A stretch of DNA of 64,000 nt. Source: Bacteroidales bacterium (GTDB lineage: Bacteria > Bacteroidota > Bacteroidia > Bacteroidales > VadinHA17). Positions within the stretch are counted from its first letter, which is position 1. Each line of letters opens with the position of its first letter. The notes below the pieces were generated by a model that had not been told where the DNA came from, searched no databases, and saw only the letters and a list, made by a program, of their open reading frames with translations. Of this stretch, positions 1-64,000 are shown in pieces. The DNA lies in the NCBI GenBank assembly GCA_027028505.1, contig JALVJE010000153.1, positions 731 through 64,730 on the forward strand, written 5' to 3'. The translations under genes and the position numbers were made by a program.

Positions 1-8
1 CACTTTTC

Positions 9-64
9 GACCTTCGCCATTCGCCATTCGCCGTTCATCCTTCCTTTTGCCTTCTGCCTTTCTT
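9..64. repeat. Heptanucleotide tandem array (8 in-phase units)
   Basis: GACCTTC GCCATTC GCCATTC GCCGTTC ATCCTTC CTTTTGC CTTCTGC CTTTCTT. Confidence 0.9.
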
Positions 65-66
65 CG

Positions 67-102
67 TCCGCCGAAGTCCCGGTACACCGGCACGAAGGCG
101 GA
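67..102. repeat. Conserved hairpin with symmetric GAA/GAA internal loop (copy 1)
   Basis: TCCGCC-GAA-GT.CCGG-taca-CCGG.AC-GAA-GGCGGA. A second copy lies at 3801-3832. Confidence 0.8.
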
Positions 103-103
103 T

Positions 104-152
104 GCCTTTTGCCTTTTTACTTTTGCCTTTTGCCTTATTACTTCTGCCTTCT
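104..152. repeat. Heptanucleotide tandem array (7 units, GCCTTTT type) running into the GRE stop codon
   Basis: GCC-initiated units are in phase at 104, 111, 118, 125, 132, 139 and 146. The last unit overlaps the stop at 151-153. Confidence 0.85.
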
Positions 153-2514
153 AAATACTCTCATGCTCCGTCCTTCTGATGATCTCGTTCTGCAGATCGG
201 TGCCCAGATCGTTGAAGTAATCACTGTACCCTGCCACGCGCACGATCAGGTCCTGGTATTTCTCGGGATGTTTCTGCGCATCGCGGAGGGTCTCGGCCCG
301 CACCACATTGAACTGGATATGATGCCCGTCCATCCTGAAATAGGACCGTATCAGAGCTGTCAGTTTCTTTTTGGCATCCCTGTCTTTGAAGAAATCCGGG
401 GAGAATTTCTGGTTCAGCAGGGTTCCTCCCGTCCGCAGGTGATCGATCTTGGCCACGGAGTTGATGACCGCCGTGGGCCCTTTCCTGTCGGCGCCCTGCA
501 CAGGTGAGATCCCTTCGGAGAGAGGCTCGCCGGCCTTACGTCCGTCAGGCATGGCGCCGATCACCGAGCCGAAATAGACATGGCTGGTAGTAGGCAGCAG
601 GTTGATGCGGAAGGTACCGCCGCGGCTGGTGGGTTTGCCGTCCACGGCCTCAAAGAACATCTCAAACACTTCCTGCGCCAGCACATCGGCATAGTCATCG
701 TCATTGCCGAATTTGTGGGTAAGATAGATCAGCTTGTGACGCAGCTCATCATAACCTTCAAAATTCTTCTCCAGGGCCTTCAGCATGCCGTCCATGGTAA
801 CATCTTTCTGCTCAAAGACATGCTCTTTCAGGGAAGCCAGGTTGTCGGTAATGCTGCCCAGCCCTACGCCCTGGATGTAGCTGGTATTATATCGGGCGCC
901 GCCGGCGTTGTAGTCGCGGCCGTTGGCGATGCAGTCGTCGATGAACAGCGACAGGAAGGGCGCTGGCAGGTACTGCGCATTGATGCGCTCGATGATGTTG
1001 TTGCCCCGTATCTTGATGTCCAGGAAATAGTTTAGCTGTTTGCGGTAGGCTCCCATCAGATCGTCAAACGAGCGGAACGTCCGCGGGTCGCCTGTGGCCA
1101 GACCTATCTTCCTGCCCGTGCGGGGATCGGTGCCGTTACGGAGGGTCACCTCCAACACCTTGTTGAGATTAAAATAGCCTGTCAGGATATAGGCTTCGGT
1201 GCCAAAAGCGCCTGACTCAACACATCCGCTGGCACCGCCTTTCCGTGCATCCACGATGTCCTTGCCCTGGCGCACCAGCTCGGCGATGATGGCATCGGTG
1301 TTGAAGACCGACGGCTGCCCGAAGCCGGTCTTGATGATATCCAGGGTGCGGAGGATAAAACGGTCGGGGTTCTTGCGGCTCACCTGGATCATCGACGAAG
1401 GCTGCAGGATGCGCATCTCTTCGATGACGTCCAGGATCAGGTAAGTCAGTTCGTTGACGGCATCCTTGCCGTCGGGGGTCACGCCCCCCAGGTTGATCAG
1501 GGCAAAGTCGGTGTAGGTATTGCTCTCCTGTGCCGTCACGCCGATCTTGGGCGGCGAGGGGTGGTTATTGAACTTCACCCAGAAAGCCTGCAGCAGCTCG
1601 CGGGCCCGCTCTTCGGTGAGGGTCCCCTCCTCCAGTCCCTGACGGAAGAAAGGCAGCAGCTGCTGGTCGAGACGGCCGGGGTTAAAGGAGTCCCAGGGGT
1701 TGAGCTCCGACACCACACCCAGGTGCACGAACCAATAGTACTGCAGCGCTTCGTGGAAGGTACGCGGAGCGCGGGCCGGCACCCACCGGCAGACGGCCTC
1801 CATCTCCTGCAACTCGCGGCGCCGCCGGGGATCTTTCTCTTTTTTCGCCTCTACATGCAACAGGTCGGCATAGCGGGCGGCAAAGCGCATCACCGCGCCG
1901 GCGGCGAGGCTCATGGCCGTCAGCTCCTCGCGTTTATCGTAGGCCTCCGGATCGTTGGCAAAGTCAAGCGCCCGGATGTGGCGGCGTATCTCGCGCTGCA
2001 GGTCAAGCAGACCCAGGCGGTAGATCTTGTCCCCCAGAACGGTGTGGCCGGGGGCGCGCTGCTCCTGGAACTCGGTGAAGACGCCGGCGCGGTATGCCTC
2101 CAGCCAGGGCTTCTCCATCGCCGCCATGATGCGGTCGCGGTTGGTGCGGCCTTTCCAGTACGGGATGATCTCCTCGCGGTATACACGCCGCACCTCATCA
2201 TCCACTTTGAAAGAGACCTTGGGACGGGTATCCAGGATCTCCAGGTCCTTCAGCGAGTGCAGGGTGATCTCGGGATAGGTGGGCGTGGCCTTGGGTGCCG
2301 GCCCGCGCTCCCCGACGATCAGCTCTCCCTCGCCCAGCCAGAGATGCTTATGACGCAGGAAATGATCCAGCGCCAAAGCCCGCTGCACCGGGACCGACCT
2401 GCCCCGGGCCCGGGGACTCTTGTAAAACTCCGTGATGAGCACCGCCCGCTCGGCCGAAATGCGGTTGACCGCCTGCAGGCTCTGCTCTCTCAGTTTTTCT
2501 ATTCTTTCAGTCAT
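151..2514 (-). CDS. Glycyl radical enzyme, PFL2/glycerol-dehydratase (1,2-eliminase) class; possibly trans-4-hydroxy-L-proline dehydratase-like
   Basis: 787-aa ORF. C-terminal glycyl-radical fingerprint RVAGYSDYF. Active-site loop GGASGCVESG has a single Cys plus Glu, not the PFL Cys-Cys pair. An activase gene lies directly upstream on the same strand. Confidence 0.93.
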   Translation of the reverse strand: MTERIEKLREQSLQAVNRISAERAVLITEFYKSPRARGRSVPVQRALALDHFLRHKHLWLGEGELIVGERGPAPKATPTYPEITLHSLKDLEILDTRPKVSFKVDDEVRRVYREEIIPYWKGRTNRDRIMAAMEKPWLEAYRAGVFTEFQEQRAPGHTVLGDKIYRLGLLDLQREIRRHIRALDFANDPEAYDKREELTAMSLAAGAVMRFAARYADLLHVEAKKEKDPRRRRELQEMEAVCRWVPARAPRTFHEALQYYWFVHLGVVSELNPWDSFNPGRLDQQLLPFFRQGLEEGTLTEERARELLQAFWVKFNNHPSPPKIGVTAQESNTYTDFALINLGGVTPDGKDAVNELTYLILDVIEEMRILQPSSMIQVSRKNPDRFILRTLDIIKTGFGQPSVFNTDAIIAELVRQGKDIVDARKGGASGCVESGAFGTEAYILTGYFNLNKVLEVTLRNGTDPRTGRKIGLATGDPRTFRSFDDLMGAYRKQLNYFLDIKIRGNNIIERINAQYLPAPFLSLFIDDCIANGRDYNAGGARYNTSYIQGVGLGSITDNLASLKEHVFEQKDVTMDGMLKALEKNFEGYDELRHKLIYLTHKFGNDDDYADVLAQEVFEMFFEAVDGKPTSRGGTFRINLLPTTSHVYFGSVIGAMPDGRKAGEPLSEGISPVQGADRKGPTAVINSVAKIDHLRTGGTLLNQKFSPDFFKDRDAKKKLTALIRSYFRMDGHHIQFNVVRAETLRDAQKHPEKYQDLIVRVAGYSDYFNDLGTDLQNEIIRRTEHESI

Positions 2515-2593
2515 GTCAGTTTCGAGTTTCGAGTTTTGAGTATCGAGTTAATAGTATCGAGTTATCCGTTCATCTTTCATCGTTCGTCGTTCC
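2515..2593. repeat. Heptanucleotide tandem array filling the whole activase-GRE intergenic spacer
   Basis: GTTTCGA GTTTCGA GTTTTGA GTATCGA GTTAATA GTATCGA GTTATCC GTTCATC TTTCATC GTTCGTC GTTCC. Confidence 0.9.
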
Positions 2594-3391
2594 TTATCCT
2601 CCAATCTTAACCCTGAATCCGGCTTTCTCATACCTTACCTTCAGTTTTTCCATCTCCTTCTCTCCCGGCTCGGGCACACCGGCCATGCGGTATTCCATCC
2701 CGAATTTCTCATACTTGTGAGCTGCCAGAGCATGGTAAGGCAGCAGATCGACCTCTTTCACGGCCCCGTTCAGCCCTTTTAGGAAACGCAGCGTTTTCTC
2801 CGTATTTTCCTCCCCGTCGTTGATGCCGGGGATCACGGGGATACGGATATACAGGTCTTTCCCCTCTGCCGCCAGGAAGGTTAGGTTCTCCAGGATCTGC
2901 CGGTTGGAGACACCGGTGTATTTCAGATGCTCCGCCTCGTCCATGTGTTTCACGTCATACAGGAAGAGGTCCGTCAGCTCCAGGATCTTCCGCAGGTTCT
3001 TCCTGGAGGTGTGCCCGGTAGTATCCACCGCCGTGTGGTAGCCTTCGCGCTTGCATGCCAGCAGCAGGTCTTCCAGAAAATCCCCCTGCCAGAGGGGTTC
3101 GCCTCCGGAGAGTGTTACCCCGCCGTCCGACTCCTCCATGAAAACACGCTCCCGGTTGATCTCCCGCATCAGCTCTCCGACGGTCATCCACCGGCCTACC
3201 GTTTCGCGGACGGGAAAGTCTTTCCCCTCCATCTTCTGCACCGTGATCACCTCTTCCGGCTCCTTCCGGATCCCCTCGGGGTTGTGGCACCACCAGCAGG
3301 AGAGCGGACAGCCTTTAAAAAAGACCGTCGTCCGGATGCCCGGACCGTCATGCACCGCATATCGCTTAATATCGAAGATTAAACCTTTCAT
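2594..3391 (-). CDS. Glycyl-radical enzyme activating protein (radical SAM)
   Basis: Radical-SAM motif CPLSCWWCHNPE (CX3CX2C) near the N-terminus. N-terminal MKGLIFDIKRYAVHDGPGIRT is typical of GRE activases. I moved the start to the internal Met at 3391 (265 aa); the track ORF extends to 3598 through low-complexity sequence. Confidence 0.88.
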   Translation of the reverse strand: MKGLIFDIKRYAVHDGPGIRTTVFFKGCPLSCWWCHNPEGIRKEPEEVITVQKMEGKDFPVRETVGRWMTVGELMREINRERVFMEESDGGVTLSGGEPLWQGDFLEDLLLACKREGYHTAVDTTGHTSRKNLRKILELTDLFLYDVKHMDEAEHLKYTGVSNRQILENLTFLAAEGKDLYIRIPVIPGINDGEENTEKTLRFLKGLNGAVKEVDLLPYHALAAHKYEKFGMEYRMAGVPEPGEKEMEKLKVRYEKAGFRVKIGG

Positions 3392-3666
3392 CGAAAAAGG
3401 AAATGGAAAAAAACAAAAAAAATGTGGAGAAAAGAGGGACAGGCACACCGGCCGGACAGGAGGGATCCCTAGTAGATCCAGCACTCGAAGAGATGGTGCA
3501 CGAACAGTTTCTTGTATTTTTTGATCGCAGGCATAGAAACTCCTTTGTTGCTGCAAGTTAGGAAAAAGCCCGGAAAAAACAAAAAGAAAGATCACCAAGT
3601 GGATATGTGCAGATATCAGGAATTATGCTCAGACATATTTACACATGGGATAAAAGAAATCAGATA

Positions 3667-3866
3667 GAAATTAGCTCACTGCATTGCCCGCCGAAGGCTT
3701 GCCGGAGGCTGGACGTTCGCGAAATTAGCCCCGACTGCGTCGGGTCGAAATTTAGTAGAAATTAGTTCGCTAACGCGAACGAAATTTACTCGCTGCCTTG
3801 TCCGCCGAAGTTCCCATAAGGACGAAGGCGGAACGCTCGTGAAATTAGCGCCTGCGGCGCGTCATT
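3667..3866. repeat. Array of six GAAATT(A/T)(G/A) units, each followed by a different GC-rich hairpin
   Basis: Units start at 3667, 3721, 3747, 3758, 3781 and 3841. Hairpins include CCCGAC-tgc-GTCGGG, GTTCGC-taa-GCGAAC and GCGCC-tgc-GGCGC. The two long units (3667, 3781) are ~55-60 nt and homologous. Confidence 0.85.
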
Positions 3867-3920
3867 CAAAGATCATCAACTTATCGGTGGTTTCTGAATA
3901 GCCGAAAGCGTATCAAAGGA

Positions 3921-4021
3921 CTCATCGCTCATAGCTCATCGCTAACTTTTCCCACTCTTCAGACTTTTTAGACTTTTTGACTTTTTGACTTTTGACCTTC
4001 GAGCATCGACATTCGACCTTC
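3921..4021. repeat. Short-period (7-9 nt) tandem arrays ending on the Omp85-like stop codon
   Basis: CTCATCG CTCATAG CTCATCG at 3921-3941. Then GACTTTTTA GACTTTTT GACTTTTT GACTTTT GACCTTC GAGCATC GACATTC GACCTTC at 3962-4021. Confidence 0.88.
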
Positions 4022-5210
4022 AGAACGCTTCCCCGAACCCCAGGAACACCGTATGTCCTCCTTTGGAGAAGCCTATGTCCATGCGCAGCACCGAGCTGGT
4101 AGCCTTGTCCATCAGGATCCGCAGGCCGCCGCCCCCGGCATAATGAAAGCCGTTGCCTTTAAAGTCCGGCAGGTGGGGTTGCACCTGCCCCATTCCTCCG
4201 AATACAGCCCCCCCCACAATCCAGAAAATCGGGAACCGCATCTCCAGCTGCGCCAGAGCCAGGGATTTGTCACGGAAACGCCCCCGGTAGATCCCCCGCA
4301 TCCGGGACTTCCCCCCGACCTGCGCCAGCGACTGCACCGGCACCTCTCCCATCCGTATCTCGGAATAGAGCTGACCGGCAAAGGTCAATTGTTTGAACAG
4401 GGTAAAATATTTTCGCAGATCAACGGTAATATTTCCATAATCGAATTTACTCCCGAAGATATGACTGTACAGATCATAAGAGAGATAAATGTACGATCCC
4501 TTTGTCGCCTGCAGGCGGTTGTTGCGGCCTTCGCGGAAATATTTGATCCCAAACCCCGACTGGATCCCCTCATTCCCCTCCAGGTCAAGATCGGGGAATG
4601 TATCCTTCTGCTCGACATGCATAAAATTGTTAAACGTATAGCGAAATCCTATATAATTGACCGTAACGATATTGTAATTAAAGCCGGGTTTGAGGAGCAG
4701 GTTTTTAAAATCTGTGAGCACGGCATTGGTTTCCGGCGTATTATTTCCCACCCCGTAATAGAGCATGGGAAAATCCCGGAAAGTAAACTCAAAGACCGTA
4801 TTGAAACGGTTGGGACCGAACATCAGGTCCCCTTTCAGTTTGATCTCATATTGCTTGTTGAGGGTATAAAAACCGTAAAGAGAAACACTGGAGAGTTGCA
4901 TCAGGGAATCCGGCAGATGCTTGTTATGGAACTTGAAAGCATTGTATTTGATAATACCGAAAGTGAGATTTGTCTCGGTGGAATATCCCAGATATGGGAC
5001 CGGCATGTATTTGAACAGTTTGCCGAACAGGCTCTCGGCCTCTTTGGCATACACCTCTTCCGGCAGTGTATCATGCCTCATCAGAGAGTCTGCAGAACTA
5101 CCTGTGGGACCATACAGGAACGAGGTGTCAGGATTTTCATAAAATGACGCAGCCCTTAGCCCCTGAACACAAAAGACCAGTATAAGTATAAGAATCCCCC
5201 GCTTGATCAT
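4020..5210 (-). CDS. Omp85/BamA-family outer-membrane beta-barrel protein (bacterial surface antigen domain only)
   Basis: Signal peptide MIKRGILILILVFCVQGLRA. Alternating beta-strand pattern, an RGY/RGI motif, and a C-terminal aromatic residue (GFGEAF). Confidence 0.78.
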   Translation of the reverse strand: MIKRGILILILVFCVQGLRAASFYENPDTSFLYGPTGSSADSLMRHDTLPEEVYAKEAESLFGKLFKYMPVPYLGYSTETNLTFGIIKYNAFKFHNKHLPDSLMQLSSVSLYGFYTLNKQYEIKLKGDLMFGPNRFNTVFEFTFRDFPMLYYGVGNNTPETNAVLTDFKNLLLKPGFNYNIVTVNYIGFRYTFNNFMHVEQKDTFPDLDLEGNEGIQSGFGIKYFREGRNNRLQATKGSYIYLSYDLYSHIFGSKFDYGNITVDLRKYFTLFKQLTFAGQLYSEIRMGEVPVQSLAQVGGKSRMRGIYRGRFRDKSLALAQLEMRFPIFWIVGGAVFGGMGQVQPHLPDFKGNGFHYAGGGGLRILMDKATSSVLRMDIGFSKGGHTVFLGFGEAF

Positions 5211-5222
5211 GCTCCGCTAAAT

Positions 5223-7577
5223 TTATTTTCCGAACTGATACTCTTTTGGGGGCTCGGTATCAAGCAGGTATCGCACGAAGTAGTCCCATTTCCTCCGCAT
5301 CATATATCTTGAATCGGATCCGTAACCATGGGACCGGTTCGGGAAGAGGATCAGGTCGAAATCCTTGTTGGCTGCGATCAGGGCTTCAACCAGCACCAGG
5401 GTATTGTTCACCGGCACATTGCCATCCATGGTGCCATGGGCCAGCAGGAGGTGTCCTTTGAGGTTCTTCGCCAGGAGCTGGTTGGCCTGGTTGTCATAAT
5501 TGCTGGTGCCGTCCGGATTCACTTTCAGCAGTCCCTGCCATTTCTCGCCCCAGTCATCTTCATAGATCCTGTTGTCGTGGTTGCCCGATTCGCTGACGGC
5601 CACTTTGAAAAAATCAGGATAACGCAGGATGGCGTCGGCTGCGGCATAACCTCCCCCCGAATGGCCGTAGATCCCCACCCGGGTGGTGTCTATCCACGGA
5701 TATCGCTCTGCCAGTTGCCGCATCCCTGCGATCTGGTCGGGCAGCCCGTTATCGCCCATATCCCCGTAGTACGCTGCATGGAACGATCTGGAGCGCATAG
5801 GTGTGCCCATGGCATCCAGCGAAACGACGATAAATCCCAACTCAGCCAGGGCCTGTTTATCTCCCCGTGCAGGCAGGAAACTCCTCCCCCGCACACTACC
5901 GGTCTGGGGCCCCGGGTAAATGGCATTGATGATGGGATATTTCCGGGAGGGATCCAAATGAGTAGGCTTGAACATCAGCCCGTACAGATCGGTTTTCCCG
6001 TCACGTGCTTTCACCACGAATGGCACAGGAGGCTGCCAGCCCATGGCCAGCAACTCCGAGATATCCGCCTTCGCCAGGGTGAGCAGCTTTTTACCCTTAC
6101 TGTTCCTCAGAACTGTGACCTGCGGCTGTACCGGCGTTGAATATGTATCGGTAAACCAGGTACCTTCAGGAGATAAAGAGACCGAATGATCGGCACTGTC
6201 CGGCGTCAGCAGTCGCAGATCCCGGCCATCCATACGCACACTGTAAAAGTATTTGAAATAGGGATCTCCCGGCTCTCTTCCGGCACCCATAAAATAGATC
6301 TTCCGCTCCTTTTTATCCAGTCGCAGGATATCCAACACATTCCACGAACCCGAAGTGATCCTGTTCTTCAGCTTTCCGGTCGTCAGATCGTACAGGTACA
6401 GATGTCCCCAGTTATCCCGCTCGGAAAACCAGATCACCTCATTGCTCTCCGGCAGGAAACGCCAGTTGAACGCATTGTACCCCGACTCAAAAAAAGTGGG
6501 GGTCTCCTCTTCCAGAACATCTCTGACCTCACCTGTGGCAGCATCGGCGACACGCAGAACGACCCTGTGGTGATCCCTGGAGACAGACACAAAGGCCAGC
6601 CGGCTGGCATCCGGGCTCCACGCCACATCCAGGAATTTTCCACCCCGCCCCACAATATCGTCCGTCACAGTGGAGCGGTGTTGGTCCGGTTTCATTTTCA
6701 GTTCCACCACCTTCGGGCCATCGAGGGAGATGATCACCCGGTGCAGGCGGAAAATGACCGAATCTTCGGGTAAAGGATATCTCCAGGCCTTCAGATCCGG
6801 ATGCCCCACCTTGGTGGAGACCATGTACATCATACCTACCCCACGCTCATCCAACCGGAAAGTAGCGATCTTTCTGGAATCGGGAGACCAGAGCAATACC
6901 GGCCGTGAACTGCGCCTCCATCCTGCATTGTCAGTGGCATATCCGAAATCTTTCACACCCTCAGTGGTCAGCTGCGTCTCTTTGCCGCTTTCCAGATCAC
7001 GCACCCACAGGTTATAGTCACGGATGAAAGCTCCATATCTCCCGTCCGGGGATTTCACATAGTTGCTCCTCATGTAGGAAGCATTCCATCCCCTTGCGAC
7101 CGCTTCTTTCTTTCCCTGCTCCTGAGCCCCGGCATCCTTTTTCACGGACAAACGGTTCGTCTGCCGGTTCCACACATATTCTCCGGATCTGACACGAAAA
7201 GTGATCTCATGCCGGTCATCTGAGAAGGTGATCCTGTAAAACGGCAGCTTCAACGGATCGTATTCCTTTCCCAGCGTGTCTGAGAGAGCTGCAGCAAGTT
7301 TCTCATGGTCAAAAGCCCGCTCAACAGATCTTTTGCGGGCATTTCCCAGGAGAAACTCCGTCCCTCCCTCCACATCATGCCTGTACCAGAAAAGATCCTT
7401 ATCGATCCAGACCGGCCGGATGCTCATATTGCGCACCAGAGAAAAAGTATTTCCCGAAAGGAATTTTGCGGCACGGGCATAGTCGTCACTTGTAACAGCT
7501 ATATTGTCCAGTGGCTGTGCCTGCGCTTCCGTAACAAGAAATACGGACAAAATAAAAGAACCAACAAATCTTCTCAT
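5223..7577 (-). CDS. S9-family serine peptidase, dipeptidyl-peptidase IV-like
   Basis: 784 aa with a signal peptide and an N-terminal beta-propeller-like region. C-terminal alpha/beta hydrolase domain carries the nucleophile motif GHSGGGY. Confidence 0.9.
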   Translation of the reverse strand: MRRFVGSFILSVFLVTEAQAQPLDNIAVTSDDYARAAKFLSGNTFSLVRNMSIRPVWIDKDLFWYRHDVEGGTEFLLGNARKRSVERAFDHEKLAAALSDTLGKEYDPLKLPFYRITFSDDRHEITFRVRSGEYVWNRQTNRLSVKKDAGAQEQGKKEAVARGWNASYMRSNYVKSPDGRYGAFIRDYNLWVRDLESGKETQLTTEGVKDFGYATDNAGWRRSSRPVLLWSPDSRKIATFRLDERGVGMMYMVSTKVGHPDLKAWRYPLPEDSVIFRLHRVIISLDGPKVVELKMKPDQHRSTVTDDIVGRGGKFLDVAWSPDASRLAFVSVSRDHHRVVLRVADAATGEVRDVLEEETPTFFESGYNAFNWRFLPESNEVIWFSERDNWGHLYLYDLTTGKLKNRITSGSWNVLDILRLDKKERKIYFMGAGREPGDPYFKYFYSVRMDGRDLRLLTPDSADHSVSLSPEGTWFTDTYSTPVQPQVTVLRNSKGKKLLTLAKADISELLAMGWQPPVPFVVKARDGKTDLYGLMFKPTHLDPSRKYPIINAIYPGPQTGSVRGRSFLPARGDKQALAELGFIVVSLDAMGTPMRSRSFHAAYYGDMGDNGLPDQIAGMRQLAERYPWIDTTRVGIYGHSGGGYAAADAILRYPDFFKVAVSESGNHDNRIYEDDWGEKWQGLLKVNPDGTSNYDNQANQLLAKNLKGHLLLAHGTMDGNVPVNNTLVLVEALIAANKDFDLILFPNRSHGYGSDSRYMMRRKWDYFVRYLLDTEPPKEYQFGK

Positions 7578-7629
7578 AATACCCGGATAAAACGAATAAT
7601 ACGCCGGTTTTCAACTAACCAACAAAAAC

Positions 7630-7657
7630 TTGAAACATGGAACATGGAACCTGAAAC
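7630..7657. repeat. Heptanucleotide tandem array (4 units) abutting the pepD stop codon
   Basis: TTGAAAC ATGGAAC ATGGAAC CTGAAAC, followed directly by the stop (7658-7660). Confidence 0.85.
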
Positions 7658-9121
7658 CTATTCTTTTACAGGCACATGTTTCAGCGTTTCCACCAGGAAG
7701 TCCCAAAATTTTTGCACCGAAGCAATGTTCACTTTTTCGTCGGGCGAGTGGGGATAGCGGATCGTAGGACCGAAAGAGATCATGTCCAGTCCGGGATATA
7801 CCCCTCCCAGCAGTCCGCACTCCAGACCGGCATGGATGGCCTTGATCTCGGGGATCTTTCCGAACCGGTTGTTGTAGATCTCACGCATCTCTTTCAGGAT
7901 GGGTGAAGCCATATTGGGTTTCCAGCCGGGATATTCTCCGTCGAAGGTCACCTCGCCACCAGCCAGGGAGGCAATGCTGCTGAACACATTTTTCAGGTCT
8001 TCCCGTGCCGTATCCACCGAGCTGCGCAACAGGCACAGCTCCTCGAATGTCCCATTGGACATACGTATCACGGCCACATTGTTGGAGGTCTCTACCAGCC
8101 CCTCCATGTCGGTACTCATACGGATCACCCCATGCGGGCTGGCATACAATGCATCCAGGATCTTTTCCTGCGATTCCGTATCCATGACCTTGGCAGGTGT
8201 CTCGCTACGTTCAGCCGTCACGGTGACCCAGGGATCTGCTGAGCTCAGCTCATCTTTGAGCACCTGCTCCATTTCGGCTATGTATTTCACAAATGCCTCC
8301 GAATTATCTTCCGGAACGGTCACCACGGCATAAGCCTCCCGCGGGATGGCATTGCGCAGATCCCCTCCTTTCATATCCGCTATGCGTATCCTATAAGCCC
8401 GCGCAGCAGTCCACAGGACACGGTTCAGCAATTTATTGGCATTGCCCCGTTCGAGAGCAATATCCACCCCTGAATGTCCCCCTTTCAGGCCGGTGAGGGA
8501 TATTTTGTATCCCACGTGCCCGGCAGGCACTGCCTCTTCCTTATATTTATAAAAGAGATTGGCATTGGTACCACCGGCACAACCCACATACAATTCCCCT
8601 TCATCTTCAGAGTCCAGATTGATCAGGATCTCTCCCTGAAGGATACCGGGCTTCAACCCGAAAGCGCCCGTCATCCCGGTCTCTTCATCAATGGTAAAAA
8701 GCGCCTCAATGGGACCGTGCTGCAAATCTTTGGACTCAAGGACAGCCATGGTGGCAGCCACCCCGATCCCGTTATCGGCCCCCAGCGTAGTGCCCTTGGC
8801 AGTGACCCACTCCCCATCAACATAGGCATCTATGGGATCCTTCTCAAAATCATGATCCACATCATTGTTCTTCTGCGGCACCATATCCAGATGCCCCTGC
8901 AGGATCACCCCCTTGCGGTTCTCCATCCCCGGCGTGGCCGGTTTGCGGATGATCACGTTCCCCACCTCATCCACGATGGTTTCCAGTCCCAAACGTTCAC
9001 CGAACTCTTTCATGAACGCAATGACTTTCTCCTCTTTTTTGGACGGACGGGGTATTTGTGTTAACTCATAAAAATGTTTCCAAACCTCTTTGGGTTCCAG
9101 ATTTAAGATCTCTTTGCTCAT
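7658..9121 (-). CDS. pepD: Aminoacyl-histidine (Xaa-His) dipeptidase, M20 family
   Basis: 487 aa. N-terminal LEPKEVWKHFYELTQIPRPS and metal-site motif GHLDMVPQKN are typical of PepD. Confidence 0.9.
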   Translation of the reverse strand: MSKEILNLEPKEVWKHFYELTQIPRPSKKEEKVIAFMKEFGERLGLETIVDEVGNVIIRKPATPGMENRKGVILQGHLDMVPQKNNDVDHDFEKDPIDAYVDGEWVTAKGTTLGADNGIGVAATMAVLESKDLQHGPIEALFTIDEETGMTGAFGLKPGILQGEILINLDSEDEGELYVGCAGGTNANLFYKYKEEAVPAGHVGYKISLTGLKGGHSGVDIALERGNANKLLNRVLWTAARAYRIRIADMKGGDLRNAIPREAYAVVTVPEDNSEAFVKYIAEMEQVLKDELSSADPWVTVTAERSETPAKVMDTESQEKILDALYASPHGVIRMSTDMEGLVETSNNVAVIRMSNGTFEELCLLRSSVDTAREDLKNVFSSIASLAGGEVTFDGEYPGWKPNMASPILKEMREIYNNRFGKIPEIKAIHAGLECGLLGGVYPGLDMISFGPTIRYPHSPDEKVNIASVQKFWDFLVETLKHVPVKE

Positions 9122-9346
9122 AATGTGCCTCCTGTTTAGTTTTTATTTTATACTGCCGGAATTCCGTTCTTTTTGTTCCGGTAATCCAAATTTTTGTAAA
9201 AGTAAAAAATTTCCTCCGATGGTATGATATTTGCAAACTTTTTATTTTGAACAAATCCAAATAACTAAATATTTATATCTTTGCAATCCAAATGTGAAAA
9301 CACATTTTGAGAGAAAGTTAAAAGTATAATTGATAACAGAGTTAAG

Positions 9347-9877
9347 ATGAAAAGAGCGTTTGTTACATTCGGGATCCTTCTTGTTTTTCTGGGATACGGT
9401 ATGGCACAGGAGGACGGTGTGAAATGGCTGACGATCCAGCAGGCCCAGGAGCTGAACAAAAAAGAGCCCCGCAAATTTTTTATTGATGTATATACCGACT
9501 GGTGCGGCTGGTGTAAGAAAATGGACCAGACCACTTACAAAAATCCGGTCATTGCCAAGATCCTGAATACCAAGTTCTATCCGGTCAAGTTCAATGCCGA
9601 GTCCAAAGAGCCCGTGGAATTTGCCGGACATAAATTTGTCAGTGAGACCAATGGAGGAAGAAGCACACACCAGCTGGCCGTAGCGCTGTTGCAGGGTAAG
9701 CTGGCATTTCCGTCGGTAGCCTACCTGGACGAAAAGTTACAGTTGCTTACGGTAGTCCCGGGATATTTCACTGCCGATGGTCTGGAACCCATCCTCCAGT
9801 ATTTTGCCACCAATGCATACAAAACCACCTCCTGGCAGGATTACCAGAAGAATTTTGTGAGCGAGATCAAAAAGTAG
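9347..9877 (+). CDS. Secreted thioredoxin-fold protein
   Basis: Signal peptide. WCGWCKKM CXXC motif in a thioredoxin-like context. Confidence 0.8.
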   Translation: MKRAFVTFGILLVFLGYGMAQEDGVKWLTIQQAQELNKKEPRKFFIDVYTDWCGWCKKMDQTTYKNPVIAKILNTKFYPVKFNAESKEPVEFAGHKFVSETNGGRSTHQLAVALLQGKLAFPSVAYLDEKLQLLTVVPGYFTADGLEPILQYFATNAYKTTSWQDYQKNFVSEIKK

Positions 9878-10976
9878 ATCGTTTTTTCTCCGGCAGGATC
9901 ACCCGTGCCGGCAATCCGACCTCAGGTCCGAACTGGCAAATGGGTATATGTTTTTCTGCCAGCACCCGGTCACTGTAAACCACACGCACATGGGTCAGGG
10001 CCGGGATACGGTACACCAGCGTATCATGCAGGACACCCCCCTCTGCAGATAACTTCTCTGATACCGTACTTTCCGGAACACTATACTGCAAATAGACCGG
10101 GATCCCCTCACAACCTGTCGTATTGCATATCCCCGTTTCAGGCGAAAACTTGAAAAGTACCGGTTGTTTGGAAGCATCCTCCGGCGTAATGATAAAACGG
10201 TAATACCATTTCTGGGAAACTTTTTTCCCTGTGAACAGGGCAAGATATTCATTCTCCAGACGGGTCATCTCTTTCACGGCAAATTCCAGTGCCTCATCTT
10301 TCGGATACACATCATACTGACCGGCCATCAGCTTGAACCGCCGTTTACGGATCTTGATGATGAAATTGGCCGCTTCTTCCGCTTTCTGGTCCAGGGTCTT
10401 TTTCTCATAGGTCTTCCGCACAACAGGAACACGCACAAAACCGGTATCCTGCATCATGGTACGGTAAACGGTATCTGCCTTTTCATAAAAATTCCTTTTC
10501 ACGGAGAGATCGGTAAAATAGGGTTTACCGTCTGGTTCATCATGGGTCACCTGATAAGCCGGCTCGTCCTGAGGCGGACAGGCTGCCGGATCCAGGATCA
10601 GACCGTTCTTTGTCATCGTCAGGGCATTCTCCGCCAGTATCCCGCTGGTGGTGATAACGAAATATTTTTCAGGATCGGGTTCCCTGAAAGAAGATAGTTC
10701 TGCTTGCTCCAGTGTCCACCGGGTACGTGCTTGGGTCACATAAGGCTTGATACCGAGATATTTCTCGGAATAGGCCCGGAACGGGCCGGGCACATAGATG
10801 TTCTTTACGGCCGTCACGCGCACCACCAGGGAGGTCCTGGGCAACGCATACAGGATCTTTCCGGCCGTCCCGGCACCTGCCTTATAAGGAGCCACCGTGG
10901 TCTGCACTTCCTGTGGCGCATGACAGGAAGAAAGGAATAAAGCGATAAAAAATATACTTAGGATGCTGGTCTTCAT
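9867..10976 (-). CDS. Lipoprotein of unknown function
   Basis: Lipobox FLSSC after a hydrophobic signal sequence. 369-aa ORF with normal composition. I recognise no catalytic motif. Confidence 0.7.
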   Translation of the reverse strand: MKTSILSIFFIALFLSSCHAPQEVQTTVAPYKAGAGTAGKILYALPRTSLVVRVTAVKNIYVPGPFRAYSEKYLGIKPYVTQARTRWTLEQAELSSFREPDPEKYFVITTSGILAENALTMTKNGLILDPAACPPQDEPAYQVTHDEPDGKPYFTDLSVKRNFYEKADTVYRTMMQDTGFVRVPVVRKTYEKKTLDQKAEEAANFIIKIRKRRFKLMAGQYDVYPKDEALEFAVKEMTRLENEYLALFTGKKVSQKWYYRFIITPEDASKQPVLFKFSPETGICNTTGCEGIPVYLQYSVPESTVSEKLSAEGGVLHDTLVYRIPALTHVRVVYSDRVLAEKHIPICQFGPEVGLPARVILPEKKRSTF

Positions 10977-10989
10977 AGGGTGGTTTTTA

Positions 10990-11112
10990 GTTCAGAGTTC
11001 AGAGTTCACAGTTCAAAGTTCACAGTTCAAAGTTCACAGTTCAAAGTTCACAGTTCAGAGTTCAAAGTTTAGAGTTCAAAGTTTAGAGTTCAAAGTTTAG
11101 AGTTCAAAGTTT
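10990..11112. repeat. Heptanucleotide tandem array (~17.5 units, GTTCANA / GTTTAGA)
   Basis: GTTCAGA x2, then (GTTCACA GTTCAAA) x3, GTTCACA, GTTCAGA, then (GTTCAAA GTTTAGA) x3, then GTTCAAA. It fills most of the nnr-lipoprotein spacer. Confidence 0.95.
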
Positions 11113-11126
11113 ATTGGTTTGATGGG

Positions 11127-12653
11127 TCAAAGTGTATGGCTGGAATTTTTTACCCGGAGGAAAGCCTTGCCGAGGTGATCTATGATATCGGAAGCGATCA
11201 GGGCTTCTTCTCCTTTTTCATCGCGGGCCAGGTCGCCGGCCAGACCATGAAGAAAAACCCCGGCCATAGCGGCTTTCGTCGGCGGATACCTTTGTGCCAG
11301 CAGGGAAAGGATAATACCTGTCAGCACATCTCCGCTGCCGGCCGTAGCCATCCCCGGGTTACCGGTCATATTGAACCATATCTCACCTTCCGGTGTGGCA
11401 ATGGCAGTGTGAGCACCTTTGAGCACCACGATCACTTTGTATTTCACTGCAAAATCCATGGCTTTATGGACCCGTTCATAGCCATTGACGGCAGGACCGG
11501 CGAGCCGTTCAAACTCTTTGGGATGGGGTGTGAGCACCGTACCTTCCGGCAACTCTTCATACCATTCCGGATGCAGGGCCAGCATATTGATGGCATCGGC
11601 GTCCAGTACCAGCGGCACCCGGGCACCGGTGATCAGACCGTGTAAAGCTTTTTGGGGGTTGGAACGGGTGCCCAGCGCCGGGCCGGCGCCTACAGCCGAA
11701 TAACCCGTAAGATCAGGCACATCACTGAAAAGGATATCCGAGGGATCATCATCCAGCATCGCTTCCGGTACCGCCGTTTGCATGATGTCATTACCCAGAC
11801 GCGGCACATGAACCGTCAACAGGCCCACGCCGCTGCGCAGGCAGGCCCGTGAAGCCAGTACGGCTGCTCCCATCCGGCCGTATGATCCGGAGATAAGCAT
11901 GGCGTGCCCGTAAGTCCCCTTGTGACTGAACTTACGACGGGGTCGTATCATCCTGCCAACCTCCTCTTCCGTCAGATAATAATAGGGTGTGGGGGTGGAA
12001 GCAATAATATCCGGATGCAGACCGATGTCCAGCACCACCCATTCACCGGCAAAGTCCTCATTCTCCGGAAAAAAGAAAGCCAGCTTGGGAAACTGAAAAG
12101 TAAGGGTGTAACGGGCTTTCAGGATCTTCGTGGGATCGTTGTCCCTATTGTCTTCTCCGAAAAGGCCCGACGGCACATCAATGGCAATGACCACAGCGCC
12201 GGAAGCATTGATACGCGCCACGGCTGTCTCAGGCAGGCCTCTCAGAGGACGGCTCAGTCCCGAGCCGAAGATCCCATCGATCACCAGCACCTCCTCAGGG
12301 ATCTCCGGCAGTTCCTTTTCACGCGTCACCATCGTCACCGGCACCTTGCCCGTTTTCTGAAGACGTTCCAGGTTGGTACGGCAGCTTTTGGAAATATTAT
12401 CGCTAAAACGCAAAAAATAATCGGCTACCTCATAGCCCTCCTGTGCCAGCATACGTGCCAGCGCCAGGCTGTCCCCACCGTTGTTGCCGGGCCCTGTGAA
12501 GACCATCACCCTGTAGTGCCGGTCAAAATGTGCCCTGATCCATTCAAACAGTTTTCCGGCGGCACGCTCCATGAGATCGATGTCGGCAATGGGCTCATGC
12601 TCGATCGTATAAGCGTCGATCCCGTGTACCTCGGATGTCCTGAACAGTTTCAT
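11127..12653 (-). CDS. nnr: Bifunctional NAD(P)H-hydrate repair enzyme (epimerase/ADP-dependent dehydratase)
   Basis: 508 aa. YjeF N-terminal domain (GPGNNGGD) fused to a carbohydrate-kinase-like C-terminal domain (GSGDVLTG). Confidence 0.9.
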   Translation of the reverse strand: MKLFRTSEVHGIDAYTIEHEPIADIDLMERAAGKLFEWIRAHFDRHYRVMVFTGPGNNGGDSLALARMLAQEGYEVADYFLRFSDNISKSCRTNLERLQKTGKVPVTMVTREKELPEIPEEVLVIDGIFGSGLSRPLRGLPETAVARINASGAVVIAIDVPSGLFGEDNRDNDPTKILKARYTLTFQFPKLAFFFPENEDFAGEWVVLDIGLHPDIIASTPTPYYYLTEEEVGRMIRPRRKFSHKGTYGHAMLISGSYGRMGAAVLASRACLRSGVGLLTVHVPRLGNDIMQTAVPEAMLDDDPSDILFSDVPDLTGYSAVGAGPALGTRSNPQKALHGLITGARVPLVLDADAINMLALHPEWYEELPEGTVLTPHPKEFERLAGPAVNGYERVHKAMDFAVKYKVIVVLKGAHTAIATPEGEIWFNMTGNPGMATAGSGDVLTGIILSLLAQRYPPTKAAMAGVFLHGLAGDLARDEKGEEALIASDIIDHLGKAFLRVKNSSHTL

Positions 12654-12812
12654 GGCTGATCCTTTTGTTCTCCCGCAAAGTTAATAAAGAAGAACGTCAT
12701 TCCCATGAGAAAAAAGAAAGATCAACGGATACAGGATTTGTCATTAAAAAAAGATAATTATTTTTGTCAGGTACAGGAACTTTTCATTCTTAACCCTTAA
12801 AACCGGCAGATC

Positions 12813-14465
12813 ATGTTCAAAGGACACCCCAAAGGATTGTATGTTGCTTTTTTTGCCAATATGGGAGAACGTTTCGGCTTCTACACCATGATGGCCATTC
12901 TTGTTCTCTTCCTGCAGGCAAAATACGGACTCTCAGCCGAGAAAGCCGGATCTGTTTACAGCACATTCTATTTTGCCATCTACGGCCTGGCCCTGCTGGG
13001 CGGGATCCTGGCCGATGTCACAGGCAAACTGATGCGTACCATCCTTTCGGGACTGGTCATCATGTTCCTGGGGTATGTGCTGATGTCCATTCCCGGTTTC
13101 GGGCTGGGGGTTTCCCTGACAGCCCTGGGGATCATCGCCTTTGGTAACGGTCTTTTCAAGGGCAACCTGCAGGCGCTGGTAGGTAATCTTTATGAAGATC
13201 CCAAATACTCCCATCTGCGCGACCGGGCCTTCACCATCTTTTACATGGGCATAAACATCGGTGCTTTCTTTGCGCCCAGCGCTGCCACAGGCGTGCGTAA
13301 CTGGTGGCTGAAGACGCACGGCCTCGGTTACAATGCCAACCTACCGCAGCTGGCACACGGTTATCTCAACGGCGAACAGATCGACCTGACCTCTTTTCAG
13401 TCCCTGGCCAACCAGGTCTCCTCTGCCCCCGTCACCGACCTGAAAGCATTCGCTTCCCATTACATCGACGTTTTCAGCCAGGGATATCACCTGGCCTTCG
13501 GCATCGCTGCCATTTCGATGGTCATCTCCCTGATCATTTACCTCGTCCTGAACAAGTACCTCCGGTACGGGGACATTGCCAACAAGAAAAAAGATGAGCT
13601 CCCGCCTTCCATGCAGGAGATCTCCCCCCAGGAGACCCGCCAACGTCTCACCGCCCTGGGCCTGGTATTCATCACGGTCATCTTCTTCTGGATGGCTTTC
13701 CACCAGAACGGCCTGACCCTGACCCTCTTTGCCCGCGACTATATCCGCGAGCATGTCTCCCGCTGGTCTTACATCTTTTTCGACCTGCGTTCATTCCTGC
13801 CCCTGATCTTTGCCATCATCGGACTGATCTATGTGCTGAACAAAAAACTGGATACCCGGTCACGTGTCATCGGCCTGGTGGTCATGGTATCCTCTCTGAT
13901 CCTCTTGTTCTATGTTGTTCAGGGATTCAATAACCAGATGCCCATAGAGCCTGAAAAATTCCAGCATTTCAATCCCATCTTTATCGTATTCCTGACCCCG
14001 GTGGTCGTCTGGTTCTTCGGATGGCTGGATAAGAAAGGCAAGGAGCCTTCCACCCCCCGGAAGATTGCCATCGGGATGTTCCTGGCGGCTGTGGCCTATA
14101 TGTTGCTGGTGATACCCTCCTTCCATCTTCCGGCGCCGAAGGTCATCGGTGATGCCGGATCGCCGGAGAGGATCTCCGAGCAATGGCTCATCTCCACATA
14201 CTTTATTCTCACCATTGCGGAACTCTTCCTGAGCCCCATGGGGATCTCCTTCTTCTCAAAAGTAGCTCCTCCCAAAATGAAAGGATCCATGCAGGGTGTA
14301 TGGCTGGGCGCTACGGCGGTGGGTAACCTGCTGTTGCAGGTAGGCACTTTTTTCTGGGTGCGTCTCGAGCTGTGGCAGGTATGGTCCATTTTCATTGCGG
14401 TCACTTTGCTCTCAGGCCTCTTTATCGTATCCATCATGAAAAAACTTGAAAAAGTTGCGAAATAA
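12813..14465 (+). CDS. Proton-dependent oligopeptide transporter (POT/PTR2 family, MFS)
   Basis: 550 aa and polytopic. N-terminal GERFGFYTMMAILVLFL (ExxERFxYY-type POT signature). Confidence 0.9.
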   Translation: MFKGHPKGLYVAFFANMGERFGFYTMMAILVLFLQAKYGLSAEKAGSVYSTFYFAIYGLALLGGILADVTGKLMRTILSGLVIMFLGYVLMSIPGFGLGVSLTALGIIAFGNGLFKGNLQALVGNLYEDPKYSHLRDRAFTIFYMGINIGAFFAPSAATGVRNWWLKTHGLGYNANLPQLAHGYLNGEQIDLTSFQSLANQVSSAPVTDLKAFASHYIDVFSQGYHLAFGIAAISMVISLIIYLVLNKYLRYGDIANKKKDELPPSMQEISPQETRQRLTALGLVFITVIFFWMAFHQNGLTLTLFARDYIREHVSRWSYIFFDLRSFLPLIFAIIGLIYVLNKKLDTRSRVIGLVVMVSSLILLFYVVQGFNNQMPIEPEKFQHFNPIFIVFLTPVVVWFFGWLDKKGKEPSTPRKIAIGMFLAAVAYMLLVIPSFHLPAPKVIGDAGSPERISEQWLISTYFILTIAELFLSPMGISFFSKVAPPKMKGSMQGVWLGATAVGNLLLQVGTFFWVRLELWQVWSIFIAVTLLSGLFIVSIMKKLEKVAK

Positions 14466-14480
14466 TCAAATCCACAGATC

Positions 14481-15968
14481 ATGAAAAACTTTTTTGTCTC
14501 TCTTCGTCCCGGAGGTCATGCTCTTTTGTTCGCTCTGATCTTGGTGATCCTTTTACCGGGCACCTCCTGTAAAAAGGAACCCGACCGTTCCCGTCCCAAT
14601 GTGGTCATTATTTTCATTGATGATCAGGGCTACGGGGACATAGGCCCCAACGGCGCCATTGATTACATCACCCCCAACATTGACAAGCTGGCAGCCGAGG
14701 GGATGCGTTTCACCAATTTCTATGCGGCACAGGCTGTTTGCAGCGCCTCCCGCGCCGGTCTGCTCACCGGATGTTACCCGAACAGGATCGGTATCAGCGG
14801 CGCCCTGATGCCCTGGGCAAAGATCGGCATCAGCGATCAGGAGATGACCATCGCCCAGCTGCTGAAACAGAAAGGTTATGCCACCGGCATGGTCGGCAAG
14901 TGGCACCTGGGCGACAAGAAACCTTTCCTGCCCCTGCAGCACGGCTTTGACGATTATCTGGGCCTGCCTTACTCCAATGACATGTGGCCGGTGGATTTTG
15001 ACGGAAAACCTATTCCAAAGGATTCCAAGTCCTGGAAAGCGAAATACCCGCCCCTGCCTATTATCGACGGCAACGAAAAAGTGGGCGAGATACGTACCCT
15101 CGACGACCAGGGCAAGCTCACTACCATGTACACCGAACGGGCACTAAAATTCATTGATGAACACCACAACGAGCCTTTCTTTTTATATATGGCCCATTCG
15201 ATGGTACATGTACCCCTTGGCGTTTCTGACAAGTTCAAGGGAAAAAGCAAGCAGGGCATGTTCGGGGATGTGATGATGGAAGTGGACTGGTCAGTTGGAG
15301 AGGTAATGAAAGCCCTCGACAAATACGGTCTGACGGACAACACCCTGGTCATCTACACCAGCGACAATGGTCCGTGGCTCAATTTTGGTAACTGGGCCGG
15401 CTCCACCGGAGGCCTGCGCGAAGGTAAAGGCACCAGCTGGGAAGGGGGTCAGCGCGAACCCTGCATTATGCGGTGGCCGGGAGTCATCCCCGAAGGGACC
15501 ATCTGCAACAAGCTCTCCTCTACCATTGACATCCTGCCCACACTGGCTGAGATCACCGGCGCCAAACTGCCGGACCACATCATCGACGGGGTCAACATCC
15601 TGCCACTGATGAAAGGCGAGGAAAATGCCAATCCCAGAAATGTGTTTTATTACTATTATCAGCGCAACAGTCTCGAAGCTGTACGAAAAGGCCACTGGAA
15701 ACTGGTGCTCCCGCACAAATACCGCAGCTACGAAGGGGTGCCCCCCGGCCACGACGGCTTCCCGGGGCCATATGCCCATGATTCCACAGACCTGGCCCTT
15801 TACAACCTGCGCAGGGACCCGGGCGAGAGATATAACGTGATCGATCAGCACCCTGATGTGGTCAAGGACATTATGATAGAAGTGCAAAAAGCCAGGGAAG
15901 ACTTGGGCGATGATCTCACCGGCAACCCCGGAAAAAACAGACGCCCCCCGGGAAAACTGGAGGAATAG
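14481..15968 (+). CDS. Sulfatase (arylsulfatase A family)
   Basis: Signal peptide. Motif DDQGYGD plus the formylglycine site CSASRAGLLTG. Confidence 0.9.
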   Translation: MKNFFVSLRPGGHALLFALILVILLPGTSCKKEPDRSRPNVVIIFIDDQGYGDIGPNGAIDYITPNIDKLAAEGMRFTNFYAAQAVCSASRAGLLTGCYPNRIGISGALMPWAKIGISDQEMTIAQLLKQKGYATGMVGKWHLGDKKPFLPLQHGFDDYLGLPYSNDMWPVDFDGKPIPKDSKSWKAKYPPLPIIDGNEKVGEIRTLDDQGKLTTMYTERALKFIDEHHNEPFFLYMAHSMVHVPLGVSDKFKGKSKQGMFGDVMMEVDWSVGEVMKALDKYGLTDNTLVIYTSDNGPWLNFGNWAGSTGGLREGKGTSWEGGQREPCIMRWPGVIPEGTICNKLSSTIDILPTLAEITGAKLPDHIIDGVNILPLMKGEENANPRNVFYYYYQRNSLEAVRKGHWKLVLPHKYRSYEGVPPGHDGFPGPYAHDSTDLALYNLRRDPGERYNVIDQHPDVVKDIMIEVQKAREDLGDDLTGNPGKNRRPPGKLEE

Positions 15969-16046
15969 CGATAAAACTGATCGTTTTGAAGCCTTTTTGA
16001 TTATTTTTAGTAATTTAGTTCCGCTATTCTGTTAAACCAATACGGT

Positions 16047-16427
16047 ATGGAACCCATCAACATAGAGGAAACCGTAAAGACCCCGCTGATACGTTATCTC
16101 CCGGAGCTCAACAAGATCGAGATCCATGGAAAATCCATCCCCGAAGACCCGCGGGAGTTCTTTAACCCTATCCTCAAATGGTTCGAAGAGTTTTCCGCTG
16201 CCCCGCCGGAAAATACTACCGTGGAGGTCAAACTGGAGTATTTCAATACCAGCTCCTCCAAAACATTTCTCCAGATCTTTAAAAAACTGGAGAATATCGT
16301 CAGGAAAAAGAAAAACGTGAAGATCAACTGGTATTATGAAGTGGATGACTACGACATGAAAGAGTGCGGAGAAGATTACCGGAGCATGCTGAAAGTCCCC
16401 TTCAAAATGATCGAAGTCCTGGAATGA
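16047..16427 (+). CDS. DUF1987 / SiaC-like small regulatory protein
   Basis: 126 aa. The pattern IHGKSIPEDPREFFNPILKWFEEF ... LEYFNTSSSK matches my recollection of the DUF1987 (SiaC) family. Confidence 0.65.
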   Translation: MEPINIEETVKTPLIRYLPELNKIEIHGKSIPEDPREFFNPILKWFEEFSAAPPENTTVEVKLEYFNTSSSKTFLQIFKKLENIVRKKKNVKINWYYEVDDYDMKECGEDYRSMLKVPFKMIEVLE

Positions 16428-16461
16428 GAAGAAATACGATGACCGAAATGTGCTGCGCCTT

Positions 16462-16521
16462 GAACAAGGAACTGTGAACTACGAACTATGAACTATGAAC
16501 TATGAACTATGAACTATGAAC
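16462..16521. repeat. Heptanucleotide tandem array (8.5 units, GAACTAT; reverse complement of the GTTCA type)
   Basis: GAACAAG GAACTGT GAACTAC, then GAACTAT x5, then GAAC. It is followed immediately by the terminator. Confidence 0.95.
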
Positions 16522-16552
16522 AAAAAAAGGAGGTCCCCGACCTCCTTTTTTT
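16522..16552. terminator. Bidirectional intrinsic terminator
   Basis: An A7 run, then stem GGAGGTC / GACCTCC, then a T7 run. It sits between the convergent SiaC-like gene (+) and the tRNA (-). Confidence 0.8.
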
Positions 16553-16553
16553 G

Positions 16554-16627
16554 TAGCGAGAGAGGGACTTGAACCCTCGACCTCAGGATTATGAATCCTG
16601 CGCTCTAACCAGCTGAGCTACCTCGCC
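16554..16627 (-). tRNA. tRNA with CAT anticodon (elongator tRNA-Met, or tRNA-Ile2 if lysidine-modified)
   Basis: Reverse complement folds as a cloverleaf: GGCGAGG TA GCTC AGCTGGTT AGAGC G CAGGA TTCATAA TCCTG AGGTC GAGGG TTCAAGT CCCTC TCTCGCT A. No encoded CCA. The anticodon stem lacks the initiator GGG/CCC feature. Confidence 0.82.
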
Positions 16628-16857
16628 CTGAAATAAGCGGTGCAAATATACAATTTCCTGCCAAAATGCAATCCTAAAAAACACTTTTCCCCTAAAAATA
16701 CATCTGCACGATCAGGGTATAATATGATCTTTTAAGTTCCTCCCCTTCACCATCGTGTAGCCCGGATTTTTATCCCTTTAAAAAAAACAGGAAAAATTTT
16801 TTTTCTTTATATTTTTCCTATATTGCAGACAAACAGATATTCTTTTTAATCAAGCCG

Positions 16858-17235
16858 ATGAAAACAAAATACGAACTGGAATATACGATCAATACCTCCC
16901 CCAATGTCCTTTTTAACAGGCTGAGCACAGCCGGTGGTCTTTGTGAATGGTTTGCCGACGATGTATATGTGGACGGGGATATCTTCACTTTCATCTGGGA
17001 AGGAACAGAACAGAAAGCCCGCATGACCGGGCTGAAAGAGAATAAATATGTCCGTTTCCACTGGCAGGATGACGATGACCCGAGGTCCTACTTCGAGTTC
17101 CGTATCAATATCGATGAACTTACCAAAGATGTTGCCCTGATGGTAACTGATTTTGCCGAAGATGATGAAAAAGACGATGCTGTCGACCTCTGGAATACCC
17201 AGATCGCCGAACTCAAAAGGAACCTGGGCCTTTGA
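16858..17235 (+). CDS. SRPBCC/START-like (AHSA1-type) domain protein
   Basis: 125 aa. The pattern and size resemble small START-like domain proteins of Bacteroidota. The long antisense ORF 16846..18096 is rejected. Confidence 0.65.
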   Translation: MKTKYELEYTINTSPNVLFNRLSTAGGLCEWFADDVYVDGDIFTFIWEGTEQKARMTGLKENKYVRFHWQDDDDPRSYFEFRINIDELTKDVALMVTDFAEDDEKDDAVDLWNTQIAELKRNLGL

Positions 17236-17304
17236 CCCTTTTCCCCCTGCCTGAAATATCTTACTTTTGTTCACGTTCCTTAAACGTAATCCATTGCCCC
17301 CGGC

Positions 17305-18807
17305 ATGAAACGACTGCACCGTTATATACTTCGTTCTTTCGTCGGACCGCTGGTGCTGACCTTCTTCATCGTCATGTTCCTGATGATCATGCAGTTTCTT
17401 TGGAAATACATCGACGATCTCGTCGGGAAAGGACTGCAGGCACATATCCTGGCCGAGTTGCTTTTTTATCTGGCCGCCAGTTTTGTGCCCATGGCCCTGC
17501 CGCTGGCCATATTGCTGGCAGCACTCATGACTTTCGGCAATTTCGGAGAGCGTTTCGAGCTCACGGCCATGAAATCCTCGGGCATACCGCTGCAGAAGAT
17601 CATGCTCCCCGTTTTCTACCTGATGATCTTTCTCACCGCTTTCGCCTTTTATTTTGCCAACAACATCCTGCCGGTAGCCAACCTGAAATCCAGGGCCCTG
17701 ATCTGGGACATCCAGCAGCAAAGACCCGAGCTGAACATCAAAGCAGGAGAGTTCTACAACGGGATCGAAGGATACAGCATCAAGATCGGAAAGAAGAATT
17801 TCAAGACCAACATGCTGTACAATATCCTGATCTACGATCATACCGAAAAAAGAGGGGCGGTATCCGTCACCTATGCCGATTCGGGCAAAATGATCATCAC
17901 CCCCGATAAAAAAGACCTGGTCTTCAACCTGTACCACGGACGCTCCTACTACGAAATCCCTCCCGGGAAGAAACACCCGTACAAAAGGACCAAGACATTT
18001 CCTTTCCGGCAGGATCATTTTCAGGAGCAGACCATCATCATCAAACTTACGGGTTTCGGCCTGAAAAGGACCGACGAGAACCTTTTCAAGAACCACTACT
18101 CAATGCTGAACCTAAAGCAGCTTACTCATTTCACCGATTCCCTCAACCAACAGCTTGAAAAACGGCAACAGGCTGCCCGGAAGACCCTCCGGGCCCAACT
18201 GTTCGGCGAATCCCGGTACTTCAAAAAAATGCATGAAAAGGACACCCTCCAGGACACCCTGGCCATAGCCCCCGTCCCCTTTGACCTGCAAAAGACCTGG
18301 GACACCCTGGCGCCTTCCCTGAAACAAACCATCGCAGAGGATGCCCTCACTTCGGCACAAAGCACCCGTGATTACGTGCGGAACATGGGGAAGATCATTG
18401 AATCCCATATCAAGTACATCCGGAGGTATCAGATCGAATGGCACCGTAAATTCACACTGTCGCTGGCCTGTATCATCTTCTTTTTCATAGGGGCCCCGCT
18501 GGGCGCGATCATCCGGAAAGGCGGCCTGGGCATGCCTGTGGTCATCTCCGTGCTCTTTTTTGTTTTTTATTACATCATCTCCATGTCGGGCGAAAAATTC
18601 GTCAGGGAAGATGTCTGGTCGCCCTTTACCGGTATGTGGATCGCCACTTTCATCCTGCTACCCATTGGCATCTACCTCACCTACAAATCCACCAACGACG
18701 CAGCTATCATGAGTTCGGAAGCCTACAGCCAGTTTTTCGGTCAGCTGTGGAAAAATATACGCCGGTTCTTCCCCCACCGGAAACATAAACCGGAAGAAAA
18801 AACATGA
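17305..18807 (+). CDS. LptF/LptG-family permease (YjgP/YjgQ)
   Basis: 500 aa. Three N-terminal and three C-terminal TM helices flank a periplasmic domain. N-terminal MKRLHRYILRSFVGP is typical of the family. Confidence 0.85.
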   Translation: MKRLHRYILRSFVGPLVLTFFIVMFLMIMQFLWKYIDDLVGKGLQAHILAELLFYLAASFVPMALPLAILLAALMTFGNFGERFELTAMKSSGIPLQKIMLPVFYLMIFLTAFAFYFANNILPVANLKSRALIWDIQQQRPELNIKAGEFYNGIEGYSIKIGKKNFKTNMLYNILIYDHTEKRGAVSVTYADSGKMIITPDKKDLVFNLYHGRSYYEIPPGKKHPYKRTKTFPFRQDHFQEQTIIIKLTGFGLKRTDENLFKNHYSMLNLKQLTHFTDSLNQQLEKRQQAARKTLRAQLFGESRYFKKMHEKDTLQDTLAIAPVPFDLQKTWDTLAPSLKQTIAEDALTSAQSTRDYVRNMGKIIESHIKYIRRYQIEWHRKFTLSLACIIFFFIGAPLGAIIRKGGLGMPVVISVLFFVFYYIISMSGEKFVREDVWSPFTGMWIATFILLPIGIYLTYKSTNDAAIMSSEAYSQFFGQLWKNIRRFFPHRKHKPEEKT

Positions 18808-20006
18808 AGATACTGATCCTTACGCCCAAGCCTCCTTTCCCTGCCAGAGACGGCAGCTCACTGGCCACGGCTCAGGTGATCGAAGGCCTGGCCGCCCAAG
18901 GACACCAGGTAACGGTCTTCTTCCTGAACACCTCCAAACATGCCAGTAATCCCCGTGACCTGCCCGAAATAGAAGGGGTCTCTTTTTTCTCCGCTTTCTG
19001 CAACACTTCCGTAAAACCCTGGCCGGCGCTGACTTCACTCCTGGCCGGCCAACAACCCTATACGGTATCCCGGTTCATCACCGCAGAAACTGAAAAAAAA
19101 CTGAGAGATATCCTGTCAGGGAATTCCTTCGATATCATCCAGGTGGAAACCCTGATGATGACCCCTTATCTTGAGGTGATCAGGGAATCCTCCGAGGCCC
19201 GCATCATTTTCAGACCCCATAATGCAGAATATCTCATCTGGTCCCATCTGGCGGAGAATGAAAAAAACTTCCTGAAAAAGGGATATTTCAATATGCTGGC
19301 ACGGCAGATCAGTAAATATGAACGGACTGTTTCGCGGCAATTCAGCCACATTCTGCCGATCAGCGACAACGACGCTGAGATCTTCTGTTCCTGGAACCCT
19401 GAAGCCCGGATGATGACGCTGCCTTACGGCATAGAGATCAGGACCGGCCCACAAAGAACCGGGCGGCGCCCTCCGGCCGTTCTTTTCCTGGGAGCCCTTG
19501 ACTGGCGGCCCAACGTGCAGGGAATAGAATGGTTCCTGAAAAATATCTGGCCTTCCCTGGCACAGAACATCCCTTCGGTCCGGCTCTACGTTGCCGGCCG
19601 CAACCCCGGTGCCCGCATCCGGGAGACCATCCGGAGCCATTCCACAGGAGGGAAGATCACTTTCCTGGGGGAAGTCGAGGATCCGGAAGATCTTTATTCG
19701 AAGGGAACTATTTTCATCGTGCCCCTTTTTGCCGGCAGCGGGATCCGGATAAAGATCCTGGAGGCCATGGCCCACGGGCTGGCCGTCATCTCCACCTCCA
19801 CCGGCGCAGCCGGCCTGCCTGTCAGGGATAAGGAAGATATACTCCTCGCCGATACTCCGGAAGATTTCAGGGGAAGCATTGAAAAACTGATGCAGGATGA
19901 GGCTTTTTACACCAGGATCACTGAGAATGCCTTACATTTGCTACGGGAAAAGTTTGACCGGCAAAGCCTTCTGAACGATCTTGAAAAATTTTACCTTCAA
20001 GCATGA
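18804..20006 (+). CDS. Glycosyltransferase family 4 (GT-B)
   Basis: 400 aa. C-terminal EGFGLP-like region (SGIRIKILEAMAHGLAVIST). ATGA start/stop overlap with the upstream gene. Confidence 0.85.
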   Translation: MKILILTPKPPFPARDGSSLATAQVIEGLAAQGHQVTVFFLNTSKHASNPRDLPEIEGVSFFSAFCNTSVKPWPALTSLLAGQQPYTVSRFITAETEKKLRDILSGNSFDIIQVETLMMTPYLEVIRESSEARIIFRPHNAEYLIWSHLAENEKNFLKKGYFNMLARQISKYERTVSRQFSHILPISDNDAEIFCSWNPEARMMTLPYGIEIRTGPQRTGRRPPAVLFLGALDWRPNVQGIEWFLKNIWPSLAQNIPSVRLYVAGRNPGARIRETIRSHSTGGKITFLGEVEDPEDLYSKGTIFIVPLFAGSGIRIKILEAMAHGLAVISTSTGAAGLPVRDKEDILLADTPEDFRGSIEKLMQDEAFYTRITENALHLLREKFDRQSLLNDLEKFYLQA

Positions 20007-21184
20007 TCCTTCTGCTCCACATACTCTTCTGGATCCCTGTGGTCCTTCTCTTTCACTCCTATATCCTCTTTCCGCTGTGGCTGGAGATCAGGTTCTCGTT
20101 ATCAGGAAAAAAAACACATCCTGCACGAAAAGACCACAGACCACCCGTAAGTGTGATCATCCCCGCCTATAATGAAGAAAGCATCATTGAGGAAAAGATC
20201 AGGAGCATCTATGCCGGGGATTATCCCATGGACAGAACCGAAGTCCTTGTCATGTCCGATGCCTCCACCGATCGTACCGACAGTATCGTCCGGAAGTTGA
20301 CGGAAGAGTTTCCCACCCTTCATTTTTACCGCACCGAACGGCGCACAGGCAAGCCCGGCATCCTCAACCAGCTGGTCCCCAAGGCCACCGGTGAGCTGCT
20401 TCTGCTCACCGATGCCAATGTACTGCTGGACCGCAATACGATCTCACTCCTCGCTGCCCACTTTGCCGATCCGGAACTGGGCCTGGCCGACACCCAGCTG
20501 GTAGGACTGGGTCAGGAACGAGGCATAGCGCTCCAGGAAAAAAAATATGCCGGCAGGGAGGTGAAGATCAAATTCCTGGAAGGCTGCCTCTGGGGAATCA
20601 TCATGGGACCCTCCGGCGCCTGCTACGCCCTGCGTAAAGACCTATACACCCCCATTCCGGACAATTTCCTCGTCGACGATTTTTACCTCAACATGAAAGT
20701 TCTGGAGAAAGGAAAAAAAGCGATCGTCGAGCCGGAGGCCCGCGTATATGAAGATGTCACCCAGTCATTCAAAGAAGCATTTCGGCGGAAAACCCGCATA
20801 GCCACAGGCAATTTTCAGAATCTCCGGGCTTTCCGGCACCTCTACCGCAATATTTTCCGGCCCACGGGATTCTGCTTCTGGTCCCACAAAGGCATCCGCT
20901 GGCTGGGCCCCTGGCTCATCCTAACCAATCTTCTGGCAGCTATACTTCTGGCACCTTACCATCTGATCTACCTCCTGGCCCTCGGTCTGCATCTGTTGAT
21001 CTTCCTTTTGATCGCACTGGATAATCTTTTAGGGTTTTTCGGAAAACAAATTGTAATTTTGCGGTTTGTAACACATTTTTATTCGATGAACCTGGCCCTG
21101 GCCTCGGGATTCATAAATGCTTTGAAAGGAGTGAGATCAAATGTCTGGGAACCAACAAAAAGAAACCCACAAAGAAAACAATAG
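20003..21184 (+). CDS. Membrane glycosyltransferase family 2
   Basis: N-terminal TM helix, [16 protein letters not shown] and LTDAN motifs, and C-terminal TM helices. Confidence 0.85.
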
Positions 21185-22445
21185 AACGCAGGAGGTCGTC
21201 CTCGACTCCATCCCTTCCGCCATAGAAGATATAAAGAAAGGCAAACCGGTCATTGTGGTGGACGATGAAGACCGGGAAAATGAAGGGGATTTCATCGTTG
21301 CCGCCGAGCTGATCACCCCGGAGATGGTCAACTTCATGGCAGCCGAAGCCCGGGGGCTTATCTGTGTGGCCCTGACCGAGGAACGTTGTGAGGAGCTGGA
21401 CCTCAACCTCATGGTGGGAAAGAATACAGCCTTTCACGACACCCAGTTTACGGTCTCGGTAGACTACCTGGGAGAGAACACCTCGACAGGTATTTCTGCA
21501 TACGACCGCGCTACCACCATCAGGGCCCTGGTTGACCCACATACCAAACCGGAGGACCTGGGCCGCCCCGGTCATATCTTCCCCCTCAAAGCTAAGTCGA
21601 ACGGAGTGTTGCGCCGGGCAGGCCACACCGAGGCCGCTGTCGATCTGACACGGCTGGCAGGTCTGCGCCCCGGAGGAGCCCTCGTAGAGATCCTCAACCG
21701 CGACGGCACCATGGCCCGTTTGCCCGAACTCTACCGCCTGGCAAAAAAATTAGATGTAAGGATCATTACTATCAAGGACCTGATCGCCTATCGCATAAAA
21801 CATGAAAGCCTCATAGAACGGGGTGTGGAAGTGAAGCTGCCTACTGTTTACGGTAAGTTCCGGCTCATCCCTTTCCGTCAGAAATCCAATAACCTGGAGC
21901 ATGTCGCCCTGCTGAAAGGCCACTGGACACCCGATGAGCCGATCCTCGTGCGTATGCACTCCTCCTGTGTCACCGGCGACATCTTCGGATCGATGCGGTG
22001 CGACTGTGGCGACCAGCTTCACAAGTCCATGGAGATGATCGACAAAGAAGGCAAAGGGGTGGTCGTCTACCTCAACCAGGAAGGACGGGGCATAGGCCTT
22101 TTCAATAAGATCAAAGCCTACAAGCTGCAGGAGGAAGGAAAAGACACCATTCAGGCCAACATCGAACTGGGCTTCCAGGCCGACGAAAGGGATTACGGCA
22201 TCGGAGCTTCCATCCTGCATGAGCTGGGCGTGGGCAAGATCCGCCTGCTCACCAACAACCCTGTAAAACGTGCAGGGCTTGAAGGATATGGCCTGGAGAT
22301 CGTCGAGGTGGTGCCCATAGAAGTGAAACCGAACAAATACAACGCCTACTATCTGCAGACCAAGAAGGTGAAAATGGGCCATTTCCTCGAACTGGTCAAT
22401 CCCGATGATATAGAGAAATTCCCCCACGACGACGATGACGACTGA
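21141..22445 (+). CDS. ribBA: Bifunctional 3,4-dihydroxy-2-butanone-4-phosphate synthase / GTP cyclohydrolase II
   Basis: [11 protein letters not shown] (RibB motif), [15 protein letters not shown] (RibA zinc site), and an acidic DDDDD tail. Overlaps the GT2 gene by 44 nt, so the true start is uncertain. Confidence 0.92.
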
Positions 22446-22453
22446 TCCCTGCC

Positions 22454-23419
22454 ATGATGACCGACGCCCCCTCCATCGTTTTTTTCGGCACCCCTGAGTT
22501 TGCGGCAGGCATCCTGGATCATATCCTGGCTTCCGGGATCCCCGTGCGAGGCGTCGTCACCGCTCCCGACAAACCGGCCGGCCGAGGCCGCCAGCCCCGG
22601 CCGTCGCCGGTGAAAGCCTATGCCCTCGAGAAACAGATCCCCCTCCTGCAACCTGAGAAACTGAAAGACCCGGAGTTCCTGGAAGCGCTCCGTGCCTGGC
22701 AGCCGGACCTGCAGGTTGTGGTAGCTTTCCGCATGCTGCCCGAGGCCGTATGGGCCCCACCTCCCCTGGGGACCTTCAACCTGCATGCCTCCCTCCTGCC
22801 CCAATACCGCGGCGCAGCCCCGATACAGCATGTGCTCATGAACGGCGAGAAAGAAACGGGCGTCACTACCTTTTTTATCGACCACAAAATAGATACCGGC
22901 AGGATCATCATGCAGGAGAAGGTTCCCGTCAGTTTCGATGACAATGCCGGCACCCTCTCCGAAAAGCTTATGCGTGCAGGAGCAGAACTGGTGGTGAGAA
23001 CGATCCGGGCCATCCTGGCAGGAGAGGTGCAACCTGTCGAACAGCAACATATTCAGGAAAGCCCGCTGAAGACAGCTCCGAAGATCACCAAAGAAGATCT
23101 CATGATCAACTGGCAACGAACCCCGGAAGAGATCTATAACCACATACGTGCCCTGAGCCCGTTGCCGGGAGCACGTACCCGGCTCAGGGATAAGGACGGA
23201 AAAGAGATGCTGCTCAAGATCTTCGCAGCACGGCCGGTTACCAGGGAACATGAACTTCCCGTACCCTCTTTTGTGACAGACGGTAAAACGCACCTGGACG
23301 TAGCCGTTCCGGGAGGGTTCCTTTCACTCAAAGAGTTACAGCTGGAAGGAAGAAAAAAAATGGAAGTACAGGATTTCCTCCGGGGCATCCGCCCCGGTGA
23401 GCTCACTTTCTCAGTTTAA
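22454..23419 (+). CDS. fmt: Methionyl-tRNA formyltransferase
   Basis: VFFGTPEFAA ... PDKPAGRGRQ ... NLHASLLPQYRGAAPIQ motifs. Confidence 0.93.
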   Translation: MMTDAPSIVFFGTPEFAAGILDHILASGIPVRGVVTAPDKPAGRGRQPRPSPVKAYALEKQIPLLQPEKLKDPEFLEALRAWQPDLQVVVAFRMLPEAVWAPPPLGTFNLHASLLPQYRGAAPIQHVLMNGEKETGVTTFFIDHKIDTGRIIMQEKVPVSFDDNAGTLSEKLMRAGAELVVRTIRAILAGEVQPVEQQHIQESPLKTAPKITKEDLMINWQRTPEEIYNHIRALSPLPGARTRLRDKDGKEMLLKIFAARPVTREHELPVPSFVTDGKTHLDVAVPGGFLSLKELQLEGRKKMEVQDFLRGIRPGELTFSV

Positions 23420-24485
23420 GCTTTTGACCCGGCCGGGGCTCCTCTCCCGGCTTCATGCCGTTCATCTCATACAGATATTTCAGACGGATGGCATACTGCT
23501 GCGATATGGAATACATCGTCTCCCCCTCTTTTACAATATGCTCCTTTTTCCCCAACTCCGCCTGCTTTCGCTTGGGCTGCAAATACAGGATCTCACCCTC
23601 TTTCAGGGTAGCATGCTTGTCCAGCTCATTGTATTTGGGCAGCTCTCCCGGTACCAGTCCCAGCTCTTTGGTCAGCGACTCAAAAGTATCCCCTTTCCGC
23701 ACAATGATATAGTTCACCCGGTTGTTCATCATCACCTGTCGCCGGCCGGCGGGAGCCACCGTAAATTCTTCTGACATCTCCGGCGGAGAAGCTGTCTCTG
23801 ACATCTCCGGCGGAGAGGCTGTTGACGACATTTCCATACTGTTGGCCGTAGTGTCCCTGACACCGGACGGATTCGGTGTTCCTTCGGCTACAGCAGTGGA
23901 AGATGCCGCCGGGGGATTGTATTTCCTGCTGTCCAACTCATACAAGCGGTTGTCTTCAATGATCCCGATCAATAACTGTGCATAGTGCGGATTGGTGGCA
24001 TAACCGGCCTTTTTCAGACCCTTTGCCCAGGCTTTGTAATCGTCAGGAGGCAGTTTGAAAAGGAAAGCATACCGGTTCTTGTTCATCAAAAAATCCGAAT
24101 GGTCCCGGTAAGATTCTTCCACATTATTGTATTTCCTGAAACATTCATGCTTGGAGTCATCGTCATAGTAGATCTTTTTCCCTGTCCAGTCACGGTGGCA
24201 TTTGATCCCGAAATGGTTCTTGCCATATATGGCCAGGTAGCTGTTCCCGTCGTTCGACTCGAGCAGGGCCTGGGCCATGGTGATACTGGCCGGAATACCG
24301 GTGCGGTGCATCTCTTCAATGGCCAGGGGCGCGTATTTCTCAATGTACTGGGCACGCTCGAGTTTCACCGCCGGAGAGACCGATGCCACTTTCCGGGAAC
24401 TGCCGCATCCCGAAAAAAGGAACAACACTGCCAGCATGATCCCTGCTGTCACATAGTAGCGGTATCCGGTAATACATTTATACAT
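23403..24485 (-). CDS. Lipoprotein with N-acetylglucosaminidase (FlgJ-like) domain and two C-terminal LysM domains
   Basis: Start moved to the internal Met (MYKCITG..., lipobox FSGC) at 24485. The upstream ORF extension would overlap cdd on the opposite strand. Glucosaminidase motif ITMAQALLESNDG; LysM repeats YIIVRKGDTFESL and HIVKEGETMYSIS. Confidence 0.85.
   Translation of the reverse strand: MYKCITGYRYYVTAGIMLAVLFLFSGCGSSRKVASVSPAVKLERAQYIEKYAPLAIEEMHRTGIPASITMAQALLESNDGNSYLAIYGKNHFGIKCHRDWTGKKIYYDDDSKHECFRKYNNVEESYRDHSDFLMNKNRYAFLFKLPPDDYKAWAKGLKKAGYATNPHYAQLLIGIIEDNRLYELDSRKYNPPAASSTAVAEGTPNPSGVRDTTANSMEMSSTASPPEMSETASPPEMSEEFTVAPAGRRQVMMNNRVNYIIVRKGDTFESLTKELGLVPGELPKYNELDKHATLKEGEILYLQPKRKQAELGKKEHIVKEGETMYSISQQYAIRLKYLYEMNGMKPGEEPRPGQKLKLRK
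23771..23824. repeat. 27-bp in-frame tandem duplication inside the LysM protein gene
   Basis: CTGACATCTCCGGCGGAGA(A/G)GCTGT appears twice, encoding (T/S)ASPPEMSE twice. Confidence 0.85.
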
Positions 24486-24533
24486 TTTCAGGTACTTCAC
24501 AGCCCAAAAATATAATATTAATGGCAAAAATTG

Positions 24534-24541
24534 TACATTTG
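24534..24541 (+). promoter_or_regulatory. Candidate Bacteroidota -7 promoter box (TAnnTTTG) for cdd
   Basis: TACATTTG lies 26 nt upstream of the cdd ATG. Confidence 0.4.
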
Positions 24542-24566
24542 TTAAGATCCCTTTGCAAAAAACAAG

Positions 24567-25061
24567 ATGAAAGAGAAGAAGATCACGATCCGGATCAGGC
24601 AATACACCCGTGAGGAGCTGGATGAAGAGAGCAGGCATCTGCTCGGGGAAGCTGACAAGGCTGCGAAAAGCGCGTATGCCCCCTATTCGGCTTTCCGGGT
24701 GGGGGCGGCCCTGCTGCTCGAGAACGGTAAGATCATTACCGGGAACAACCAGGAAAATGCCGCCTACCCGTCGGGGTTGTGTGCCGAGCGCGTGGCGGTC
24801 TTCTATGCCGGAGCACAATACCCTGACGTAGCCATCACAGCCCTGGCGCTTACCGCCCGCACCCCGGCCGGCATCACAGGAGAGCCCGCCTACCCCTGCG
24901 GAGCCTGCCGGCAGGTATTGCTCGAATCCGAGAGCCGCAGCGGGAAACCTATTCGCATCATCATGGCAGGGAAGGATACCGTGGACGTGGTAGACTCGGT
25001 AAAAGACCTGCTACCCAAGAATTTTGATAAACGCTTCCTGGAAGGATCATCCCGCCAGTGA
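24567..25061 (+). CDS. cdd: Cytidine deaminase
   Basis: Zinc-site motifs CAERVA and PCGACRQ. Confidence 0.9.
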   Translation: MKEKKITIRIRQYTREELDEESRHLLGEADKAAKSAYAPYSAFRVGAALLLENGKIITGNNQENAAYPSGLCAERVAVFYAGAQYPDVAITALALTARTPAGITGEPAYPCGACRQVLLESESRSGKPIRIIMAGKDTVDVVDSVKDLLPKNFDKRFLEGSSRQ

Positions 25062-25733
25062 AAGAAATACCTCCCACAACACATCTGCCGGAGGATCAGC
25101 GACCAGGCGTACTTCCTCTTTTTTTACAGGATGGGTAAAGACCAGTTCCCGGGCATGCAGATGGATTCCTCCGTCCGGATCGGAACGGGGATAACCGTAT
25201 TTCAGATCCCCCCGGATGGGACAACCCAAGGCCGCCAGCTGGGCACGTATCTGATGATGCCTCCCCGTGAGAAGAGTGATCTCCAGGAACCAGTAATTAT
25301 GTGAACGGCCTACCGTCCTGTATAGCAGCTCGGCCTTCTTTGAATCCTTCACCTCTTTTGTATAAGCAAAGGACTTGTTCATCTTGTGGTTGCGCACCAG
25401 GTAATGGACCAGATGGCCCTCCTCCTCCGGCGGCTGCTCCCGCACCACAGCCCAGTATTTTTTCACCGTCCGGCGGTCCCTGAACTGATCATTCATGCGG
25501 GCCAGCGCCTTACCCGTACGTGCAAAAAGGACCACCCCGCTCACCGGCCTGTCCAGACGATGGATCACCCCCAGAAAAACATTCCCGGGCTTGTGATACT
25601 TTTCTTTGATATAGGACCTGACAAGATGGTCCAGGGAAAGATCGCCGGTACTGTCCCCCTGCACAAGATCAGAGACCCTTTTGTTCACAGCGATCAGATG
25701 ATTATCCTCATACAGTATTTCCGGATACTCCAT
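25047..25733 (-). CDS. RluA-family pseudouridine synthase
   Basis: Catalytic motif HRLDRPVSGVVLFA. Confidence 0.9.
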   Translation of the reverse strand: MEYPEILYEDNHLIAVNKRVSDLVQGDSTGDLSLDHLVRSYIKEKYHKPGNVFLGVIHRLDRPVSGVVLFARTGKALARMNDQFRDRRTVKKYWAVVREQPPEEEGHLVHYLVRNHKMNKSFAYTKEVKDSKKAELLYRTVGRSHNYWFLEITLLTGRHHQIRAQLAALGCPIRGDLKYGYPRSDPDGGIHLHARELVFTHPVKKEEVRLVADPPADVLWEVFLSLAG

Positions 25734-25741
25734 CGCAGGGG

Positions 25742-26557
25742 TCAGTATTGTTCCTTCTCATTCGGAAAGTCTACCATCCTCACATCATTGATATAGGCTT
25801 TTACGGCTCCACTGATCTCCTCGTACAGATTGTGGTATCTCCGCAGGAAACGGGGTGAGAACTCCTGGGTAATCCCCAGCATATCATGTAAAACCAGCAC
25901 CTGTCCGTCCACCTGGGCACCGGCGCCGATGCCGATGACCGGGATCTTCAGATCACCTGCCACCTTGGCCCCCAGCTTCGCAGGCACCTTCTCCAGAACA
26001 ATGGCAAAACAACCTGTTTTCTCCAGAAGATAGGCATCTTCGATCAGTTTCTGTGCCTCCGCCTCATCGCGGGCCCTCACCACATAGGTACCGAACTTAT
26101 GGATCGACTGGGGAGTCAGGCCCAGGTGCCCCATCACAGGAATACCCGCAGACAGGATCCGCTCCACCGACTCGATGATCTCGCGCCCCCCTTCCATCTT
26201 GACCGCATGGGCCCCTGTCTCTTTCATGATCCGTATGGCGGACGACAGAGCCTCCTTGGAATTTCCCTGATAGGTGCCGAACGGCATGTCCACCACCACC
26301 AGCGCCCTCTTCACGGCCCGCACCACGGAAGCTGCATGGTAGATCATATTGTCAAGCGTGATGGGCAGGGTCGTCTCATAACCCGCCATAACATTCGAGG
26401 CCGAGTCCCCTACCAGGATGACATCGATCTCCGCCTCATCAATGATCCGCGCCAGTGAATAATCATAAGCCGTCAGCATGGCGATCTTCTCCCCCCGTAG
26501 CTTCATCTCATGCAACACATGTGTGGTCACACGCTTTACCTGTTTATAAAAAGACAT
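25742..26557 (-). CDS. panB: 3-methyl-2-oxobutanoate hydroxymethyltransferase
   Basis: 271 aa. MLTAYDY ... VGDSASNV ... VKMEGG motifs. Confidence 0.95.
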
Positions 26558-27005
26558 GACAAACCGTTTTTGTTATCATACAAATCTACAAAGTTTTACA
26601 GATAAAGTAAGATTTTTTTCTTCCTCTCCCTTTCCACAGAGATCAGGAGGGCCTATTTCCACCGGCCAACTGTCTTTTTGTCACGAAACCAACAAAACTT
26701 TTCCACCTTCCGGCCCGGGAAGCCGTTTTTTCTTATGACAGCGGCCTCTTGCTGAGCAAACAACGAGAAACAAGGATATCATGAATCGCATCGATCTATC
26801 TCACTGCCACTTACAATACATACAGGTATTCTTTTCCCTACTCCAGTCCTCCTGCATCAGACATAGCTCCGGTCCATTTTTTCTGCCAGATTATCAGGAA
26901 AAGACAAAAAATCCCACTGTGGCATAATGATTGAGTAAGAAGGGCGAAACATGGAAAACATTGAAAAAAAAGAAACTGAATTTTTAACATAAAAAACTGA
27001 ATTGT

Positions 27006-28925
27006 ATGAGCAAGATAATAGGAATAGACTTAGGGACGACGAACTCGTGCGTCGCAGTAATGGAGGGCAATGAGCCCGTCGTCATCCCCAACAGCGAGGG
27101 TAAACGTACGACTCCGTCGGTCGTAGCATTCGTGGATAATGGTGAGCGTAAAGTGGGAGATCCGGCAAAACGCCAGGCCATCACCAATGCAAAAAGGACC
27201 GTTTACTCCATCAAGAGGTTGATGGGGGAGACATATGACCAGGTGCAGGATGAGATCAAACGGCTCTCCTACGAAGTGGTCAAAGGGGAGAACAATACGC
27301 CGAGGGTGAAGATCGATGACCGTTTGTACTCACCCCAGGAGATCTCGGCCATGATCCTTCAGAAAATGAAGAAAACGGCCGAGGATTATCTGGGACAGGA
27401 AGTGAGTGAGGCCGTGATCACCGTACCGGCATACTTCAACGACTCGCAGCGCCAGGCTACCAAAGAAGCTGGTGAGATCGCCGGCCTGAAAGTGCGCAGG
27501 ATCATCAACGAACCTACCGCCGCTGCCTTGGCCTATGGCCTCGACAAAAAAGGCCGCGATATGAAGGTGGCCGTGTTCGACCTGGGAGGAGGTACCTTCG
27601 ATATCTCCATCCTGGAACTCGGGGAAGGTGTCTTTGAAGTAAAATCCACCAACGGGGATACCCACCTGGGAGGAGATGATTTCGACCAGGCCATTATCAA
27701 CTGGCTGGCTGATGAGTTCAAGAAAGAGAACAACATCGATCTGCGGAAAGACCCCATGGCCCTGCAGCGGCTGAAAGAAGCTGCCGAAAAGGCCAAGATC
27801 GAACTCTCCAGTTCTACGAGCACAGAGATCAACCTGCCATATATCATGCCGGTAGACGGTATACCCAAACACTTGGTCAAAACGCTGACAAGGGCACAGT
27901 TCGAGAAACTGATTGATCCTTATGTGGCCAAATTCATTGAACCCTGCAAGCAGGCGCTGAAAGACGCCAGCCTCAGCACCTCGGATATCGACGAAGTGTT
28001 GCTGGTAGGTGGATCGACACGTATACCCCTCGTGCAGCAGAAGGTGGAAGAGTTCTTCGGGAAAGCTCCCTCCAAAGGGGTCAACCCCGACGAGGTGGTG
28101 GCCATCGGTGCCGCTATCCAGGGAGGCGTGCTGACAGGAGAGGTGAAGGATGTGCTGCTCCTCGACGTCACCCCGCTCTCGCTCGGTATTGAGACCCTGG
28201 GCGGTGTGATGACCAAACTGATCGAGGCCAACACCACCATCCCGACAAAGAAAACCGAGACCTTCACCACAGCCGCCGATAACCAGCCGTCGGTAGAGAT
28301 CCATGTGCTCCAGGGCGAAAGGCCCATGGCCAAGGACAACAAAACGATAGGGAGGTTCCATCTCGACGGCATACCGCCGGCACCCAGAGGAGTGCCTCAG
28401 ATCGAGGTGACCTTCGACATCGACGCCAACGGCATCCTGAACGTCTCGGCCAAGGATAAAGGCACCGGCAAAGAGCAGAAAATACGTATCGAAGCTTCTT
28501 CCGGCCTCACCGAGGAAGAGATCAAAAAGATGCGCGAAGAGGCCAAAGCCAATGAAGAGGCTGACAGAAAAGCCAAAGAACGTATCGAAAAGCTCAATGC
28601 CGCTGACAGCCTGATCTTCCAGTCGGAAAAACAGCTGAAAGAGTTCGGAGATAAATTGCCTGCCGATAAGAAAGGTAACATTGAGAAAGCTCTGGAAGCG
28701 CTGAAACAGGCCCATAAAAGCGAAGATCTCGCAGCCATAGACAGCGCTACAGCCGAACTGAACGCAGCCTGGCAGGCCGCAAGCCAGGAGATGTACAACG
28801 CAGGTCAGACCGGTGGCCAGGCAGGCGGTCCTTCGGCAGGAGCAGGTGCAGGTGCAGGCACTCAGGAAGAACCCAAAAGCGGTGATGACGAAGTGACGGA
28901 TGTCGACTTTGAAGAGGTCAAATAA
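27006..28925 (+). CDS. dnaK: Molecular chaperone DnaK (Hsp70)
   Basis: [22 protein letters not shown] and [11 protein letters not shown] signatures. 639 aa. Confidence 0.98.
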
Positions 28926-28945
28926 CGTGCTCACCAGAGATGTAT

Positions 28946-28982
28946 AAAAAAAGCTGTCCTGAACAGGGGCAGCTTTTTTTTT
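28946..28982 (+). terminator. Intrinsic terminator of dnaK
   Basis: Hairpin AGCTGTCCTG-AA-CAGGGGCAGCT followed by a T9 run. Confidence 0.8.
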
Positions 28983-29029
28983 ATGTAAATTTACAACCGT
29001 TAAGAACTACTATGCGTTCATAGGGTAAA

Positions 29030-29845
29030 ATGTTTGATATGAAGATCCGCGCATTTCTGTTTTTCCTGCTGACTGTGCCACTCCTCTCCCTGCAGGCACA
29101 GAACATAGCACCTGCCGATACCGTCAACCGCACCGACGCCAACGGTTTAAAGCAGGGATACTGGGAAAAACACAATTCCCGGGGCGTACTTGTGTACCGG
29201 GGCTATTTCGTGAACGGGCAGCCGGTAGGCGAATTCAAAAGATATTTTGATAACGGAAAGATCAAATCCATCCAGTTTTTTCATCCCCACAGCGATACGG
29301 TGGATGTTACTTTCTTTTATATGAACGGTAAACTGGCCGCTACCGGACAATATGTGAACAAAAAAAAGAACGGGGAATGGAAGTATTATTCCTATTACCA
29401 CGACAGCCTCACCTATATTGAAAATTACAGGGATGACATCAAGGACGGCCCCAGTATAACTTTTTATCCCGAAGGGGATACGGCAGAGATCGTTCACTAC
29501 AGGGCCGGGAAAAAAGAGGGTCGCTGGACCCAGTACTATCCGGGAGGACGGCTGAAACTGACAGCTCATTACTCCGCAGATAAGCTGGAAGGGAAATTCT
29601 CCATGTACCAGCCGGATGGCAAGAACCTCCTGGAAGGTACCTACCGGCATGATGTACGGAACGGCAAATGGTACCTTTTCGACAAAAAAGGGGATCTCAT
29701 CCAGACGATCACTTACACCGATGGCATTCCCAACAACCTGGAAGAACTGACACGCCAGCAGAGTGCCCTCCTGGACTCCCTGGAAAAAAACAAAGGAAAA
29801 TTTCTTGATCCTGAAAAATACGGGATCCGGGGCTTTAAAAAATGA
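29030..29845 (+). CDS. MORN-repeat (YwqK-like) protein, secreted
   Basis: Signal peptide. Repeated G.W..Y...G......Y..G...G motifs. Confidence 0.75.
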   Translation: MFDMKIRAFLFFLLTVPLLSLQAQNIAPADTVNRTDANGLKQGYWEKHNSRGVLVYRGYFVNGQPVGEFKRYFDNGKIKSIQFFHPHSDTVDVTFFYMNGKLAATGQYVNKKKNGEWKYYSYYHDSLTYIENYRDDIKDGPSITFYPEGDTAEIVHYRAGKKEGRWTQYYPGGRLKLTAHYSADKLEGKFSMYQPDGKNLLEGTYRHDVRNGKWYLFDKKGDLIQTITYTDGIPNNLEELTRQQSALLDSLEKNKGKFLDPEKYGIRGFKK

Positions 29846-29866
29846 TCCTCTATTCCTGCCATCCGT

Positions 29867-31492
29867 ATGAAACTGATCCTCTCAAGTATCATCTTTCTTC
29901 TGACGATCCCCTTCGGGCTGCCGGGTGGCGCCCAGTCCGGCGGTATTTATACCTTTCACCTGAAAGATAAAAAAGGCTCTCCCTTTACGGTAGAGCGTCC
30001 CGGAGAATTCATCTCTCCCAGGGCCCTGGCACGACGGGAACGTGAACATATACAGGTGACCGGGGAAGACCTCCCCGTTTCACCGGCCTACCTGGACACC
30101 CTGAGATCCCTGGGGCTGGAGATCCATTGCTGCTCCCGATGGTTCAATACCGTCACAGGTCACGTCAGCAATCCCGCCCTGCTGGATATCCTCGGGAAAC
30201 TGAACTTCATTGACAGCATACGACTGGTCAAACCCGATCTCACAAAGAAAAGTATCCGTGACAAATGGCATGAGAAACTCTGGCAGGAAGAGACCCCTGA
30301 TTACTTGCAACAACTGGCCATGTTGAACGGTCCGGCGTTGCATGAAAAAGGATACCGCGGCCAGGGTGTTCTCATAGCTGTGCTGGATGCAGGGTTTTAC
30401 CGCGTGAACGAGCTCCCTGCTTTCGACTCCCTGCGTGCTGCCGGCAGGATCCTCGGCACACGCGACATGGTCGCCCGCAATGCAGATGTGTGGGATGACC
30501 ACACCCATGGCATGAATGTCCTGAGCATCCTGGCCGGGATCATCCCCGGCAGTCTGATGGGCGGCGCCCCCGACGCCTCTTACTGGCTGATACGCACCGA
30601 GGACGTTTTCAGCGAATACCCTGTCGAAGAAGAGTACTGGCTGGCCGGGGCTGAGCTGGCAGACAGTGCCGGCGCAGACATCATCACCTCCTCGCTGGGT
30701 TATTACACCTTCGACGACCCCCGCTTTGATCACACCTACGCCGATATGAACGGCCGCACCACGGTAGCTGCCCGGGCTGCCGTGATGGCTGCCCGCCGGG
30801 GGATCATCGTAGTGAACAGTGCCGGTAACGAAGGCAACAAACCCTGGCATTACATCATCACCCCTTCCGATGCCGACAGCATCCTCGCCGCCGGAGCTGT
30901 AGACATCAACCTGCAACCTTCTTCGTTCACTTCCTACGGCCCCTCCTCCGACGGACGGATCAAACCCGATGTGGCAGCCCTGGGCGTGGGCGTGTACGTA
31001 CAACTGCCCGACGGCACCGTAGGTCGGGGCAGCGGCACCTCTTTCTCAGCACCCCTTATATCAGGGATGACCGCCTGCCTGCGCCAGGCCTTCCCCAACA
31101 TATCAGCCCAGGAGATCATACGAACCGTTCGGGCCTCCTCCAGCCGGTTCACGCACCCCGATGACCTGTTGGGTTACGGGATCCCTGACATGAAAAAAGC
31201 ATGGGACTTACTGTACCTGACAGGAAAACTGAAAGAAGAGAACAAACCGCTTGTATTCCCCACCCCCTGCACCGACAGGCTTTCCATCGCCCTTAAAACC
31301 GAAAAAGAAGAAGAGATATCCGTCACCATCTTTGACCCGACGGGTGCCAGGATACTGGCCATGAAAACCCATGCCTCCCCGGGGATCAACCTGCTGCATA
31401 CCGACCTCTCCTCCCTGTCGGCAGGCACCTATATCGTGGAGGTCATTTATAACGGGAGATCGGTCACACAACCGGTCATCAAGATCAAATAG
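29867..31492 (+). CDS. S8 (subtilisin-family) serine peptidase with C-terminal T9SS-type sorting domain
   Basis: Catalytic triad contexts VLDAGF, HGMNV and GTSFSAP. The last ~80 aa (…LSAGTYIVEVIYNGRSVTQPVIKIK) resemble a Por/T9SS C-terminal domain. Confidence 0.9.
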   Translation: MKLILSSIIFLLTIPFGLPGGAQSGGIYTFHLKDKKGSPFTVERPGEFISPRALARREREHIQVTGEDLPVSPAYLDTLRSLGLEIHCCSRWFNTVTGHVSNPALLDILGKLNFIDSIRLVKPDLTKKSIRDKWHEKLWQEETPDYLQQLAMLNGPALHEKGYRGQGVLIAVLDAGFYRVNELPAFDSLRAAGRILGTRDMVARNADVWDDHTHGMNVLSILAGIIPGSLMGGAPDASYWLIRTEDVFSEYPVEEEYWLAGAELADSAGADIITSSLGYYTFDDPRFDHTYADMNGRTTVAARAAVMAARRGIIVVNSAGNEGNKPWHYIITPSDADSILAAGAVDINLQPSSFTSYGPSSDGRIKPDVAALGVGVYVQLPDGTVGRGSGTSFSAPLISGMTACLRQAFPNISAQEIIRTVRASSSRFTHPDDLLGYGIPDMKKAWDLLYLTGKLKEENKPLVFPTPCTDRLSIALKTEKEEEISVTIFDPTGARILAMKTHASPGINLLHTDLSSLSAGTYIVEVIYNGRSVTQPVIKIK

Positions 31493-31495
31493 GCT

Positions 31496-32866
31496 ATGGA
31501 AAAGAAAACGATCTCTCTGCTTGAGCTCAACCAAAAGATCCGGAATGTCATGGAGACGAACTTCCCCGACACTTACCGGGTAGTGGCAGAGATAAGTGAG
31601 ATCAAAGTAAATGCCCGGGGCCACTGTTATCTGGAACTGATAGAAAAGGCTCCCGACAGTGACCAGCCGGCAGCCAGGGCCCGTGCCATGATATGGGCCT
31701 ATACCTTCCGCATCCTGAAACCCTACTTCGAAACCACCACAGGACAAACCCTCACCGCCGGCATAAAAGTGCTGGTGGAAGCGGAGGTCACCTTTCATGA
31801 AGTATACGGACTGTCGCTGAACATAAAAGATATAGACCCCGCATATACTTTGGGAGAGATGGCAGTAAAAAGAAAAGAGATCATTGAACAACTGCGCAGG
31901 GAAGGTATCCTGGAGATGAACAAACAGCTCCCCTTCCCTCTGGTACCCCAGCGTATTGCCATCATCTCTTCCGAAACCGCCGCCGGATACCAGGACTTCG
32001 TTCATCAGCTGCTGAACCATCCGGGCCGTTATCATTTTGATCTGGAGCTCTTCCCTGCCATGATGCAGGGGAAAGAAGCAGGCGACACCATCATCGCCGC
32101 ACTGGAAACGATCTATAAAAGAGAAAAAAAATTTGATGTGGTGGCGATCATCCGGGGCGGAGGATCCCAGGCCGACCTGAGCAGCTTCGACAACTACAGG
32201 CTGGCTCAACATATTGCCCAGTTCCCCCTGCCGGTGATCACCGGTATCGGCCATGAAAAAGATGAGACCGTAGCTGATCTGGTGGCTTTTGCCGGACTGA
32301 AAACCCCTACAGCTGTGGCTGAATTCATTCTTGACAGGATCAGCAACTTTGAAGAAAAACTGCTTTCTCTGGCTGCAGGGATCAGCTACCGCACCAAAGA
32401 GACACTTACAGCCTATCATCAGGCACTGAAAGATCACGGCTGGAAACTGAAAGAAACCGTACAATCCCACCTGGTAACACAACACCGCAAAATGGACGGC
32501 ATCCTCCGCAAAACGGTTTATTTGTCAAAAAGCCTCCTGGAAAAAGAAAAAAACAAACTGCAACAAAGGAAACTGATCCTGAAAAAAAACGGGGAAATGT
32601 TCATCTCCCTGCATCTGCAGGATCTGATAAATGCCAGGCAGTCTATGGGCAATCTGTACAACAATAATATCACCCGTTTCAACCACCAACTGGAACTGTT
32701 CCGGCAAAGTATCACCCATCTGGATCCAGCCCGTATCCTTGAACGGGGGTACTCCATCACACACTTTCAGGGAAAAGCATTGAAGAACGGGGAAAAAGTA
32801 AAAAACGGAGATATCCTCCACACCCGGTTATATAAAGGCTCAATAACCAGCAAAGTGGTCAAATAA
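31496..32866 (+). CDS. xseA: Exodeoxyribonuclease VII large subunit
   Basis: 456 aa. N-terminal OB-fold region (VVAEISEIKVNARGHCYLELIEK) and central IISSETAAGYQDF ... IRGGGS motif. Confidence 0.93.
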   Translation: MEKKTISLLELNQKIRNVMETNFPDTYRVVAEISEIKVNARGHCYLELIEKAPDSDQPAARARAMIWAYTFRILKPYFETTTGQTLTAGIKVLVEAEVTFHEVYGLSLNIKDIDPAYTLGEMAVKRKEIIEQLRREGILEMNKQLPFPLVPQRIAIISSETAAGYQDFVHQLLNHPGRYHFDLELFPAMMQGKEAGDTIIAALETIYKREKKFDVVAIIRGGGSQADLSSFDNYRLAQHIAQFPLPVITGIGHEKDETVADLVAFAGLKTPTAVAEFILDRISNFEEKLLSLAAGISYRTKETLTAYHQALKDHGWKLKETVQSHLVTQHRKMDGILRKTVYLSKSLLEKEKNKLQQRKLILKKNGEMFISLHLQDLINARQSMGNLYNNNITRFNHQLELFRQSITHLDPARILERGYSITHFQGKALKNGEKVKNGDILHTRLYKGSITSKVVK

Positions 32867-32893
32867 AAAACCTGCTAAACATAACACCTGCAG

Positions 32894-32901
32894 TATTTTT
32901 G
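32894..32901 (+). promoter_or_regulatory. Candidate -7 promoter box (TAnnTTTG) for the kinase-kinase-xseB unit
   Basis: TATTTTTG lies 40 nt upstream of the ATG at 32941. Confidence 0.35.
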
Positions 32902-32940
32902 CGTATATAGAAAGAAATTGTTCTCTTTGCCCTCTGGCAT

Positions 32941-34902
32941 ATGATAAAAAGGAAGGACATACTTATTTCTATTCTCTTGTTTCTGGCAGGAACAATGACC
33001 GTTTCAGCACAGGCTTTCTATCTGGACAGCCTGAACACCCGGCTCCGGACAGCGAATGATTCTGAGAAAGTTTATATTCTGTCTGATCTCTCCCGGTACT
33101 ACATGCGTTACTCTTTGCTTACCAGCATGAAACTGGCACTCGAAGCAAAGAACATCGCCGACAGTCTGGGCAGTGACCGGCTCCGTGCTGAAGCCATCAA
33201 CAGGATCGGCTCCGTACATTATCTGTTCCATAACAATGAAAAGGCTACTGCTTACATCCTCCAGGCCCTGCGTATGAGGGAAAAGCTGCATGATTCCGCC
33301 GGGATCGCTTACTCCTATACCAACCTGGCACTGATCTATGCAGCCAACAACGACTTTGATAAAGCCATTGAATACAACAACAAATCCATCGAGCTGAAGA
33401 AAAAACTGGGCCTGGAAAGCAAGATAGGGGCCAACTACAATAACATGATCAATTTCTATTCGATGAAAGGCGATCTCTCCGAGGCACTTACCTGGGGGTA
33501 CAAAACACTGGACTTCTGCAAAGAACACAACCAGATACGCAGCATCGGAGACTCCTACCTGAACATCGGCAGCGTCTACCACTGGATGGAAAACTATAAA
33601 AAAGCGGAGGAGAACTACCTTGTGTCGCTCCATATAGCCGATTCCATGAACGACACCTCGGCTATCATACAGAACCTGATCAATCTTTCTGCTGTATATC
33701 TGGATCTGAATTCACCGGCCAACTGTTACAAAATGCTCAAACGAGCAAAACCCCTGGTTTTAAAGTATGGCGACCCGATAAACATCAGGGATTTCTATGC
33801 TAATCTGTATCATTACTATCAGAAAAAGGGAGAGGTGGAAAAAGCATGGGAGAACATGAAAAAATATTCGGCCTACGAGGACTCCATCAACTCCGGTATC
33901 TCCCTTGAGAAGATCACCAACATGCAGATCGAGAACAAAGCCCAGGAATTGGAATTTCAGATCCAGACTTTAAAAAGAGACCGCATCATCAAAGAAATGA
34001 CCCTGAAAAAAGAAAGAAGAAGGATCCTTTCTTTTCTCATATTCTTCTTCCTGCTGATCTTCCTGAGTATATACATACTCCTGAGCATCCGTAAACTGCG
34101 CACCCTGAAAAAGGACCTTTCCGACAAGAACCGGAACCTGGAGGAGGCAAATAACAAACTGATGGAGTCGGAGAAAAAACTCGATTCGATGATACGCACA
34201 AAGGATAAGTTCTTCTCCATCATTGCCCATGACCTGATCAACCCTTTCCAGCCGTTGCTGGGTCTCTCCGAACTGCTGGTAACAGATATTGACAAACTGG
34301 GAGACGATGAAATAAAAAAATATGCAGGTCTGATCAAGGAATCGGCGATACGCTCCTACAACCTCCTGAGCAACCTCCTTAAATGGACACAGTCGCAGAC
34401 CGGAAGACTCTCCTACAATCCGGACGACATCTATCTTTCTGAGGTCATTGAAGAAATACTCTCGTTCTATAAAGAGAATGCCCGCATCAAGAATATCCAT
34501 CTTCTTAACCACGTGGACAGAGATCTCATTGTCTATGCAGACAGGGATCTGCTCAGCTCTGTCATCCGTAATCTGATAAGCAATGCCATTAAGTTCACCG
34601 GCCGTAACGGCTATGTAAAGATCGAAGCCAAACGTACGAACGGGTTTATAAGGGTCTCTGTCGAAGACAATGGCATAGGGATAAGCGAAGACAAGCTGGA
34701 TAAATTATTTGAACTTGCCTCTGCCACCTCCACAAAAGGTACGGAAAATGAGGAAGGCAGCGGGCTGGGTCTGATCCTCTGCCGGGAGTTCATTGAAAAA
34801 AGTGGCGGAGAGATCTGGGTACAAAGCAAACCTGGAAAAGGTACTACCTTCTTTTTCACCATACCTTGCCCGGGTAAAAAAAACAAAAAAGATCAAAAAT
34901 GA
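32941..34902 (+). CDS. TPR-repeat sensor histidine kinase
   Basis: Signal/TM segment, TPR-like repeats, coiled coil, TM helix, HisKA H-box FFSIIAHDLINPF, and HATPase N/G boxes (NAIKFT, GSGLGL). Confidence 0.87.
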   Translation: MIKRKDILISILLFLAGTMTVSAQAFYLDSLNTRLRTANDSEKVYILSDLSRYYMRYSLLTSMKLALEAKNIADSLGSDRLRAEAINRIGSVHYLFHNNEKATAYILQALRMREKLHDSAGIAYSYTNLALIYAANNDFDKAIEYNNKSIELKKKLGLESKIGANYNNMINFYSMKGDLSEALTWGYKTLDFCKEHNQIRSIGDSYLNIGSVYHWMENYKKAEENYLVSLHIADSMNDTSAIIQNLINLSAVYLDLNSPANCYKMLKRAKPLVLKYGDPINIRDFYANLYHYYQKKGEVEKAWENMKKYSAYEDSINSGISLEKITNMQIENKAQELEFQIQTLKRDRIIKEMTLKKERRRILSFLIFFFLLIFLSIYILLSIRKLRTLKKDLSDKNRNLEEANNKLMESEKKLDSMIRTKDKFFSIIAHDLINPFQPLLGLSELLVTDIDKLGDDEIKKYAGLIKESAIRSYNLLSNLLKWTQSQTGRLSYNPDDIYLSEVIEEILSFYKENARIKNIHLLNHVDRDLIVYADRDLLSSVIRNLISNAIKFTGRNGYVKIEAKRTNGFIRVSVEDNGIGISEDKLDKLFELASATSTKGTENEEGSGLGLILCREFIEKSGGEIWVQSKPGKGTTFFFTIPCPGKKNKKDQK

Positions 34903-36836
34903 CAGGAAAGATCCTCACCGGCATATTCCTTATTTGCCTGAGCCTTCCCCTGAGGGCACAGACAAATGAGGTGGACAGTCTGAAAGAGATCCTGTCAAAG
35001 AAAGTCTCTGATACCGTGGAAGTACGGGTTGGGCTTAAACTGGCCCAGGAATATCTGTTCACCAACCGGGAGGAAAGCCTCCGTTATGCATATATCGCCT
35101 ATGAGGCAGCACTCAAAACCGGGAATATCAAGGCCATCAACCAGGCCCTGCTGGATATAGGGAATGTTTACTCCGTGGAAAATGCCTATAACACAGCCAT
35201 GGAGTATTACATGAGCATCCTTAAAAATGTCGGAAAATGTAATTGCAAGGATCTCATATCAAAAGCATATATGCAACTGGGCCAGACTTTTATTGAACTC
35301 AAGCAATACGATTCCGCACAGGTGTACCTGACCCGGGCAGCTGAGCTGATGCGCAACCATAACCAGCGGCTGATGCATACAAATCTCCTTTTTATCAGTG
35401 ACGCTGAGCTGAATACCGGACAATACGATTCCGCCTATAAACATATACAGGAATCCCTGGACTGGTTCACCCGGAATAAGGATATCCGGGGGCAGGTCAT
35501 TGCTATGCAATATCTGGCCGGATATTATGACAGACTGGGCGATTACAATGAGGAAGAGAATGTACTCCTGGAGATGATCCCTCTCAGCAGAAAAGCTGGA
35601 TACAATGCTTTCCTTTGCCGGCTTTACAGCATGCTCGCAGCCACTTGCCTGAAAAAGAAAGAGCCATCCAAAGCACATACTTACCTGAACAAAAGTACTG
35701 CATGCATGAAAAAACATGACCTCCCGAAAGTCAGGCTAAAGAACATGAAGCTCTTCTCGGAATATTATGCCACCACAGGCAACTATGACAAAGCAATAGA
35801 ATACACCAATAATTATCTGGATCTCAACGACTCCCTGCGGACAGTCCAACTGAACAACGTAAAAAAACTTTTTGACATCCGCTACGATATGGAGACCAAG
35901 ATCAAATCCCTTGCTCTCCTTAAAAAAGACAACCATATCCGTGAGCTGACCTACAAAAAGAACCTGTTCTTCAAGAATATCACCCGGATATTGCTTATTT
36001 TCTTTGTTGTGATCTTCCTCATCCTCTTCTATGTTTATCTTGAGCAGAAAAGATCACATAAGAAACTGCTGGAAGCCAACCGCAAACTGGAGACTGTACA
36101 TAAAGAACTGGAAAAGAAGAAACTTCAACAAGAACAGGAGAACCAGATCCGCAATAAACTTTTCATGATCCTGGCCCATGATCTGATCAATCCTTTCAAT
36201 GCCCTTCTGGGATTTGCAGAGCTTCTTTCAGAGGAGATCCATAACTTCGAAAGGAAAGATATCAAGAGACACAGCGAATTTATCTTCCAGGCAGCCAAGC
36301 AGCTCCACTTCCTCCTCGAGAACCTTCTGCACTGGGCCCGCATCCAGACCAACCGGATACAATTCCAGCCCACTTATTTCGAGATGAACAAAGCCATGCG
36401 GAATGTCGCGGAAATGTACAGATATATGGCAGAGAAAAAACAGATCAATCTGATGCTACAGTATACAGATGATCTGATCGTATATGGGGATGAGAATATG
36501 ATCACAGTGGTGCTTCGCAACCTCCTCCACAATGCTATAAAATATACGGATAAACTCGGAGTGGTTACCATGGAGGCAACCCGTCAGGATGGCCAGGTGA
36601 CAGTGTCGGTAACAGATACAGGTTGTGGCCTCACTGAGGAAGATAAAAAGAAACTCTTCAATCTGGAATATCATTTCACAAGAAAAGGAACGTCAGGCGA
36701 AGAAGGAACAGGTCTGGGACTGATCATCATCAAAGAGTTCCTCTCTTACCATTCCTCCTCCCTGAAGATCGAAAGCTCGCCCGGTGAGGGCAGCCGGTTC
36801 TCCTTTTCTCTTGCTGTCACCAATAAAACCCAATAA
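34899..36836 (+). CDS. TPR-repeat sensor histidine kinase (paralog of the preceding gene)
   Basis: Same architecture as the upstream gene. H-box LFMILAHDLINPF, NAIKYT, GTGLGL. 4-nt ATGA overlap with the upstream kinase. Confidence 0.87.
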   Translation: MTGKILTGIFLICLSLPLRAQTNEVDSLKEILSKKVSDTVEVRVGLKLAQEYLFTNREESLRYAYIAYEAALKTGNIKAINQALLDIGNVYSVENAYNTAMEYYMSILKNVGKCNCKDLISKAYMQLGQTFIELKQYDSAQVYLTRAAELMRNHNQRLMHTNLLFISDAELNTGQYDSAYKHIQESLDWFTRNKDIRGQVIAMQYLAGYYDRLGDYNEEENVLLEMIPLSRKAGYNAFLCRLYSMLAATCLKKKEPSKAHTYLNKSTACMKKHDLPKVRLKNMKLFSEYYATTGNYDKAIEYTNNYLDLNDSLRTVQLNNVKKLFDIRYDMETKIKSLALLKKDNHIRELTYKKNLFFKNITRILLIFFVVIFLILFYVYLEQKRSHKKLLEANRKLETVHKELEKKKLQQEQENQIRNKLFMILAHDLINPFNALLGFAELLSEEIHNFERKDIKRHSEFIFQAAKQLHFLLENLLHWARIQTNRIQFQPTYFEMNKAMRNVAEMYRYMAEKKQINLMLQYTDDLIVYGDENMITVVLRNLLHNAIKYTDKLGVVTMEATRQDGQVTVSVTDTGCGLTEEDKKKLFNLEYHFTRKGTSGEEGTGLGLIIIKEFLSYHSSSLKIESSPGEGSRFSFSLAVTNKTQ

Positions 36837-36838
36837 CC

Positions 36839-37063
36839 ATGGCAAAGAAACAACTTACCTATGCCGAAGCTATTGCTGAGCTTGAAGAGATCCTTGCCGG
36901 AATAGAAAAAGGGGAACCCGATGTCGACGATCTGACACGCCATGTTAAAAGAGCTGCTTATCTCCTACGCTACTGCCAGTCAAAACTGCACAAAGCCTCC
37001 TCCGAAGTGGAAGATATCCTGAAAAGCCTGGAAGAAGATACGGAAACAGCAGAGGAAAGCTAA
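36839..37063 (+). CDS. xseB: Exodeoxyribonuclease VII small subunit
   Basis: 74 aa. LTYAEAIAELEEILAGIEKGEPDVDDL is typical of XseB. Starts 2 nt after the kinase stop. Confidence 0.85.
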   Translation: MAKKQLTYAEAIAELEEILAGIEKGEPDVDDLTRHVKRAAYLLRYCQSKLHKASSEVEDILKSLEEDTETAEES

Positions 37064-37066
37064 CAC

Positions 37067-37116
37067 GCTGCACGGAAACACCCTGCAACCTGCACCTAGC
37101 ACCCAGCACCCTCCCC
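37067..37116. repeat. Heptanucleotide tandem array (about 7 units, CNNGCAC type) between convergent xseB and aspA-fusion genes
   Basis: GCTGCAC GGAAACA CCCTGCAA CCTGCAC CTAGCAC CCAGCAC CCTCCCC. The run is not perfectly in phase, because CCCTGCAA has 8 nt. Confidence 0.8.
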
Positions 37117-37122
37117 CTTCTC

Positions 37123-38985
37123 TTACTCCTTCTTCTTCATCTTATGCGGCTGGAGCATATGCTCGGGGGAGAGCAATTTATCCAGTTCCTTCTTCGAAAG
37201 GAGTTTCTTCTCCAGTACCAGATCATAAACGCTTCTCCCTGTAGCGCCGGCCTCTTTGGCCAGCATGGAGGAGGTCTCGTACCCCAGCACCGGATTCAGG
37301 GCCGTCACAATGCCTATACTATGCTGCACCATCTCACGGGTCCTCTCAGCATTGGCCGTGATCCCCTCGATGCAGCGGCGTCGCAGGGTTTTCATACCAT
37401 TTTTCAGCATCTCCAGCGACTCAAAAAGGCTCTGTACGATCACCGGCTCCATAACATTCAGCTCCAGTTGTCCCGCCTCACCGGCCAGGCTCACCGTCAG
37501 GTCATTGCCGATCACCTTGAAGGCAACCTGGTTGACCACCTCGGGGATCACGGGATTCACTTTGCCCGGCATGATGGACGAGCCGGGCTGTACGGCCGGA
37601 AGATTAATCTCGTTCAGACCGGCCCGGGGGCCACTGGAAAGGAGACGCAGGTCGTTGGAGATCTTGGAAAGTTTTAAGGCCAGACGCTTAAGAGCAGAAG
37701 AATACATCACAAAAGCCCCGGTATCCTGGGTAGCCTCCACCAGATTTTTGGCCGTCTTCACCTCCAGGCCTGTGATCTGACGGAGGTATTTGACTACCAA
37801 CCGAGAATAGTCGGGATCTGCATTGATGCCCGTACCGATAGCAGTCCCCCCCATATTAATCTCTAAAAAAAGATCCACATTCTCGTTCAGCCGCTGTATC
37901 TCCTCGTTCAGCGTTACAGCATACGCCTCAAATTCCTGCCCCAGAGTCATAGGTACAGCATCCTGAAGCTGGGTCCTGCCCATCTTCAGCACATTGGCAA
38001 ACTCCTCCGACTTCTTCCTGAAAGCATTGGCCAGCTCCTCCAGAATAATGATCAGGCTCTGGTTGCTGAAGATCAATGCCAGTTTGACCGCCGTGGGATA
38101 AGCATCGTTGGTCGATTGGGAAAGGTTTACATGGTTATTGGGGTGACAATACTGGTATTCCCCTTTTTTATGTCCCATGATCTCCAGCGCCCTGTTAGCG
38201 ATCACCTCATTGGCATTCATGTTCGTAGAGGTACCTGCTCCTCCCTGGATCATGTCCACCACAAAATGCTGGTGGTACTTACCCTTGATGATCTCATCAC
38301 AGGCCTGTACAATAGCCTTGTACACAGCATCCTCCAGTAATCCCAGTTCATGATTGGCCTCGGCCGCCGCCTTCTTCACCATGGCCAGCGACTCAATAAG
38401 CACGGGATAGAAACTGAGATTCACACCGGTGATGTTGAAATTCTCCATGGCTCGCAGTGTCTGTATACCGTAATACGCCTCCGCCGGGACTTCCCTGTAT
38501 CCCAACAGATCGTGTTCCTTTCTGGTATTACCCGACTCATACTGTGCTGCCGCATGCAGGATCATCGCATTTGAATATTTCATCCTGCGTGAGATCACCC
38601 GGATAACGTTAGAAAAGATCCTGACAGCTGTTTTGCCATGCTTAAAGAAATAGTCCCTGTCAAGGATGAGTACCTGCGAATCCTCCACAGCCCTGGCGGA
38701 AGTAGAATGAACATCGCCGGCAATGGCACCTTCCCCCAGAAAATCCCCCTCGTGGAAAGTGACCAGCTTCTTCTCCGCCCCGGTAGGCAATACCTTGATC
38801 AGCTCCACCTCTCCCTTGTATATGATGAACACCTCCTCGCGGGGATCATGTTCGCGGAACAGGAACTCCCCACTCCTGTATCTTCTTTCCTCCAACTCAG
38901 TCGCCAGTAATTGCAACTCATCCTCTTTCAGACCCTTGAACAACTCTATGGCCTTGATGAACGGTAAGATCTCTTTTTTATCCAT
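37123..38985 (-). CDS. aspA: Cyclic-nucleotide-binding-like domain fused to aspartate ammonia-lyase (class II fumarase/aspartase family)
   Basis: The N-terminal ~140 aa have a CAP/cNMP effector-domain pattern (FKGLKEDEL...GDFLGEGA...ARAVEDSQVLIL). The remainder aligns by eye with E. coli AspA (DLLGYREVPAEAYYG, QGGAGTSTNMN, signature GSSIMPGKVNPV). Confidence 0.9.
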   Translation of the reverse strand: MDKKEILPFIKAIELFKGLKEDELQLLATELEERRYRSGEFLFREHDPREEVFIIYKGEVELIKVLPTGAEKKLVTFHEGDFLGEGAIAGDVHSTSARAVEDSQVLILDRDYFFKHGKTAVRIFSNVIRVISRRMKYSNAMILHAAAQYESGNTRKEHDLLGYREVPAEAYYGIQTLRAMENFNITGVNLSFYPVLIESLAMVKKAAAEANHELGLLEDAVYKAIVQACDEIIKGKYHQHFVVDMIQGGAGTSTNMNANEVIANRALEIMGHKKGEYQYCHPNNHVNLSQSTNDAYPTAVKLALIFSNQSLIIILEELANAFRKKSEEFANVLKMGRTQLQDAVPMTLGQEFEAYAVTLNEEIQRLNENVDLFLEINMGGTAIGTGINADPDYSRLVVKYLRQITGLEVKTAKNLVEATQDTGAFVMYSSALKRLALKLSKISNDLRLLSSGPRAGLNEINLPAVQPGSSIMPGKVNPVIPEVVNQVAFKVIGNDLTVSLAGEAGQLELNVMEPVIVQSLFESLEMLKNGMKTLRRRCIEGITANAERTREMVQHSIGIVTALNPVLGYETSSMLAKEAGATGRSVYDLVLEKKLLSKKELDKLLSPEHMLQPHKMKKKE

Positions 38986-39021
38986 GATCGTTTTTTATTT
39001 TTTTTACAAGATAAAGATTTT

Positions 39022-39879
39022 TTACTGAACGGGCAGATCCAGATGTACAGAAACCAGATCTTCCAGAGGATACCTGATGATGCGGGTCAGAAGGATATCG
39101 TGCTCCCGGGCGGTCTTCTCCAGGATCTCCCGGAAATGCCAGGCCACCGAGCCGGTTGCTCTCACCTCTTTCTTCCCGGCTTTTCTGCAAAGAGGCTCCA
39201 GGTCGACCCGGAACAGTCTCCGGAACTCATCCTCCACGATCCCCCGGATAGCCCTGACGCCGATATGTTCAAGAAGGAACGGTGCAAATGACGCAAGAAA
39301 ATAATTGGGTTTCTCCTCCAGGTAAACTTTCTCCTTGATCTTCTGACGGGACAGACCTGTTTTTTCCCGGAAAGCCGAGACCACCTCTTGCGGCAACATA
39401 TTATCGAACCAGGCTTTTACAAATCGCAATCCCAGCACAGCCCCGCTTCCATGATCTCCCAGGAGATATCCCACGGTCATGCTTTTTGCCGTGATCTGTG
39501 TACCGTCCCAGATCCCTGCATTGGTACCGGTACCCAGGATCAGTGCGACACCCTTTTCTTTTCCGTAAAGAGCCTTTGCAGCACCGGTAAGATCATCCTC
39601 CACCGTGACCACAGCCCGCGGGAAGAGCTCCTGCAAGGCCTCTTCTGCCTTCCGTTTAGCCGCCTCCCGGTCACACCCCGCTCCGTAATAATGTACACGC
39701 TTGACGTTCCCGGCATCAAACCGGTTCTCCCTGATCCAGGAGGCCAACTCCTCTTTCCAGGGGATCTCTGTACTGAAATAAGGATTATACCCTGCGGTCC
39801 TTACATACCTGACATCTCCGGGACCTTCTGCCAGGGCCCACTCTGTTTTGGTTGAACCGCTGTCGGCGATCACGATCAT
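39022..39879 (-). CDS. BadF/BadG/BcrA/BcrD-type ATPase, N-acetylglucosamine kinase-like
   Basis: N-terminal IADSGSTKTEW phosphate-1 motif; LGTGTNAG; 285 aa. Confidence 0.8.
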   Translation of the reverse strand: MIVIADSGSTKTEWALAEGPGDVRYVRTAGYNPYFSTEIPWKEELASWIRENRFDAGNVKRVHYYGAGCDREAAKRKAEEALQELFPRAVVTVEDDLTGAAKALYGKEKGVALILGTGTNAGIWDGTQITAKSMTVGYLLGDHGSGAVLGLRFVKAWFDNMLPQEVVSAFREKTGLSRQKIKEKVYLEEKPNYFLASFAPFLLEHIGVRAIRGIVEDEFRRLFRVDLEPLCRKAGKKEVRATGSVAWHFREILEKTAREHDILLTRIIRYPLEDLVSVHLDLPVQ

Positions 39880-39940
39880 GGTTCCGTCACTTTGGTTGAA
39901 TCGCCGTCAAGATAAGAAGTTTCACGGAACAGAACACACC

Positions 39941-42900
39941 TCAGGTACTACTCTCTTCCTCTTTTATCAGAAACTTTTCGATAAGCGACAGCATCTTCCG
40001 CGGTTGGATGGGTTTTGCAATGTATTCATCGCAGCCCGCCTGGATGATCCGTTCGCGGTCTTCCGACATGGCATACGCTGTCTGGGCAATGATCGGAAGA
40101 TCCGGCCTGAACTTCTTGATCAGCCTGGTAGCCTCATAACCATTGAGCACAGGCATCTGGATATCCATCAGTACCAGGTCAACATCTTCATGCTCCCTAA
40201 GCAGGTCGAGCGCCTCTTTTCCGTCGTACGCCCGCACCAGCACTGCTTTTTTAACACTCAGTACAGCCTTGAGGAACTCGTAATTCGAGTCGTTGTCCTC
40301 GGCGATCAGGATCTTCTTGTCTCTCCAGTCGGTAACCGTCTTTTTTTCTTCCTTGATCTCCTGCCGTCCTTCCGGGATCTCCACGTCCTTATCCAGCGGG
40401 AGCTCCACAAAAAAAGTAGAGCCCCTTCCCGGGTCAGACTCTACCTGGATAGACCCACCCATCAGCTCCACCAGATTGCGCGACACCCAAAGACCCAATC
40501 CCGTACCCCCGTATTTCCGGGTGGAAGAATCATCGGCCTGACGGAACCGTTCAAAAATAACCTTTTGCTGGTCTTTGGGTATACCGATGCCCGTATCCCT
40601 GACAAAGAAACGGATCATCGTATCATTGGCTGTCAGACGGTAACCAAATTCGATCTCCCCCTTCTCTGTGAATTTTACCGAATTGTTCAGGATGTTCTGT
40701 AAGATCTGTTTCAGTCTGAAAGAATCCACATTGATCATAAATTCCCCGTCAAAAGGCACAGTAAGGGACAGTTCTACCTCTTTGCCATTGACCAGGAGGT
40801 CCCGTTTTATGCTCGTGTACAGTTCTTTCAGCAGACTGGTGATGTCGATCTTATGAGGGATGATGCGAATATGACCGGCCTCGATCTTGGCCACGTCGAT
40901 GATATCATCGATCAGATTGAGCAGGGCCTGGCTGCTCTGATTGATAATGGCAAAATATTCCTCCCGGAGCTGGGGCTCCAGCGTGTCGGAATGCAACATC
41001 CCCGTAAAACCGATAATGGCATTCAGGGGCGTCCTGATCTCATGGGACATATTGGCCAGAAAAGCCGTTTTGAGCCGGTCCGATTCTTCCGCTTTTTCCT
41101 TCGCCCTGATCAGCTCCAGCTCGGTCTTTTTTCTCTCAGTTATATCTTCCTTGATCGCCACATAATAAGCGATCTCTCCTTTTTTATTCCGTATCCCGGT
41201 GATCGAGGCATGTTCCCAGAAGATCTCACCGTTCTTTTTCTTGTTCTCAAATTCACCCTGCCAAACCTCCCCTTTTGTAATGGTCTCCCACAGGTTCTTG
41301 TAAAACGATTCCGGCAGGTTACCTGATTTCAGGATGCGTGGATTCTGCCCTATGGCCTCTTCTGCCGTATAACCCGTGACCTCGGTAAACTTGGGATTGA
41401 CATATTCAATGGTTCCATCAGGTGTGGTAATGACCACCGACACGGGAGAATTAAAGATAGCCCCTGACAACACCTGCAGCCGCTCTTCATACTGCAGCCG
41501 CTCGCTCAGGTCTGAGATAGCTACCAGCACCATGTCCCATGAGAGCTCATGCCCCGGCACCAGTACCCATTTGATGATCACTTTTTTCTTCTTGCCATAT
41601 TTGGTCGTGGAAGTGATCTCCGCCTCGTATACGTTCTCCCCTTTCAGGAAAGTGCTCAGCAACTCTATGAACGTTTCCACAAACTCTTCCGAAAGTTCTT
41701 CCTTTCTGTATGTGTCCGCCAGATCGTCCAGAGAATCCACCTCAAAGAATTCCAGCGACTTCTGGCTGGCCTCTAAAGGCACTACCATCCGGATCATCTT
41801 CTTCACCTCCTCAGGATGCGCTAAAAGATAAGCAGGGACGTTCTCCACTCCCAGATCCCCCAGCTGCCAGAGATATTCCCTGATAGCAGAATAATCCTCG
41901 CTCATCAGGGGCAGAGGGGAGTATTCGAGAATGGTACGGTATTTCAGTTCCCGCTCCAGGATCTCCCGTTCACTCCCTTTTTCCTGGGTAATGTCCCGTA
42001 TGAAAAGCCAGATGTTTTTAGCCCCGTTATCAGCACCTTTCCACTCCAAAGCATGTACTTCCGTGATAACCATGCCGCCGTCAGCCTGCATGAACTCCTT
42101 CTCATACTTTCTCTCTGCACCATCCTCAAGCAGTTCGCTGAAGATCTTTTTTTCCAGCGGTTGCCAGAAAGAAGGGGTCACATCCCAGTACCTCTTCTTC
42201 CCGATGCTATCCTCTTCATACCCCAAAAGTTTTCTCACAGAATGATTGCTCTCCAGGATATTCCCTTCAGTATCAATAACCAGAATCCCTTCGTGCATAT
42301 TCTCCAGGAGATCCCGGTACCTGTGTTCCGAACGCCGCAGGCCCTCCATGATACGGTTTTTCTCGGTCACCTCTGTGAACCAGAGGATCACATTGCCCTC
42401 AACAGAAGAATAATAACTGTTCACCAGACAATCCCGTATGACCCCGTCAAGACAATGCAACGTCACCTCAGCGACAGTATTGTTCTCATCACCAGTCAAT
42501 ATCTTGTTTAGTGACAGTTTACCGGATATATCCGCATCCCGGAATACAGGAACGTCCCGGATACTTTTCCTCCTGAGCTGATCAGGATCAAGCCCGATCT
42601 TCTCCGACAAGGACCTGTTGATCTGTATTAACTTCATCTCCTGGTCCAGCACAGCGATACCGAGGGGTGAGAACTCCAGGACCTCCCACATGAAAGCCTC
42701 CATGTCCCGGATCTTCTTCTCCGCTTCCAGTTTTTCATCAATAAGCGTAATGAAATTGAGGGTGGCCGGTTTCCCCTGCCAGTCGATGCGGTATCCGGTG
42801 ATCCTCAGCCAGCGCTCTTTTTTACCCGGCAATACCATACGGAAAACATAAGGGACATTTTCCAACTCACCGGCCAGGCGCTTCTCACGCTTCTCCCTTA

Positions 42901-43474
42901 TGAGATCCCGGTCATCAGGATGAATATATTCCCAGAATGAATGTTCACGAAGGTATTTTGCTCCCTTTCCGAAAAGTTCCGTAACCCTGTCATTGAAAAA
43001 TACAAGATGATCCCCCTGTGTCACGATAATGATTTCTTCAGCCGAACGAAAGATCCTCTCCAACAACCCGTAATCCGGAAGATCTGTTTTCTGCTCTCTT
43101 TTTTGTTTTCTTTCCAGTAAAGAAAGCATGAACAGGAATTGCTCCTCATCCTCCGGTTCCAGATAGCTCACCCGCATACCCCGGGAGAGTTGTCCTTCAG
43201 GAAGACGGGGATGCCCCACCAGAACCAGCGGAGGAAAATTATCTTCCGCCCCCTCAAAGGAAGGGATCTCCACCTCCGGAAAGATCACCAGCAGGGATGC
43301 ACTTTCTTCCCTGATCATCTTTTGCAATGCTCCTCCGTCGGTTATACTCCTTATCTCAACAGCAATCCCCTGCTCCCGCACCAAAGATCTCCAGCGCCCG
43401 GAAAGAGCTGAAGCCCCCTTATTCTCTAAAAATATAACAACAGATACCTCATTCATAGTCCGGGGATTGATCAA
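39941..43474 (-). CDS. Multi-PAS hybrid sensor histidine kinase / response regulator
   Basis: 1177 aa. Several PAS-like blocks. H-box FLANMSHEIRTPLN. HATPase (GTGLGL). C-terminal receiver (ILIAEDNDSN ... LMDIQMPVLNG). Confidence 0.9.
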   Translation of the reverse strand: MINPRTMNEVSVVIFLENKGASALSGRWRSLVREQGIAVEIRSITDGGALQKMIREESASLLVIFPEVEIPSFEGAEDNFPPLVLVGHPRLPEGQLSRGMRVSYLEPEDEEQFLFMLSLLERKQKREQKTDLPDYGLLERIFRSAEEIIIVTQGDHLVFFNDRVTELFGKGAKYLREHSFWEYIHPDDRDLIREKREKRLAGELENVPYVFRMVLPGKKERWLRITGYRIDWQGKPATLNFITLIDEKLEAEKKIRDMEAFMWEVLEFSPLGIAVLDQEMKLIQINRSLSEKIGLDPDQLRRKSIRDVPVFRDADISGKLSLNKILTGDENNTVAEVTLHCLDGVIRDCLVNSYYSSVEGNVILWFTEVTEKNRIMEGLRRSEHRYRDLLENMHEGILVIDTEGNILESNHSVRKLLGYEEDSIGKKRYWDVTPSFWQPLEKKIFSELLEDGAERKYEKEFMQADGGMVITEVHALEWKGADNGAKNIWLFIRDITQEKGSEREILERELKYRTILEYSPLPLMSEDYSAIREYLWQLGDLGVENVPAYLLAHPEEVKKMIRMVVPLEASQKSLEFFEVDSLDDLADTYRKEELSEEFVETFIELLSTFLKGENVYEAEITSTTKYGKKKKVIIKWVLVPGHELSWDMVLVAISDLSERLQYEERLQVLSGAIFNSPVSVVITTPDGTIEYVNPKFTEVTGYTAEEAIGQNPRILKSGNLPESFYKNLWETITKGEVWQGEFENKKKNGEIFWEHASITGIRNKKGEIAYYVAIKEDITERKKTELELIRAKEKAEESDRLKTAFLANMSHEIRTPLNAIIGFTGMLHSDTLEPQLREEYFAIINQSSQALLNLIDDIIDVAKIEAGHIRIIPHKIDITSLLKELYTSIKRDLLVNGKEVELSLTVPFDGEFMINVDSFRLKQILQNILNNSVKFTEKGEIEFGYRLTANDTMIRFFVRDTGIGIPKDQQKVIFERFRQADDSSTRKYGGTGLGLWVSRNLVELMGGSIQVESDPGRGSTFFVELPLDKDVEIPEGRQEIKEEKKTVTDWRDKKILIAEDNDSNYEFLKAVLSVKKAVLVRAYDGKEALDLLREHEDVDLVLMDIQMPVLNGYEATRLIKKFRPDLPIIAQTAYAMSEDRERIIQAGCDEYIAKPIQPRKMLSLIEKFLIKEEESST

Positions 43475-43518
43475 CAGGATGACCGGTTTAATTCCTGCTT
43501 CAATTTTTTTACATTAAC

Positions 43519-43686
43519 CCAAAATCAGCAATAGAAAATCGCAAGCGCTTTCTATTGGTGATCGATTAAGGACTTCATCGGTTTTGGCTATTCACCAAAA
43601 CCGTGAAATCCTAGATCGGGGTTAATCCCAGCTAACGCATTAGTTCAGCTAATTCTTAGCTTCCTAATGCGTAATCTGGGATTAAC
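43519..43686. repeat. Three consecutive perfect hairpins / dispersed intergenic repeat modules (left flank of the TonB-receptor cassette)
   Basis: H1 is CAATAGAAA/TTTCTATTG (43529-43557). H2 is CGGTTTTG/CAAAACCG (43579-43603). H3 is a 66-nt hairpin with three stem segments, GTTAATCCCAG, ACGCATTAG and AGCTAA (43621-43686). Confidence 0.85.
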
Positions 43687-43816
43687 TTACTTTTTTCTTA
43701 CACAAACCTACTCTTTTTTGTTGTAAAGATACAAAGGAAGCATGAAAAAACCCAAAAAGCATTCTTCTCAATAGCCAGTCTGGCTTTTTTCAGGTCAGAT
43801 AGGTCAAGACCTTTCT

Positions 43817-43846
43817 AAAAAAAAGGGAGCCGGGCTTCCGGCTCCC
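43817..43846 (-). terminator. Intrinsic terminator downstream of the TonB-dependent receptor
   Basis: On the minus strand, stem GGGAGCCGG / CCGGCTCCC (9 bp, 4-nt loop) followed by a T8 run. Confidence 0.8.
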
Positions 43847-44102
43847 TCCTCAGCATCATGTGTCATTCTTTAACTTAAACCTAAAATTTAACTTACCAAA
43901 CTTTGGCTCTACGAAGAATAGTGTTCTTAATGTTACCTCAATAAAAATAACGATTTTCTTTATAAAATGTTACAAGTATGAAAAAAAATTTAAAAAAAAT
44001 ATTCCTCTTATACATACAGCATTTAAATACAATGCCTTACAAAAGACATAATTCTTCTGTTCCTGCCGTATATACATACAGGATCCGTATAAAATGCAAA
44101 GA

Positions 44103-46508
44103 TCAAAATTCCAGGTTGATCCCTGCCATAAAATGGATCCCTGCCTGGGGGAAATAACCATCCATCACTTTGTGCTGATCGTTTTCATAATACTGATAAA
44201 CCCAGGCGTTGGTTTCGTATTTCACATTGAAGAGGTTTTGTATGGTTCCTCTGATCTCCAGTTTTTTGAAGATACCGGTCCTGATATGCAGGGAGAGGTT
44301 GAGATCATTGAGAAAATAGGGATCCAGCCTCCTTTCTTCACTGGAAGTATTGTCAATATACTGCTTCCCTACGTAACGGGCCAGCCAGTTCACATCCAGC
44401 ATTCCAAAGAACCGGTATGTAAAAGTATTGTTCGCGATCACCCCGGGGGAAAAAGAGATGTCCGTAGTGCCCAGATAAAAGGAGCGTTGTGACCAGGTAT
44501 CCCAGTCGTCCACATATTCGGTAAAATTCAGGATCTTGTTACGGCTCAGGGTAATATTGGCATTCCATGAAAAATTTTGTGTTATTTGTGCCATACCGGT
44601 GATCTCAAGGCCCAGACGGTAGCTTTTCGGCACATTGGTCATGATGGGGATACCCACATCGTTGATCTTGCCGGTCATCACCAGTTGGTCTTTGTAATTC
44701 ATGTAATACAGGTTCGCATGAAAAGTAGCTACTCCTGCCTTCAGGGCCATTCCCGCCTCCAGGTCACGTAACACCTCGGGTCTGGGCTCTGGCCCCTCTG
44801 CAGGAGCTTCCTTGAAATCATACCGTGTCGGTTCCCTGTGTGCCACGGCAAAAGAGGCATACAACGACGACCGGGAGGAAAGATCCCAGGTGATCCCCGC
44901 CTTGGGGTTGAAAAAAAGATAATGGTGGGTCTGCGTAAGATCCCGCTGATCGTCGTCGGGACCCTCCATCCTGTAAGCGATCCCTCGTAACTGAAGATCG
45001 GCATAAAGATACATGCCGGAGATCAGTTCATAATCCGCTTTGGAGTATATGTTGTATTCCTGCTTTAACCCTTTGTTGTCATACCACTGGTGACCTTTTT
45101 CCCCGTTGCTGAAATACCGGGCCCAGATGACCGTGCCGTAATGAGCACCATCATAATAATTCCACCCTCCTCCCGTATTAAGAGAAAGACGGGACCTGTT
45201 CCATTTCAGATTGCCGGTAAGTCCATACATATCATTGTTAAGCCATTTGCGCCGTATCAGATCGGTAGTGGTAATGGTATCTCCCGCCGGCAGGATCACA
45301 TCATCCAGAAGATAATAGGACAGATCCTGGTCCTCCTTGTATTGCTCGTAATATCCCTTCCCCTTGATATAGAACACCGCCAGATTCAGCCAGAGCGGCC
45401 GGGCAAACTCTTTGGAATAAAAAAGCTGCAGATGGTTCTGCAGGTAGTTGTCGGTTTCATTGTCATAATAGCGGACATTCCCCTCCTCATCAGTATATTC
45501 GCCAATTCCATTGTAGCGGCGGTTGGTCTTCAGCATATACCCCGGCACACCATCCCATGCCTGATAGGTCTTTTCCTTGCCGGCCATCACCACCAGCCGG
45601 ACAATATCCTTTTTTTTGCTGTACCAGGCCCCCGTAAAAGCCAGGGAGCCCAGATCAGAGGAAGCCCGGTCGATATACCCGTCAGAGACGATCTTCGAAA
45701 GACGTGTATCAAAGGAAAATCCTTTTTTCAGCAAACCGGATCCCAAAAACAGGGTGTTCCTGAAAGTATTAAATGAACCGCCAAAGGAGGAGATCGCGGC
45801 ATAAGGATCCTTCTTCAGCGAAAAGGTGTGGATGTTAACACTGGCCCCGAAGGCTCCGGCACCATTTGTAGAAGTGCCCACGCCACGCTGTACCTGAATG
45901 TCCGACACAGAAGAAGCCAGGTCGGGCATATCCACCCACCACACCCCGTGACTCTCCGGGTCGTTCTGGGGAATACCGTTGATGGTCACATTGATACGGG
46001 ACAGGTCGGTGCCCCTTATCCGGAAAGCCGTATAACCCACACCCGCACCGGCATCAGAGGTCACCACAACAGAAGGAAGCGACTTGAGGATATACGGCAT
46101 GTCCTGCCCGTTATTCTTCTCTTTCACCTCCCTCTCCGTTACATTGACATAGGGCACCGGCACCTTGTCACCGGCACGGACACCCGACACCACCACCTCG
46201 TCGGTGAGGATGTCGGAAACAGACAGGCTTATATCCACCACGAGATCTCTATCGGCCGTGATCTTTTTTTCATACGACTCATAACCAACATAGCTGACAC
46301 GTAATGCATAATCACCCTCCGGCACACGCTCGATCTTAAATTCGCCGTTATCGCCGGTGACCGTTCCCAGATATGTGCCTGCCAGCATTACATTCGCTCC
46401 GGGCAGGGGTTCCCCCCCTTCGTCGGTCACCCGCCCGCTGATGCGGACCTGAGAGAAAAGCATGATCCCCCAGAACAGGAACATCCCAACAGAAATCAAC
46501 TTCTTCAT
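44103..46508 (-). CDS. TonB-dependent outer-membrane receptor with N-terminal carboxypeptidase-regulatory-like domain; probably thiamine-related cargo
   Basis: Signal peptide, CarbopepD_reg-like GRVTDEGGEPLPGANV, plug and 22-strand barrel pattern, C-terminal ...AGINLEF. A TPP riboswitch lies directly upstream. Confidence 0.9.
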   Translation of the reverse strand: MKKLISVGMFLFWGIMLFSQVRISGRVTDEGGEPLPGANVMLAGTYLGTVTGDNGEFKIERVPEGDYALRVSYVGYESYEKKITADRDLVVDISLSVSDILTDEVVVSGVRAGDKVPVPYVNVTEREVKEKNNGQDMPYILKSLPSVVVTSDAGAGVGYTAFRIRGTDLSRINVTINGIPQNDPESHGVWWVDMPDLASSVSDIQVQRGVGTSTNGAGAFGASVNIHTFSLKKDPYAAISSFGGSFNTFRNTLFLGSGLLKKGFSFDTRLSKIVSDGYIDRASSDLGSLAFTGAWYSKKKDIVRLVVMAGKEKTYQAWDGVPGYMLKTNRRYNGIGEYTDEEGNVRYYDNETDNYLQNHLQLFYSKEFARPLWLNLAVFYIKGKGYYEQYKEDQDLSYYLLDDVILPAGDTITTTDLIRRKWLNNDMYGLTGNLKWNRSRLSLNTGGGWNYYDGAHYGTVIWARYFSNGEKGHQWYDNKGLKQEYNIYSKADYELISGMYLYADLQLRGIAYRMEGPDDDQRDLTQTHHYLFFNPKAGITWDLSSRSSLYASFAVAHREPTRYDFKEAPAEGPEPRPEVLRDLEAGMALKAGVATFHANLYYMNYKDQLVMTGKINDVGIPIMTNVPKSYRLGLEITGMAQITQNFSWNANITLSRNKILNFTEYVDDWDTWSQRSFYLGTTDISFSPGVIANNTFTYRFFGMLDVNWLARYVGKQYIDNTSSEERRLDPYFLNDLNLSLHIRTGIFKKLEIRGTIQNLFNVKYETNAWVYQYYENDQHKVMDGYFPQAGIHFMAGINLEF

Positions 46509-46533
46509 GATCCGAAGTTTAAGGTCTCAAAAA

Positions 46534-46622
46534 TGGAGGGGACAGGTCAAACTCCCTGCGCCGGCATTACCCGGTTCAGGTTCAAAGGGTTTGATCTCAG
46601 CCTGAAAGTAAGGCACCCCTGT
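46534..46622 (-). promoter_or_regulatory. TPP (thiamine pyrophosphate, THI-box) riboswitch
   Basis: The minus strand reads CAGGGGTGCC..GGCTGAGATCAAACCCTTTGAACCTGAACCGGGTAATGCCGGCGCAGGGAG..CCCCTCC. This matches the conserved GGGGUGC / CUGAGA / ACCCUUUGAACCUGAUCUGGAUAAUGCCAGCGUAGGGA core. It ends ~25 nt before the receptor ATG. Confidence 0.88.
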
Positions 46623-46706
46623 AATAACTCATACAAAAATAAGAAGATTTTACAAATAAACCTACAAAATTGATCCCGGATTATGTTTTAAGAAGGTAAA
46701 AAAAAC

Positions 46707-46784
46707 AGCTGAACCAATGCGATAGCCGGAGGGTAACCCGGTCAGCTATGAGAAGCACATGCGACCAGCTATTGCTGATTTTGG
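46707..46784. repeat. Inverted copy of modules from 43519-43650 (right flank of the cassette)
   Basis: The reverse complement of 46769-46784 equals 43519-43534 exactly (CCAAAATCAGCAATAG). The reverse complement of 46707-46722 matches 43635-43650 at 14 of 16 positions. Confidence 0.8.
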
Positions 46785-46913
46785 TATTATTTTAAAAGTA
46801 CCTTACACACATCCATAAAAATGCTTAGTTCGTATTTCGTAAAAATACGAACTATCCAGTATCCACCTGCATTTTGTAATATAAAATGCAATATTACACC
46901 AGCGTTCAAAGCA

Positions 46914-46940
46914 AATAAAAAAAGGGGAACCACTCCCCTT
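46914..46940 (-). terminator. Intrinsic terminator of the thioredoxin gene
   Basis: On the minus strand, AAGGGGA-gtggt-TCCCCTT followed by a T run, 30 nt after the stop. Confidence 0.75.
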
Positions 46941-46968
46941 CTAAGATCCCTGTTATATGAATAAGAAC

Positions 46969-47331
46969 TCAGTCTTTTTCCACCTTCAGCACTTCCTGGA
47001 TGGCCTTGTAAAAGGTCTCTTTCGGGATAGCACCTACAGCCATCTGCGGAGGCTCATCCTTGGGACAGAATAGCAGCGAAGGAATGCTCCGGATGCCGAA
47101 AACGGCAGCCAGCTCCTGCTGATCTTCTGTATCCACCTTGTAAAAATTCACCTTGCCGTCATATTCCTCCGTCAACTCGTCAATGATAGGAGCTATGATC
47201 TTACAAGGCTGACACCAGTCAGCATAAAAATCAATGATGCAGGGCTTGTCCCCTTCAAATTTCCATTCCTGGTTCTTCGTGTAATCAAACACCTTCTGCT
47301 TGAAGGTATCCACAGTTAAAAATTCTGCCAT
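46969..47331 (-). CDS. Thioredoxin
   Basis: 120 aa. WCQPCK active site in a canonical thioredoxin context. Confidence 0.9.
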   Translation of the reverse strand: MAEFLTVDTFKQKVFDYTKNQEWKFEGDKPCIIDFYADWCQPCKIIAPIIDELTEEYDGKVNFYKVDTEDQQELAAVFGIRSIPSLLFCPKDEPPQMAVGAIPKETFYKAIQEVLKVEKD

Positions 47332-47441
47332 TTCTCTAAATTTTCTGTTGTTTTTTTATTTTTATTTGGACACAATCAAAATACAATTCCGAATTGCGTG
47401 CAAAGATAACTCTTTTCTTCATAGAAACGATAGGATTATTG

Positions 47442-47449
47442 TAATTTTG
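47442..47449 (+). promoter_or_regulatory. Candidate -7 promoter box (TAnnTTTG)
   Basis: TAATTTTG lies 40 nt upstream of the ATG at 47489. Confidence 0.35.
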
Positions 47450-47488
47450 TGACAAATTTATTCCATCTTCGTACCCTCTACAGGAAAA

Positions 47489-48952
47489 ATGAAAGATAAA
47501 CCGGATAAGAAAATACTGGAAAAATGCATTGCCCATCCGCTGTTCAGGGTGATCTCGGGAGTGAGCAGCGACCTGTCGGTGCCTGCTTATGTCGTGGGAG
47601 GGTATGTACGGGATTGCCTGCTCGGCAGGGACAATCCCTCGCAGGATATAGACATAGTTGTACTGGGCAAAGGTATTGAAGCGGCCCGCGAAACGGCCCG
47701 CAGGCTAAAGCCCTCTCCGCGGGTCAGTGTTTTTAAGAACTTTGGCACTGCCATGTTCCGCTACAAGGATATAGAGGTCGATTTTGTCGGGGCACGCCGG
47801 GAATCCTACCGTCAGGATTCCCGGAAACCGGTGGTTGAGGACGGCACCCTGGAGGATGATCAGAAAAGACGCGATTTTACCATCAATGCGCTGGCCATCG
47901 CATTGCATCCCGACGAACACGGAACTTTTATCGACCCTTTTGATGGGTTGGAGGATCTGCGGAAAAAGATCATACGCACCCCGCTCGATCCGAAGGTCAC
48001 TTTTTCCGATGATCCGCTGCGTATGCTCCGCGCCATCCGTTTTGCCACCCAGCTGGATTTCCGTATCGAGGAGGAGACCTTCCGGGCCATATACCGGAAC
48101 CGCCGGCGTATACGTATTGTCAGTATGGAGAGGATCACCACCGAGCTCAACAAGATCATGCTGGCCCCCCGCCCTTCCACCGGCTTCCTGCTCCTCGACC
48201 GGTCGGGACTGCTGGAAGAAATTCTCCCCGAGATCCATGCTCTCAAAGGAATCGAGAAACGCAAAGGAATGGCACACAAGGATGTCTTCCTGCACACCAT
48301 CCAGGTGTTGGATAACGTAGCAAAGAAAAGCGACAACCTCTGGCTGAGATGGGCAGCTCTTCTGCATGACATCGCCAAGCCCGCCACCAAAAAATTTGTG
48401 GAAGGCCAGGGCTGGACCTTCCATGGCCATGACTTCCTCGGTTCAAAAATGGTACCTCGTATTTTCCGCCGCCTCAAACTGCCGATGAACGAAAAGATGA
48501 AGTACGTCCAGAAACTGGTGGCCCTGCACCTGCGTCCCATCGCACTCACCACCAACGAAGTGTCCGATTCGGCCGTACGGCGGCTCCTCTTCGAGGCCGG
48601 AGATGATATCGAAGACCTCATGCTCCTGTGCGAGGCCGACATCACCTCCAAAAACGAGAAAAAGGTCAAAAAACATCTGGAGAATTTCAGGGTTGTCAGG
48701 GAAAAACTGAAAACGATCGAAGAGAAAGATGCCGTCCGTAACTTCCAGCCTCCCGTCACCGGCGAAGACATCATGCAGACCTTTGACATACCTCCCTCAC
48801 GGACCATCGGCATTCTCAAAGAGGCCATCAAAGAAGCCATCCTCGAAGGCACCATCCATAACGACCGGCAGGAAGCCTACCAATACATGATCGAACAGGC
48901 GAAAAAGCTGGGTCTGGAGGTGAAAAAGAACCTTATCAAAGAAGAGGGCTGA
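47489..48952 (+). CDS. tRNA nucleotidyltransferase (CCA-adding)/poly(A) polymerase family protein with HD domain
   Basis: GGYVRD ... DIDIVV nucleotidyltransferase head, RDFTINA, and an HD region (LHDIAKP). Confidence 0.85.
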   Translation: MKDKPDKKILEKCIAHPLFRVISGVSSDLSVPAYVVGGYVRDCLLGRDNPSQDIDIVVLGKGIEAARETARRLKPSPRVSVFKNFGTAMFRYKDIEVDFVGARRESYRQDSRKPVVEDGTLEDDQKRRDFTINALAIALHPDEHGTFIDPFDGLEDLRKKIIRTPLDPKVTFSDDPLRMLRAIRFATQLDFRIEEETFRAIYRNRRRIRIVSMERITTELNKIMLAPRPSTGFLLLDRSGLLEEILPEIHALKGIEKRKGMAHKDVFLHTIQVLDNVAKKSDNLWLRWAALLHDIAKPATKKFVEGQGWTFHGHDFLGSKMVPRIFRRLKLPMNEKMKYVQKLVALHLRPIALTTNEVSDSAVRRLLFEAGDDIEDLMLLCEADITSKNEKKVKKHLENFRVVREKLKTIEEKDAVRNFQPPVTGEDIMQTFDIPPSRTIGILKEAIKEAILEGTIHNDRQEAYQYMIEQAKKLGLEVKKNLIKEEG

Positions 48953-48955
48953 CCG

Positions 48956-49996
48956 TTAGTCATGCTCCGGGTTTATTTGCAGGGTCAGCGCCACCGGCAG
49001 GTGGTCGCTGAAACCTCCCAGATACTGCGGCCCGGCATAGGTGCGACGCGGTATATCTACCTGCTTATGCTCAAGCAAAAAAGGGAATTTAAGGATCTCT
49101 GCCCGGCATCTCCCGGCCAGTTGACCACTAACCAGGAACTGATCGAACAGCCACCAGCGGCCGTCATAAAAAAGCGTGCCTCCTCCTTTTTTCAGCAGTG
49201 GCTCCATCAGGTTCACCAAATACCAGTCCCTGTTGCCCCGGCCGGTCAGGAAAGATACGGCCGGGTCGGCAGGCTCGTCATTGAGATCGCCTGTCACTAC
49301 CACCCTGCCCCTGCCGGTGCTCTCCCGGAGGGTGTCGAGGGATGCTGCCAGCACCTGCGCTGCCACCCGGCGGTGCTGCTCCGAAGCCTGATACCCCCCG
49401 TAACGCGAGGGCCAGTGGTTGATGAACAAGGCAAGAGTGTCCCGGCCATCCACCCGCACCAGCACATACAGGATATCACGCTTCACAGACAGGGTGTCCT
49501 CCGGAAACCGCACCGGCAGGGGCCGCGACGACAACACCTCCACCCGTTTCCTGTCGTAGAGCAACGCCACATCAATGCCCCGCCGGTCGGGTGACTCATA
49601 ATGTACCCGTCCATAATCGAATTTCTGAAAAGGCGTCTCCTGCAACAGGTAATGCAGCACATAACCGTTCTCCACCTCAGCCAGAGCGATCATCGCAGGA
49701 GGATCCCAACCATTAAGGTGCTCACCGGCAGCCATGAACAATTTATACAGTAAGTTTGCTTTCTGCCTGAAACGCTCAAAGGTCCAGTGTTTCTCACCGG
49801 CAGGCGTGAACTCGTCATCCAGCGTGAGGGAGTCGTCGAAAGGATCAAAAAAGTTTTCCGTATTATAAAAAAGGAGAGATATACTCCCCTGACTATGCAC
49901 TGTCCGGGCAGGTACCCATAGGATCAGCATAAGAACACAAAAGAACAGTATGCCCTGTCCTCCATTTTTCATCGCACGCTGGTTGTGTCTACCCAT
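48956..49996 (-). CDS. Endonuclease/exonuclease/phosphatase (EEP) family protein, secreted
   Basis: Signal peptide. The NHWPSR...GDLND...SDHLPV motif order is typical of the EEP fold. The alternative start MKNGG (49972) would give an ATGA overlap with the upstream gene. Confidence 0.8.
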   Translation of the reverse strand: MGRHNQRAMKNGGQGILFFCVLMLILWVPARTVHSQGSISLLFYNTENFFDPFDDSLTLDDEFTPAGEKHWTFERFRQKANLLYKLFMAAGEHLNGWDPPAMIALAEVENGYVLHYLLQETPFQKFDYGRVHYESPDRRGIDVALLYDRKRVEVLSSRPLPVRFPEDTLSVKRDILYVLVRVDGRDTLALFINHWPSRYGGYQASEQHRRVAAQVLAASLDTLRESTGRGRVVVTGDLNDEPADPAVSFLTGRGNRDWYLVNLMEPLLKKGGGTLFYDGRWWLFDQFLVSGQLAGRCRAEILKFPFLLEHKQVDIPRRTYAGPQYLGGFSDHLPVALTLQINPEHD

Positions 49997-51414
49997 TCAT
50001 AGGCCCCGGGATCGGGTTTTCCGTCAGCCATCCGGTCGTGACCCTCCAGGTCGTAAGGCACCATCTGCCCGAACACGGGAGCACCGCGGTCACGGGCAAA
50101 TGACAACGAATCGAGGTGGAAGTCATAATCCCATACCGACACAAACCCTGGATCATGATTGAGCCAGACAGAATGATAATGCATGGTATCCAGCGGTTCC
50201 TCCCCCTCTTTTTTCCTGAGCAATACATGGTCGAGCAGGAAATTGAGGGTATCCCCCTTCTGCCAGGGAGCGACTACGAACTCATCCTCCTTGTCGCCAT
50301 AAAGGATGGTGTTCAGGAACTCAGCCCTCCTCAGCTCCCCCCTGAACACAGCCGTGTCATTGAGGATATAGTAATCACTGACCACCACCGAGGGGGTGGT
50401 GCGGTTCGACCAGTTCCAGTAATTACCCACCGTGCAGTGGATGAACCGGTAATCCCCTCCGCTGGTAAGCGTAAGGGCATAATAACCACAATCGGCAATG
50501 ACACAGTTCTCCGCCTCGATGGCAGCGCCCACGCTGGAAATACCCGCCCAGTTCATATGCTCAATGACCGTATTGGAGATATGCAGGTCGGGCGGAGGAT
50601 CCGTGGTATAAAAATTACCCAGATGAACACCGTATATCCCATTTTTGATGATCACATGCTCCAGCCGGTTGCCACTGCTTCCGTTGAGGAAGTAGATACC
50701 GCTCCACTGCCCCGGAATATCATCATACATCCCTTCCAGCCGGTCACCACAAAAAACGACCGGTTCTTCCACCGTGCCCTCCACCACCAGCCGGCCCGCC
50801 ACATATATGGTCGAGTTGAAATGACTGTATACCAGCACGCCCTTTTCGACCGTCAGTACGGCATTGGTGTCCACCATCATGGAGTGCACCACCAGATAAG
50901 GCTTGTCGGCCGGCCACGTCTGTGTGCCGACGATCTCCCCGTCGATCAGATGCACATCCTGCCCCCAGGCCACCAGATCGATGTCCTGCACCGAACTGTT
51001 GGTGAGGAAGAGAACAGAATCATGCACCAGGAGGGGCATGTTGTTGCCCAGCGGATCGATGGTCACCTCCACAAAAATATACAGGCTGTCATGCGGCAGG
51101 ATCTCCACATCCCTGACCACCGGCCCCTGCACTCCGTCCACATTGATACGGTAGGGAGAGGACGCTCCGCCAGCCAACCTTACCTCCCCCACCTTCACGG
51201 TACGGTCATAAGGATTGTACACAGTGAACGACCGGGTGGTTGAACCAACTGTGGTAAAGATCGTATCAAAATACAGGGTGTCGAGGGAAAACTGCAAAGA
51301 GACATCCGGCCCGGTGACATAACGCTCCTTGTTACAGGATGACAGGAAGATGATCCCTGACAAAAACAGTAATAAGATATAATACAGACTGTTATGTAGT
51401 TTTGTCGTACTCAT
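49969..51414 (-). CDS. Lipoprotein with parallel beta-helix-like repeats, function unknown
   Basis: Start moved to the Met at 51414 (MSTTK...FLSSC lipobox). Repeated short hydrophobic/Gly/Asn rungs (IKNGIYGVHLGN, ISNTVIEHMNWAGISS, AENCVIADCGYYALTL). Confidence 0.7.
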   Translation of the reverse strand: MSTTKLHNSLYYILLLFLSGIIFLSSCNKERYVTGPDVSLQFSLDTLYFDTIFTTVGSTTRSFTVYNPYDRTVKVGEVRLAGGASSPYRINVDGVQGPVVRDVEILPHDSLYIFVEVTIDPLGNNMPLLVHDSVLFLTNSSVQDIDLVAWGQDVHLIDGEIVGTQTWPADKPYLVVHSMMVDTNAVLTVEKGVLVYSHFNSTIYVAGRLVVEGTVEEPVVFCGDRLEGMYDDIPGQWSGIYFLNGSSGNRLEHVIIKNGIYGVHLGNFYTTDPPPDLHISNTVIEHMNWAGISSVGAAIEAENCVIADCGYYALTLTSGGDYRFIHCTVGNYWNWSNRTTPSVVVSDYYILNDTAVFRGELRRAEFLNTILYGDKEDEFVVAPWQKGDTLNFLLDHVLLRKKEGEEPLDTMHYHSVWLNHDPGFVSVWDYDFHLDSLSFARDRGAPVFGQMVPYDLEGHDRMADGKPDPGAYEWVDTTSVR

Positions 51415-51610
51415 GCAGATCCGGAAGACGGGATAGCCCCGGGCGTGTAAAAATAACACAGAAAGCTTCATCATATTGCCTTGCAGCATATTTTTACCGG
51501 AAACATTGCCTTTACCCGGATCAAAAAGATCATTACTTTCTTACTACTTTTAGCAAAGTAATATCTTTTTACCTCTATTATATACTGTATTATTGATCAT
51601 TATACGATCT

Positions 51611-51646
51611 TAACTACGTAGCTAACTACGTAGTTATCTACGTAGT
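51611..51646. repeat. 3 x 12-bp tandem repeat, each unit containing the palindrome CTACGTAG
   Basis: TAACTACGTAGC TAACTACGTAGT TATCTACGTAGT. The third unit overlaps the GT2 stop codon (51638-51640). Confidence 0.9.
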
Positions 51647-52687
51647 TGTATTTTTCTGTAACAAGACTTCTATCTCTTTGAGCTCAGAAAATTTCTTCTC
51701 GCCGTGGAGAAAGAAACGGCTTATGAGCATATGGGGGTAGATCCCTGCAGGGGTGGCTCCGGTATCCGGCGGTATCGCTGCTCTTTTCATTTTCAGCTCC
51801 GGCAGGGACCGCCAGAAAGAGATATGGGCTTTCCATACCGCCACAAAGTGTCCCCATTCCAGGCCGGCCAGGAACTTAAGAGCAGCCACACCGTCGAGGA
51901 GCAGCCGCACGGCCAGGGTCCTGAACAAACGCCCGGAAGGCAGGTTCTTGTACATAAGGAAAAGGTTGTTCCTGAAATTCAGATAGGTCTTGCGGGGATC
52001 CGCCTCGTCAAGTGTGGCCCCACCCTGATGCCATACCCGTGATCCCGGCACAACATAGATCCCCGAGCCGGCTCTCTGGATCCTCCAGCACAGGTCGATC
52101 TCCTCCATGTGGGCAAAGAAAGCGGGATCCAGCCCCCCCGTCTCCCGCCATACCGAAGCCCGCACCATCATACAGGCCCCGCTGGCCCAGAACACCGGCA
52201 TCACAGAATCATACTGCCCCCGGTCCTCCTCCATGACATTGAAGATGCGGCCCCGGCAGAACGTATAGCCATACCGGTCGATGAACCCGCCTGCAGCACC
52301 GGCATACTCAAAACGGTCCCGTTCCTTCAGCGACAGGATCTTCGGCATGCAGGCCCCGGCCCGGGGATGATCTTCCATGAACTGCACCAGCGGCTCCAGC
52401 CACCCTTCCCCCACCTCAACATCCGAGTTGAGGAGAACAAAATGTTCGGCCTCCACCTGTTGCAGAGCCCGGTTGTACCCCTCCGCAAAACCATAGTTGC
52501 GGTCCAGCGCGATCACCCGCACCTGCGGATAATGCTTCGCCAGCCAGGCCACCGAATCATCCTGAGAACCGTTGTCAGCTACGATCAGTTCAGCCTCTTT
52601 GCAAGTCCTCTCAACCAACAGAGGCACAAAACGTTCCAGCAATTCCCGGCCGTTCCAGTTCAGTATCACCACCGCAACTTTTGCCAT
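51638..52687 (-). CDS. Glycosyltransferase family 2
   Basis: VAVVILNWNG ... ADNGSQDDS ... LNSDVEV DXD-type motifs. 349 aa. Confidence 0.87.
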   Translation of the reverse strand: MAKVAVVILNWNGRELLERFVPLLVERTCKEAELIVADNGSQDDSVAWLAKHYPQVRVIALDRNYGFAEGYNRALQQVEAEHFVLLNSDVEVGEGWLEPLVQFMEDHPRAGACMPKILSLKERDRFEYAGAAGGFIDRYGYTFCRGRIFNVMEEDRGQYDSVMPVFWASGACMMVRASVWRETGGLDPAFFAHMEEIDLCWRIQRAGSGIYVVPGSRVWHQGGATLDEADPRKTYLNFRNNLFLMYKNLPSGRLFRTLAVRLLLDGVAALKFLAGLEWGHFVAVWKAHISFWRSLPELKMKRAAIPPDTGATPAGIYPHMLISRFFLHGEKKFSELKEIEVLLQKNTTT

Positions 52688-52764
52688 CTTGTTATTTACT
52701 ATTTTTCATATGTTTAAATATACTTTCATATTTCTAACACCTTTCCCTATTTACGCTCTGTGAA

Positions 52765-52967
52765 GTTCTCGGTTCACGGTTCATAGTTCACAGTTCATAG
52801 TTCATAGTTCACAGTTCATAGTTCACGGTTCATAGTTCACGGTTCATAGTTCACGGTTCATAGTTCACGGTTCATAGTTCACGGTTCATAGTTCACAGTT
52901 CACAGTTCATAGTTCACAGTTCATAGTTCACAGTTCATAGTTCACGGTTCATAGTTCACGGTTCATC
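52765..52967. repeat. Heptanucleotide tandem array, 29 phase-perfect units (GTTCATA / GTTCAC[AG])
   Basis: 203 nt with every unit starting GTTC. There is a 14-nt higher-order alternation. It ends 5 nt from the acyltransferase stop, and the periodicity continues as GATCATC ATTCATC into the coding end. Confidence 0.97.
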
Positions 52968-52972
52968 GATCA

Positions 52973-53896
52973 TCATTCATCATTAGTTGTTCCATACACT
53001 ACATTCTTCTTCTCCCGCACCTGCCGGATGTATTTCCAGCGCCGGTGACTCCAGAGCCAGTACTCGGGAGCCTCCCGGATAAAACCCTCCAGCATCCTCA
53101 CGTGTTTCTCCGTGATCGCATACGGTTTTTCTGCACCGGGATCGGGACAGCAATCATGTATCTCCAGACGGTAGTATCCCCTTTTCTTTTTCTTCATCAC
53201 CAGAAAGAACACCGGATCGCCGAATTTTTTCGCCACTTTTTCGATCCCCAGGTACACGGCGGTTTCCTGGTTCAGAAAACGGGTCACATATTCCGTTTCA
53301 AATGGCAGGGGGGTCTGATCGGTGATAAAGTAATACATCGTGGGAATATTCTCCCGATGATATCGAAGGATCGCCCGGTAGACATGATGCAAGGGGACCA
53401 CTTCATCGAGCCAGCGCAGACGTGCTTTGGAGACCAGCCCTTCGATCACCTTATCCTTCAATGGTTTATATATGGCCATCACGTTATATGAAGTCTGCGC
53501 CACAAAAGCGTTGGCCCACTCCCAGTTGCCATAATGTCCCGCCCCAATGACCGTATGTACACCTTTCTTCCGCATTTCCTCGAACCGTTCCAGGTCACCT
53601 TCCCTGATCTCCACCCTTCTCACCAACTCTTTGGTGGGAATATGGATCATTCGGATCTCCTCAACGATCAGGTCACAGAGATGGCGGTAAAACTTCCGCA
53701 TGATCTCTTTCCGCCGCGTCTCTGCTTCATCGGGGAAAGCATTCCGGAGGTTTTCTTCCACCACTTTCTTTCTGTACCCAACAAGGCGGTACAGCACCAC
53801 GTAGATAAAGTCGGAAAGCCCATACAGCAAGGGAGTAGGTATCCATGCAATGGACCAGAGAAAGGCATATGTCAGGTATGATGGGATCTTTTTCAT
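52973..53896 (-). CDS. Lysophospholipid / lipid A late acyltransferase (LpxL/HtrB family)
   Basis: N-terminal TM helix. GAGHYGNWEW (the HX4D/E-type motif of this family). 307 aa. Confidence 0.83.
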   Translation of the reverse strand: MKKIPSYLTYAFLWSIAWIPTPLLYGLSDFIYVVLYRLVGYRKKVVEENLRNAFPDEAETRRKEIMRKFYRHLCDLIVEEIRMIHIPTKELVRRVEIREGDLERFEEMRKKGVHTVIGAGHYGNWEWANAFVAQTSYNVMAIYKPLKDKVIEGLVSKARLRWLDEVVPLHHVYRAILRYHRENIPTMYYFITDQTPLPFETEYVTRFLNQETAVYLGIEKVAKKFGDPVFFLVMKKKKRGYYRLEIHDCCPDPGAEKPYAITEKHVRMLEGFIREAPEYWLWSHRRWKYIRQVREKKNVVYGTTNDE

Positions 53897-53902
53897 GTGA
53901 TA

Positions 53903-54691
53903 TCAGAGGTATTCTCCGATGATCCTGGCGATCTCCCCGTAAACACCGGGTGCCGCTGCCACCATCTCCCGTCCGAAGAGATAATCCTTCCCACCCCGGA
54001 AATCAGCCGCCACGCCTCCGGCCTTTTCCACCAGGAAGGCTCCTGCAGCCACATCCCACGGATGAAGGTTATATTCGTAGAAACCATCATAACGTCCGCA
54101 GGCCACCCACGCCAGATCAGTGGCTGCGGAGCCGAGGCGCCGCACACCCTGTGTCTCGGCCATAAAACGTTTCAATACTGCCATATAAGGATCCAGCCGT
54201 TCAAAATTGACAAAGGGAAAGCCGGTAGCCAGTAACACCTCCTGCAGGGAAGAGGCATGACTTACCCGGATCTCTTCGCCGTTGAGGCGGGCAGGGTCCT
54301 CCTCCGATGCAGAGAACATCTCATCCATCGTGATCTCATAAACCACCCCCGCCACCGTATGCCCGTTATGCTGCAGGGCAATGCTCACAGCATAGGGCGG
54401 TGAGCCGTGGATAAAATTGGTGGTACCGTCGAGGGGGTCAATGATCCAGGTATATTCGGCTTCCACCTGCTCCGTGGTCTCCTCCTCCGTGAGAAAGCCA
54501 CTCCCCGGCAGCAGACCGGAGAGACGCTTCACCAGCCGCTGCTCTGACTCTCTATCCACACGCGTTACATAGTCGTGGATCCCTTTCGAGCGGATATCCC
54601 TGCCGGTCAGCGACAAACGCTGCTCTCTGATAAAAGAACCCGTCTCCCGGGCGATCTCTTCCGTAGCCGCCAGTATTTCCGATATTTTCAT
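53903..54691 (-). CDS. Inositol monophosphatase family protein
   Basis: WIIDPLDGTTNF and WDVAAG motifs. Confidence 0.9.
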   Translation of the reverse strand: MKISEILAATEEIARETGSFIREQRLSLTGRDIRSKGIHDYVTRVDRESEQRLVKRLSGLLPGSGFLTEEETTEQVEAEYTWIIDPLDGTTNFIHGSPPYAVSIALQHNGHTVAGVVYEITMDEMFSASEEDPARLNGEEIRVSHASSLQEVLLATGFPFVNFERLDPYMAVLKRFMAETQGVRRLGSAATDLAWVACGRYDGFYEYNLHPWDVAAGAFLVEKAGGVAADFRGGKDYLFGREMVAAAPGVYGEIARIIGEYL

Positions 54692-54693
54692 AT

Positions 54694-56790
54694 TTATTCC
54701 TTTCTCTTTTCTTTTTTATTTACCTTCTCTTCTTTTTTCTCGTTTTTCTGCAAGAGCCGGTACATTTCTATCTGCGCATCGGTCCGTTTTCTCCGGTGAT
54801 CTCTCACATAACGGTTGTCCAGTTCTTTTGTTATGATCCTTTTCTTGGTATTATCCCGCAACTCAAGATCTAGGATATCTTTCAACTCCTGTTTCAGTTC
54901 CGGGTCACAGACCGGCGAGAAGATCTCCACACGGTGGTCCAGGTTCCGCGTCATCCAGTCGGCCGACCCGATATAATACTCTACTTGCTTATTGTTGCAG
55001 AAAACCATGATCCTGGAATGTTCCAGATAACGTCCTACGAGACTGTACGCCACGATATTCTCGCTGTAACCTTTTTCTCCCGGGATGAGGGAACAGATCC
55101 CTCTCACCAGCAGGGTGATCTTCACGCCTGCCTGACTCGCTTTGTAGAGGCGCATGATCATGTCCTGATCCACAAGATTGTTCAGCTTGAGGAGGATCCA
55201 GGCCTCTTTTCCCGCCAGGGCATGACGCGTCTCCCGGTCGACGAGAGCATACAATTTCCTGCGCATGTAAATGGGAGAGGTCAGCAGATGGCGATATTGC
55301 ACAGGCAGATAAGGGCTCTCAAAAAAACGGAACAGGTCCTTAACATCCAGAGCCAGATCCCTGCGGGCGGACAGCATGACGATGTCCACATATACCTGGG
55401 CCGTCTCCTCGTTGAAATTCCCGGTGCTGATGCCGACAATATGCGAGGTCTCTTTCCCTTTTTTTCGGGTGATCAGCAACAGTTTGGCATGCACCTTCAG
55501 TCCCTGGATGCCAAAGATCACCATAGCCCCGGCTTCCTGGAGTTTCTTCGACCAGTAAATATTGGAAGCCTCATTGAAACGGGCCTGCAGCTCAATGATC
55601 ACCGTAACTTTTTTGCCATTGAGACAGGCATTGATCAGGGTGTTCATCACCCGGGAGTCGTATGCTACCCGGTATGCGGTCATACGGATCTCTGTCACTG
55701 CAGGGTCTATGGCCGCCTCCCGCAATACATCCAGAAAATGGGTAAATGGATGATATGGAAAATGAAGGAAGATGTCTTTCTTTTCAATGGTCTCCAGCAG
55801 ACTGGTATGACGTTTCATGTCCGGATGATGCAGTACCGGCATTTTCTTGTACTCCAATCGTTTGGGCCCTACATTGGGGAACTTCTTAAAGTCCCTGAAG
55901 TTGTGATACTTCCCTCCCGGGATGACATTGTCCAGCACATCCAGCTCCAACTTTTCACGGATGAACGCGAACAGGTCGCGGGGCATCGACTGGTCATAGA
56001 CCAGCCGCACCGGCTGCCCTTTTTTCCGCTGGCTGATCCCTTTGGCGATCTTCTCCAGAAAGCCCTTGGAGACATCATTGTCGATATCCAGTTCTGCATC
56101 GCGTGTGATCTTGATCGTATAGGCCTCAAAATCCGAAAAGTTGAATATCGAGAACAGGTCCGGCAACCCCAGACGGATCATATCATCCAGCAGGATGATG
56201 AATTTTTTGCGCCCGATCCCCGGCAGAATGATAAACCTCCCCAACTCTTCGGCCGGCACCTCTATCAGAGCATATTTTTTGACCGGCGCCGGATATTTTC
56301 CTGTAAGTTTTACCGCCAGATAGATCGACTTGTCTTTCAGGGGCGGGAAAGGCTTGTCTTTCTCCAGCATGATGGGCGTCAGCACGGGAAGCACCTTATC
56401 ATGGAACAGGTTTTTGGCATACTCCAGCCTCTCTTCGGGGATGCGTTGCTCATCCGTCAGGTAGATATTCTCCCGTTTCAGTTCATCGATGATCCTGAAA
56501 TAGATCGTCTCGAACTCTTTCTGTTGCTCCAGGACGATCTGCTGGATCTGCCGGAGCAGTTTTTGCGGACTTCCGCCGGTCAGTTTTTTGGCTTTGATAT
56601 CCAGTTGCACCATCCTGCGGATGGAGGCCACTCTAACTTTGAAGAACTCATCCAGGTTGTCGGAAAAGATCCCCAGGAACCGCAGCCGTTCGATGAGCGG
56701 CACGGTGGGATCGGCAGCCTCCTGCAACACCCTGTGGTTGAAGGCCAGCCAGCTGATCTCTCTGTTGACGATCCATTTCTCCTTAGCCAT
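54694..56790 (-). CDS. ppk1: Polyphosphate kinase 1
   Basis: 698 aa. NREISWLAFNHRVLQEA N-terminus, the FFKVRV region, and two PLD-like HKD-type domains (VHAKLLLI). Confidence 0.95.
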   Translation of the reverse strand: MAKEKWIVNREISWLAFNHRVLQEAADPTVPLIERLRFLGIFSDNLDEFFKVRVASIRRMVQLDIKAKKLTGGSPQKLLRQIQQIVLEQQKEFETIYFRIIDELKRENIYLTDEQRIPEERLEYAKNLFHDKVLPVLTPIMLEKDKPFPPLKDKSIYLAVKLTGKYPAPVKKYALIEVPAEELGRFIILPGIGRKKFIILLDDMIRLGLPDLFSIFNFSDFEAYTIKITRDAELDIDNDVSKGFLEKIAKGISQRKKGQPVRLVYDQSMPRDLFAFIREKLELDVLDNVIPGGKYHNFRDFKKFPNVGPKRLEYKKMPVLHHPDMKRHTSLLETIEKKDIFLHFPYHPFTHFLDVLREAAIDPAVTEIRMTAYRVAYDSRVMNTLINACLNGKKVTVIIELQARFNEASNIYWSKKLQEAGAMVIFGIQGLKVHAKLLLITRKKGKETSHIVGISTGNFNEETAQVYVDIVMLSARRDLALDVKDLFRFFESPYLPVQYRHLLTSPIYMRRKLYALVDRETRHALAGKEAWILLKLNNLVDQDMIMRLYKASQAGVKITLLVRGICSLIPGEKGYSENIVAYSLVGRYLEHSRIMVFCNNKQVEYYIGSADWMTRNLDHRVEIFSPVCDPELKQELKDILDLELRDNTKKRIITKELDNRYVRDHRRKRTDAQIEMYRLLQKNEKKEEKVNKKEKRKE

Positions 56791-56797
56791 GATAAGT

Positions 56798-57301
56798 CTA
56801 TTCGGTCAGCAGTTCCCTGGGATAATGAAAATCATGTTTTATCATATTGTCAGTTTTCACCTCCTCCCACGTCCGTGCCTCAAAAGCCATATAAACAAAT
56901 CCCGACGTGGGGATGTTGTGGATCGACTCCTCCAGGAAGAAATTGGCCAGGTCGGTGATGCCGGGGTTGTGGGCCACCACCGCCAGTATGTCCACGCCGG
57001 CAGGGGCCTTACGTATCTGGTTGTGCATCTCGTTGTAGGAGGCAAGGTAAAGGTTCTCCCTGACCGCGAGGGTCTCACAGGACAGGTCCATGCTCCGGCA
57101 ATAAAGTACGGCTGTGTGGAAAGCCCGGCAGGCAGGACTGGTAAAGATCAGCGCAGGTTTCCGTTCATAATGCCGGGCGATATAATTCCCCATCATCATG
57201 GCATCCCGCACCCCCCGTCCTTTGAGGGGCCGGTCGATATCCTTGACATCCATTTTGTCCCAGTCTGACTTGGCATGCCTTATCAGAAATAGTTCTTTCA
57301 T
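56798..57301 (-). CDS. Histidine phosphatase family protein (SixA-like)
   Basis: LIRHAKSDW (RHG-type motif) and AHNPG. 167 aa. Confidence 0.8.
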   Translation of the reverse strand: MKELFLIRHAKSDWDKMDVKDIDRPLKGRGVRDAMMMGNYIARHYERKPALIFTSPACRAFHTAVLYCRSMDLSCETLAVRENLYLASYNEMHNQIRKAPAGVDILAVVAHNPGITDLANFFLEESIHNIPTSGFVYMAFEARTWEEVKTDNMIKHDFHYPRELLTE

Positions 57302-57317
57302 GGTAGCGGTATTATTT

Positions 57318-58646
57318 TTACAATATCTGGCTGGCCAACTCGGCCAGGTAACTGCGTTCCCCTTTCACCAGATTCACATGGGCAAAGATATCCTGTCCGC
57401 GCATACGGTCGGTCAGGTAGGTCAGCCCGTTGGAGCCGGTGTCCAGATAAGGGGAATCGATCTGTTCGATGTCGCCGGTGAAGATCAGCTTGGTCCCCTC
57501 GCCGGCACGCGTAATGATGGTCTTTACCTCGTGGGGTGTCAGGTTCTGGGCCTCATCGACAATGAAGAAGATGTTGGACAGACTGCGTCCCCGGATATAG
57601 GCCAGGGGGGTGATCACCAACTTCTCATCCTGCAACATCCTGTCGATACGCTGGTAATCCTTGCTCTGCGTAGAGAATTTGTTCTTGATCACCGAGAGAT
57701 TATCGAACAGAGGCTGCATGTAAGGTTCTATTTTTTCGCTCACGTCGCCCGGCAGGAAGCCCATATCCCTGTTGGCCAGCGGCACGATGGGGCGCGCCAG
57801 GAAGATCTGCTTGTACTCGCGGCGCTGATGCAGAGCAGCCGCCAGGGCCAGGAGGGTCTTGCCCGTACCCGCCTTGCCGGTCAGGGCCACAAGCTGTATC
57901 TCCTTGCGCAGCAAAGCATCCAGCGAGAAAGTCTGCTCCGCATTGCGCGGCTCTATGCCGTAAGCCGTAACCTTCTCCACCCGTTCCACCCTGTGGTTGA
58001 AAGGATCATAATGGGCCAGCACACTGGATTTTTCATTGCGGATAATAAAGTATTGATGCGCAAAGGGTTTTTCTTTGAGACCTGCTTTATCTACAGGAAC
58101 ACACTGCTGATCTGAATAGAGCGAGGAGATAACCTCCGGATCAGCATCTTCGAGGACACGCACCTCGTTGAAAAGATCATCAATGTTGAACACCTTGTCT
58201 GTGCGGTAGTCCTGTGCCAGGATATTGAGCGATTTTGCCTTCAGCCGCAGGTTGATATCCTTGGATACCAGGATCACCTTGCGGCCGGGATGTTCAAGGG
58301 TAATGTGTTCGGCAATGGCCAGAATGCGATGATCAGGCGTATCCTCCGGAAAAGAGGAACGCATCCGTTCCGAGAAAGGCTTGCCCGTCTCGATGAAGAG
58401 CTTGCCGCGGCCTTTTCCCAACGACACCCCCGCCGTGAACAATTTATCACCGGCCAGCTTGTCCAGCTGACGCGTCAGTTCACGGGCATGGAAGTTGATG
58501 ATATCGTTGCCCTTCTTGAACTTATCCAGCTCTTCCAGGACCACAATGGGAATAATGATGTCATGTTCCTGAAAATTGAAGATGCTCTGATAATCATGGA
58601 GCAACACATTGGTATCAAGAATAAAATATTTCTTTTTTCCGGGCAT
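57318..58646 (-). CDS. PIN-domain / PhoH-like ATPase
   Basis: Start moved to MPGKKKYFILDTNVLLHD (PIN N-terminus) at 58646. Walker A GKAGTGKT. The ORF extension to 59081 overlaps the nitroreductase gene on the other strand. Confidence 0.9.
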   Translation of the reverse strand: MPGKKKYFILDTNVLLHDYQSIFNFQEHDIIIPIVVLEELDKFKKGNDIINFHARELTRQLDKLAGDKLFTAGVSLGKGRGKLFIETGKPFSERMRSSFPEDTPDHRILAIAEHITLEHPGRKVILVSKDINLRLKAKSLNILAQDYRTDKVFNIDDLFNEVRVLEDADPEVISSLYSDQQCVPVDKAGLKEKPFAHQYFIIRNEKSSVLAHYDPFNHRVERVEKVTAYGIEPRNAEQTFSLDALLRKEIQLVALTGKAGTGKTLLALAAALHQRREYKQIFLARPIVPLANRDMGFLPGDVSEKIEPYMQPLFDNLSVIKNKFSTQSKDYQRIDRMLQDEKLVITPLAYIRGRSLSNIFFIVDEAQNLTPHEVKTIITRAGEGTKLIFTGDIEQIDSPYLDTGSNGLTYLTDRMRGQDIFAHVNLVKGERSYLAELASQIL

Positions 58647-58694
58647 ATAAATGTAATTTAACAGGTAAATATAATTGATTATTTTCAGGAATAT

Positions 58695-58702
58695 TAAATT
58701 TG
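58695..58702 (+). promoter_or_regulatory. Candidate -7 promoter box (TAnnTTTG)
   Basis: TAAATTTG lies 23 nt upstream of the ATG at 58725. Confidence 0.4.
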
Positions 58703-58724
58703 CCTGAAAATTGATCAAAAACAG

Positions 58725-59237
58725 ATGGACCTTATTGAAGGTATACTTACACGCAGGAGCATCCGAAGTTTTACAGGTGAAAAGGTAAGCCGTGATCAGC
58801 TGGAGTCCGTTCTGAAAGCAGCCATGCATGCTCCTTCCGCACGCAACTGTCAGCCCTGGCATTTTGTGGTGACACGAGAAAGGAGCATATTCGAAAAGAT
58901 CATGAAAGTCCATCCATATGCTTCGATGCTTTCCGGCGCCGGGGCTGCTGTCCTGGTGTGCGGGGATCTTGAAAAACAACATGGCGAAGGCTACTGGGTG
59001 GTGGATTGTTCGGCAGCCACAGAAAACCTGCTCCTGGCCATCCACGGTATGGGCCTGGGGGGTGTATGGCTGGGCATCCATCCGCGGGAAGACCGCAAGA
59101 TAGCTATGAAAGAGATCTTCCGTCTGCCGTCACACATCGAACCTTTGTCGCTGGTGGCCTTAGGAGTTCCTGCAGAGCAGCCTCTGCAACCTGCCGACCG
59201 TTTTAAGCCGGACCGTATTCACTGGGACCAATGGTAG
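58725..59237 (+). CDS. Nitroreductase family protein
   Basis: 170 aa. RRSIRSF ... APSARNCQPW motifs. Confidence 0.87.
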   Translation: MDLIEGILTRRSIRSFTGEKVSRDQLESVLKAAMHAPSARNCQPWHFVVTRERSIFEKIMKVHPYASMLSGAGAAVLVCGDLEKQHGEGYWVVDCSAATENLLLAIHGMGLGGVWLGIHPREDRKIAMKEIFRLPSHIEPLSLVALGVPAEQPLQPADRFKPDRIHWDQW

Positions 59238-60538
59238 CGGGGATCGACTACAACGACTACCGGAAGGTAACGGAATACCTTTTCTCCCGTCTGCCGGTAT
59301 ACCAGCGCACCGGCCCCGCCGCCTACAAGGTGGATCTGGGAAATGCCCACCTGCTGGATGACTATTTTGGCCATCCGCACAGGGCATACCCCACCATCCA
59401 TATTGCCGGCACCAACGGCAAAGGATCGGTATCCCACATGCTGGCCTCCGTATTGCAGGAGGCCGGATACCGCACCGGACTCTACACTTCTCCCCACCTG
59501 AAAGACTTCCGCGAACGGATCCGCATCAACGGAAAACCTGTCAGTGAAGATTATGTCAAAAACTTCGTCAGGGAACACGATCATCTTTTCGGGGAGATCG
59601 AACCTTCTTTTTTTGAGATCACCGTGGCCATGGCCTTCCGGTATTTTGCAGATGAAAAAGTGGACGTGGCCGTCATTGAGACCGGCCTGGGAGGACGTCT
59701 CGACTCTACCAATATCATCCTGCCTCTCTGTTCAGTGATCACAAATATCGGCATGGACCATACCCGGTTCCTGGGAAACACCCTGCAGAGCATCGCCCGC
59801 GAGAAAGCCGGGATCTTCAAGAAGGCGATTCCCGCAGTGATCGGTAGATACCAAAAGGAAACAGCCCCGGTCTTCAGGGAAACTGCTGCACAGACAGGAT
59901 CGGAAATATATTTCGCCGGTGAGAACCTCTCGATCGATTATTCCATGATCTCCATGACAGGAAAACAAATATTCAATGTCAAAGAAAGAGACCGGATCTT
60001 TCTGAAAGACCTGCAAACCGATCTTTTGGGGGATTATCAGCGTGAAAACACAATTACAGCATTACAAACGCTCAGGGTCCTGGAAAAAGATCTTCCCTGG
60101 AGAGAAAAAAACCTGCGGGATGGTTTTGCAAATGTTTCCGGGAACACAGGTCTCCTCGGGCGGTGGCAGGTGCTGCGGCAGCACCCCCTGGTCATCTGCG
60201 ATACCGGCCACAACCGGGACGCTTTCCTGCAACTGGTCCGGCAGATAGAGAACACGCCCCGCAAAGATCTTTATATGATCCTGGGATTTGTAAATGACAA
60301 AGATCCCGATGAGATTCTGGAACTCCTTCCGAAAGATGCTTTTTATCTGTTCACCCGGGCAGCTATCCCCCGGGCCATGGAAGCGGAAAAACTGCAGCAG
60401 CAGGCAGTAAAACATGGGCTAAGAGGAGCGGCTATGCCTTCCGTAGAAAAAGCGATGGAAAAGGCGTTGTCAAAAGCCGGAAAGAACGATATGGTCTTTA
60501 TCGGTGGCAGCACCTTTGTCGTGGCGGAAGCCTTGTAA
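59231..60538 (+). CDS. folC: Bifunctional folylpolyglutamate synthase / dihydrofolate synthase
   Basis: P-loop HIAGTNGKGS and a Mur-ligase-like middle domain (ETGLGGRLDSTN). Confidence 0.9.
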   Translation: MVAGIDYNDYRKVTEYLFSRLPVYQRTGPAAYKVDLGNAHLLDDYFGHPHRAYPTIHIAGTNGKGSVSHMLASVLQEAGYRTGLYTSPHLKDFRERIRINGKPVSEDYVKNFVREHDHLFGEIEPSFFEITVAMAFRYFADEKVDVAVIETGLGGRLDSTNIILPLCSVITNIGMDHTRFLGNTLQSIAREKAGIFKKAIPAVIGRYQKETAPVFRETAAQTGSEIYFAGENLSIDYSMISMTGKQIFNVKERDRIFLKDLQTDLLGDYQRENTITALQTLRVLEKDLPWREKNLRDGFANVSGNTGLLGRWQVLRQHPLVICDTGHNRDAFLQLVRQIENTPRKDLYMILGFVNDKDPDEILELLPKDAFYLFTRAAIPRAMEAEKLQQQAVKHGLRGAAMPSVEKAMEKALSKAGKNDMVFIGGSTFVVAEAL

Positions 60539-60644
60539 AAGCAGACAAATAGATAGATCTACTCGTCTTCCACAGTTTTGCAGTTGTGTGGAGGGGGAAA
60601 CCGGATTACTTGCGTGATCCAGAACCCCGGGCCCTTGTACCCAT

Positions 60645-60762
60645 CCCCAAAGCCTTTGCTCGCTGCGCTCACATCGGGCTGTTTTGTTTCCTCCCACTGT
60701 GTAAACAAGTTTACACGTGTCCGGAAACAAAACAGCCCTGCACTACGTGCAAGGCTTTGGGG
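60645..60762. repeat. 118-nt triple-nested imperfect palindrome adjacent to the tRNA-Val 3' end
   Basis: Outer arms CCCCAAAGCCTT(T)GC / GCAAGGCTTTGGGG. Middle arms GGGCTGTTTTGTTTCC / GGAAACAAAACAGCCC (16 bp, perfect). Inner arms GTGTAAAC-AA-GTTTACAC. Confidence 0.88.
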
Positions 60763-60765
60763 TTG

Positions 60766-60840
60766 TGGGCGATACTGGATTCGAACCAGTGACCTCCTGC
60801 TTGTAAGGCAGGCGCTCTGAACCAACTGAGCTAATCGCCC
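60766..60840 (-). tRNA. tRNA-Val (TAC anticodon)
   Basis: Reverse complement GGGCGAT TA GCTC AGTTGGTTC AGAGC G CCTGC CTTACAA GCAGG AGGTC ACTGG TTCGAAT CCAGT ATCGCCC A. The acceptor stem is perfect. Confidence 0.95.
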
Positions 60841-61025
60841 GTTTTGGGGTGTGCAAAGATAGGCACTACCGGAAATATTCCAAAATATCAATGATAAAAA
60901 TATTATCCGGTCTTTGATCCACCATCTTTTCTCTCCTTTTCCCGGGGTCATACGGATCATTGAATGCCTGTCTTTACAAGCATTCCCTTTGTTATCCCCA
61001 TCTTGCCACACCAACATTAACTCAA

Positions 61026-61117
61026 ATTACACATTAAGAAGCTAAGTATTAGCGGAACTAATCCATTAACGGGGGTTAACTTAGCGTAGCGATCTCATGA
61101 GCGCAGCGAATAACCCC
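61026..61117. repeat. Degenerate inverted copy of hairpin module H3, plus an adjacent GGGGTTA/TAACCCC hairpin
   Basis: The reverse complement of 61026-61070 aligns with 43632-43678 at roughly 80% identity by eye (AATGGATTAGTTCCGCTAATACTTAGCTTCTTAATGTGTAAT versus AACGCATTAGTTCAGCTAATTCTTAGCTTCCTAATGCGTAAT). Confidence 0.7.
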
Positions 61118-61303
61118 AGGTTTAATATTTATATCAAAAATGTCAGGTCGTTTATCAAAATTGCACAACCCTGCTGAATAATTTGAGTATAACAAAATAA
61201 ATTTGCTAATTTGCATATTGTCAATGCAACCTAATAGCTCTTTCGAATGTCAAGATAAAAAGATTTTTTCCTTGTAACCCGGATAATTTCATCCACATTA
61301 ATA

Positions 61304-64000
61304 ATGATAATGGGTAGAAAGAATTCAACAAGACTGCATTTTTCACTCTTCTCGTTTTTTTTATTTTCGATCCTCTCCCTGTCCCTCCATGCCCAGACCT
61401 ACCGCATGGATACGCTAAACGGACAGACAGTTAACACGTGTGCCGGTTATTTCTATGACAGTGGAGGCCCCACTGATGGGACTACCAACAGTTATTACAG
61501 TAACAACGAGGATTACACCGTCACTTTTTGTTCCGATGACGGTAATCACATCTCCTTTGACTTCACCTCATTTGATGTCCGTACGGACGATACCCTTTAC
61601 GTGTATGACGGCACGGACACAGGGGCTCCCCTCCTGGGAAAATATTCGGGTACAGGGCTTACATTTACGCTTACCTCTTCAGGCACCTGCCTGACTTTTC
61701 GTTTTATCTCCGATGCCAGTTACACCCGTGAGGGATGGGAAGCGAGTATATCCTGTATAACCTGTCCCCCCGTCAGCACCTCACCCATCATACCCAGTGA
61801 TGCATACGTCTGTCCCGGTTCCACCATTACCTATTCGGTGGACCAGCACAGTGGATCCACCTATCACTGGACTGTCTCCAACGGTTCTCCTTCCGATTTT
61901 ACCGGAGGGGATTCACTGGATGTCACCTGGGTAGCCACCGGCGGTGTTTCAGGCTACATCAAAGTAGTGGAAACCAGCAGTTGTGGGTCCAAAGACTCCA
62001 GTGATCTGATCGTGGACATCTATGATGTGCCCCCTGTCACGTTCTCCGGACTGGATCCTGAATACTGTGTTCTTTCTCCGGATGATACCCTGCACGGATC
62101 GCCGGCAGGAGGCATCTTCTCAGGACCGGCCATGACCGACAGCATTTTCAGTCCTTCCGTGGCGGGTCAGGGCACCCACACCATCACCTACACCTATACG
62201 GATGGTTCTACAGGGTGTACCACCTCTGACAGCCAGACCACCACGGTCAACGACGAACCCACGGTCACCATTTCCGGACTGGATTCTGTTTATGATATTC
62301 ATGATGCTCCCGTAACCCTCAGCGGTACGCCCGCCGGCGGCACTTTCTCCGGCCCCGGTATTTCAGGGAACACCTTTGACCCAGCCGCTGCCGGGACAGG
62401 CACCCATGAGATCATTTATACTTACACCGACGGTTCCGGTTGCAGTGGCGCCGATACGGCTTATACCACCGTGTTGGATTACGATGACAGGGCCGGTGCG
62501 ATCATTCTCACCGATCTGGATAACTGGTGTTCATACGATGCCCAGTACAGCACAGCAGGAGCCACCGCCGACGGCCCGCGGGGCAGCTGCTGGCCCAACG
62601 GACCCAACTATAACCGCTGGTTCCGTTTCCAGGCCACCGGCAGCATGATCAAAGTATCTGTCAAGACGGGAGGAGATGAGGGCACACTGCGCTACATGTT
62701 CGCAGCTCTCTGGACCGAGGGAGGCACCCAGCTGGCATGTGCCCGCTATGCCGGCACTTACTCTGACCTGGTCTTACAATCCGCCAGCCTCACACCGGGA
62801 GAATGGTACTACATCGAGGTGGACAATTACGTCGGCACGGGCTACCAGGGGACCTTCACCCTCTGTATCGATGATACGGTAGACTACGATTACAAGGAAG
62901 GCGCCATTACCCTGACAGACTTTAATAACTGGTGCTCCCCCAATGCCGCTTATACTACCGTTAATGCCACACCTGACGGCACCCGCGGCAGTTGCTGGAA
63001 CAACGGCCCCAACTACAACCGCTGGTTCCGTTTCCAGGCCACTACCGACAATATCAACATTACCCTGAAAACAGGCGGGGAAGAAGGTACGCTCAGAAAT
63101 CCCTTCCTGGCCCTCTGGGATTCGACCGGCAATGAGCTGGCCTGTCGTCGTTATACATCGGCCTACAGTGACCTCAACCTTTCCGCCATCAACCTGGTGC
63201 CGGGACAATGGTATTATATCTCCGTTGACAATTATGCAGGAGCAGGATACCGGGGTACTTTTACCTTATGCATTGATAATACGCTCAACTATGACTTCAG
63301 GGAAGGAGCGCTGGAAGTACCCGACACCGGCGTATGGTGCTCAGGAGATGCTGCCTACTCAACCATAAATGCCTCGGGTGACGGTGCCAGAGGAAGCTGT
63401 TGGTATAACGGCCCCAACTACAACCGTTGGTTCAAATTCCAGGCCTCCACCCCCAATGTGCTCGTACAACTGAAAACCGGTGGAGATGAAGGGAGTCTGC
63501 GCTATCCCTTTATCATGCTGCAGGATTCAACTGGCAACGAGATCTCCTGTGCCCGTTATTATGCCCAGTACAGCGATCTTTCTGTCGGCGCCACGGGTCT
63601 GACCCCCGGCGACTGGTATTACATCACAGTGGATAACTACAATAATCAATATTACCGGGGCAGCTTCACGCTGTGTGTCAGCGATACCATTGATTATGAT
63701 TTCAAGGCCGGTGCGATCGAGATAGCCGACATCGACCAGTGGTGCTCGGCCAATGCCGAATATACCACAATGAACGCCACCGGTGATGAACTGAAAGGAT
63801 CCTGCTGGTACAATGGCCCCAACTTTAACCGGTGGTTCAAATTCCGGGCTACCAGTAACATGGCTAAAATACAGGTTAAGACAGGTGGGGAAGAAGGAAC
63901 GATGCGATATCCCTTCGTGGCCCTCTGGAATGAAAACAACACGGAGGTAGCCTGTGGAAGATATACCGGAGCTTACAGTGATGTCACCATAGGCTCGGAC
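61304..64000 (+). CDS. Large secreted repeat protein (3' partial): signal peptide, CUB-like domain, Ig/PKD-like domains, then tandem 135-aa Cys-containing PPC-like domains
   Basis: Not in the supplied ORF track because it has no stop inside the window. I translated frame 2 from the ATG at 61304 (alternative 61310) by hand through 64000 (899 codons) and found no stop. Signal sequence FSLFSFFLFSILSLSLHAQ. CUB-like YFYDSGGP...LYVYDGTD...TFRFISD. Confidence 0.85.
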   Translation, partial: MIMGRKNSTRLHFSLFSFFLFSILSLSLHAQTYRMDTLNGQTVNTCAGYFYDSGGPTDGTTNSYYSNNEDYTVTFCSDDGNHISFDFTSFDVRTDDTLYVYDGTDTGAPLLGKYSGTGLTFTLTSSGTCLTFRFISDASYTREGWEASISCITCPPVSTSPIIPSDAYVCPGSTITYSVDQHSGSTYHWTVSNGSPSDFTGGDSLDVTWVATGGVSGYIKVVETSSCGSKDSSDLIVDIYDVPPVTFSGLDPEYCVLSPDDTLHGSPAGGIFSGPAMTDSIFSPSVAGQGTHTITYTYTDGSTGCTTSDSQTTTVNDEPTVTISGLDSVYDIHDAPVTLSGTPAGGTFSGPGISGNTFDPAAAGTGTHEIIYTYTDGSGCSGADTAYTTVLDYDDRAGAIILTDLDNWCSYDAQYSTAGATADGPRGSCWPNGPNYNRWFRFQATGSMIKVSVKTGGDEGTLRYMFAALWTEGGTQLACARYAGTYSDLVLQSASLTPGEWYYIEVDNYVGTGYQGTFTLCIDDTVDYDYKEGAITLTDFNNWCSPNAAYTTVNATPDGTRGSCWNNGPNYNRWFRFQATTDNINITLKTGGEEGTLRNPFLALWDSTGNELACRRYTSAYSDLNLSAINLVPGQWYYISVDNYAGAGYRGTFTLCIDNTLNYDFREGALEVPDTGVWCSGDAAYSTINASGDGARGSCWYNGPNYNRWFKFQASTPNVLVQLKTGGDEGSLRYPFIMLQDSTGNEISCARYYAQYSDLSVGATGLTPGDWYYITVDNYNNQYYRGSFTLCVSDTIDYDFKAGAIEIADIDQWCSANAEYTTMNATGDELKGSCWYNGPNFNRWFKFRATSNMAKIQVKTGGEEGTMRYPFVALWNENNTEVACGRYTGAYSDVTIGSD
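62477..64000 (+). repeat. Tandem 405-bp (135-codon) coding repeats, 3 complete plus 1 partial
   Basis: Units start at 62477, 62882, 63287 and 63692, exactly 405 bp apart. The conserved core is GSCW.NGPN(Y/F)NRWF(R/K)F.A......(I/V).(V/L/T).(L/V)KTGG(D/E)EG(T/S)(L/M)R ... (W/Y)YI.VDNY...Y.G.FTLC. Confidence 0.92.

Follow-up and report, generated by a model that had tools for sequence, protein, structure and literature searches.

A hypD operon of an uncultured Bacteroidales bacterium with an activase lacking the ferredoxin-like insert and with a conserved leader open reading frame

Can an activase with a single iron-sulfur cluster motif serve a glycyl radical enzyme (GRE) of the eliminase type? 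This question was raised by a locus of an uncultured Bacteroidales bacterium, which we analyzed within a stretch of 64,000 nt (64 kb; the window). As cited in PMC13450708, the ferredoxin-like domain in the 4-hydroxyphenylacetate decarboxylase (HPAD) system was reported to be necessary for a lasting glycyl radical; because of that report, a single-cluster activase is not self-evidently sufficient for an eliminase. The locus is very probably an operon of two genes, the activase gene followed by hypD, that serves to use Hyp (trans-4-hydroxy-L-proline) anaerobically.

The GRE gene (151..2514, minus strand) encodes 787 aa and was assigned as hypD by NCBIfam and Pfam profiles, comparison with the PDB and a residue check. 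Its product scored 1219.5 bits against the HypD equivalog NF043068 (cut-off, 1100), with residues 2-785 aligned to positions 1-783 of the 784 in the profile; the next named families were sulfopropanediol dehydratase (profile score, 547) and CutC (481). The PFL-like and Gly_radical domains of Pfam were both detected. Three Cys residues are present (242, 431, and 528), of which only C431 lies in the Cys loop G-C431-V-E433 (1216-1227, minus strand), which is of the single-Cys CXE eliminase type, and the glycyl-radical motif RVAGYS (223-240, minus strand) holds G762. A previous sequence-only reading of this DNA had described a single-Cys G-C-V-E loop instead of the PFL Cys-Cys pair and a resemblance to HypD; both points were borne out, and the GRE is, as judged from its sequence, trans-4-hydroxy-L-proline dehydratase (HypD). 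This enzyme is known and was earlier reported as widespread in Bacteroidetes, and our literature search found no enzyme assay for any Bacteroidota HypD.

The genes around the operon were compared with those of related loci (designated by L numbers). A 396-aa Omp85-superfamily outer-membrane protein (4020..5210, minus strand; profile matches; syntenic in L001 and L083) is encoded between the operon and a 784-aa S9B exopeptidase resembling DPP-IV and prolyl tripeptidyl-peptidase (5223..7577, minus strand; Pfam DPPIV_N and Peptidase_S9). A 487-aa PepD-type M20 dipeptidase (7658..9121, minus strand; TIGR01893, 630.3 bits) is syntenic in L083 and also present in L004, and a 550-aa POT-family peptide:H+ symporter (12813..14465, plus strand; profile matches) lies 9.4 kb from the operon, an association that is not conserved in the related loci. 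The DPP-IV-type peptidase, PepD and the POT transporter were thus as the sequence-only reading had described them. The best PDB matches of the S9B peptidase were 2D5L/2DCM/2Z3W and 2ECF, and its homologues were located beside or inside the hypD operons of L001, L007, L010, L012, L029, L081, L083, and L157. In 80 related loci, the commonest hypD neighbors were M24B Xaa-Pro peptidases (15) and members of the proline racemase/Hyp epimerase family (9), followed by the ornithine cyclodeaminase family (6), S9 DPP-IV (5), and C69 dipeptidases (5); the S9 DPP-IV loci include AE-hypD-dpp4-prolidase operons. This recurrence of proline-specific peptidases lends support to the peptide-catabolism interpretation proposed earlier, and the S9B enzyme is likely a supplier of Xaa-Pro or Xaa-Hyp peptides. 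The sequence-only reading had considered the neighborhood consistent with the use of Hyp peptides from collagen, which may be one source; GH127/GH97 glycosidases were observed after hypD in L081, a gene order that plant Hyp-rich glycoproteins would suit as well.

As noted previously, no proC gene is visible in the 64-kb window; in L083 (HypD 97% identical) and L001, two syntenic relatives, none was found past the position of the window's left edge either. The fate of the product P5C is not encoded locally. The majority of hypD loci have been reported to be without proC (Huang et al. 2018). Two hairpins flank the operon: one (CCGCCTTCG-N16-CTTCGGCGG; 68..101, minus strand) about 50 nt past the hypD stop codon, and a second copy (3802..3831, minus strand) lying upstream of the operon, on the downstream side of the Omp85-like gene. 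These are the only two copies in 64 kb, with 0 expected, and the hairpin may act as a terminator or represent a repeat element.

An sORF of 21 codons (MPAIKKYKKLFVHHLFECWIY-stop; 3469..3534, minus strand) precedes the activase gene and belongs to a family of 21-25-residue peptides with the C-terminus GL[FY]ECW[IM]x-stop; no description of such a 21-codon leader gene was found anywhere. The peptide is identical in L001, in which 9 of the 66 nt differ, all synonymously. Variation follows codon periodicity throughout the family: the residues L, E, C, and W were 100% conserved among 131 distinct DNA versions, with an entropy of up to 1.9 bits at codon position 3. When 1.0 Mb was searched, 19 of the 20 occurrences of the motif were upstream of hypD operons, and AE/HypD lay directly downstream in 95 of 120 metagenome matches. 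The family almost exclusively precedes hypD, DPP-IV, or prolidase operons of Bacteroidota; among the related genome loci, only about one in four has it.

Upstream of the sORF, TTTG (3583-3580), 19 nt, and TAACTTGC (3560-3553) form a putative Bacteroidota-type promoter (3553..3583, minus strand), which we take to be one on the basis of the published Bacteroides consensus. This -33/-7 pair ends 18 nt ahead of the sORF ATG, and the window, L083, and L001 do not differ at its positions. The -7 motif TAnnTTTG was found in 72 of 121 upstream segments, compared with 12.6% in controls, with a peak 90-109 nt before the sORF stop codon. Translation initiation in Bacteroidota is largely SD-independent. 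A pyrimidine-rich, G-poor spacer of 77 nt (3392..3468, minus strand) extends from the sORF stop to the activase ATG. Family-wide, the 60 nt past the stop contain 24.9% C and 11.2% G, compared with 16.7% C and 16.0% G upstream, a composition compatible with a rut site, and no intrinsic terminator after the leader ORF was consistent across the family.

We lean toward a role of the 21-codon ORF as a cis-regulatory leader, which may be a ligand-sensing leader peptide. TnaC and SpeFL of Enterobacteria are likewise encoded by a short ORF that opens the transcript of a catabolic operon, share with the present family a peptide-level conservation strongest near the stop, and may also share a C-rich, G-poor stretch after the stop that resembles a rut site; they come from a different phylum and show no sequence similarity to the sORF. 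Selection on the peptide sequence, together with the invariant Cys-Trp and the adjacent radical SAM gene, would also fit a small trans-acting protein or a RiPP-like precursor of that enzyme. This alternative is unlikely, however, as the sORF also heads DPP-IV or prolidase operons with no activase within up to 10 kb (L192, L119, and L123), is always the first ORF behind the promoter-like motif, and is conserved mainly in its last 8-15 codons, with conservation ending at the stop codon as in arrest peptides. Moreover, neither Pfam nor the structural model revealed a SPASM/twitch or peptide-recognition domain in the activase.

The activase gene (2594..3391, minus strand) is separated from hypD by 79 nt (2515..2593, minus strand), including a heptamer tandem repeat at 2518-2549, and encodes a radical SAM GRE-activating enzyme of 265 aa, counted from the ATG that its homologues use. 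The assignment as a short HypD activase was made with TIGR02494, NF043069, the structural model, and Foldseek. The protein scored 295.3 bits against TIGR02494 (glycyl-radical enzyme activating protein; cut-off, 174.35), and its best NCBIfam family was the HypD activase NF043069, at 326.7 bits, which is below the cut-off of 425 because the insert is missing. The NF043069 profile (299 positions) was matched in two stretches, with activase residues 61-265 on profile positions 96-299; therefore, about 35 profile positions, corresponding to the eight-Cys part, are missing. A clean gap appeared at the same place when the activase was aligned with long HypD activases. Against the PFLA equivalog TIGR02493, the score was 218.9 bits, below the cut-off of 231.75, and the partner is a HypD without the Cys-Cys PFL loop. 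There are only four Cys residues (28, 32, 35, and 113), three of them in the CX3CX2C motif CPLSCWWC (C28/C32/C35; 3287-3310, minus strand), confirming the size and Cys content given by the sequence-only reading; the absence of the Cys-rich ferredoxin-like insert, also stated there, is shown by the profile gap and the alignment. The enzyme is a HypD-type activase minus an approximately 37-residue eight-Cys block, with a predicted beta-hairpin (residues 46-65; 3197-3256, minus strand) remaining at the site occupied in long activases by two CX2CX2CX3C motifs.

The conserved hairpin at the insert site, and the need of every activase for an external electron donor, raise the possibility that a separate 2x[4Fe-4S] ferredoxin docks on this remnant and takes over the auxiliary-cluster function in trans. 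We consider this improbable, since PFL-AE works with flavodoxin and without such a domain, the ferredoxin-type CX2CX2CX3C motif is missing from all six frames of the 64-kb window, and small ferredoxin genes do not recur beside short-activase loci, whose flanks contained the motif only in one unrelated protein of L047.

For the identity of the GRE, the structurally characterized HypD of Clostridioides difficile (6VXC/6VXE; Levin et al. 2017; Backman et al. 2020, PMC7077986) served as the reference. The window GRE is of the same family, with the same active site, and matched 6VXC with an E value of 4.6e-301, 53% identity, and 1004 bits; the next structure, glycerol dehydratase, scored 523. All 14 residues checked (C. 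difficile numbers F152, R156, H160, W277, D278, K326, S334, D339, F340, C434, E436, Y450, T645, and G765; window numbers are lower by 3) are retained and are identical in all 82 HypDs compared. They include the acid-base network (His160, Asp278, and Asp339), the carboxylate-binding residues (Ser334, Tyr450, and Thr645), and the packing residues (Phe340, Phe152, and Trp277), with Arg156 and Lys326 likewise among the HypD-specific residues. It is very unlikely that the enzyme is a HypD-like eliminase whose physiological substrate is something else, for instance some other hydroxylated or N-heterocyclic amino acid: the identity to the sole characterized HypD is 53% and the racemase/epimerase neighbors in relatives hint at isomer traffic, but the curated equivalog cut-off is exceeded, each of the 14 Hyp-binding or -acting residues is invariant, and the ring-opening HplG (7VUA) reached only 410 bits.

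The loss of the insert is not confined to this locus. In 77 of the 80 related loci, hypD is directly preceded by an activase ORF on the same strand; 66 of these activases are short, 10 are long, and 1 could not be classified (66 of 76 classifiable). Short forms also made up 77 of the 150 best representatives of 50%-identity clusters, and intermediate forms with 3-5 Cys exist as well. The sequence-only reading had implied that an eliminase with a minimal activase is unusual, a claim that by its own terms falls if such activases are common in the subfamily; they are, and the claim is therefore refuted. All HypD activases, short and long, formed one group far from E. coli PflA, the HypDs with short partners formed one clade (bootstrap 32/50), and orthologous HypD systems with at least 64% HypD identity to the window enzyme occur both with and without the ferredoxin-like domain. 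These comparisons show that the short activase arose from HypD activases that carried the ferredoxin domain, through loss of the eight-Cys block, and that this loss is common to most of the HypD clade present in Bacteroidota and several other phyla; it is ancestral and maintained. That the short activase has decayed into a non-functional remnant, with HypD activated by a full-length GRE activase encoded elsewhere, is hardly credible despite the sub-cut-off HypD-activase score and the importance reported for the domain of HPAD-AE, given an intact ORF directly upstream of hypD, an architecture that persists to about 45% identity across hundreds of lineages with a linker of 59 residues in nearly all Bacteroidota, catalytic motifs (D15-G16-x-G18-x-R20, C28/C32/C35, and GGEP, G96-G97-E98) invariant or nearly so in 58 homologues, a confident AF2 model (pLDDT 95.3) with a complete PFL-AE-like fold (best Foldseek match 3C8F/3CB8; TM 0.93-0.94, rmsd 1.5-1.7 Å), and the different appearance of genuine decay, as in L196.

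The C. difficile HypD-AE, which is also encoded next to hypD and belongs to the family closest to the core of the window activase, was made as an MBP fusion and reconstituted with 12 equivalents of Fe/S; the corresponding activase model spans 299 positions including the Cys-rich insert, whereas the window activase has just a single cluster motif, and no proC is adjacent to the window operon. E. coli PflA (3C8F/3CB8) is, like the modeled window activase, a single-[4Fe-4S] radical SAM domain without the ferredoxin-like domain, but its identity to the window activase is only 34-36%, it lacks the hairpin of about 20 residues, and its partner is PFL instead of an eliminase; the window activase groups with HypD activases. 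A 2026 review named PFL-AE and RNR-AE as the sole activases without the domain. In the literature search, one published non-PFL, non-RNR case was found, namely, the GRM5 microcompartment GRE activases (Ferlez et al. 2019, PMC6325248), which resemble the window activase in the missing insertion and serve another GRE family in microcompartment loci. No enzyme assay was found for any short activase.

Following PFL-AE, the 265-aa activase would work as a single-cluster radical SAM enzyme whose CX3CX2C [4Fe-4S] cluster receives its electrons from an unlinked donor, for example flavodoxin or ferredoxin; SAM would be cleaved, and the 5'-deoxyadenosyl radical would take a hydrogen from Gly762 of HypD. 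By analogy with C. difficile HypD, the glycyl radical would generate a thiyl radical on Cys431, which would abstract hydrogen at C5 of Hyp, with Asp275, His157, and Glu433 promoting loss of the 4-OH. The resulting P5C would be converted to proline or glutamate by enzymes encoded elsewhere. Hyp is probably supplied by the neighboring proline-specific exopeptidases (the DPP-IV-like enzyme together with PepD; in relatives, M24B prolidase as well). Transcription would start from the promoter just 5' of the leader ORF, whose translation probably controls the operon.

The HypD of the window is ordinary; what goes beyond the known is the clade-wide loss of the insert and the conserved leader ORF. What the auxiliary ferredoxin-like domain does in GRE activases is acknowledged to be an open question, and orthologous HypD systems with and without it constitute a ready-made natural experiment. 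Short activases may also be a source of small single-cluster enzymes more convenient to work with than the C. difficile activase fused to MBP. More tentatively, the GL[FY]ECW[IM]x peptides might form a new metabolite-sensing nascent-peptide family of Bacteroidota, in which Hyp or a Xaa-Hyp/Pro peptide would stall the ribosome at or near the stop and induce, as one regulon, the hypD operon with its short activase together with DPP-IV, M24B prolidase, and proline-specific peptidases related to them, while the parallel clade-wide loss of the ferredoxin domain would mean that a GRE eliminase can be activated without auxiliary clusters. The leader ORF is a candidate cis-regulatory element tying hypD to proline-specific peptidases and, if confirmed, would represent a rare case of leader-peptide control in Bacteroidota.

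The glycyl radical enzyme (GRE) encoded at 151-2514 on the reverse strand is a 787-aa protein with the Pfam domains PFL-like and Gly_radical, and it carries the motif RVAGYS with G762. The single-Cys GCVE loop that the sequence-only reading had described was confirmed, with C431 as the one loop Cys. That reading had also likened the protein to trans-4-hydroxy-L-proline dehydratase (HypD) from sequence blocks, and the resemblance proved to be identity of family. The GRE scored 1219.5 bits against the NCBI equivalog for trans-4-hydroxy-L-proline dehydratase (cut-off 1100), and 547, 481, and 395 bits against the models for sulfopropanediol dehydratase, CutC, and indoleacetate decarboxylase, respectively. 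Among solved structures, Clostridioides difficile HypD (6VXC) was the top match at 1004 bits, followed by glycerol dehydratase (523) and HplG (410). The Hyp-binding and acid-base residues specified by Backman et al. (PMC7077986) were transferred to the window HypD by pairwise alignment, and Phe152, Arg156, His160, Trp277, Asp278, Lys326, Ser334, Asp339, Phe340, Cys434, Val435, Glu436, Tyr450, Thr645, and Gly765 (C. difficile numbering) were all identical; 14 of these residues (Val435 left out) were invariant in 82 of the 82 HypDs compared. The protein agrees with HypD in every feature that sequence can test, and as an enzyme it is an unexceptional representative of an already known family.

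The activase gene (2594-3391, reverse strand) is separated from hypD by a 79-nt spacer on the same strand and encodes a 265-aa radical SAM protein whose only Cys residues are Cys28, Cys32, Cys35, and Cys113. Both the minimal length and the four Cys reported earlier were confirmed, and since the GRE Cys loop was likewise as described, the direct observations of the first reading were correct. A longer, TTG-started frame (334 codons) was rejected because the homologues, at 262-271 aa, do not use that start. The best NCBIfam family of the activase was HypD activase, at 326.7 bits and thus under the cut-off of 425; the profile was matched in two stretches, with about 35 profile positions skipped, and the general GRE-activase model was passed (295.3 bits vs 174.35). 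In the alignment, both CX2CX2CX3C motifs were cleanly absent and about 20 Cys-free residues remained in their place, which bears out the claim that the Cys-rich insert is missing. A neighbour-joining tree placed the HypD activases in one group distant from E. coli PflA. Judged by its sequence, the window protein belongs with the HypD activases but lacks their ferredoxin-like block.

An AlphaFold model of the window activase, built on a 58-homologue alignment, reached a pLDDT of 95.3 and a pTM of 0.91, with the remnant of the insert (residues 46-65) folded as a beta-hairpin. The top Foldseek matches were the PFL-AE structures 3C8F and 3CB8 (TM 0.93-0.94 on target, rmsd 1.5-1.7 A). No CX2CX2CX3C motif occurred in any frame of the whole 64-kb window. 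Given the PFL-AE-like fold and the lack of a local ferredoxin motif, the PFL-AE mechanism, based on a single cluster and an external reductant, would be the most economical for the short activase; no assay of a short activase/HypD pair was found in the searchable literature. Supply of a ferredoxin from a neighbouring gene was rejected, because the window lacks the motif and no small ferredoxin gene was found to recur beside the short-activase loci.

The pairing of an eliminase-type GRE with a minimal activase had been regarded as unusual, and this view has to be given up because minimal activases proved to be common. A HypD-anchored scan with one genome per species gave 80 loci whose HypD was 64-86% identical to that of the window, and 77 of them had an activase ORF directly upstream of hypD on the same strand. 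Long activases, with a CX3CX2C-to-GGE distance of 95-96 residues and 7-9 Cys, were found at 10 loci in Aminicenantes, Acetothermia, and Eubacteriales. Short activases, with a distance of 43-62 residues and 0-1 Cys, were found at 66 loci; one further activase of the 77 could not be classified, as the contig end cuts the gene. The distance was exactly 59 residues in nearly all Bacteroidales short activases, and the other hosts were Ignavibacteriales, Chlorobiota, Calditrichota, Verrucomicrobiota, Acidobacteriota, Desulfosarcina, and Asgard archaea. In a HypD tree rooted on C. difficile, the HypDs with short partners all fell in one clade with a bootstrap of 32/50, so that a single loss of the ferredoxin-like block is likely but not secure.

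In a large protein database, the best 120 clusters at 90% identity were all 51-94% identical to the window activase; nearly all of them had a length of 262-271 aa, carried zero to a few Cys beyond the three of the cluster, and lacked a second Cys-rich motif. The best 150 representatives at 50% identity comprised 77 short, 61 long, and 10 intermediate activases. The intermediates (P0138, P0164, P0178, P0201, P0208, P0216, P0247, P0255, P0260, and P0265), whose insert region holds 3-5 Cys, may be one-auxiliary-cluster forms between the long and short types. The short activase is the normal type for the clade of the window HypD. A 2026 review (PMC13450708) gives the radical SAM domain alone only for PFL-AE and class III RNR-AE, and Ferlez et al. 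2019 (PMC6325248) mention GRM5 activases without the insertion; no mention of short HypD activases was found in the literature searched. On minimal activases, the databases are ahead of the published picture.

The genes of the window run in the order Nnr, DUF4831, PepD, DPP-IV-like S9B peptidase, Omp85-like protein, activase, and HypD. This order is syntenic with locus L083 (GCA_054005175.1, HypD 97% identical) and partially with locus L001 (HypD 86%); a look-up for an exact match to the window HypD returned no record. The structures closest to the window DPP-IV were 2D5L/2DCM/2Z3W, the prolyl tripeptidyl peptidase of P. gingivalis, whose entries bear the name putative dipeptidyl aminopeptidase IV, and the DPP-IV of Stenotrophomonas maltophilia, 2ECF. 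Homologues of prolidase, the proline racemase family, OCD, and C69 gave zero matches in the whole window. The sequence-only reading had seen no proC, and a whole-window search was likewise empty, at the limited sensitivity of an E. coli ProC query. Nor was proC found in the syntenic relatives past the counterpart of window position 1, where L083 encodes an alpha/beta-hydrolase and three unknown proteins and L001 a protein with BNR repeats and another that binds B12. This absence fits the report of Huang et al. 2018 that proC lies beside hypD only in a small subset of genomes.

Across the 80 hypD loci, M24B Xaa-Pro peptidases occurred at 15, mostly just downstream of hypD, the proline racemase/Hyp epimerase family at 9, the OCD family at 6, and DPP-IV and C69 dipeptidases at 5 each; L007, L010, L012, and L029 carry activase-hypD-dpp4-prolidase operons. 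Because these neighbours recur over many loci and not at a single one, the proposed peptide-catabolism role of the hypD loci is supported by gene context. On a 6.2-Mb Bacteroidota contig (L081, 11270-16813), the genes after hypD are GH127 (beta-L-arabinofuranosidase-like), GH97, and another GH127, and those before it are DPP-IV, headed by a small ORF of the kind described below, and a divergent M24 prolidase. This layout would fit the use not of collagen but of arabinosylated hydroxyproline-rich glycoproteins from plants. Elsewhere in the window, an S8 subtilase with a type IX secretion C-terminal sorting domain (29867-31492, forward strand), possibly a secreted protease, is consistent with a Bacteroidota chromosome. 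A 620-aa fusion of an N-terminal cyclic-nucleotide-binding domain with aspartase/fumarase-type Lyase_1 and FumaraseC_C (37123-38985, reverse strand) looks unusual in architecture.

The activase-hypD operon is bracketed by a hairpin, CCGCCTTCG-N-CTTCGGCGG, at 68-101 and 3802-3831, both on the reverse strand. These are the only two exact copies in 64 kb, where chance would give 0; around 3686-3720 there is a third, degenerate one. The pieces 5-37 and 3990-4022 were 76% alike. Within 3667-3863 (reverse strand), a stretch of about 83 nt is directly repeated (3667-3746 vs 3781-3863, 71% identity), and the three copies of GCTAATTTC in the window all fall in this region. Units of 7-8 nt are repeated in tandem at 13-36, 103-136, 2518-2549, 3962-3993, 10989-11111, 16461-16521, and 52764-52965. 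Such repeats fill many intergenic regions of the window (e.g., AGTTCAA x17.6 and AGTTCAC x28.9), with smaller arrays between activase and hypD and directly 3' of the stop codons of hypD and the Omp85-like gene. The paired hairpins may serve as terminators, represent REP-like elements, or be left over from a cassette insertion; as regards a mobile cassette, the hairpins and similar simple repeats are ordered differently on the two sides of the operon.

Ahead of the operon lies a small ORF (sORF; 3469-3534, reverse strand, ATG...TAG) encoding the peptide MPAIKKYKKLFVHHLFECWIY. The segment 3469-3535 was 86.6% identical to its counterpart in L001 (flanking genes, about 76%), and of the 66 nt of the sORF 9 differed, 9/9 synonymously. 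Further copies are found at 4876-4938 in L001, at 9860-9922 in L083, and in L085-L204, forming a family of 21-25 codons with the C-terminus GL[FY]ECW[IM]x-stop. In 131 distinct DNA versions, L, E, C, and W were invariant, G-K-G, L-Y-H, and F were strongly conserved, third codon positions varied freely, and conservation stopped at the stop codon. These comparisons demonstrate selection on the peptide. NCBIfam has no model for the motif, and a literature text search gave no match.

Small ORFs with the C-terminus L[FY]ECW[IM]x-stop were present 63-259 nt upstream of the activase at 16 of 76 genome loci, and 19 of the 20 occurrences of ECW[IMVL]x{0,1}-stop in 1.0 Mb (six frames) were located immediately 5' of a hypD operon; L081 has the motif in front of DPP-IV-activase-hypD. 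A metagenome scan with back-translated GxGL[FY]ECW[IM]x-stop matched at least 120 stretches. Among the 120 matches listed, 95 had a co-oriented activase (and HypD where the sequence reaches) starting within about 0-260 nt downstream, and 9 had too little downstream sequence to judge. In the other 16 listed, the next gene was DPP-IV in at least 6 (followed by prolidase in L192), an AMP_N + M24 prolidase in 2, and, at single loci, an EamA transporter or an S28/S37 peptidase following a decayed activase; another two of the 16 had an insertion sequence between the sORF and the next gene. In L196, the activase frame (1103-1372) is decayed and the sORF still intact, and insertion-sequence-like ORFs separate the sORF from the next gene in L201 (1157-2504) and L113 (3609-3896); the leader can therefore outlive, or separate from, its operon. 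The hosts of the sORF ahead of hypD, DPP-IV, and prolidase operons were Bacteroidota.

A sigma-70 scan found no promoter, as expected for Bacteroidota, and the TTTG / TAnnTTTG type was sought instead. The Bacteroidota -7 motif TAnnTTTG occurred in 72 of 121 upstream segments vs 12.6% of control windows, peaking 90-109 nt before the sORF stop; its window counterpart, TTTG-N19-TAACTTGC, is promoter-like. The 60 nt 3' of the sORF stop contained 24.9% C and 11.2% G, vs 16.7% and 16.0% in the upstream control. An Rfam scan of 1-4200 gave one sub-threshold ylbH match within the activase gene (20.7 bits vs 50, E 0.29), judged to be due to chance.

The position, specificity, and peptide selection of the sORF are established by comparison among loci, and we read it as a leader peptide that acts in cis within a hydroxyproline/proline-peptide regulon. 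By conjecture, it may act via Rho as a ligand-sensing arrest peptide of the kind represented by TnaC and SpeFL. Classical attenuation was discarded as the general explanation, because a hairpin with a U-run follows the sORF only in some loci, with no intrinsic terminator consistent across the family loci, and because the peptide is not rich in Pro codons. The locus thus exposes two points of general interest: a large, naturally occurring clade of eliminase activases that lack auxiliary clusters, and an undescribed conserved leader ORF heading the operon.

Follow-up and report, generated by a model that had tools for sequence, protein, structure and literature searches.

The window, that is the whole stretch of 64,000 nucleotides that was analysed, contains a group of neighbouring genes all read on the minus strand. 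When the eight ORFs lying within 9 kb were compared with Pfam, the only matches were a glycyl radical enzyme, an activase, an Omp85-like protein, a DPP-IV and an M20 peptidase. NCBIfam assigned the glycyl radical enzyme to trans-4-hydroxy-L-proline dehydratase HypD (1219 bits for a cutoff of 1100). The 3' region of the Omp85-like gene contains an array of short repeated words and small hairpins, and a promoter-like motif of the hypD operon follows some 100-310 nt downstream of it. We take this motif to fit the Bacteroidetes -33/-7 promoter consensus, and the predicted Bacteroidetes-type promoter would serve a 21-codon small ORF, the HypD activase and HypD. Both the motif and the small ORF are kept in nine loci of different species, the changes in the ORF being synonymous, and the motif is conserved in all relatives, array or no array. 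The coordinates of all these features are given in Table 1.

Other signals were searched for in the gap between the Omp85-like gene and the activase. It had been described in the earlier note as containing no real ORF of at least 60 aa. At that length the statement is correct, but the gap does contain the shorter, conserved 21-codon ORF on the minus strand. A 52-aa ORF on the + strand (3607-3765) was rejected as coding because it is broken by indels of 11 nt and 37 nt in the relative L006 (GCA_054005175.1). No canonical terminator (stem plus T-run) was found from the Omp85-like stop codon to the hypD promoter; canonical terminators present elsewhere in the window (16528-16560 and 28940-28985) have longer stems and long flanking A and T runs. 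A sigma-70 promoter scan of the region found none, and the scan for Bacteroidetes -7/-33 elements gave just matches caused by the words themselves (TAAATTTC) together with one candidate, GATCTTTG at about 3874, which is not conserved in L006.

Table 1. Features of the hypD locus and of the upstream array (positions in the window)
Feature	Position	Strand	Basis
Module copy just 3' of the hypD stop codon, outside the array	67..102		alignment, k-mers, folding
PFL-like glycyl radical enzyme, HypD	2514..151	-	Pfam scan, NCBIfam
Glycyl-radical activase (HypD activase)	3391..2594	-	Pfam scan
21-codon small ORF, MPAIKKYKKLFVHHLFECWIY-stop, upstream of the HypD activase	3534..3469	-	conservation in relatives
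Promoter-like motif TTTG-N19-TAACTTGC	3583..3553	-	sequence reading
Spacer with palindrome GATATCTGCACATATC at 3602-3617	3584..3655	-	repeat finder, relatives' alignments
Word 7 (degenerate), GAAATCAG	3656..3663	+	repeat finder family D5
Word 1, GAAATTAG (coding strand CTAATTTC)	3667..3674	+	exact word match
Body of unit 1, decayed copy of the two-tier module (CCGCCGAAG...GGAGGC)	3675..3720		alignment, folding
Word 2, GAAATTAG	3721..3728	+	exact word match
Hairpin 2, CCCGAC-tgc-GTCGGG (6 bp)	3730..3744		hairpin scan, folding
Word 3, GAAATTTA, opening the second double word	3747..3754	+	exact word match
Word 4, GAAATTAG	3758..3765	+	exact word match
Hairpin 4, GTTCGC-taac-GCGAAC (6 bp, 4-nt loop)	3765..3780		hairpin scan, folding
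Word 5, GAAATTTA	3781..3788	+	exact word match
Two-tier module in unit 5, TCCGCC-GAAG-inner stem-CGAA-GGCGGA	3801..3832	+ (reading)	alignment, folding
Word 6, GAAATTAG	3841..3848	+	exact word match
Hairpin 6, GCGCC-tgc-GGCGC (5 bp)	3848..3860		hairpin scan, folding
Omp85-like protein	5210..4020	-	Pfam scan

The array (3656-3866, about 210 nt) is made of six GAAATTWR words and one degenerate seventh, interleaved with small GC hairpins. Exact matching confirmed the six GAAATT(A/T)(G/A) repeats previously noticed within 200 nt and found no further match on the + strand of the 64-kb window. The opposite strand holds a single match, at 47256, so that 6 of the 7 exact matches in the window fall in the array. 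Shuffled sequences contained 11.2 +/- 3.5 matches per window on both strands, the observed number being 7. The Poisson expectation inferred from the shuffle count is about 0.02-0.04 per 200 nt; six words in such an interval are far beyond chance, and the layout is real and non-random.

Read on the + strand, the left part of the array is GAAATCAG-ata-GAAATTAG, the body of unit 1 (46 nt), GAAATTAG, a single C, hairpin 2 and the dinucleotide tc. The middle part is GAAATTTA-gta-GAAATTAG with hairpin 4, and the right part is GAAATTTA, the body of unit 5 (52 nt) and GAAATTAG with hairpin 6, hairpins 4 and 6 beginning on the final G of words 4 and 6, respectively. The start-to-start spacings of the words are 11, 54, 26, 11, 23 and 60 nt, the words themselves being 3 to 52 nt apart and the filler GC-rich and palindromic. 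Two pairs with the 11-nt spacing, GAAATCAG at 3656 with the word at 3667, and 3747 with 3758, form what we call double words. On the coding (minus) strand the word reads YWAATTTC and comes after each hairpin. Tandem Repeats Finder made a period-11 call at 3690-3710, in unit 1, and did not call the array, because the words are separated by palindromic filler and are not arranged head-to-tail. The adjacent spacer is present or absent always together with the array, and its palindrome (GATAT-N6-ATATC) is kept in four lineages.

The repeat finder detected internal likenesses at 76-83% identity, pairing 3656-3680 with 3747-3771 (76%), 3667-3696 with 3781-3810 and 3703-3739 with 3823-3859. Units 1 and 5 are homologous, as had been proposed, with identities of 83% in a 30-nt and 76% in a 37-nt stretch. 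The array is made of two tandem copies of a super-unit of about 91-120 nt (families D1, D2 and D5) and not of six equivalent units.

Three perfect GC hairpins are found in 215 nt, after words 2, 4 and 6. The 5-6-bp stems given for them in the earlier note are correct, but the loop of hairpin 4 has 4 nt (taac) instead of 3. Our counting rule scored 3730-3744 twice and gave a count of 4 for the three hairpins; the mean of dinucleotide shuffles was 0.58, and 12 of 2000 shuffles reached 4. Each of the three folds at -8.5 to -9.8 kcal/mol, and no second copy of any of them was found by k-mer comparison in the 64-kb window. The hairpin formerly attributed to unit 1 is decayed in the window, where it has no stable fold (z = +0.77). 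Taken as a whole, the array folds no better than shuffles (z = +0.26 for the minus strand and -1.5 for the plus strand). In a scan for terminator-like sites, hairpin 4 was the sole unit to pass, on the minus strand, and one such site is no more than was obtained in shuffles. On the same strand (GC)UAAUUUC comes after hairpins 2 and 6 and has 4 U, for a scan criterion of at least 5 U in 8.

Hairpins 2 and 6 have the same GAC prefix, the same loop and the same next word, and reading by eye places them two paired stem changes apart. Hairpin 6 is a probable paralogue of hairpin 2. The stem of hairpin 2 is moreover identical to the outer stem (CCCGAC/GTCGGG) of a palindromic module found in the relative L129. 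Judged from these comparisons, hairpins 2 and 6 would be shortened paralogues, and the "variable hairpins" would most simply be remnants of one palindromic unit.

This module was defined by aligning its copies. Its consensus on the coding strand is TCCGCC-TTCG-TCCCGG..CCGGGA-CTTCG-GCGGA-CAAGGCA, over about 40 nt conserved between copies. Its fold, at -17 to -21 kcal/mol, has two tiers, in which a 3x3 internal loop separates the inner stem from an outer stem of 6 bp. Units 1 and 5 align over their full length with copies that lie outside arrays, at 55-112 in the window, 205-262 in L128, 82-140 in L129 and 14100-14160 in L006. These are located after hypD in the window and L006, and after the Omp85-like gene in L128 and L129. 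Units 1 and 5 are copies of a separate palindromic module that is also present outside the array. Three copies were found in the 64 kb of the window, all flanking the hypD operon, and every copy found sits around that operon; the one just 3' of hypD folds at -21 kcal/mol (z = -2.1). In the orthologous module after the Omp85-like gene, L128 has TCCGCC...GTCGGA, with one mismatch, and L129 has CCCGAC...GTCGGG, fully paired. Such compensated stem pairs suggest that the stems are kept paired, whether through selection or through a mechanism copying one palindrome arm onto the other.

The array had been supposed to share its vocabulary with hairpin modules at 43631-43652 and 61026-61070. This sharing turned out to be at chance level: the 43600 bin has 4 8-mers in common with the array, like several unrelated bins, and the total k-mer sharing of the array with the window is below the naive expectation. 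The sole region truly sharing sequence with it is 66-102. The idea of a distinct "constant header plus variable hairpin" class with relatives in the window was not upheld either, the word being confined to one locus and units 1 and 5 belonging to a separate module.

A comparison of the gap between related genomes had been suggested, and it was carried out on five lineages with similar neighbouring genes: the window, L006, L128, L129 and L130, the latter four coming from a 90% activase cluster. Another member of this cluster (P0242), an internal fragment without upstream DNA, was left out, and P0246 was discarded, as it proved to be unrelated and to have the context of a pig-gut ABC transporter. 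Identical proteins occur on one other contig only, with the same word spacing, which adds no independent information. Among close relatives the array may be whole, trimmed, cut down to one unit or absent. L006 has all seven words, with hairpins 2, 4 and 6 unchanged, and lacks 37 nt, corresponding to the unit-5 palindrome and its immediate flanks, and 11 nt of unit 1. L128 (GCA_027077585.1) exhibits word-word-unit 1-word only, one unit remaining and hairpin 2 being absent. Its unit 1 is longer than that of the window, folds at -26.8 kcal/mol and is the only one with an intact hairpin. L129, a metagenome contig, is devoid of the array and of the adjacent 70-100-nt spacer, with promoter, small ORF and activase intact. 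The metagenome contig L130 begins inside unit 1, and its last word is degenerate (CCACTTAC).

No array was detected in four more distant relatives with the same gene order, L003, L004 and L007, in which the Omp85-like protein is 68-78% identical to that of the window, and L134, in which the activase is 82% identical. In the 20 kb of L006 the word is confined to that genome's own array, save one stray copy. L128 and L129 are mutual closest relatives at the four-fold sites of the activase (0.93 identity), and the absence of the array in L129 is therefore most parsimoniously a loss. All the relatives are metagenome assemblies, so that some indels may be assembly errors; however, any repeats beside the indel junctions are too short to make an assembler collapse them.

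The arrays of the window and of L006 share 95.7% identity, with 7 mismatches over 163 aligned nucleotides and 48 gap columns. Three of the 7 substitutions fall in words, word 3 having two in L006. Purifying selection on the array had been considered from the contrast between 96% and a gene-wide four-fold identity of 83% (range 0.72-0.83). It was withdrawn once the activase's first 66 codons, which adjoin the gap, proved to be 93-97% identical at four-fold sites among the window, L006, L128 and L129, and the lineages to be visibly mosaic. Set against a local divergence of 5-7%, the array has a binomial probability of 0.04-0.2; it is not unusually conserved relative to the local synonymous baseline. 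The striking feature is the record of indels: at least 4 independent unit-level deletions or a whole-block loss took place while adjacent synonymous sites changed by 3-7%. The simple-repeat region abutting the array is only 61% identical, versus 95.7% for the array, with a sharp boundary at 3866/3867, and good alignment with L006 ends on the outer side at hairpin 6. Hairpins 2, 4 and 6 are perfect and unchanged in both genomes carrying them.

Databases were searched for similar elements. Rfam gave no match at gathering thresholds over the whole window and, with E up to 10 over 3300-4100, one meaningless 10-bit match outside the array. No match to 3560-3880 was found with blastn in distant mode among PLSDB plasmids and INPHARED phages. 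Viral contigs gave 0 matches to a 24-base shared motif and 45 matches to the double word, with no arrays and at about chance level. A metagenome scan with a three-word architecture pattern returned at least 120 loci, and the matches listed are nearly all AT-rich chance matches, unrelated tandem repeats or iterons.

Among the matches listed, one locus on a Patescibacteria contig (L057) alone resembles the array. Its AATTTC words number at least 10, with GC fillers between them, and they precede a gene for an MBL-fold protein and have the same sense as that gene. It is collinear with the array over about 100 nt and shares with it GCGAACTAATTTC, the double word AATTTCTAYTAAATTTCG and GCTAATTTCGCGAMCG. 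In local alignment with the array it scores 45, whereas 120 other loci of the same pattern among the matches listed score at most 33, with a median of 23. No perfect hairpins were found in L057, Rfam returned nothing relevant for its array, and no array was present upstream of the homologous gene in L181-L186, the relatives of its MBL-fold neighbour. The likeness may reflect homology or a convergence of word arrays.

In the window as a whole, Tandem Repeats Finder called at least 12 intergenic heptamer or octamer arrays, for instance AGTTCAC x29, AGTTCAA x18, TGAACTA x9 and GACTTTTT x4, and such arrays turn over completely among the same relatives. Arrays of TAACTGA and related heptamers ("long simple sequence repeats") are described in Beggiatoaceae, Cyanobacteria and a few Bacteroidetes, with a sporadic distribution, absence from close relatives and no known function (MacGregor 2015, PMC4679880). 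Like them, the array consists of intergenic short words, oriented with the downstream gene, sporadic and absent in close relatives. Unlike them, with their head-to-tail units of 5-11 nt, it has its words split by 3 to 52 nt of filler.

REP and BIME elements are likewise intergenic mosaics of short imperfect palindromes and conserved linker motifs, often 3' of genes and variable in unit number between strains, for which roles in termination or mRNA stabilisation have been proposed. REPs, in contrast, are high-copy and dispersed, with one conserved palindrome and a GTAG or CGTC tag at one end of it (PMC3733652), whereas the word-plus-hairpin units were found here only, in the 64 kb of the window and 20 kb of L006, the module alone being dispersed, at low copy number. 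A REP family has one palindrome of 20-40 nt; the module (32-36 nt, conserved) would qualify, and hairpins 2, 4 and 6 have 13-16 nt and are mutually different. The tag is GAAATTWR, and a single GTAG was found, at 3752-3755, 9 nt from hairpin 4. BIME palindromes alternate in orientation, whereas the units of the array are direct and their hairpins differ from each other. The array also resembles rho-independent terminators in having, on the coding strand and in the 3' region of a gene, a GC stem-loop followed by a U-rich heptamer, but its stems have just 5-6 bp, and other bases break up what is only a short run of U (UAAUUUC).

With CRISPR and integron attC sites the likeness is limited to a superficial alternation of constant and variable parts. 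The constant part of the array has 8 nt as against 23-50 nt in CRISPR, and its spacing is irregular, from 11 to 60 nt. An attC site has 55-140 nt, is bounded by RYYYAAC/GTTRRRY and comes one per cassette ORF, while the array has ORF-free units of 11-60 nt, and reading both strands of 3656-3866 revealed no GTTRRRY core site. No cas or intI gene was present in the eight flanking ORFs scanned. The array is clearly neither CRISPR nor attC, as the earlier note had maintained. As for a MITE or IS remnant, we found no long bounding inverted repeat, the window has no second copy of the array, and nothing like it turned up in plasmids, phages or viral contigs. The array is formed most like BIME/REP mosaics and behaves most like heptamer arrays, yet it lacks defining features of each.

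From these data we consider, at roughly even odds, that the array is a locus-specific and unstable mosaic in which a short direct-repeat word is combined with a small palindromic module, present as copies or as remnants. Both would be kinds of sequence that occupy intergenic DNA in this Bacteroidales clade. The hypD operon would not need the array, and whatever activity it has would probably be generic. It is most likely a by-product of repeat and palindrome turnover and not a new kind of genetic element. We favour the mosaic because the word and the hairpins occur at a single locus, copies of the module exist outside arrays and hairpin 2 has the stem of the L129 copy. It is equally favoured by the unit-level indels, the absence of excess conservation, the background of heptamer arrays, the lack of an Rfam match and the lack of a whole-block fold. 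It is weakened by the array being far stabler than the abutting repeats, by the perfect hairpins and by the compensated stems. Moreover, a purely local accident does not predict a look-alike such as L057, which counts against it. Duplication followed by palindrome deletion explains the "variable hairpins" best, because the word is restricted to one locus, the modules are also external, hairpins 2 and 6 look paralogous and the relatives are variable.

The corresponding scenario would start in the ancestor of a genus-level clade with the tandem duplication of a word-plus-palindrome unit, yielding the super-unit of about 100 nt. Later deletions, some within palindromes and others from one 7-8-nt word to another, by slippage or a palindrome-deletion mechanism, would have produced units of 11 to 60 nt, and the short hairpins 2, 4 and 6 would be leftovers of longer palindromes. 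On the transcript of the Omp85-like gene, a GC stem followed by UAAUUUC might work as a weak terminator or as a block to 3'-exonucleases. No sequence-specific role of the array would be needed by the downstream hypD operon.

Two alternatives give the array a role at this locus. It could be a stack, maintained by selection, of weak intrinsic terminators or 3'-protecting hairpins that stops read-through into the separately regulated hypD promoter and stabilises the Omp85-like mRNA. The orientation fits on the coding strand, with a word after every hairpin, hairpin 4 passes the terminator-like scan, no canonical terminator separates the Omp85-like gene from the hypD promoter, modules lie just 3' of stop codons in sense orientation in several relatives, and the stems show compensated changes. 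We nevertheless regard this as unlikely, with tails of 4 U in 7 nt, stems of just -8.5 to -9.8 kcal/mol, a single terminator-like site that shuffles equal, one module in L129, none of these units in L003, L004, L007 and L134, and a unit 1 left to decay. Distinctly less credible is an array of upstream protein-binding sites for the hypD promoter, in which the words would be direct-repeat half-sites with the spacing of OmpR/PhoB- or AraC-type regulators, acting by regulator recruitment or DNA bending. The location relative to the promoter-like motif (about -100 to -310), the two word pairs 11 nt apart, an 11-nt indel in unit 1 that keeps the helical phase and the GATAT-N6-ATATC of the accompanying spacer, kept in four lineages, would all suit such sites. 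Against them, the spacings of 23, 26, 54 and 60 nt (23 or 43 nt in L006) are out of phase, 3 of the 7 substitutions hit words, and L128 retains 2-3 words and L129 zero with promoter and operon intact. No regulator gene was evident among the flanking genes scanned, and the GC palindromes are mutually different and so are not sites of one dimeric factor.

To three other explanations we give little credence. YWAATTTC arrays with GC-rich fillers could form a recurrent cross-phylum class found upstream of promoters or in 3'-UTRs, with the present array and that of L057 as its examples. The AT/U-rich word between GC clamps would be a platform for RNA polymerase or for a widely conserved CSP/S1-like protein that binds single-stranded nucleic acids; this we hold to be very improbable. 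An independent small RNA acting as a protein sponge, in which single-stranded CUAAUUUC (or GAAAUUAG) between GC clamps would titrate an RNA-binding protein as in RsmZ/CsrB or CrcZ, seems to us slightly more improbable still. Its layout would be that of a short motif repeated in linkers between stable hairpins, binding by S1, CSP or CsrA-like proteins has been proposed for short intergenic direct repeats (PMC4679880), and an array of similar words exists in the unrelated phylum of L057. Yet no conserved promoter-like motif was found upstream on either strand, GATCTTTG not being kept in L006, neither end has a terminator, Rfam gives no match, the overall fold is no better than shuffles, and close relatives have anywhere from 0 to 7 units. 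The least probable of all in our view is a REP/BIME-like family mobilised by an HUH enzyme (RAYT or IS200-type), with the word as recognition or cleavage tag by the hairpin. A short conserved tag beside a palindrome is the REP design (PMC3733652), and several intergenic sites have a copy of the 40-nt module. But the word-plus-hairpin combination occurs at one locus only, the word-adjacent hairpins all differ in sequence, no GTAG or CGTC tag accompanies them, the units are direct instead of alternating, all module copies found cluster round one operon, and no transposase-like gene was seen among the flanking genes scanned.

As it stands, the array matters little and is mainly a worked example. 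It illustrates that a designed-looking layout can arise by tandem duplication of a palindrome-bearing unit followed by internal deletions, and that very close relatives, together with calibration against local synonymous divergence, are what exposes such an origin. The conserved 21-codon ORF ahead of the HypD activase is probably a more useful lead from the gap than the array itself. More generally, the intergenic DNA of this uncultured Bacteroidales clade is unusually dynamic, with heptamer arrays, a small dispersed palindrome and mosaic recombination. If the cross-phylum reading of the word arrays were true, they would parallel the unexplained cross-phylum TAACTGA repeats. Should either an insulating terminator stack or a cross-phylum protein-binding array prove to be true, the locus would make it tractable to study the short intergenic repeats, as yet unexplained, that Bacteroidetes, Cyanobacteria and Beggiatoaceae carry.

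Between 75 and 160 nt upstream of the start of the HypD activase gene lies an ORF of 21-22 codons, encoding MPAIKKYKKLFV(H/R)HLFECW(I/M)(Y/F/C). The nine loci that carry it come from different species; the encoded amino-acid sequence is conserved among them, with synonymous codon changes, and every copy is preceded by a promoter-like motif, TTTG-N19-20-TA(A/T)CTTGC. This small ORF, which matched no NCBIfam family, is a candidate for encoding a leader peptide or a small protein that belongs to the hydroxyproline dehydratase (hypD) operon. A palindrome, GATATCTGCACATATC (GATAT-N6-ATATC), was observed about 20-35 nt upstream of the TTTG (-33) part of the promoter-like motif. It is kept in the window and in the close relatives L006, L128 and L130, and is gone in L129 together with the array of GAAATTWR words and hairpins; it is possibly an operator or activator site.

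We also observed a small two-tier palindromic module, TCCGCC-TTCG-stem-loop-CTTCG-GCGGA-CAAGGCA, in which the sequences of the 3x3 internal loop are conserved and stem changes are compensated. Its copies lie every time downstream of genes and in sense orientation and, within the sequence available, were seen only around the hypD operon.

When the 798-nt activase genes of the window and its four close relatives were compared, identity at four-fold sites was found to change blockwise along the gene, the successive quarters of the L128 and L129 genes, for instance, being identical at 1.00, 0.83, 1.00 and 0.90 of these sites. This pattern indicates that recombination among the five lineages is frequent, so that whole-gene divergence is a poor local neutral yardstick for them.

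Coordinates of the features in the window, its close relatives (L006, L128-L130), more distant relatives (L003, L004, L007, L134) and the Patescibacteria contig L057
Feature	Sequence	Position	Strand	Remark
Small ORF	window	3469-3534	minus	
Small ORF	L003	11343-11408		
Small ORF	L004	11172-11240		
Small ORF	L006	10564-10629		
Small ORF	L007	2142-2210		
Small ORF	L128	910-975		
Small ORF	L129	206-271		
Small ORF	L130	150-215		
Small ORF	L134	2846-2911		
Palindrome	window	3602-3617	minus	
Two-tier module	window	67-102		
Two-tier module	L128	214-250		
Two-tier module	L129	93-125		
Two-tier module	L006	14116-14145		
Two-tier module	L004	about 12139		
Two-tier module	L003	about 15619-15644		
Look-alike array	L057	600-765		
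Three-tier hairpin	window	43620-43687		
TPP riboswitch	window	46536-46630	minus	71 bits; upstream of 801-aa minus-strand gene
tRNA genes	window	16554-16627, 60766-60840		
Heptamer/octamer arrays	window	10989-11111, 16461-16521, 52764-52965, 3962-3993, 2518-2592		
Heptamer/octamer arrays	window	13-36, 103-150, 7626-7657, 37079-37111		

On the Patescibacteria contig L057 (JGI Ga0055461_10009068), at least 10 NAATTTC words separated by GC-rich filler sequence form a look-alike array, flanked by a terminator on one side and an MBL-fold gene on the other. This array is internally duplicated in tandem (unit lengths 7, 10, 10, 14, 24, 22 / 7, 10, 14, 22, 7), and about 100 nt of it are collinear with the array in the window. 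No such array was found upstream of the homologous MBL-fold gene in relatives.

Elsewhere in the window, a near-perfect three-tier hairpin (12 + 9 + 6 bp, 3-nt internal loops; -37 kcal/mol, z = -6.5, both strands) sits in a 646-nt gap with a large minus-strand gene on either side. Its k-mer sharing with the word-and-hairpin array was not above chance, and no relation beyond that was found. The TPP riboswitch and the two tRNA genes are ordinary features.

In the intergenic DNA of the window, direct repeats with a heptamer or octamer unit also form at least 12 arrays, among them AGTTCAC x29, AGTTCAA x18, TGAACTA x9 and GACTTTTT x4. Most of them begin directly after stop codons or finish directly before start codons, and between relatives they are wholly different in sequence and length, with flanking genes about 90% identical. 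Their class is that of the TAACTGA-type repeats described in PMC4679880.

Follow-up and report, generated by a model that had tools for sequence, protein, structure and literature searches.

A gene fusion of uncultured Bacteroidales joins a putative CRP-type effector domain with a non-canonical cassette to a predicted aspartate ammonia-lyase

In the 64-kb window (the whole stretch of DNA analysed here, 64,000 nucleotides), one gene (37123..38985, minus strand; 620 codons plus stop) encodes a protein in which a CRP-type sensor domain precedes an aspartate ammonia-lyase (aspartase, AspA). On balance we favour, with modest confidence, the reading that this is a ligand-gated aspartase, i.e. an enzyme that carries a CRP-type effector domain in front and that itself replaces the DNA-binding domain. 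The arrangement suggests that a small molecule directly switches the aspartase via the N-terminal sensor. A ligand of the nucleotide type is somewhat favoured; it could be a cyclic nucleotide or another ribose-phosphate compound related to one, held in the pocket in a non-canonical manner.

Results

The fusion contains a complete predicted aspartase body

The 620-amino acid protein is encoded by a single uninterrupted open reading frame (ORF) with an ATG start. Pfam assigns residues 33–114 to cNMP_binding (PF00027; E = 1.9e-18, 66.6 bits against a cutoff of 27.5), residues 164–493 to Lyase_1 (E = 2.5e-101) and residues 559–611 to FumaraseC_C. The scan thus recovers the cNMP_binding plus Lyase_1 architecture put forward in the original prediction, with FumaraseC_C in addition. 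The public annotation of the protein reads ‘aspartate ammonia-lyase’ only.

The enzyme occupies residues 154–620 (37126..38526, minus strand). It scores 746.5 bits against the NCBIfam aspA equivalog TIGR00839 (residues 155–619; cutoff 681.2) and 503.5 bits against the fumC_II equivalog, which is under that model's own cutoff of 664.75; the solved AspA 6wng matches residues 152–615 (464 residues) with 671 bits. The superfamily motifs TSTNMN, SQSTND, GRTQLQDAVP and GSSIMPGKVNP are invariant among 66 aligned family members, as are the segments T252–N257, S289–D294 and G468–V479. Residues 468–479 (37549..37584, minus strand), GSSIMPGKVNPV, fit the SS-loop pattern GSSxMPxKxNP, the catalytic signature of the fumarate-lyase superfamily, and the N-terminal AspA block DLLGYREVPAEAYYG lies at residues 159–173. 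With the equivalog cutoff passed and the catalytic motifs invariant, the earlier claim of a complete AspA catalytic body holds, and its start, expected near residue 150, is found at residue ~154. Judging by these sequence matches, we predict that the fusion is a catalytically competent aspartate ammonia-lyase that interconverts L-aspartate with fumarate and NH4+. The best-matching solved aspartases and fumarases, which are ~460–510 aa long, have no comparable N-terminal domain, since their alignments start within the first ~45 residues of each chain.

The fusion is a real gene and its two halves co-evolve

The same three Pfam domains are present in all 120 of the 120 best protein clusters (95–69% identity, ~618–625 aa), which originate from NCBI, JGI, ENA and Logan assemblies. 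At least 80 species-representative Bacteroidales/Bacteroidia genomes carry residues 1–175, that is the sensor and the junction; complete genomes with the fusion include OY762280.1, OY760934.1 and JAXHMP010000001.1. The junction, AAQYESGxTRxEHDLLG, is conserved at the protein level. The gene is genuine and conserved among many uncultured anaerobic Bacteroidales, and its sensor and aspartase halves co-evolve (pairwise identities of the two halves correlate with r = 0.90).

An artefact (a frameshift in assembly or sequencing that put a Crp-like fragment and aspA into one ORF, or an N-terminal part that is untranslated) has a negligible probability: the ORF is continuous, the ~620-aa architecture recurs in 120 independent clusters, the CNB part runs on into the AspA part without a break and in the same frame at 78 of the 80 loci, the junction is conserved and the halves co-evolve. 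Having found nothing in its favour, we rejected this explanation on the cluster, genome and in-frame evidence, and the fusion proposed originally is genuine rather than two genes run together. A word-indexed search with the N-terminal 157 residues returned 13 matches, all of them contig-end fragments of the fusion. An exhaustive search with residues 1–150 yielded no ~620-aa representative among the 50%-identity representatives, probably because the fusion proteins cluster under plain AspA representatives.

The N-terminal domain is predicted to adopt the CAP-effector fold and to end in a CRP-like C-helix

Residues 1–116 (38638..38985, minus strand) are predicted by Pfam, AF2 and Foldseek to comprise N-terminal helices and an eight-stranded CNB β-barrel. 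The AF2 model has strands at residues 32–36, 41–43, 51–57, 60–65, 71–77, 96–99 and 103–109, together with the cassette helix and the B/C helices behind the barrel; pLDDT values are 80–93. In Foldseek searches the top matches of the sensor are T. thermophilus CAP (4ev0; E = 6e-12, TM 0.65) and PKG CNB-B (34–35% identity, rmsd 1.5–2.0 Å), as well as MtbCRP (3i54) and GlxR (4cyd), and the Foldseek probability is 1.00 for the CAP, PKG and CRP structures. Kinetoplastid PKAR (6flo, 6hyi) appears among the structural neighbours at ranks 24 and 45, and phmmer finds mycobacterial Pat (4orf, 4onu) and Bdellovibrio Bd1971 (6hq2–6hq7) among the sequence matches. The closest neighbours in sequence and structure are all genuine cAMP or cGMP binders. 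In good agreement with the effector-type β-barrel that had been anticipated, the N-terminal domain is, by Pfam, AF2 and Foldseek, predicted to be a genuine CAP-effector fold.

The barrel is followed by a long predicted C-helix with a heptad pattern (residues 117–148; 38542..38637, minus strand), which spans residues 117–146/148 in the AF2 model. In hhalign, residues 93–148 align without gaps to E. coli CRP (probability 95%), and the C-helix itself aligns without gaps to CRP residues 91–137, such that R133–R134 correspond to CRP R122–R123 and S138–N139 to CRP T127–S128. Heptad a/d positions have a hydrophobic occupancy of 0.62, versus 0.17 elsewhere, and the helix contains the near-invariant stretch FSNIxRVISRRM. 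The helix ends at CRP's hinge in this alignment, and the aspartase begins where the CRP DNA-binding domain would. Pfam detects no HTH domain in the fusion, and AspA follows the C-helix; without a winged helix-turn-helix the fusion is therefore not a member of the CRP/FNR family, even though its sensor half would operate in the manner of one.

The short conserved linker Y-E-S-G-x (residues 149–153; 38527..38541, minus strand) leads from the C-helix into the first AspA strand. Y149 and S151 never vary, and conservation reaches at least 90% at E150 and G152; Q148 and Y149 are kept in the divergent members described below. The helix plus linker (residues 117–150) is the most conserved part of the N-terminal region, with a mean column conservation of 0.83 over 121 sequences compared with 0.71 for the barrel. 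The AF2 monomer models the junction (residues 135–190) at low confidence.

The putative ligand pocket has a paired and invariant substitution

The phosphate-binding cassette DFLGEGAIAGDVHSTSARA (residues 81–99; 38689..38745, minus strand) is non-canonical. A profile alignment to E. coli CRP and a phmmer alignment to PKG I CNB-B both place His93, followed by S94-T95-S96-A97, opposite the cassette Arg (CRP R82). A phmmer alignment to a Toxoplasma CNB domain places this Arg on S94 instead; no register in the CRP, PKG and Toxoplasma CNB alignments puts an Arg at the cassette Arg position. The His/Ser-Thr-Ser-Ala replacement that had been read by eye is a property of the whole family: all 121 of 121 sequences have His93, as do 23 of 26 divergent members (34–53% domain identity, taken from divergent fragments among the 50%-identity representatives).

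Arg49, in the β2–β3 loop (38839..38841, minus strand), has the same distribution (121/121 and 23/26). Phmmer aligns it to the Gly of PKG ‘RGDTFFII’, the position of PKA RIα G169. In PKA, G169 contacts the cassette Arg R209, and the loop Gly and the cassette Arg are co-conserved (PMC2246266). R49 and H93 thus occupy positions that touch each other in canonical CNB domains. In the hhalign alignment G84–E85 correspond to CRP G71–E72, which contact the ribose 2'-OH, S94 corresponds to CRP S83 and R98 to CRP R87. G84–E85 are invariant in the 121 sequences and present in 25 of the 26 divergent members. Within the cassette D81, F82, L83, G84, E85, G86, H93, T95, A97 and R98 are invariant; over the pocket, R49, G84, E85, H93, T95, A97, R98, R133 and R134 are invariant in all 121 sequences. 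R49, E85, H93, T95 and R134 are kept down to 34% domain identity, and surface positions drift. The position equivalent to PKA A202 is Ser or Ala. Outside this family, His-variant cassettes turned up in single repeats of proteins of ~900 aa made up of four CNB domains and nothing else, and were uninformative.

Given the R49/H93 pairing and the invariant E85, the anion/ribose site may be rebuilt and not lost. A nucleotide-type ligand is favoured because the ribose Gly-Glu, the Ser/Thr and the C-helix Arg-Arg are kept, with the phosphate clamp apparently rebuilt as His93 plus Arg49. It is plausible, although we hold this only tentatively, that the paired Arg to His93 and Gly to Arg49 change created a new CNB pocket whose ligand is neither cAMP nor cGMP but might be a non-cyclic nucleotide, a nucleoside phosphate or a carboxylate that reports on carbon/nitrogen status.

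Alternative readings of the sensor

A canonical cAMP- or cGMP-regulated aspartase, which tolerates His93 and works like the CRP or PKG sensor, would be a special case of the nucleotide-type ligand, and our confidence in it is partly nested in that explanation. The top sequence and fold matches bind cAMP and cGMP, Glu85, S94/T95 and the C-helix RR pair are kept, and the A202-equivalent is Ser/Ala and not the phosphate-clashing Glu of kinetoplastid PKAR. However, the guanine-reading β5 Arg of PKG aligns to the variable position 75, and cAMP is absent in Bacteroides (PMC6989115); we regard the canonical case as unlikely.

The ligand could instead be a non-nucleotide metabolite that reflects carbon or nitrogen status, with 2-oxoglutarate, C4-dicarboxylates and amino acids as candidates; the fusion would then have built in what GlnB provides for E. 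coli aspartase. This we consider somewhat unlikely. CNB-fold domains that bind other ligands have typically lost the cassette Arg, and the invariant basic residues R49, H93, R98, R133 and R134 lie in or near the pocket. On the other hand, R98, R133 and R134 are also Arg in CRP and so are no specific sign of a carboxylate, the nearest sequence and structure neighbours all bind cAMP or cGMP, and the invariant G84–E85 is the ribose 2'-OH contact of true cNMP binders. The Glu of this contact is lost in NtcA and FNR, non-nucleotide sensors of the CRP family, which counts further against such a ligand. CooA binds heme, CprK chlorophenolacetate and NtcA 2-oxoglutarate via their CNB-fold domains (PMC11550324). 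E. coli AspA is under the 2-oxoglutarate-sensing PII system (bioRxiv 10.1101/2021.03.01.433382), which would suit a metabolite of this kind.

We also considered that the domain could be a ligand-free structural module acting in oligomerisation via the C-helix, in constitutive autoinhibition or as a His93 pH element, comparable to the ligand-free CNB-homology domains of KCNH channels. The missing cassette Arg and the location of the highest N-terminal conservation in the helix and linker are consistent with it, as is the CNB domain of family 2B encapsulin, in which the Arg is replaced and which does not bind cAMP (PMC11550324). Yet the residues that line the putative pocket are fixed down to 34% domain identity while the surface drifts, and a structural module would have little reason to keep the ribose-contacting Gly-Glu or the paired R49/H93 change; we judge this reading to be quite improbable.

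Genomic surroundings of the fusion

The gene order around the fusion is conserved (xseB, histidine kinases, xseA, a trypsin-like protease and a BadF-like ATPase) and mirrors vertical inheritance. No cyclase gene is present within the 64-kb window and none recurs beside the fusion in the 80 loci; likewise, no asparaginase, Dcu-type transporter or PII gene recurs near it in the loci compared. The neighbourhood therefore provides no clue to the ligand. Genes for DPP-IV and M20 peptidases, for a POT peptide transporter and for a glycyl-radical enzyme also lie in the window. A promoter/terminator scan gave counts at background level with a σ70-type consensus that is ill suited to Bacteroidota promoters.

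Bacteroides, the best-studied genus of the Bacteroidales, has no cya or crp homologues and no detectable cAMP (PMC6989115). CNB-like domains without the cassette Arg are stated to be unresponsive to cAMP (PMC11550324, citing Kannan 2007). Together with the missing cassette Arg, the lack of a nearby cyclase and the low-confidence model of the junction, we counted these points against a ligand-gated aspartase; the absence of cAMP in Bacteroides and of a nearby cyclase at the same time speaks for a non-nucleotide ligand.

Discussion

How would a ligand-gated aspartase of this design operate? A small ligand would enter the pocket between the cassette of the β-barrel and the long C-helix. By analogy with CRP, binding would alter the shape of the amphipathic C-helix or the way it pairs; this helix probably packs against its counterpart from an adjacent subunit of the presumed aspartase tetramer as a two-helix coiled coil. 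Through the 5–6 residue, nearly invariant linker that joins the helix to the first β-strand of the enzyme, the change could be relayed to the aspartase N-terminal domain, which helps to build the inter-subunit active sites, and so switch activity. In this scheme we infer that a ligand binds, that the helices pair and in which direction activity is regulated; the direct allosteric control and the ligand other than cAMP or cGMP that the original prediction put forward are of the same kind.

In literature searches of limited coverage no publication came up that describes a CNB-type sensor domain on an aspartase or fumarase, in keeping with the original statement that no characterised enzyme of these types is known to carry one; lyases are not mentioned in Kannan 2007. 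By supplying anaerobic respiration with fumarate and liberating ammonium, aspartase occupies a branch point of carbon and nitrogen metabolism in anaerobes that ferment peptides. With a fused sensor, aspartase flux would be switched directly by a small molecule, beyond transcription alone; this would constitute a new output class for CNB/CRP domains and, for the fumarate-lyase superfamily, a new mode of regulation. If the His93/Arg49 pair does form a new pocket, the fusion would be the first enzyme of this superfamily gated directly by a fused CNB-fold sensor; it would also integrate into one protein the kind of control that PII exerts on aspartase, in an order whose best-studied genus lacks cAMP signalling. 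The invariant His93/Arg49 pocket offers a clean natural variant for studying changes of CNB ligand specificity; to our knowledge, kinetoplastid PKA is the only well-studied comparable pocket variant. The identity of the ligand would also reveal what CNB-fold domains sense in Bacteroidales. Finally, aspartases are industrial biocatalysts, and a ligand-switchable aspartase could therefore be useful.

The full-length body, the superfamily motifs and FumaraseC_C are common to the fusion and to AspA (EC 4.3.1.1; 6wng, 1jsw, 1j3u), from which the fusion differs in its extra 150-residue N-terminal sensor domain. For E. coli AspA, activation by substrate and Mg2+ is a known control. As described in the preprint cited above, GlnB stimulates E. 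coli AspA, a signal-dependent post-translational control of aspartase tied to nitrogen status; in that system, however, the regulator is a separate, trans-acting PII protein of unrelated fold, whereas the sensor of the fusion is an attached CNB domain.

The solved Pat and Bd1971 have a comparable layout, with one CNB domain at the N-terminus regulating the enzyme to which it is covalently joined. Their outputs, a GNAT acetyltransferase in Pat and an EAL c-di-GMP phosphodiesterase in Bd1971, are unrelated to the lyase of the fusion. The CNB domains of Pat and Bd1971 have the canonical Arg and bind cAMP or cGMP, unlike the fusion, in which a presumably tetrameric lyase of central metabolism is combined with a non-canonical cassette. 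The sensor resembles the CRP family (E. coli CRP, 4ev0, 3i54, 4cyd) in its β-barrel, in the long amphipathic C-helix with its R-R pair, and in having both the G-E ribose contact and a Ser next to the Arg position. From the hinge of CRP onward the two diverge, with a winged-helix DNA-binding domain in the CRP family and an aspartase in the fusion; in the pocket, CRP R82 is replaced by His93, the β2–β3 loop carries Arg49, and the adenine-contacting CRP T127/S128 become S/A138 and N139. Kinetoplastid PKAR, which binds nucleosides in a ‘ribose-binding cassette’, resembles the fusion in that a polar residue replaces the cassette Arg and the Gly-Glu ribose contact is kept (PMC10959531). In PKAR, A202 is replaced by a Glu that clashes with phosphate (PMC10959531), whereas the fusion has Ser/Ala at this position plus the additional Arg49, so that phosphate or another anion could still fit.

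Domain architecture, distribution and descent

The fusion gene (37123..38985, minus strand) is an unbroken single ORF in the window, with an ATG start, encoding a 620-aa protein on which Pfam places cNMP_binding (residues 33-114; E 1.9e-18, over the gathering score), Lyase_1 (164-493; E 2.5e-101) and FumaraseC_C (559-611). TIGR00839, the NCBIfam aspA equivalog, scores 746.5 bits on residues 155-619 (cutoff 681.2) and the class II fumarase equivalog scores under its own cutoff; the top solved-structure match is 6wng, an aspartate ammonia-lyase (671 bits, residues 152-615). Since the motifs GSSIMPGKVNPV (residues 468-479) and DLLGYREVPAEAYYG (residues 159-173) are present as well, as was every feature checked, the enzyme half is by sequence a member of the AspA family. 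Pfam, NCBIfam and these motifs agree in bearing out the original prediction that an AspA body is joined here to a cNMP-type N-terminal domain.

The 120 best matches (95-69% identity) among the 5.8 billion protein clusters searched, drawn from NCBI, JGI, ENA and Logan assemblies, were all ~618-625 aa long and all carried PF00027, PF00206 and PF10415. Residues 1-175, covering the sensor and the junction, are encoded in at least 80 species genomes, with one genome sampled per GTDB species; the 525 positives given by the scan can serve only as a ceiling, since plain AspA also matches one of its search patterns. These 80 genomes, nearly all uncultured MAGs, are labelled Bacteroidales, Bacteroidia or Bacteroidota and include bins labelled Lentimicrobium, Tenuifilaceae, Williamwhitmania and Rikenellaceae, the closest match being Bacteroidales bacterium S015_12 (97% identity on residues 1-175). 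Sensor and AspA parts are in frame and contiguous at 78 of the 80 loci, and contig-end fragments with just 34-53% sensor identity continue via the junction AAQYxSGxTRxEHDLLG into AspA. A frameshift or assembly artefact is ruled out by the 120 clusters of the same architecture and the 78 in-frame loci. Public annotation of the homologues reads 'aspartate ammonia-lyase' only.

Pairwise identities of the sensor and enzyme halves are correlated (r = 0.90, 7,260 pairs), the sensor diverging 1.9 times faster, which indicates, at the level of sequence, one fusion event followed by vertical inheritance. In agreement with vertical descent, gene order is kept around the fusion gene, with a convergent xseB followed by histidine kinases and by xseA at a distance of ~5.5 kb. 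Two full-length homologues found in the cluster searches bear labels from outside Bacteroidota, P0012 (NOY36811.1; 76% identity; 'Chlorobi bacterium') and P0044 (71%; 'Thiohalospira sp.'), which points to horizontal transfer or, alternatively, to errors in binning the MAG contigs.

Genomic setting

The source genome is that of an anaerobic Bacteroidales: a PFL-like glycyl-radical enzyme (787 aa) adjoins a radical-SAM activase (334 aa) at 151-3598 (-), a mark of anaerobic lifestyle. The window also carries a T9SS sorting domain, TPR histidine kinases and a CarboxypepD_reg TonB receptor. At 5223-14465 lies a peptide-catabolism cluster (DPP-IV family peptidase, M20 peptidase and POT-family peptide transporter), which is consistent with amino-acid fermentation feeding aspartate to the fusion enzyme.

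In the window the fusion gene has no operon partner that hints at its function. The exonuclease VII subunit genes xseA (31496-32866, +) and xseB (36839-37063, +) are split, within 31496-37063 (+), by two tandem TPR-domain histidine kinases (32941-34902 and 34899-36836, +; 4 bp overlap), and the order from fusion gene to xseA is seen again in 11-20 related loci. Upstream of the fusion gene by 36 bp, on the same strand, a 285-aa ORF (39022-39879, -) has no Pfam match down to E 1e-3; its N-terminus (MIVIADSGSTKTEW) presumably resembles a BadF/GlcNAc-kinase-type ATPase, and 12 related loci have a homologue upstream of their fusion gene, mostly at a distance of 4-5 kb. Next comes a 1177-aa hybrid sensor kinase (39941-43474, -; several PAS, HisKA, HATPase and receiver domains; predicted TTG start), with close homologues upstream of the fusion gene in the nearest relatives only (L001, L003 and L015). 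The G+C content dips sharply to 0.35 at 43500-44000, versus ~0.49 on both sides; the dip lies in intergenic DNA that separates the gene of this PAS kinase from that of a TonB-dependent receptor (44103-46508). Directly before the fusion gene, about 150 bp upstream on the same strand, 22 related loci (among L005-L062) have a gene that is missing from the window; its ~280-aa product contains a trypsin-like GNSGGP motif.

The sensor and its connection to the enzyme

AlphaFold models the beta-barrel of the sensor confidently (pLDDT 80-93). After the barrel come a short helix at 111-115 and one long helix at 117-146/148, beyond which the first AspA strands begin (154-167). Confidence is low at the junction and in several inter-subunit regions of the enzyme, which is unsurprising for a monomer model, built on a shallow alignment, of a normally tetrameric family. 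Foldseek against the PDB returned, among the best matches, Thermus thermophilus CAP (4ev0, E 6e-12), PKG I CNB-B (34-35% identity, rmsd 1.5-2.0 A), Mycobacterium tuberculosis CRP and Corynebacterium glutamicum GlxR; the N-terminal region thus has the CAP_ED fold ascribed to it earlier.

The register to Escherichia coli CRP was set by profile alignment (95% probability) to a CRP sequence whose numbering was checked against known residues. G84-E85 fall on CRP G71-E72, H93 on R82, S94 on S83, R98 on R87, F113 on F102, R133-R134 on R122-R123 and S138-N139 on T127-S128. Since A145-Y149 fall on the CRP hinge, the aspartase starts at the place of the CRP DNA-binding domain, and the alignment suggests that the protein is in effect a CRP with its output domain swapped for an enzyme.

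Within the N-terminal region conservation peaks, at 0.83, in the C-helix and linker (117-150), whose consensus FSNIxRVISRRM...N...AAQYESG is directly joined to AspA TRxEHDLLG. The C-helix shows a heptad pattern (a/d hydrophobic occupancy 0.62 versus 0.17 elsewhere), with hydrophobic residues at the CRP L113, L116, M120, L124 and V131 positions, which we take to be dimer interface positions. As the connection is short and conserved and is probably rigid, mechanical coupling is favoured over a loose tether. In CRP, cAMP steadies the central coiled coil and turns the output domains (PMC11550324). By the same logic, ligand binding would change the C-helix or helix pair, which would alter the AspA N-terminal domain and thereby the inter-subunit active sites, shifting aspartase activity in either direction. 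On balance we consider a ligand-gated aspartase probable; that the sensor is ligand-free and plays a structural role seems to us improbable.

The pocket and candidate ligands

In 121 full-length members R49, K64, D81, F82, L83, G84, E85, G86, H93, T95, A97, R98, R133, R134 and N139 are invariant, mean column conservation of the whole barrel being 0.71. Among 26 divergent members R49 is kept in 23, E85 in 25, H93 in 23, R98 (as R or K) in 25 and R134 in all. The predicted loss of the Arg of the phosphate-binding cassette (CRP R82, PKA R209) is thus a family-wide replacement by His. Alignment to PKG places R49 at the Gly of 'RGDTFFII', the beta2-beta3 loop Gly (PKA RIalpha G169). According to Kannan et al., this loop residue makes direct packing contact with the cassette Arg, and the two are conserved together (PMC2246266); R49 and H93 hence occupy positions that touch in canonical domains. 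Read from the alignments, Gly to Arg (R49) and Arg to His (H93) are a linked, invariant pair of changes, and the guanidinium may now come from the neighbouring loop, the anion site being rebuilt and not lost. The ribose-contacting Glu is kept (E85), and position 75, aligned to the guanine-reading Arg on beta5 of PKG, is variable. Nucleoside-binding kinetoplastid PKAR has at the PKA A202 site a Glu that excludes phosphate (PMC10959531), whereas the fusion family has Ser/Ala there. Four proteins of ~870-980 aa from the cluster searches (P0188, P0135, P0211 and P0256) consist of four CNB repeats and nothing else, one repeat in each with a His-for-Arg cassette (e.g. GERSLLSGEPHSTSAVA), so the His variant is not exclusive to the aspartase fusion.

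A nucleotide-type ligand is suggested by the closest sequence and fold relatives, which are true cAMP/cGMP binders, and by the retained Gly-Glu, Ser/Thr after the Arg position and C-helix Arg-Arg. Canonical cAMP or cGMP would fit these relatives, but the hallmark cassette Arg is absent, and cAMP is reported to elicit no response from CNB-like domains that lack it (PMC11550324). Moreover, Bacteroides thetaiotaomicron is without cya/crp homologues and Bacteroides fragilis without detectable cAMP (PMC6989115), a finding that concerns the genus Bacteroides, from which environmental fusion-bearing lineages may differ; nor did we find a cyclase in the 64-kb window or recurring beside the fusion gene in related loci. 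A non-nucleotide metabolite, which we consider unlikely, would have precedent in CNB-type folds that take nucleosides (PMC10959531) or 2-oxoglutarate, heme and chlorophenols (PMC11550324). A carbon/nitrogen metabolite would also be physiologically sensible, because the nitrogen-status sensor GlnB stimulates E. coli aspartase (bioRxiv 10.1101/2021.03.01.433382). Within the ligand-gated reading, we somewhat favour a nucleotide bound non-canonically.

Comparison with known systems

In the literature searched we found no paper linking a CNB-type domain to aspartase, fumarase or Lyase_1. The architecture is real, conserved and uncharacterised, joining two well-known modules with a distinctive, strictly conserved pocket; its mechanism and ligand we infer. 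Without a DNA-binding domain the protein is not a member of the CRP-family regulators, and although the sensor shares the fold of cNMP-binding CNB domains, it lacks two of their hallmarks, the cassette Arg and its partner Gly. Other enzymes fused to CNB domains are known, such as Pat (an acetyltransferase) and Bd1971 (an EAL enzyme), whose PDB structures are among the sensor's sequence matches.
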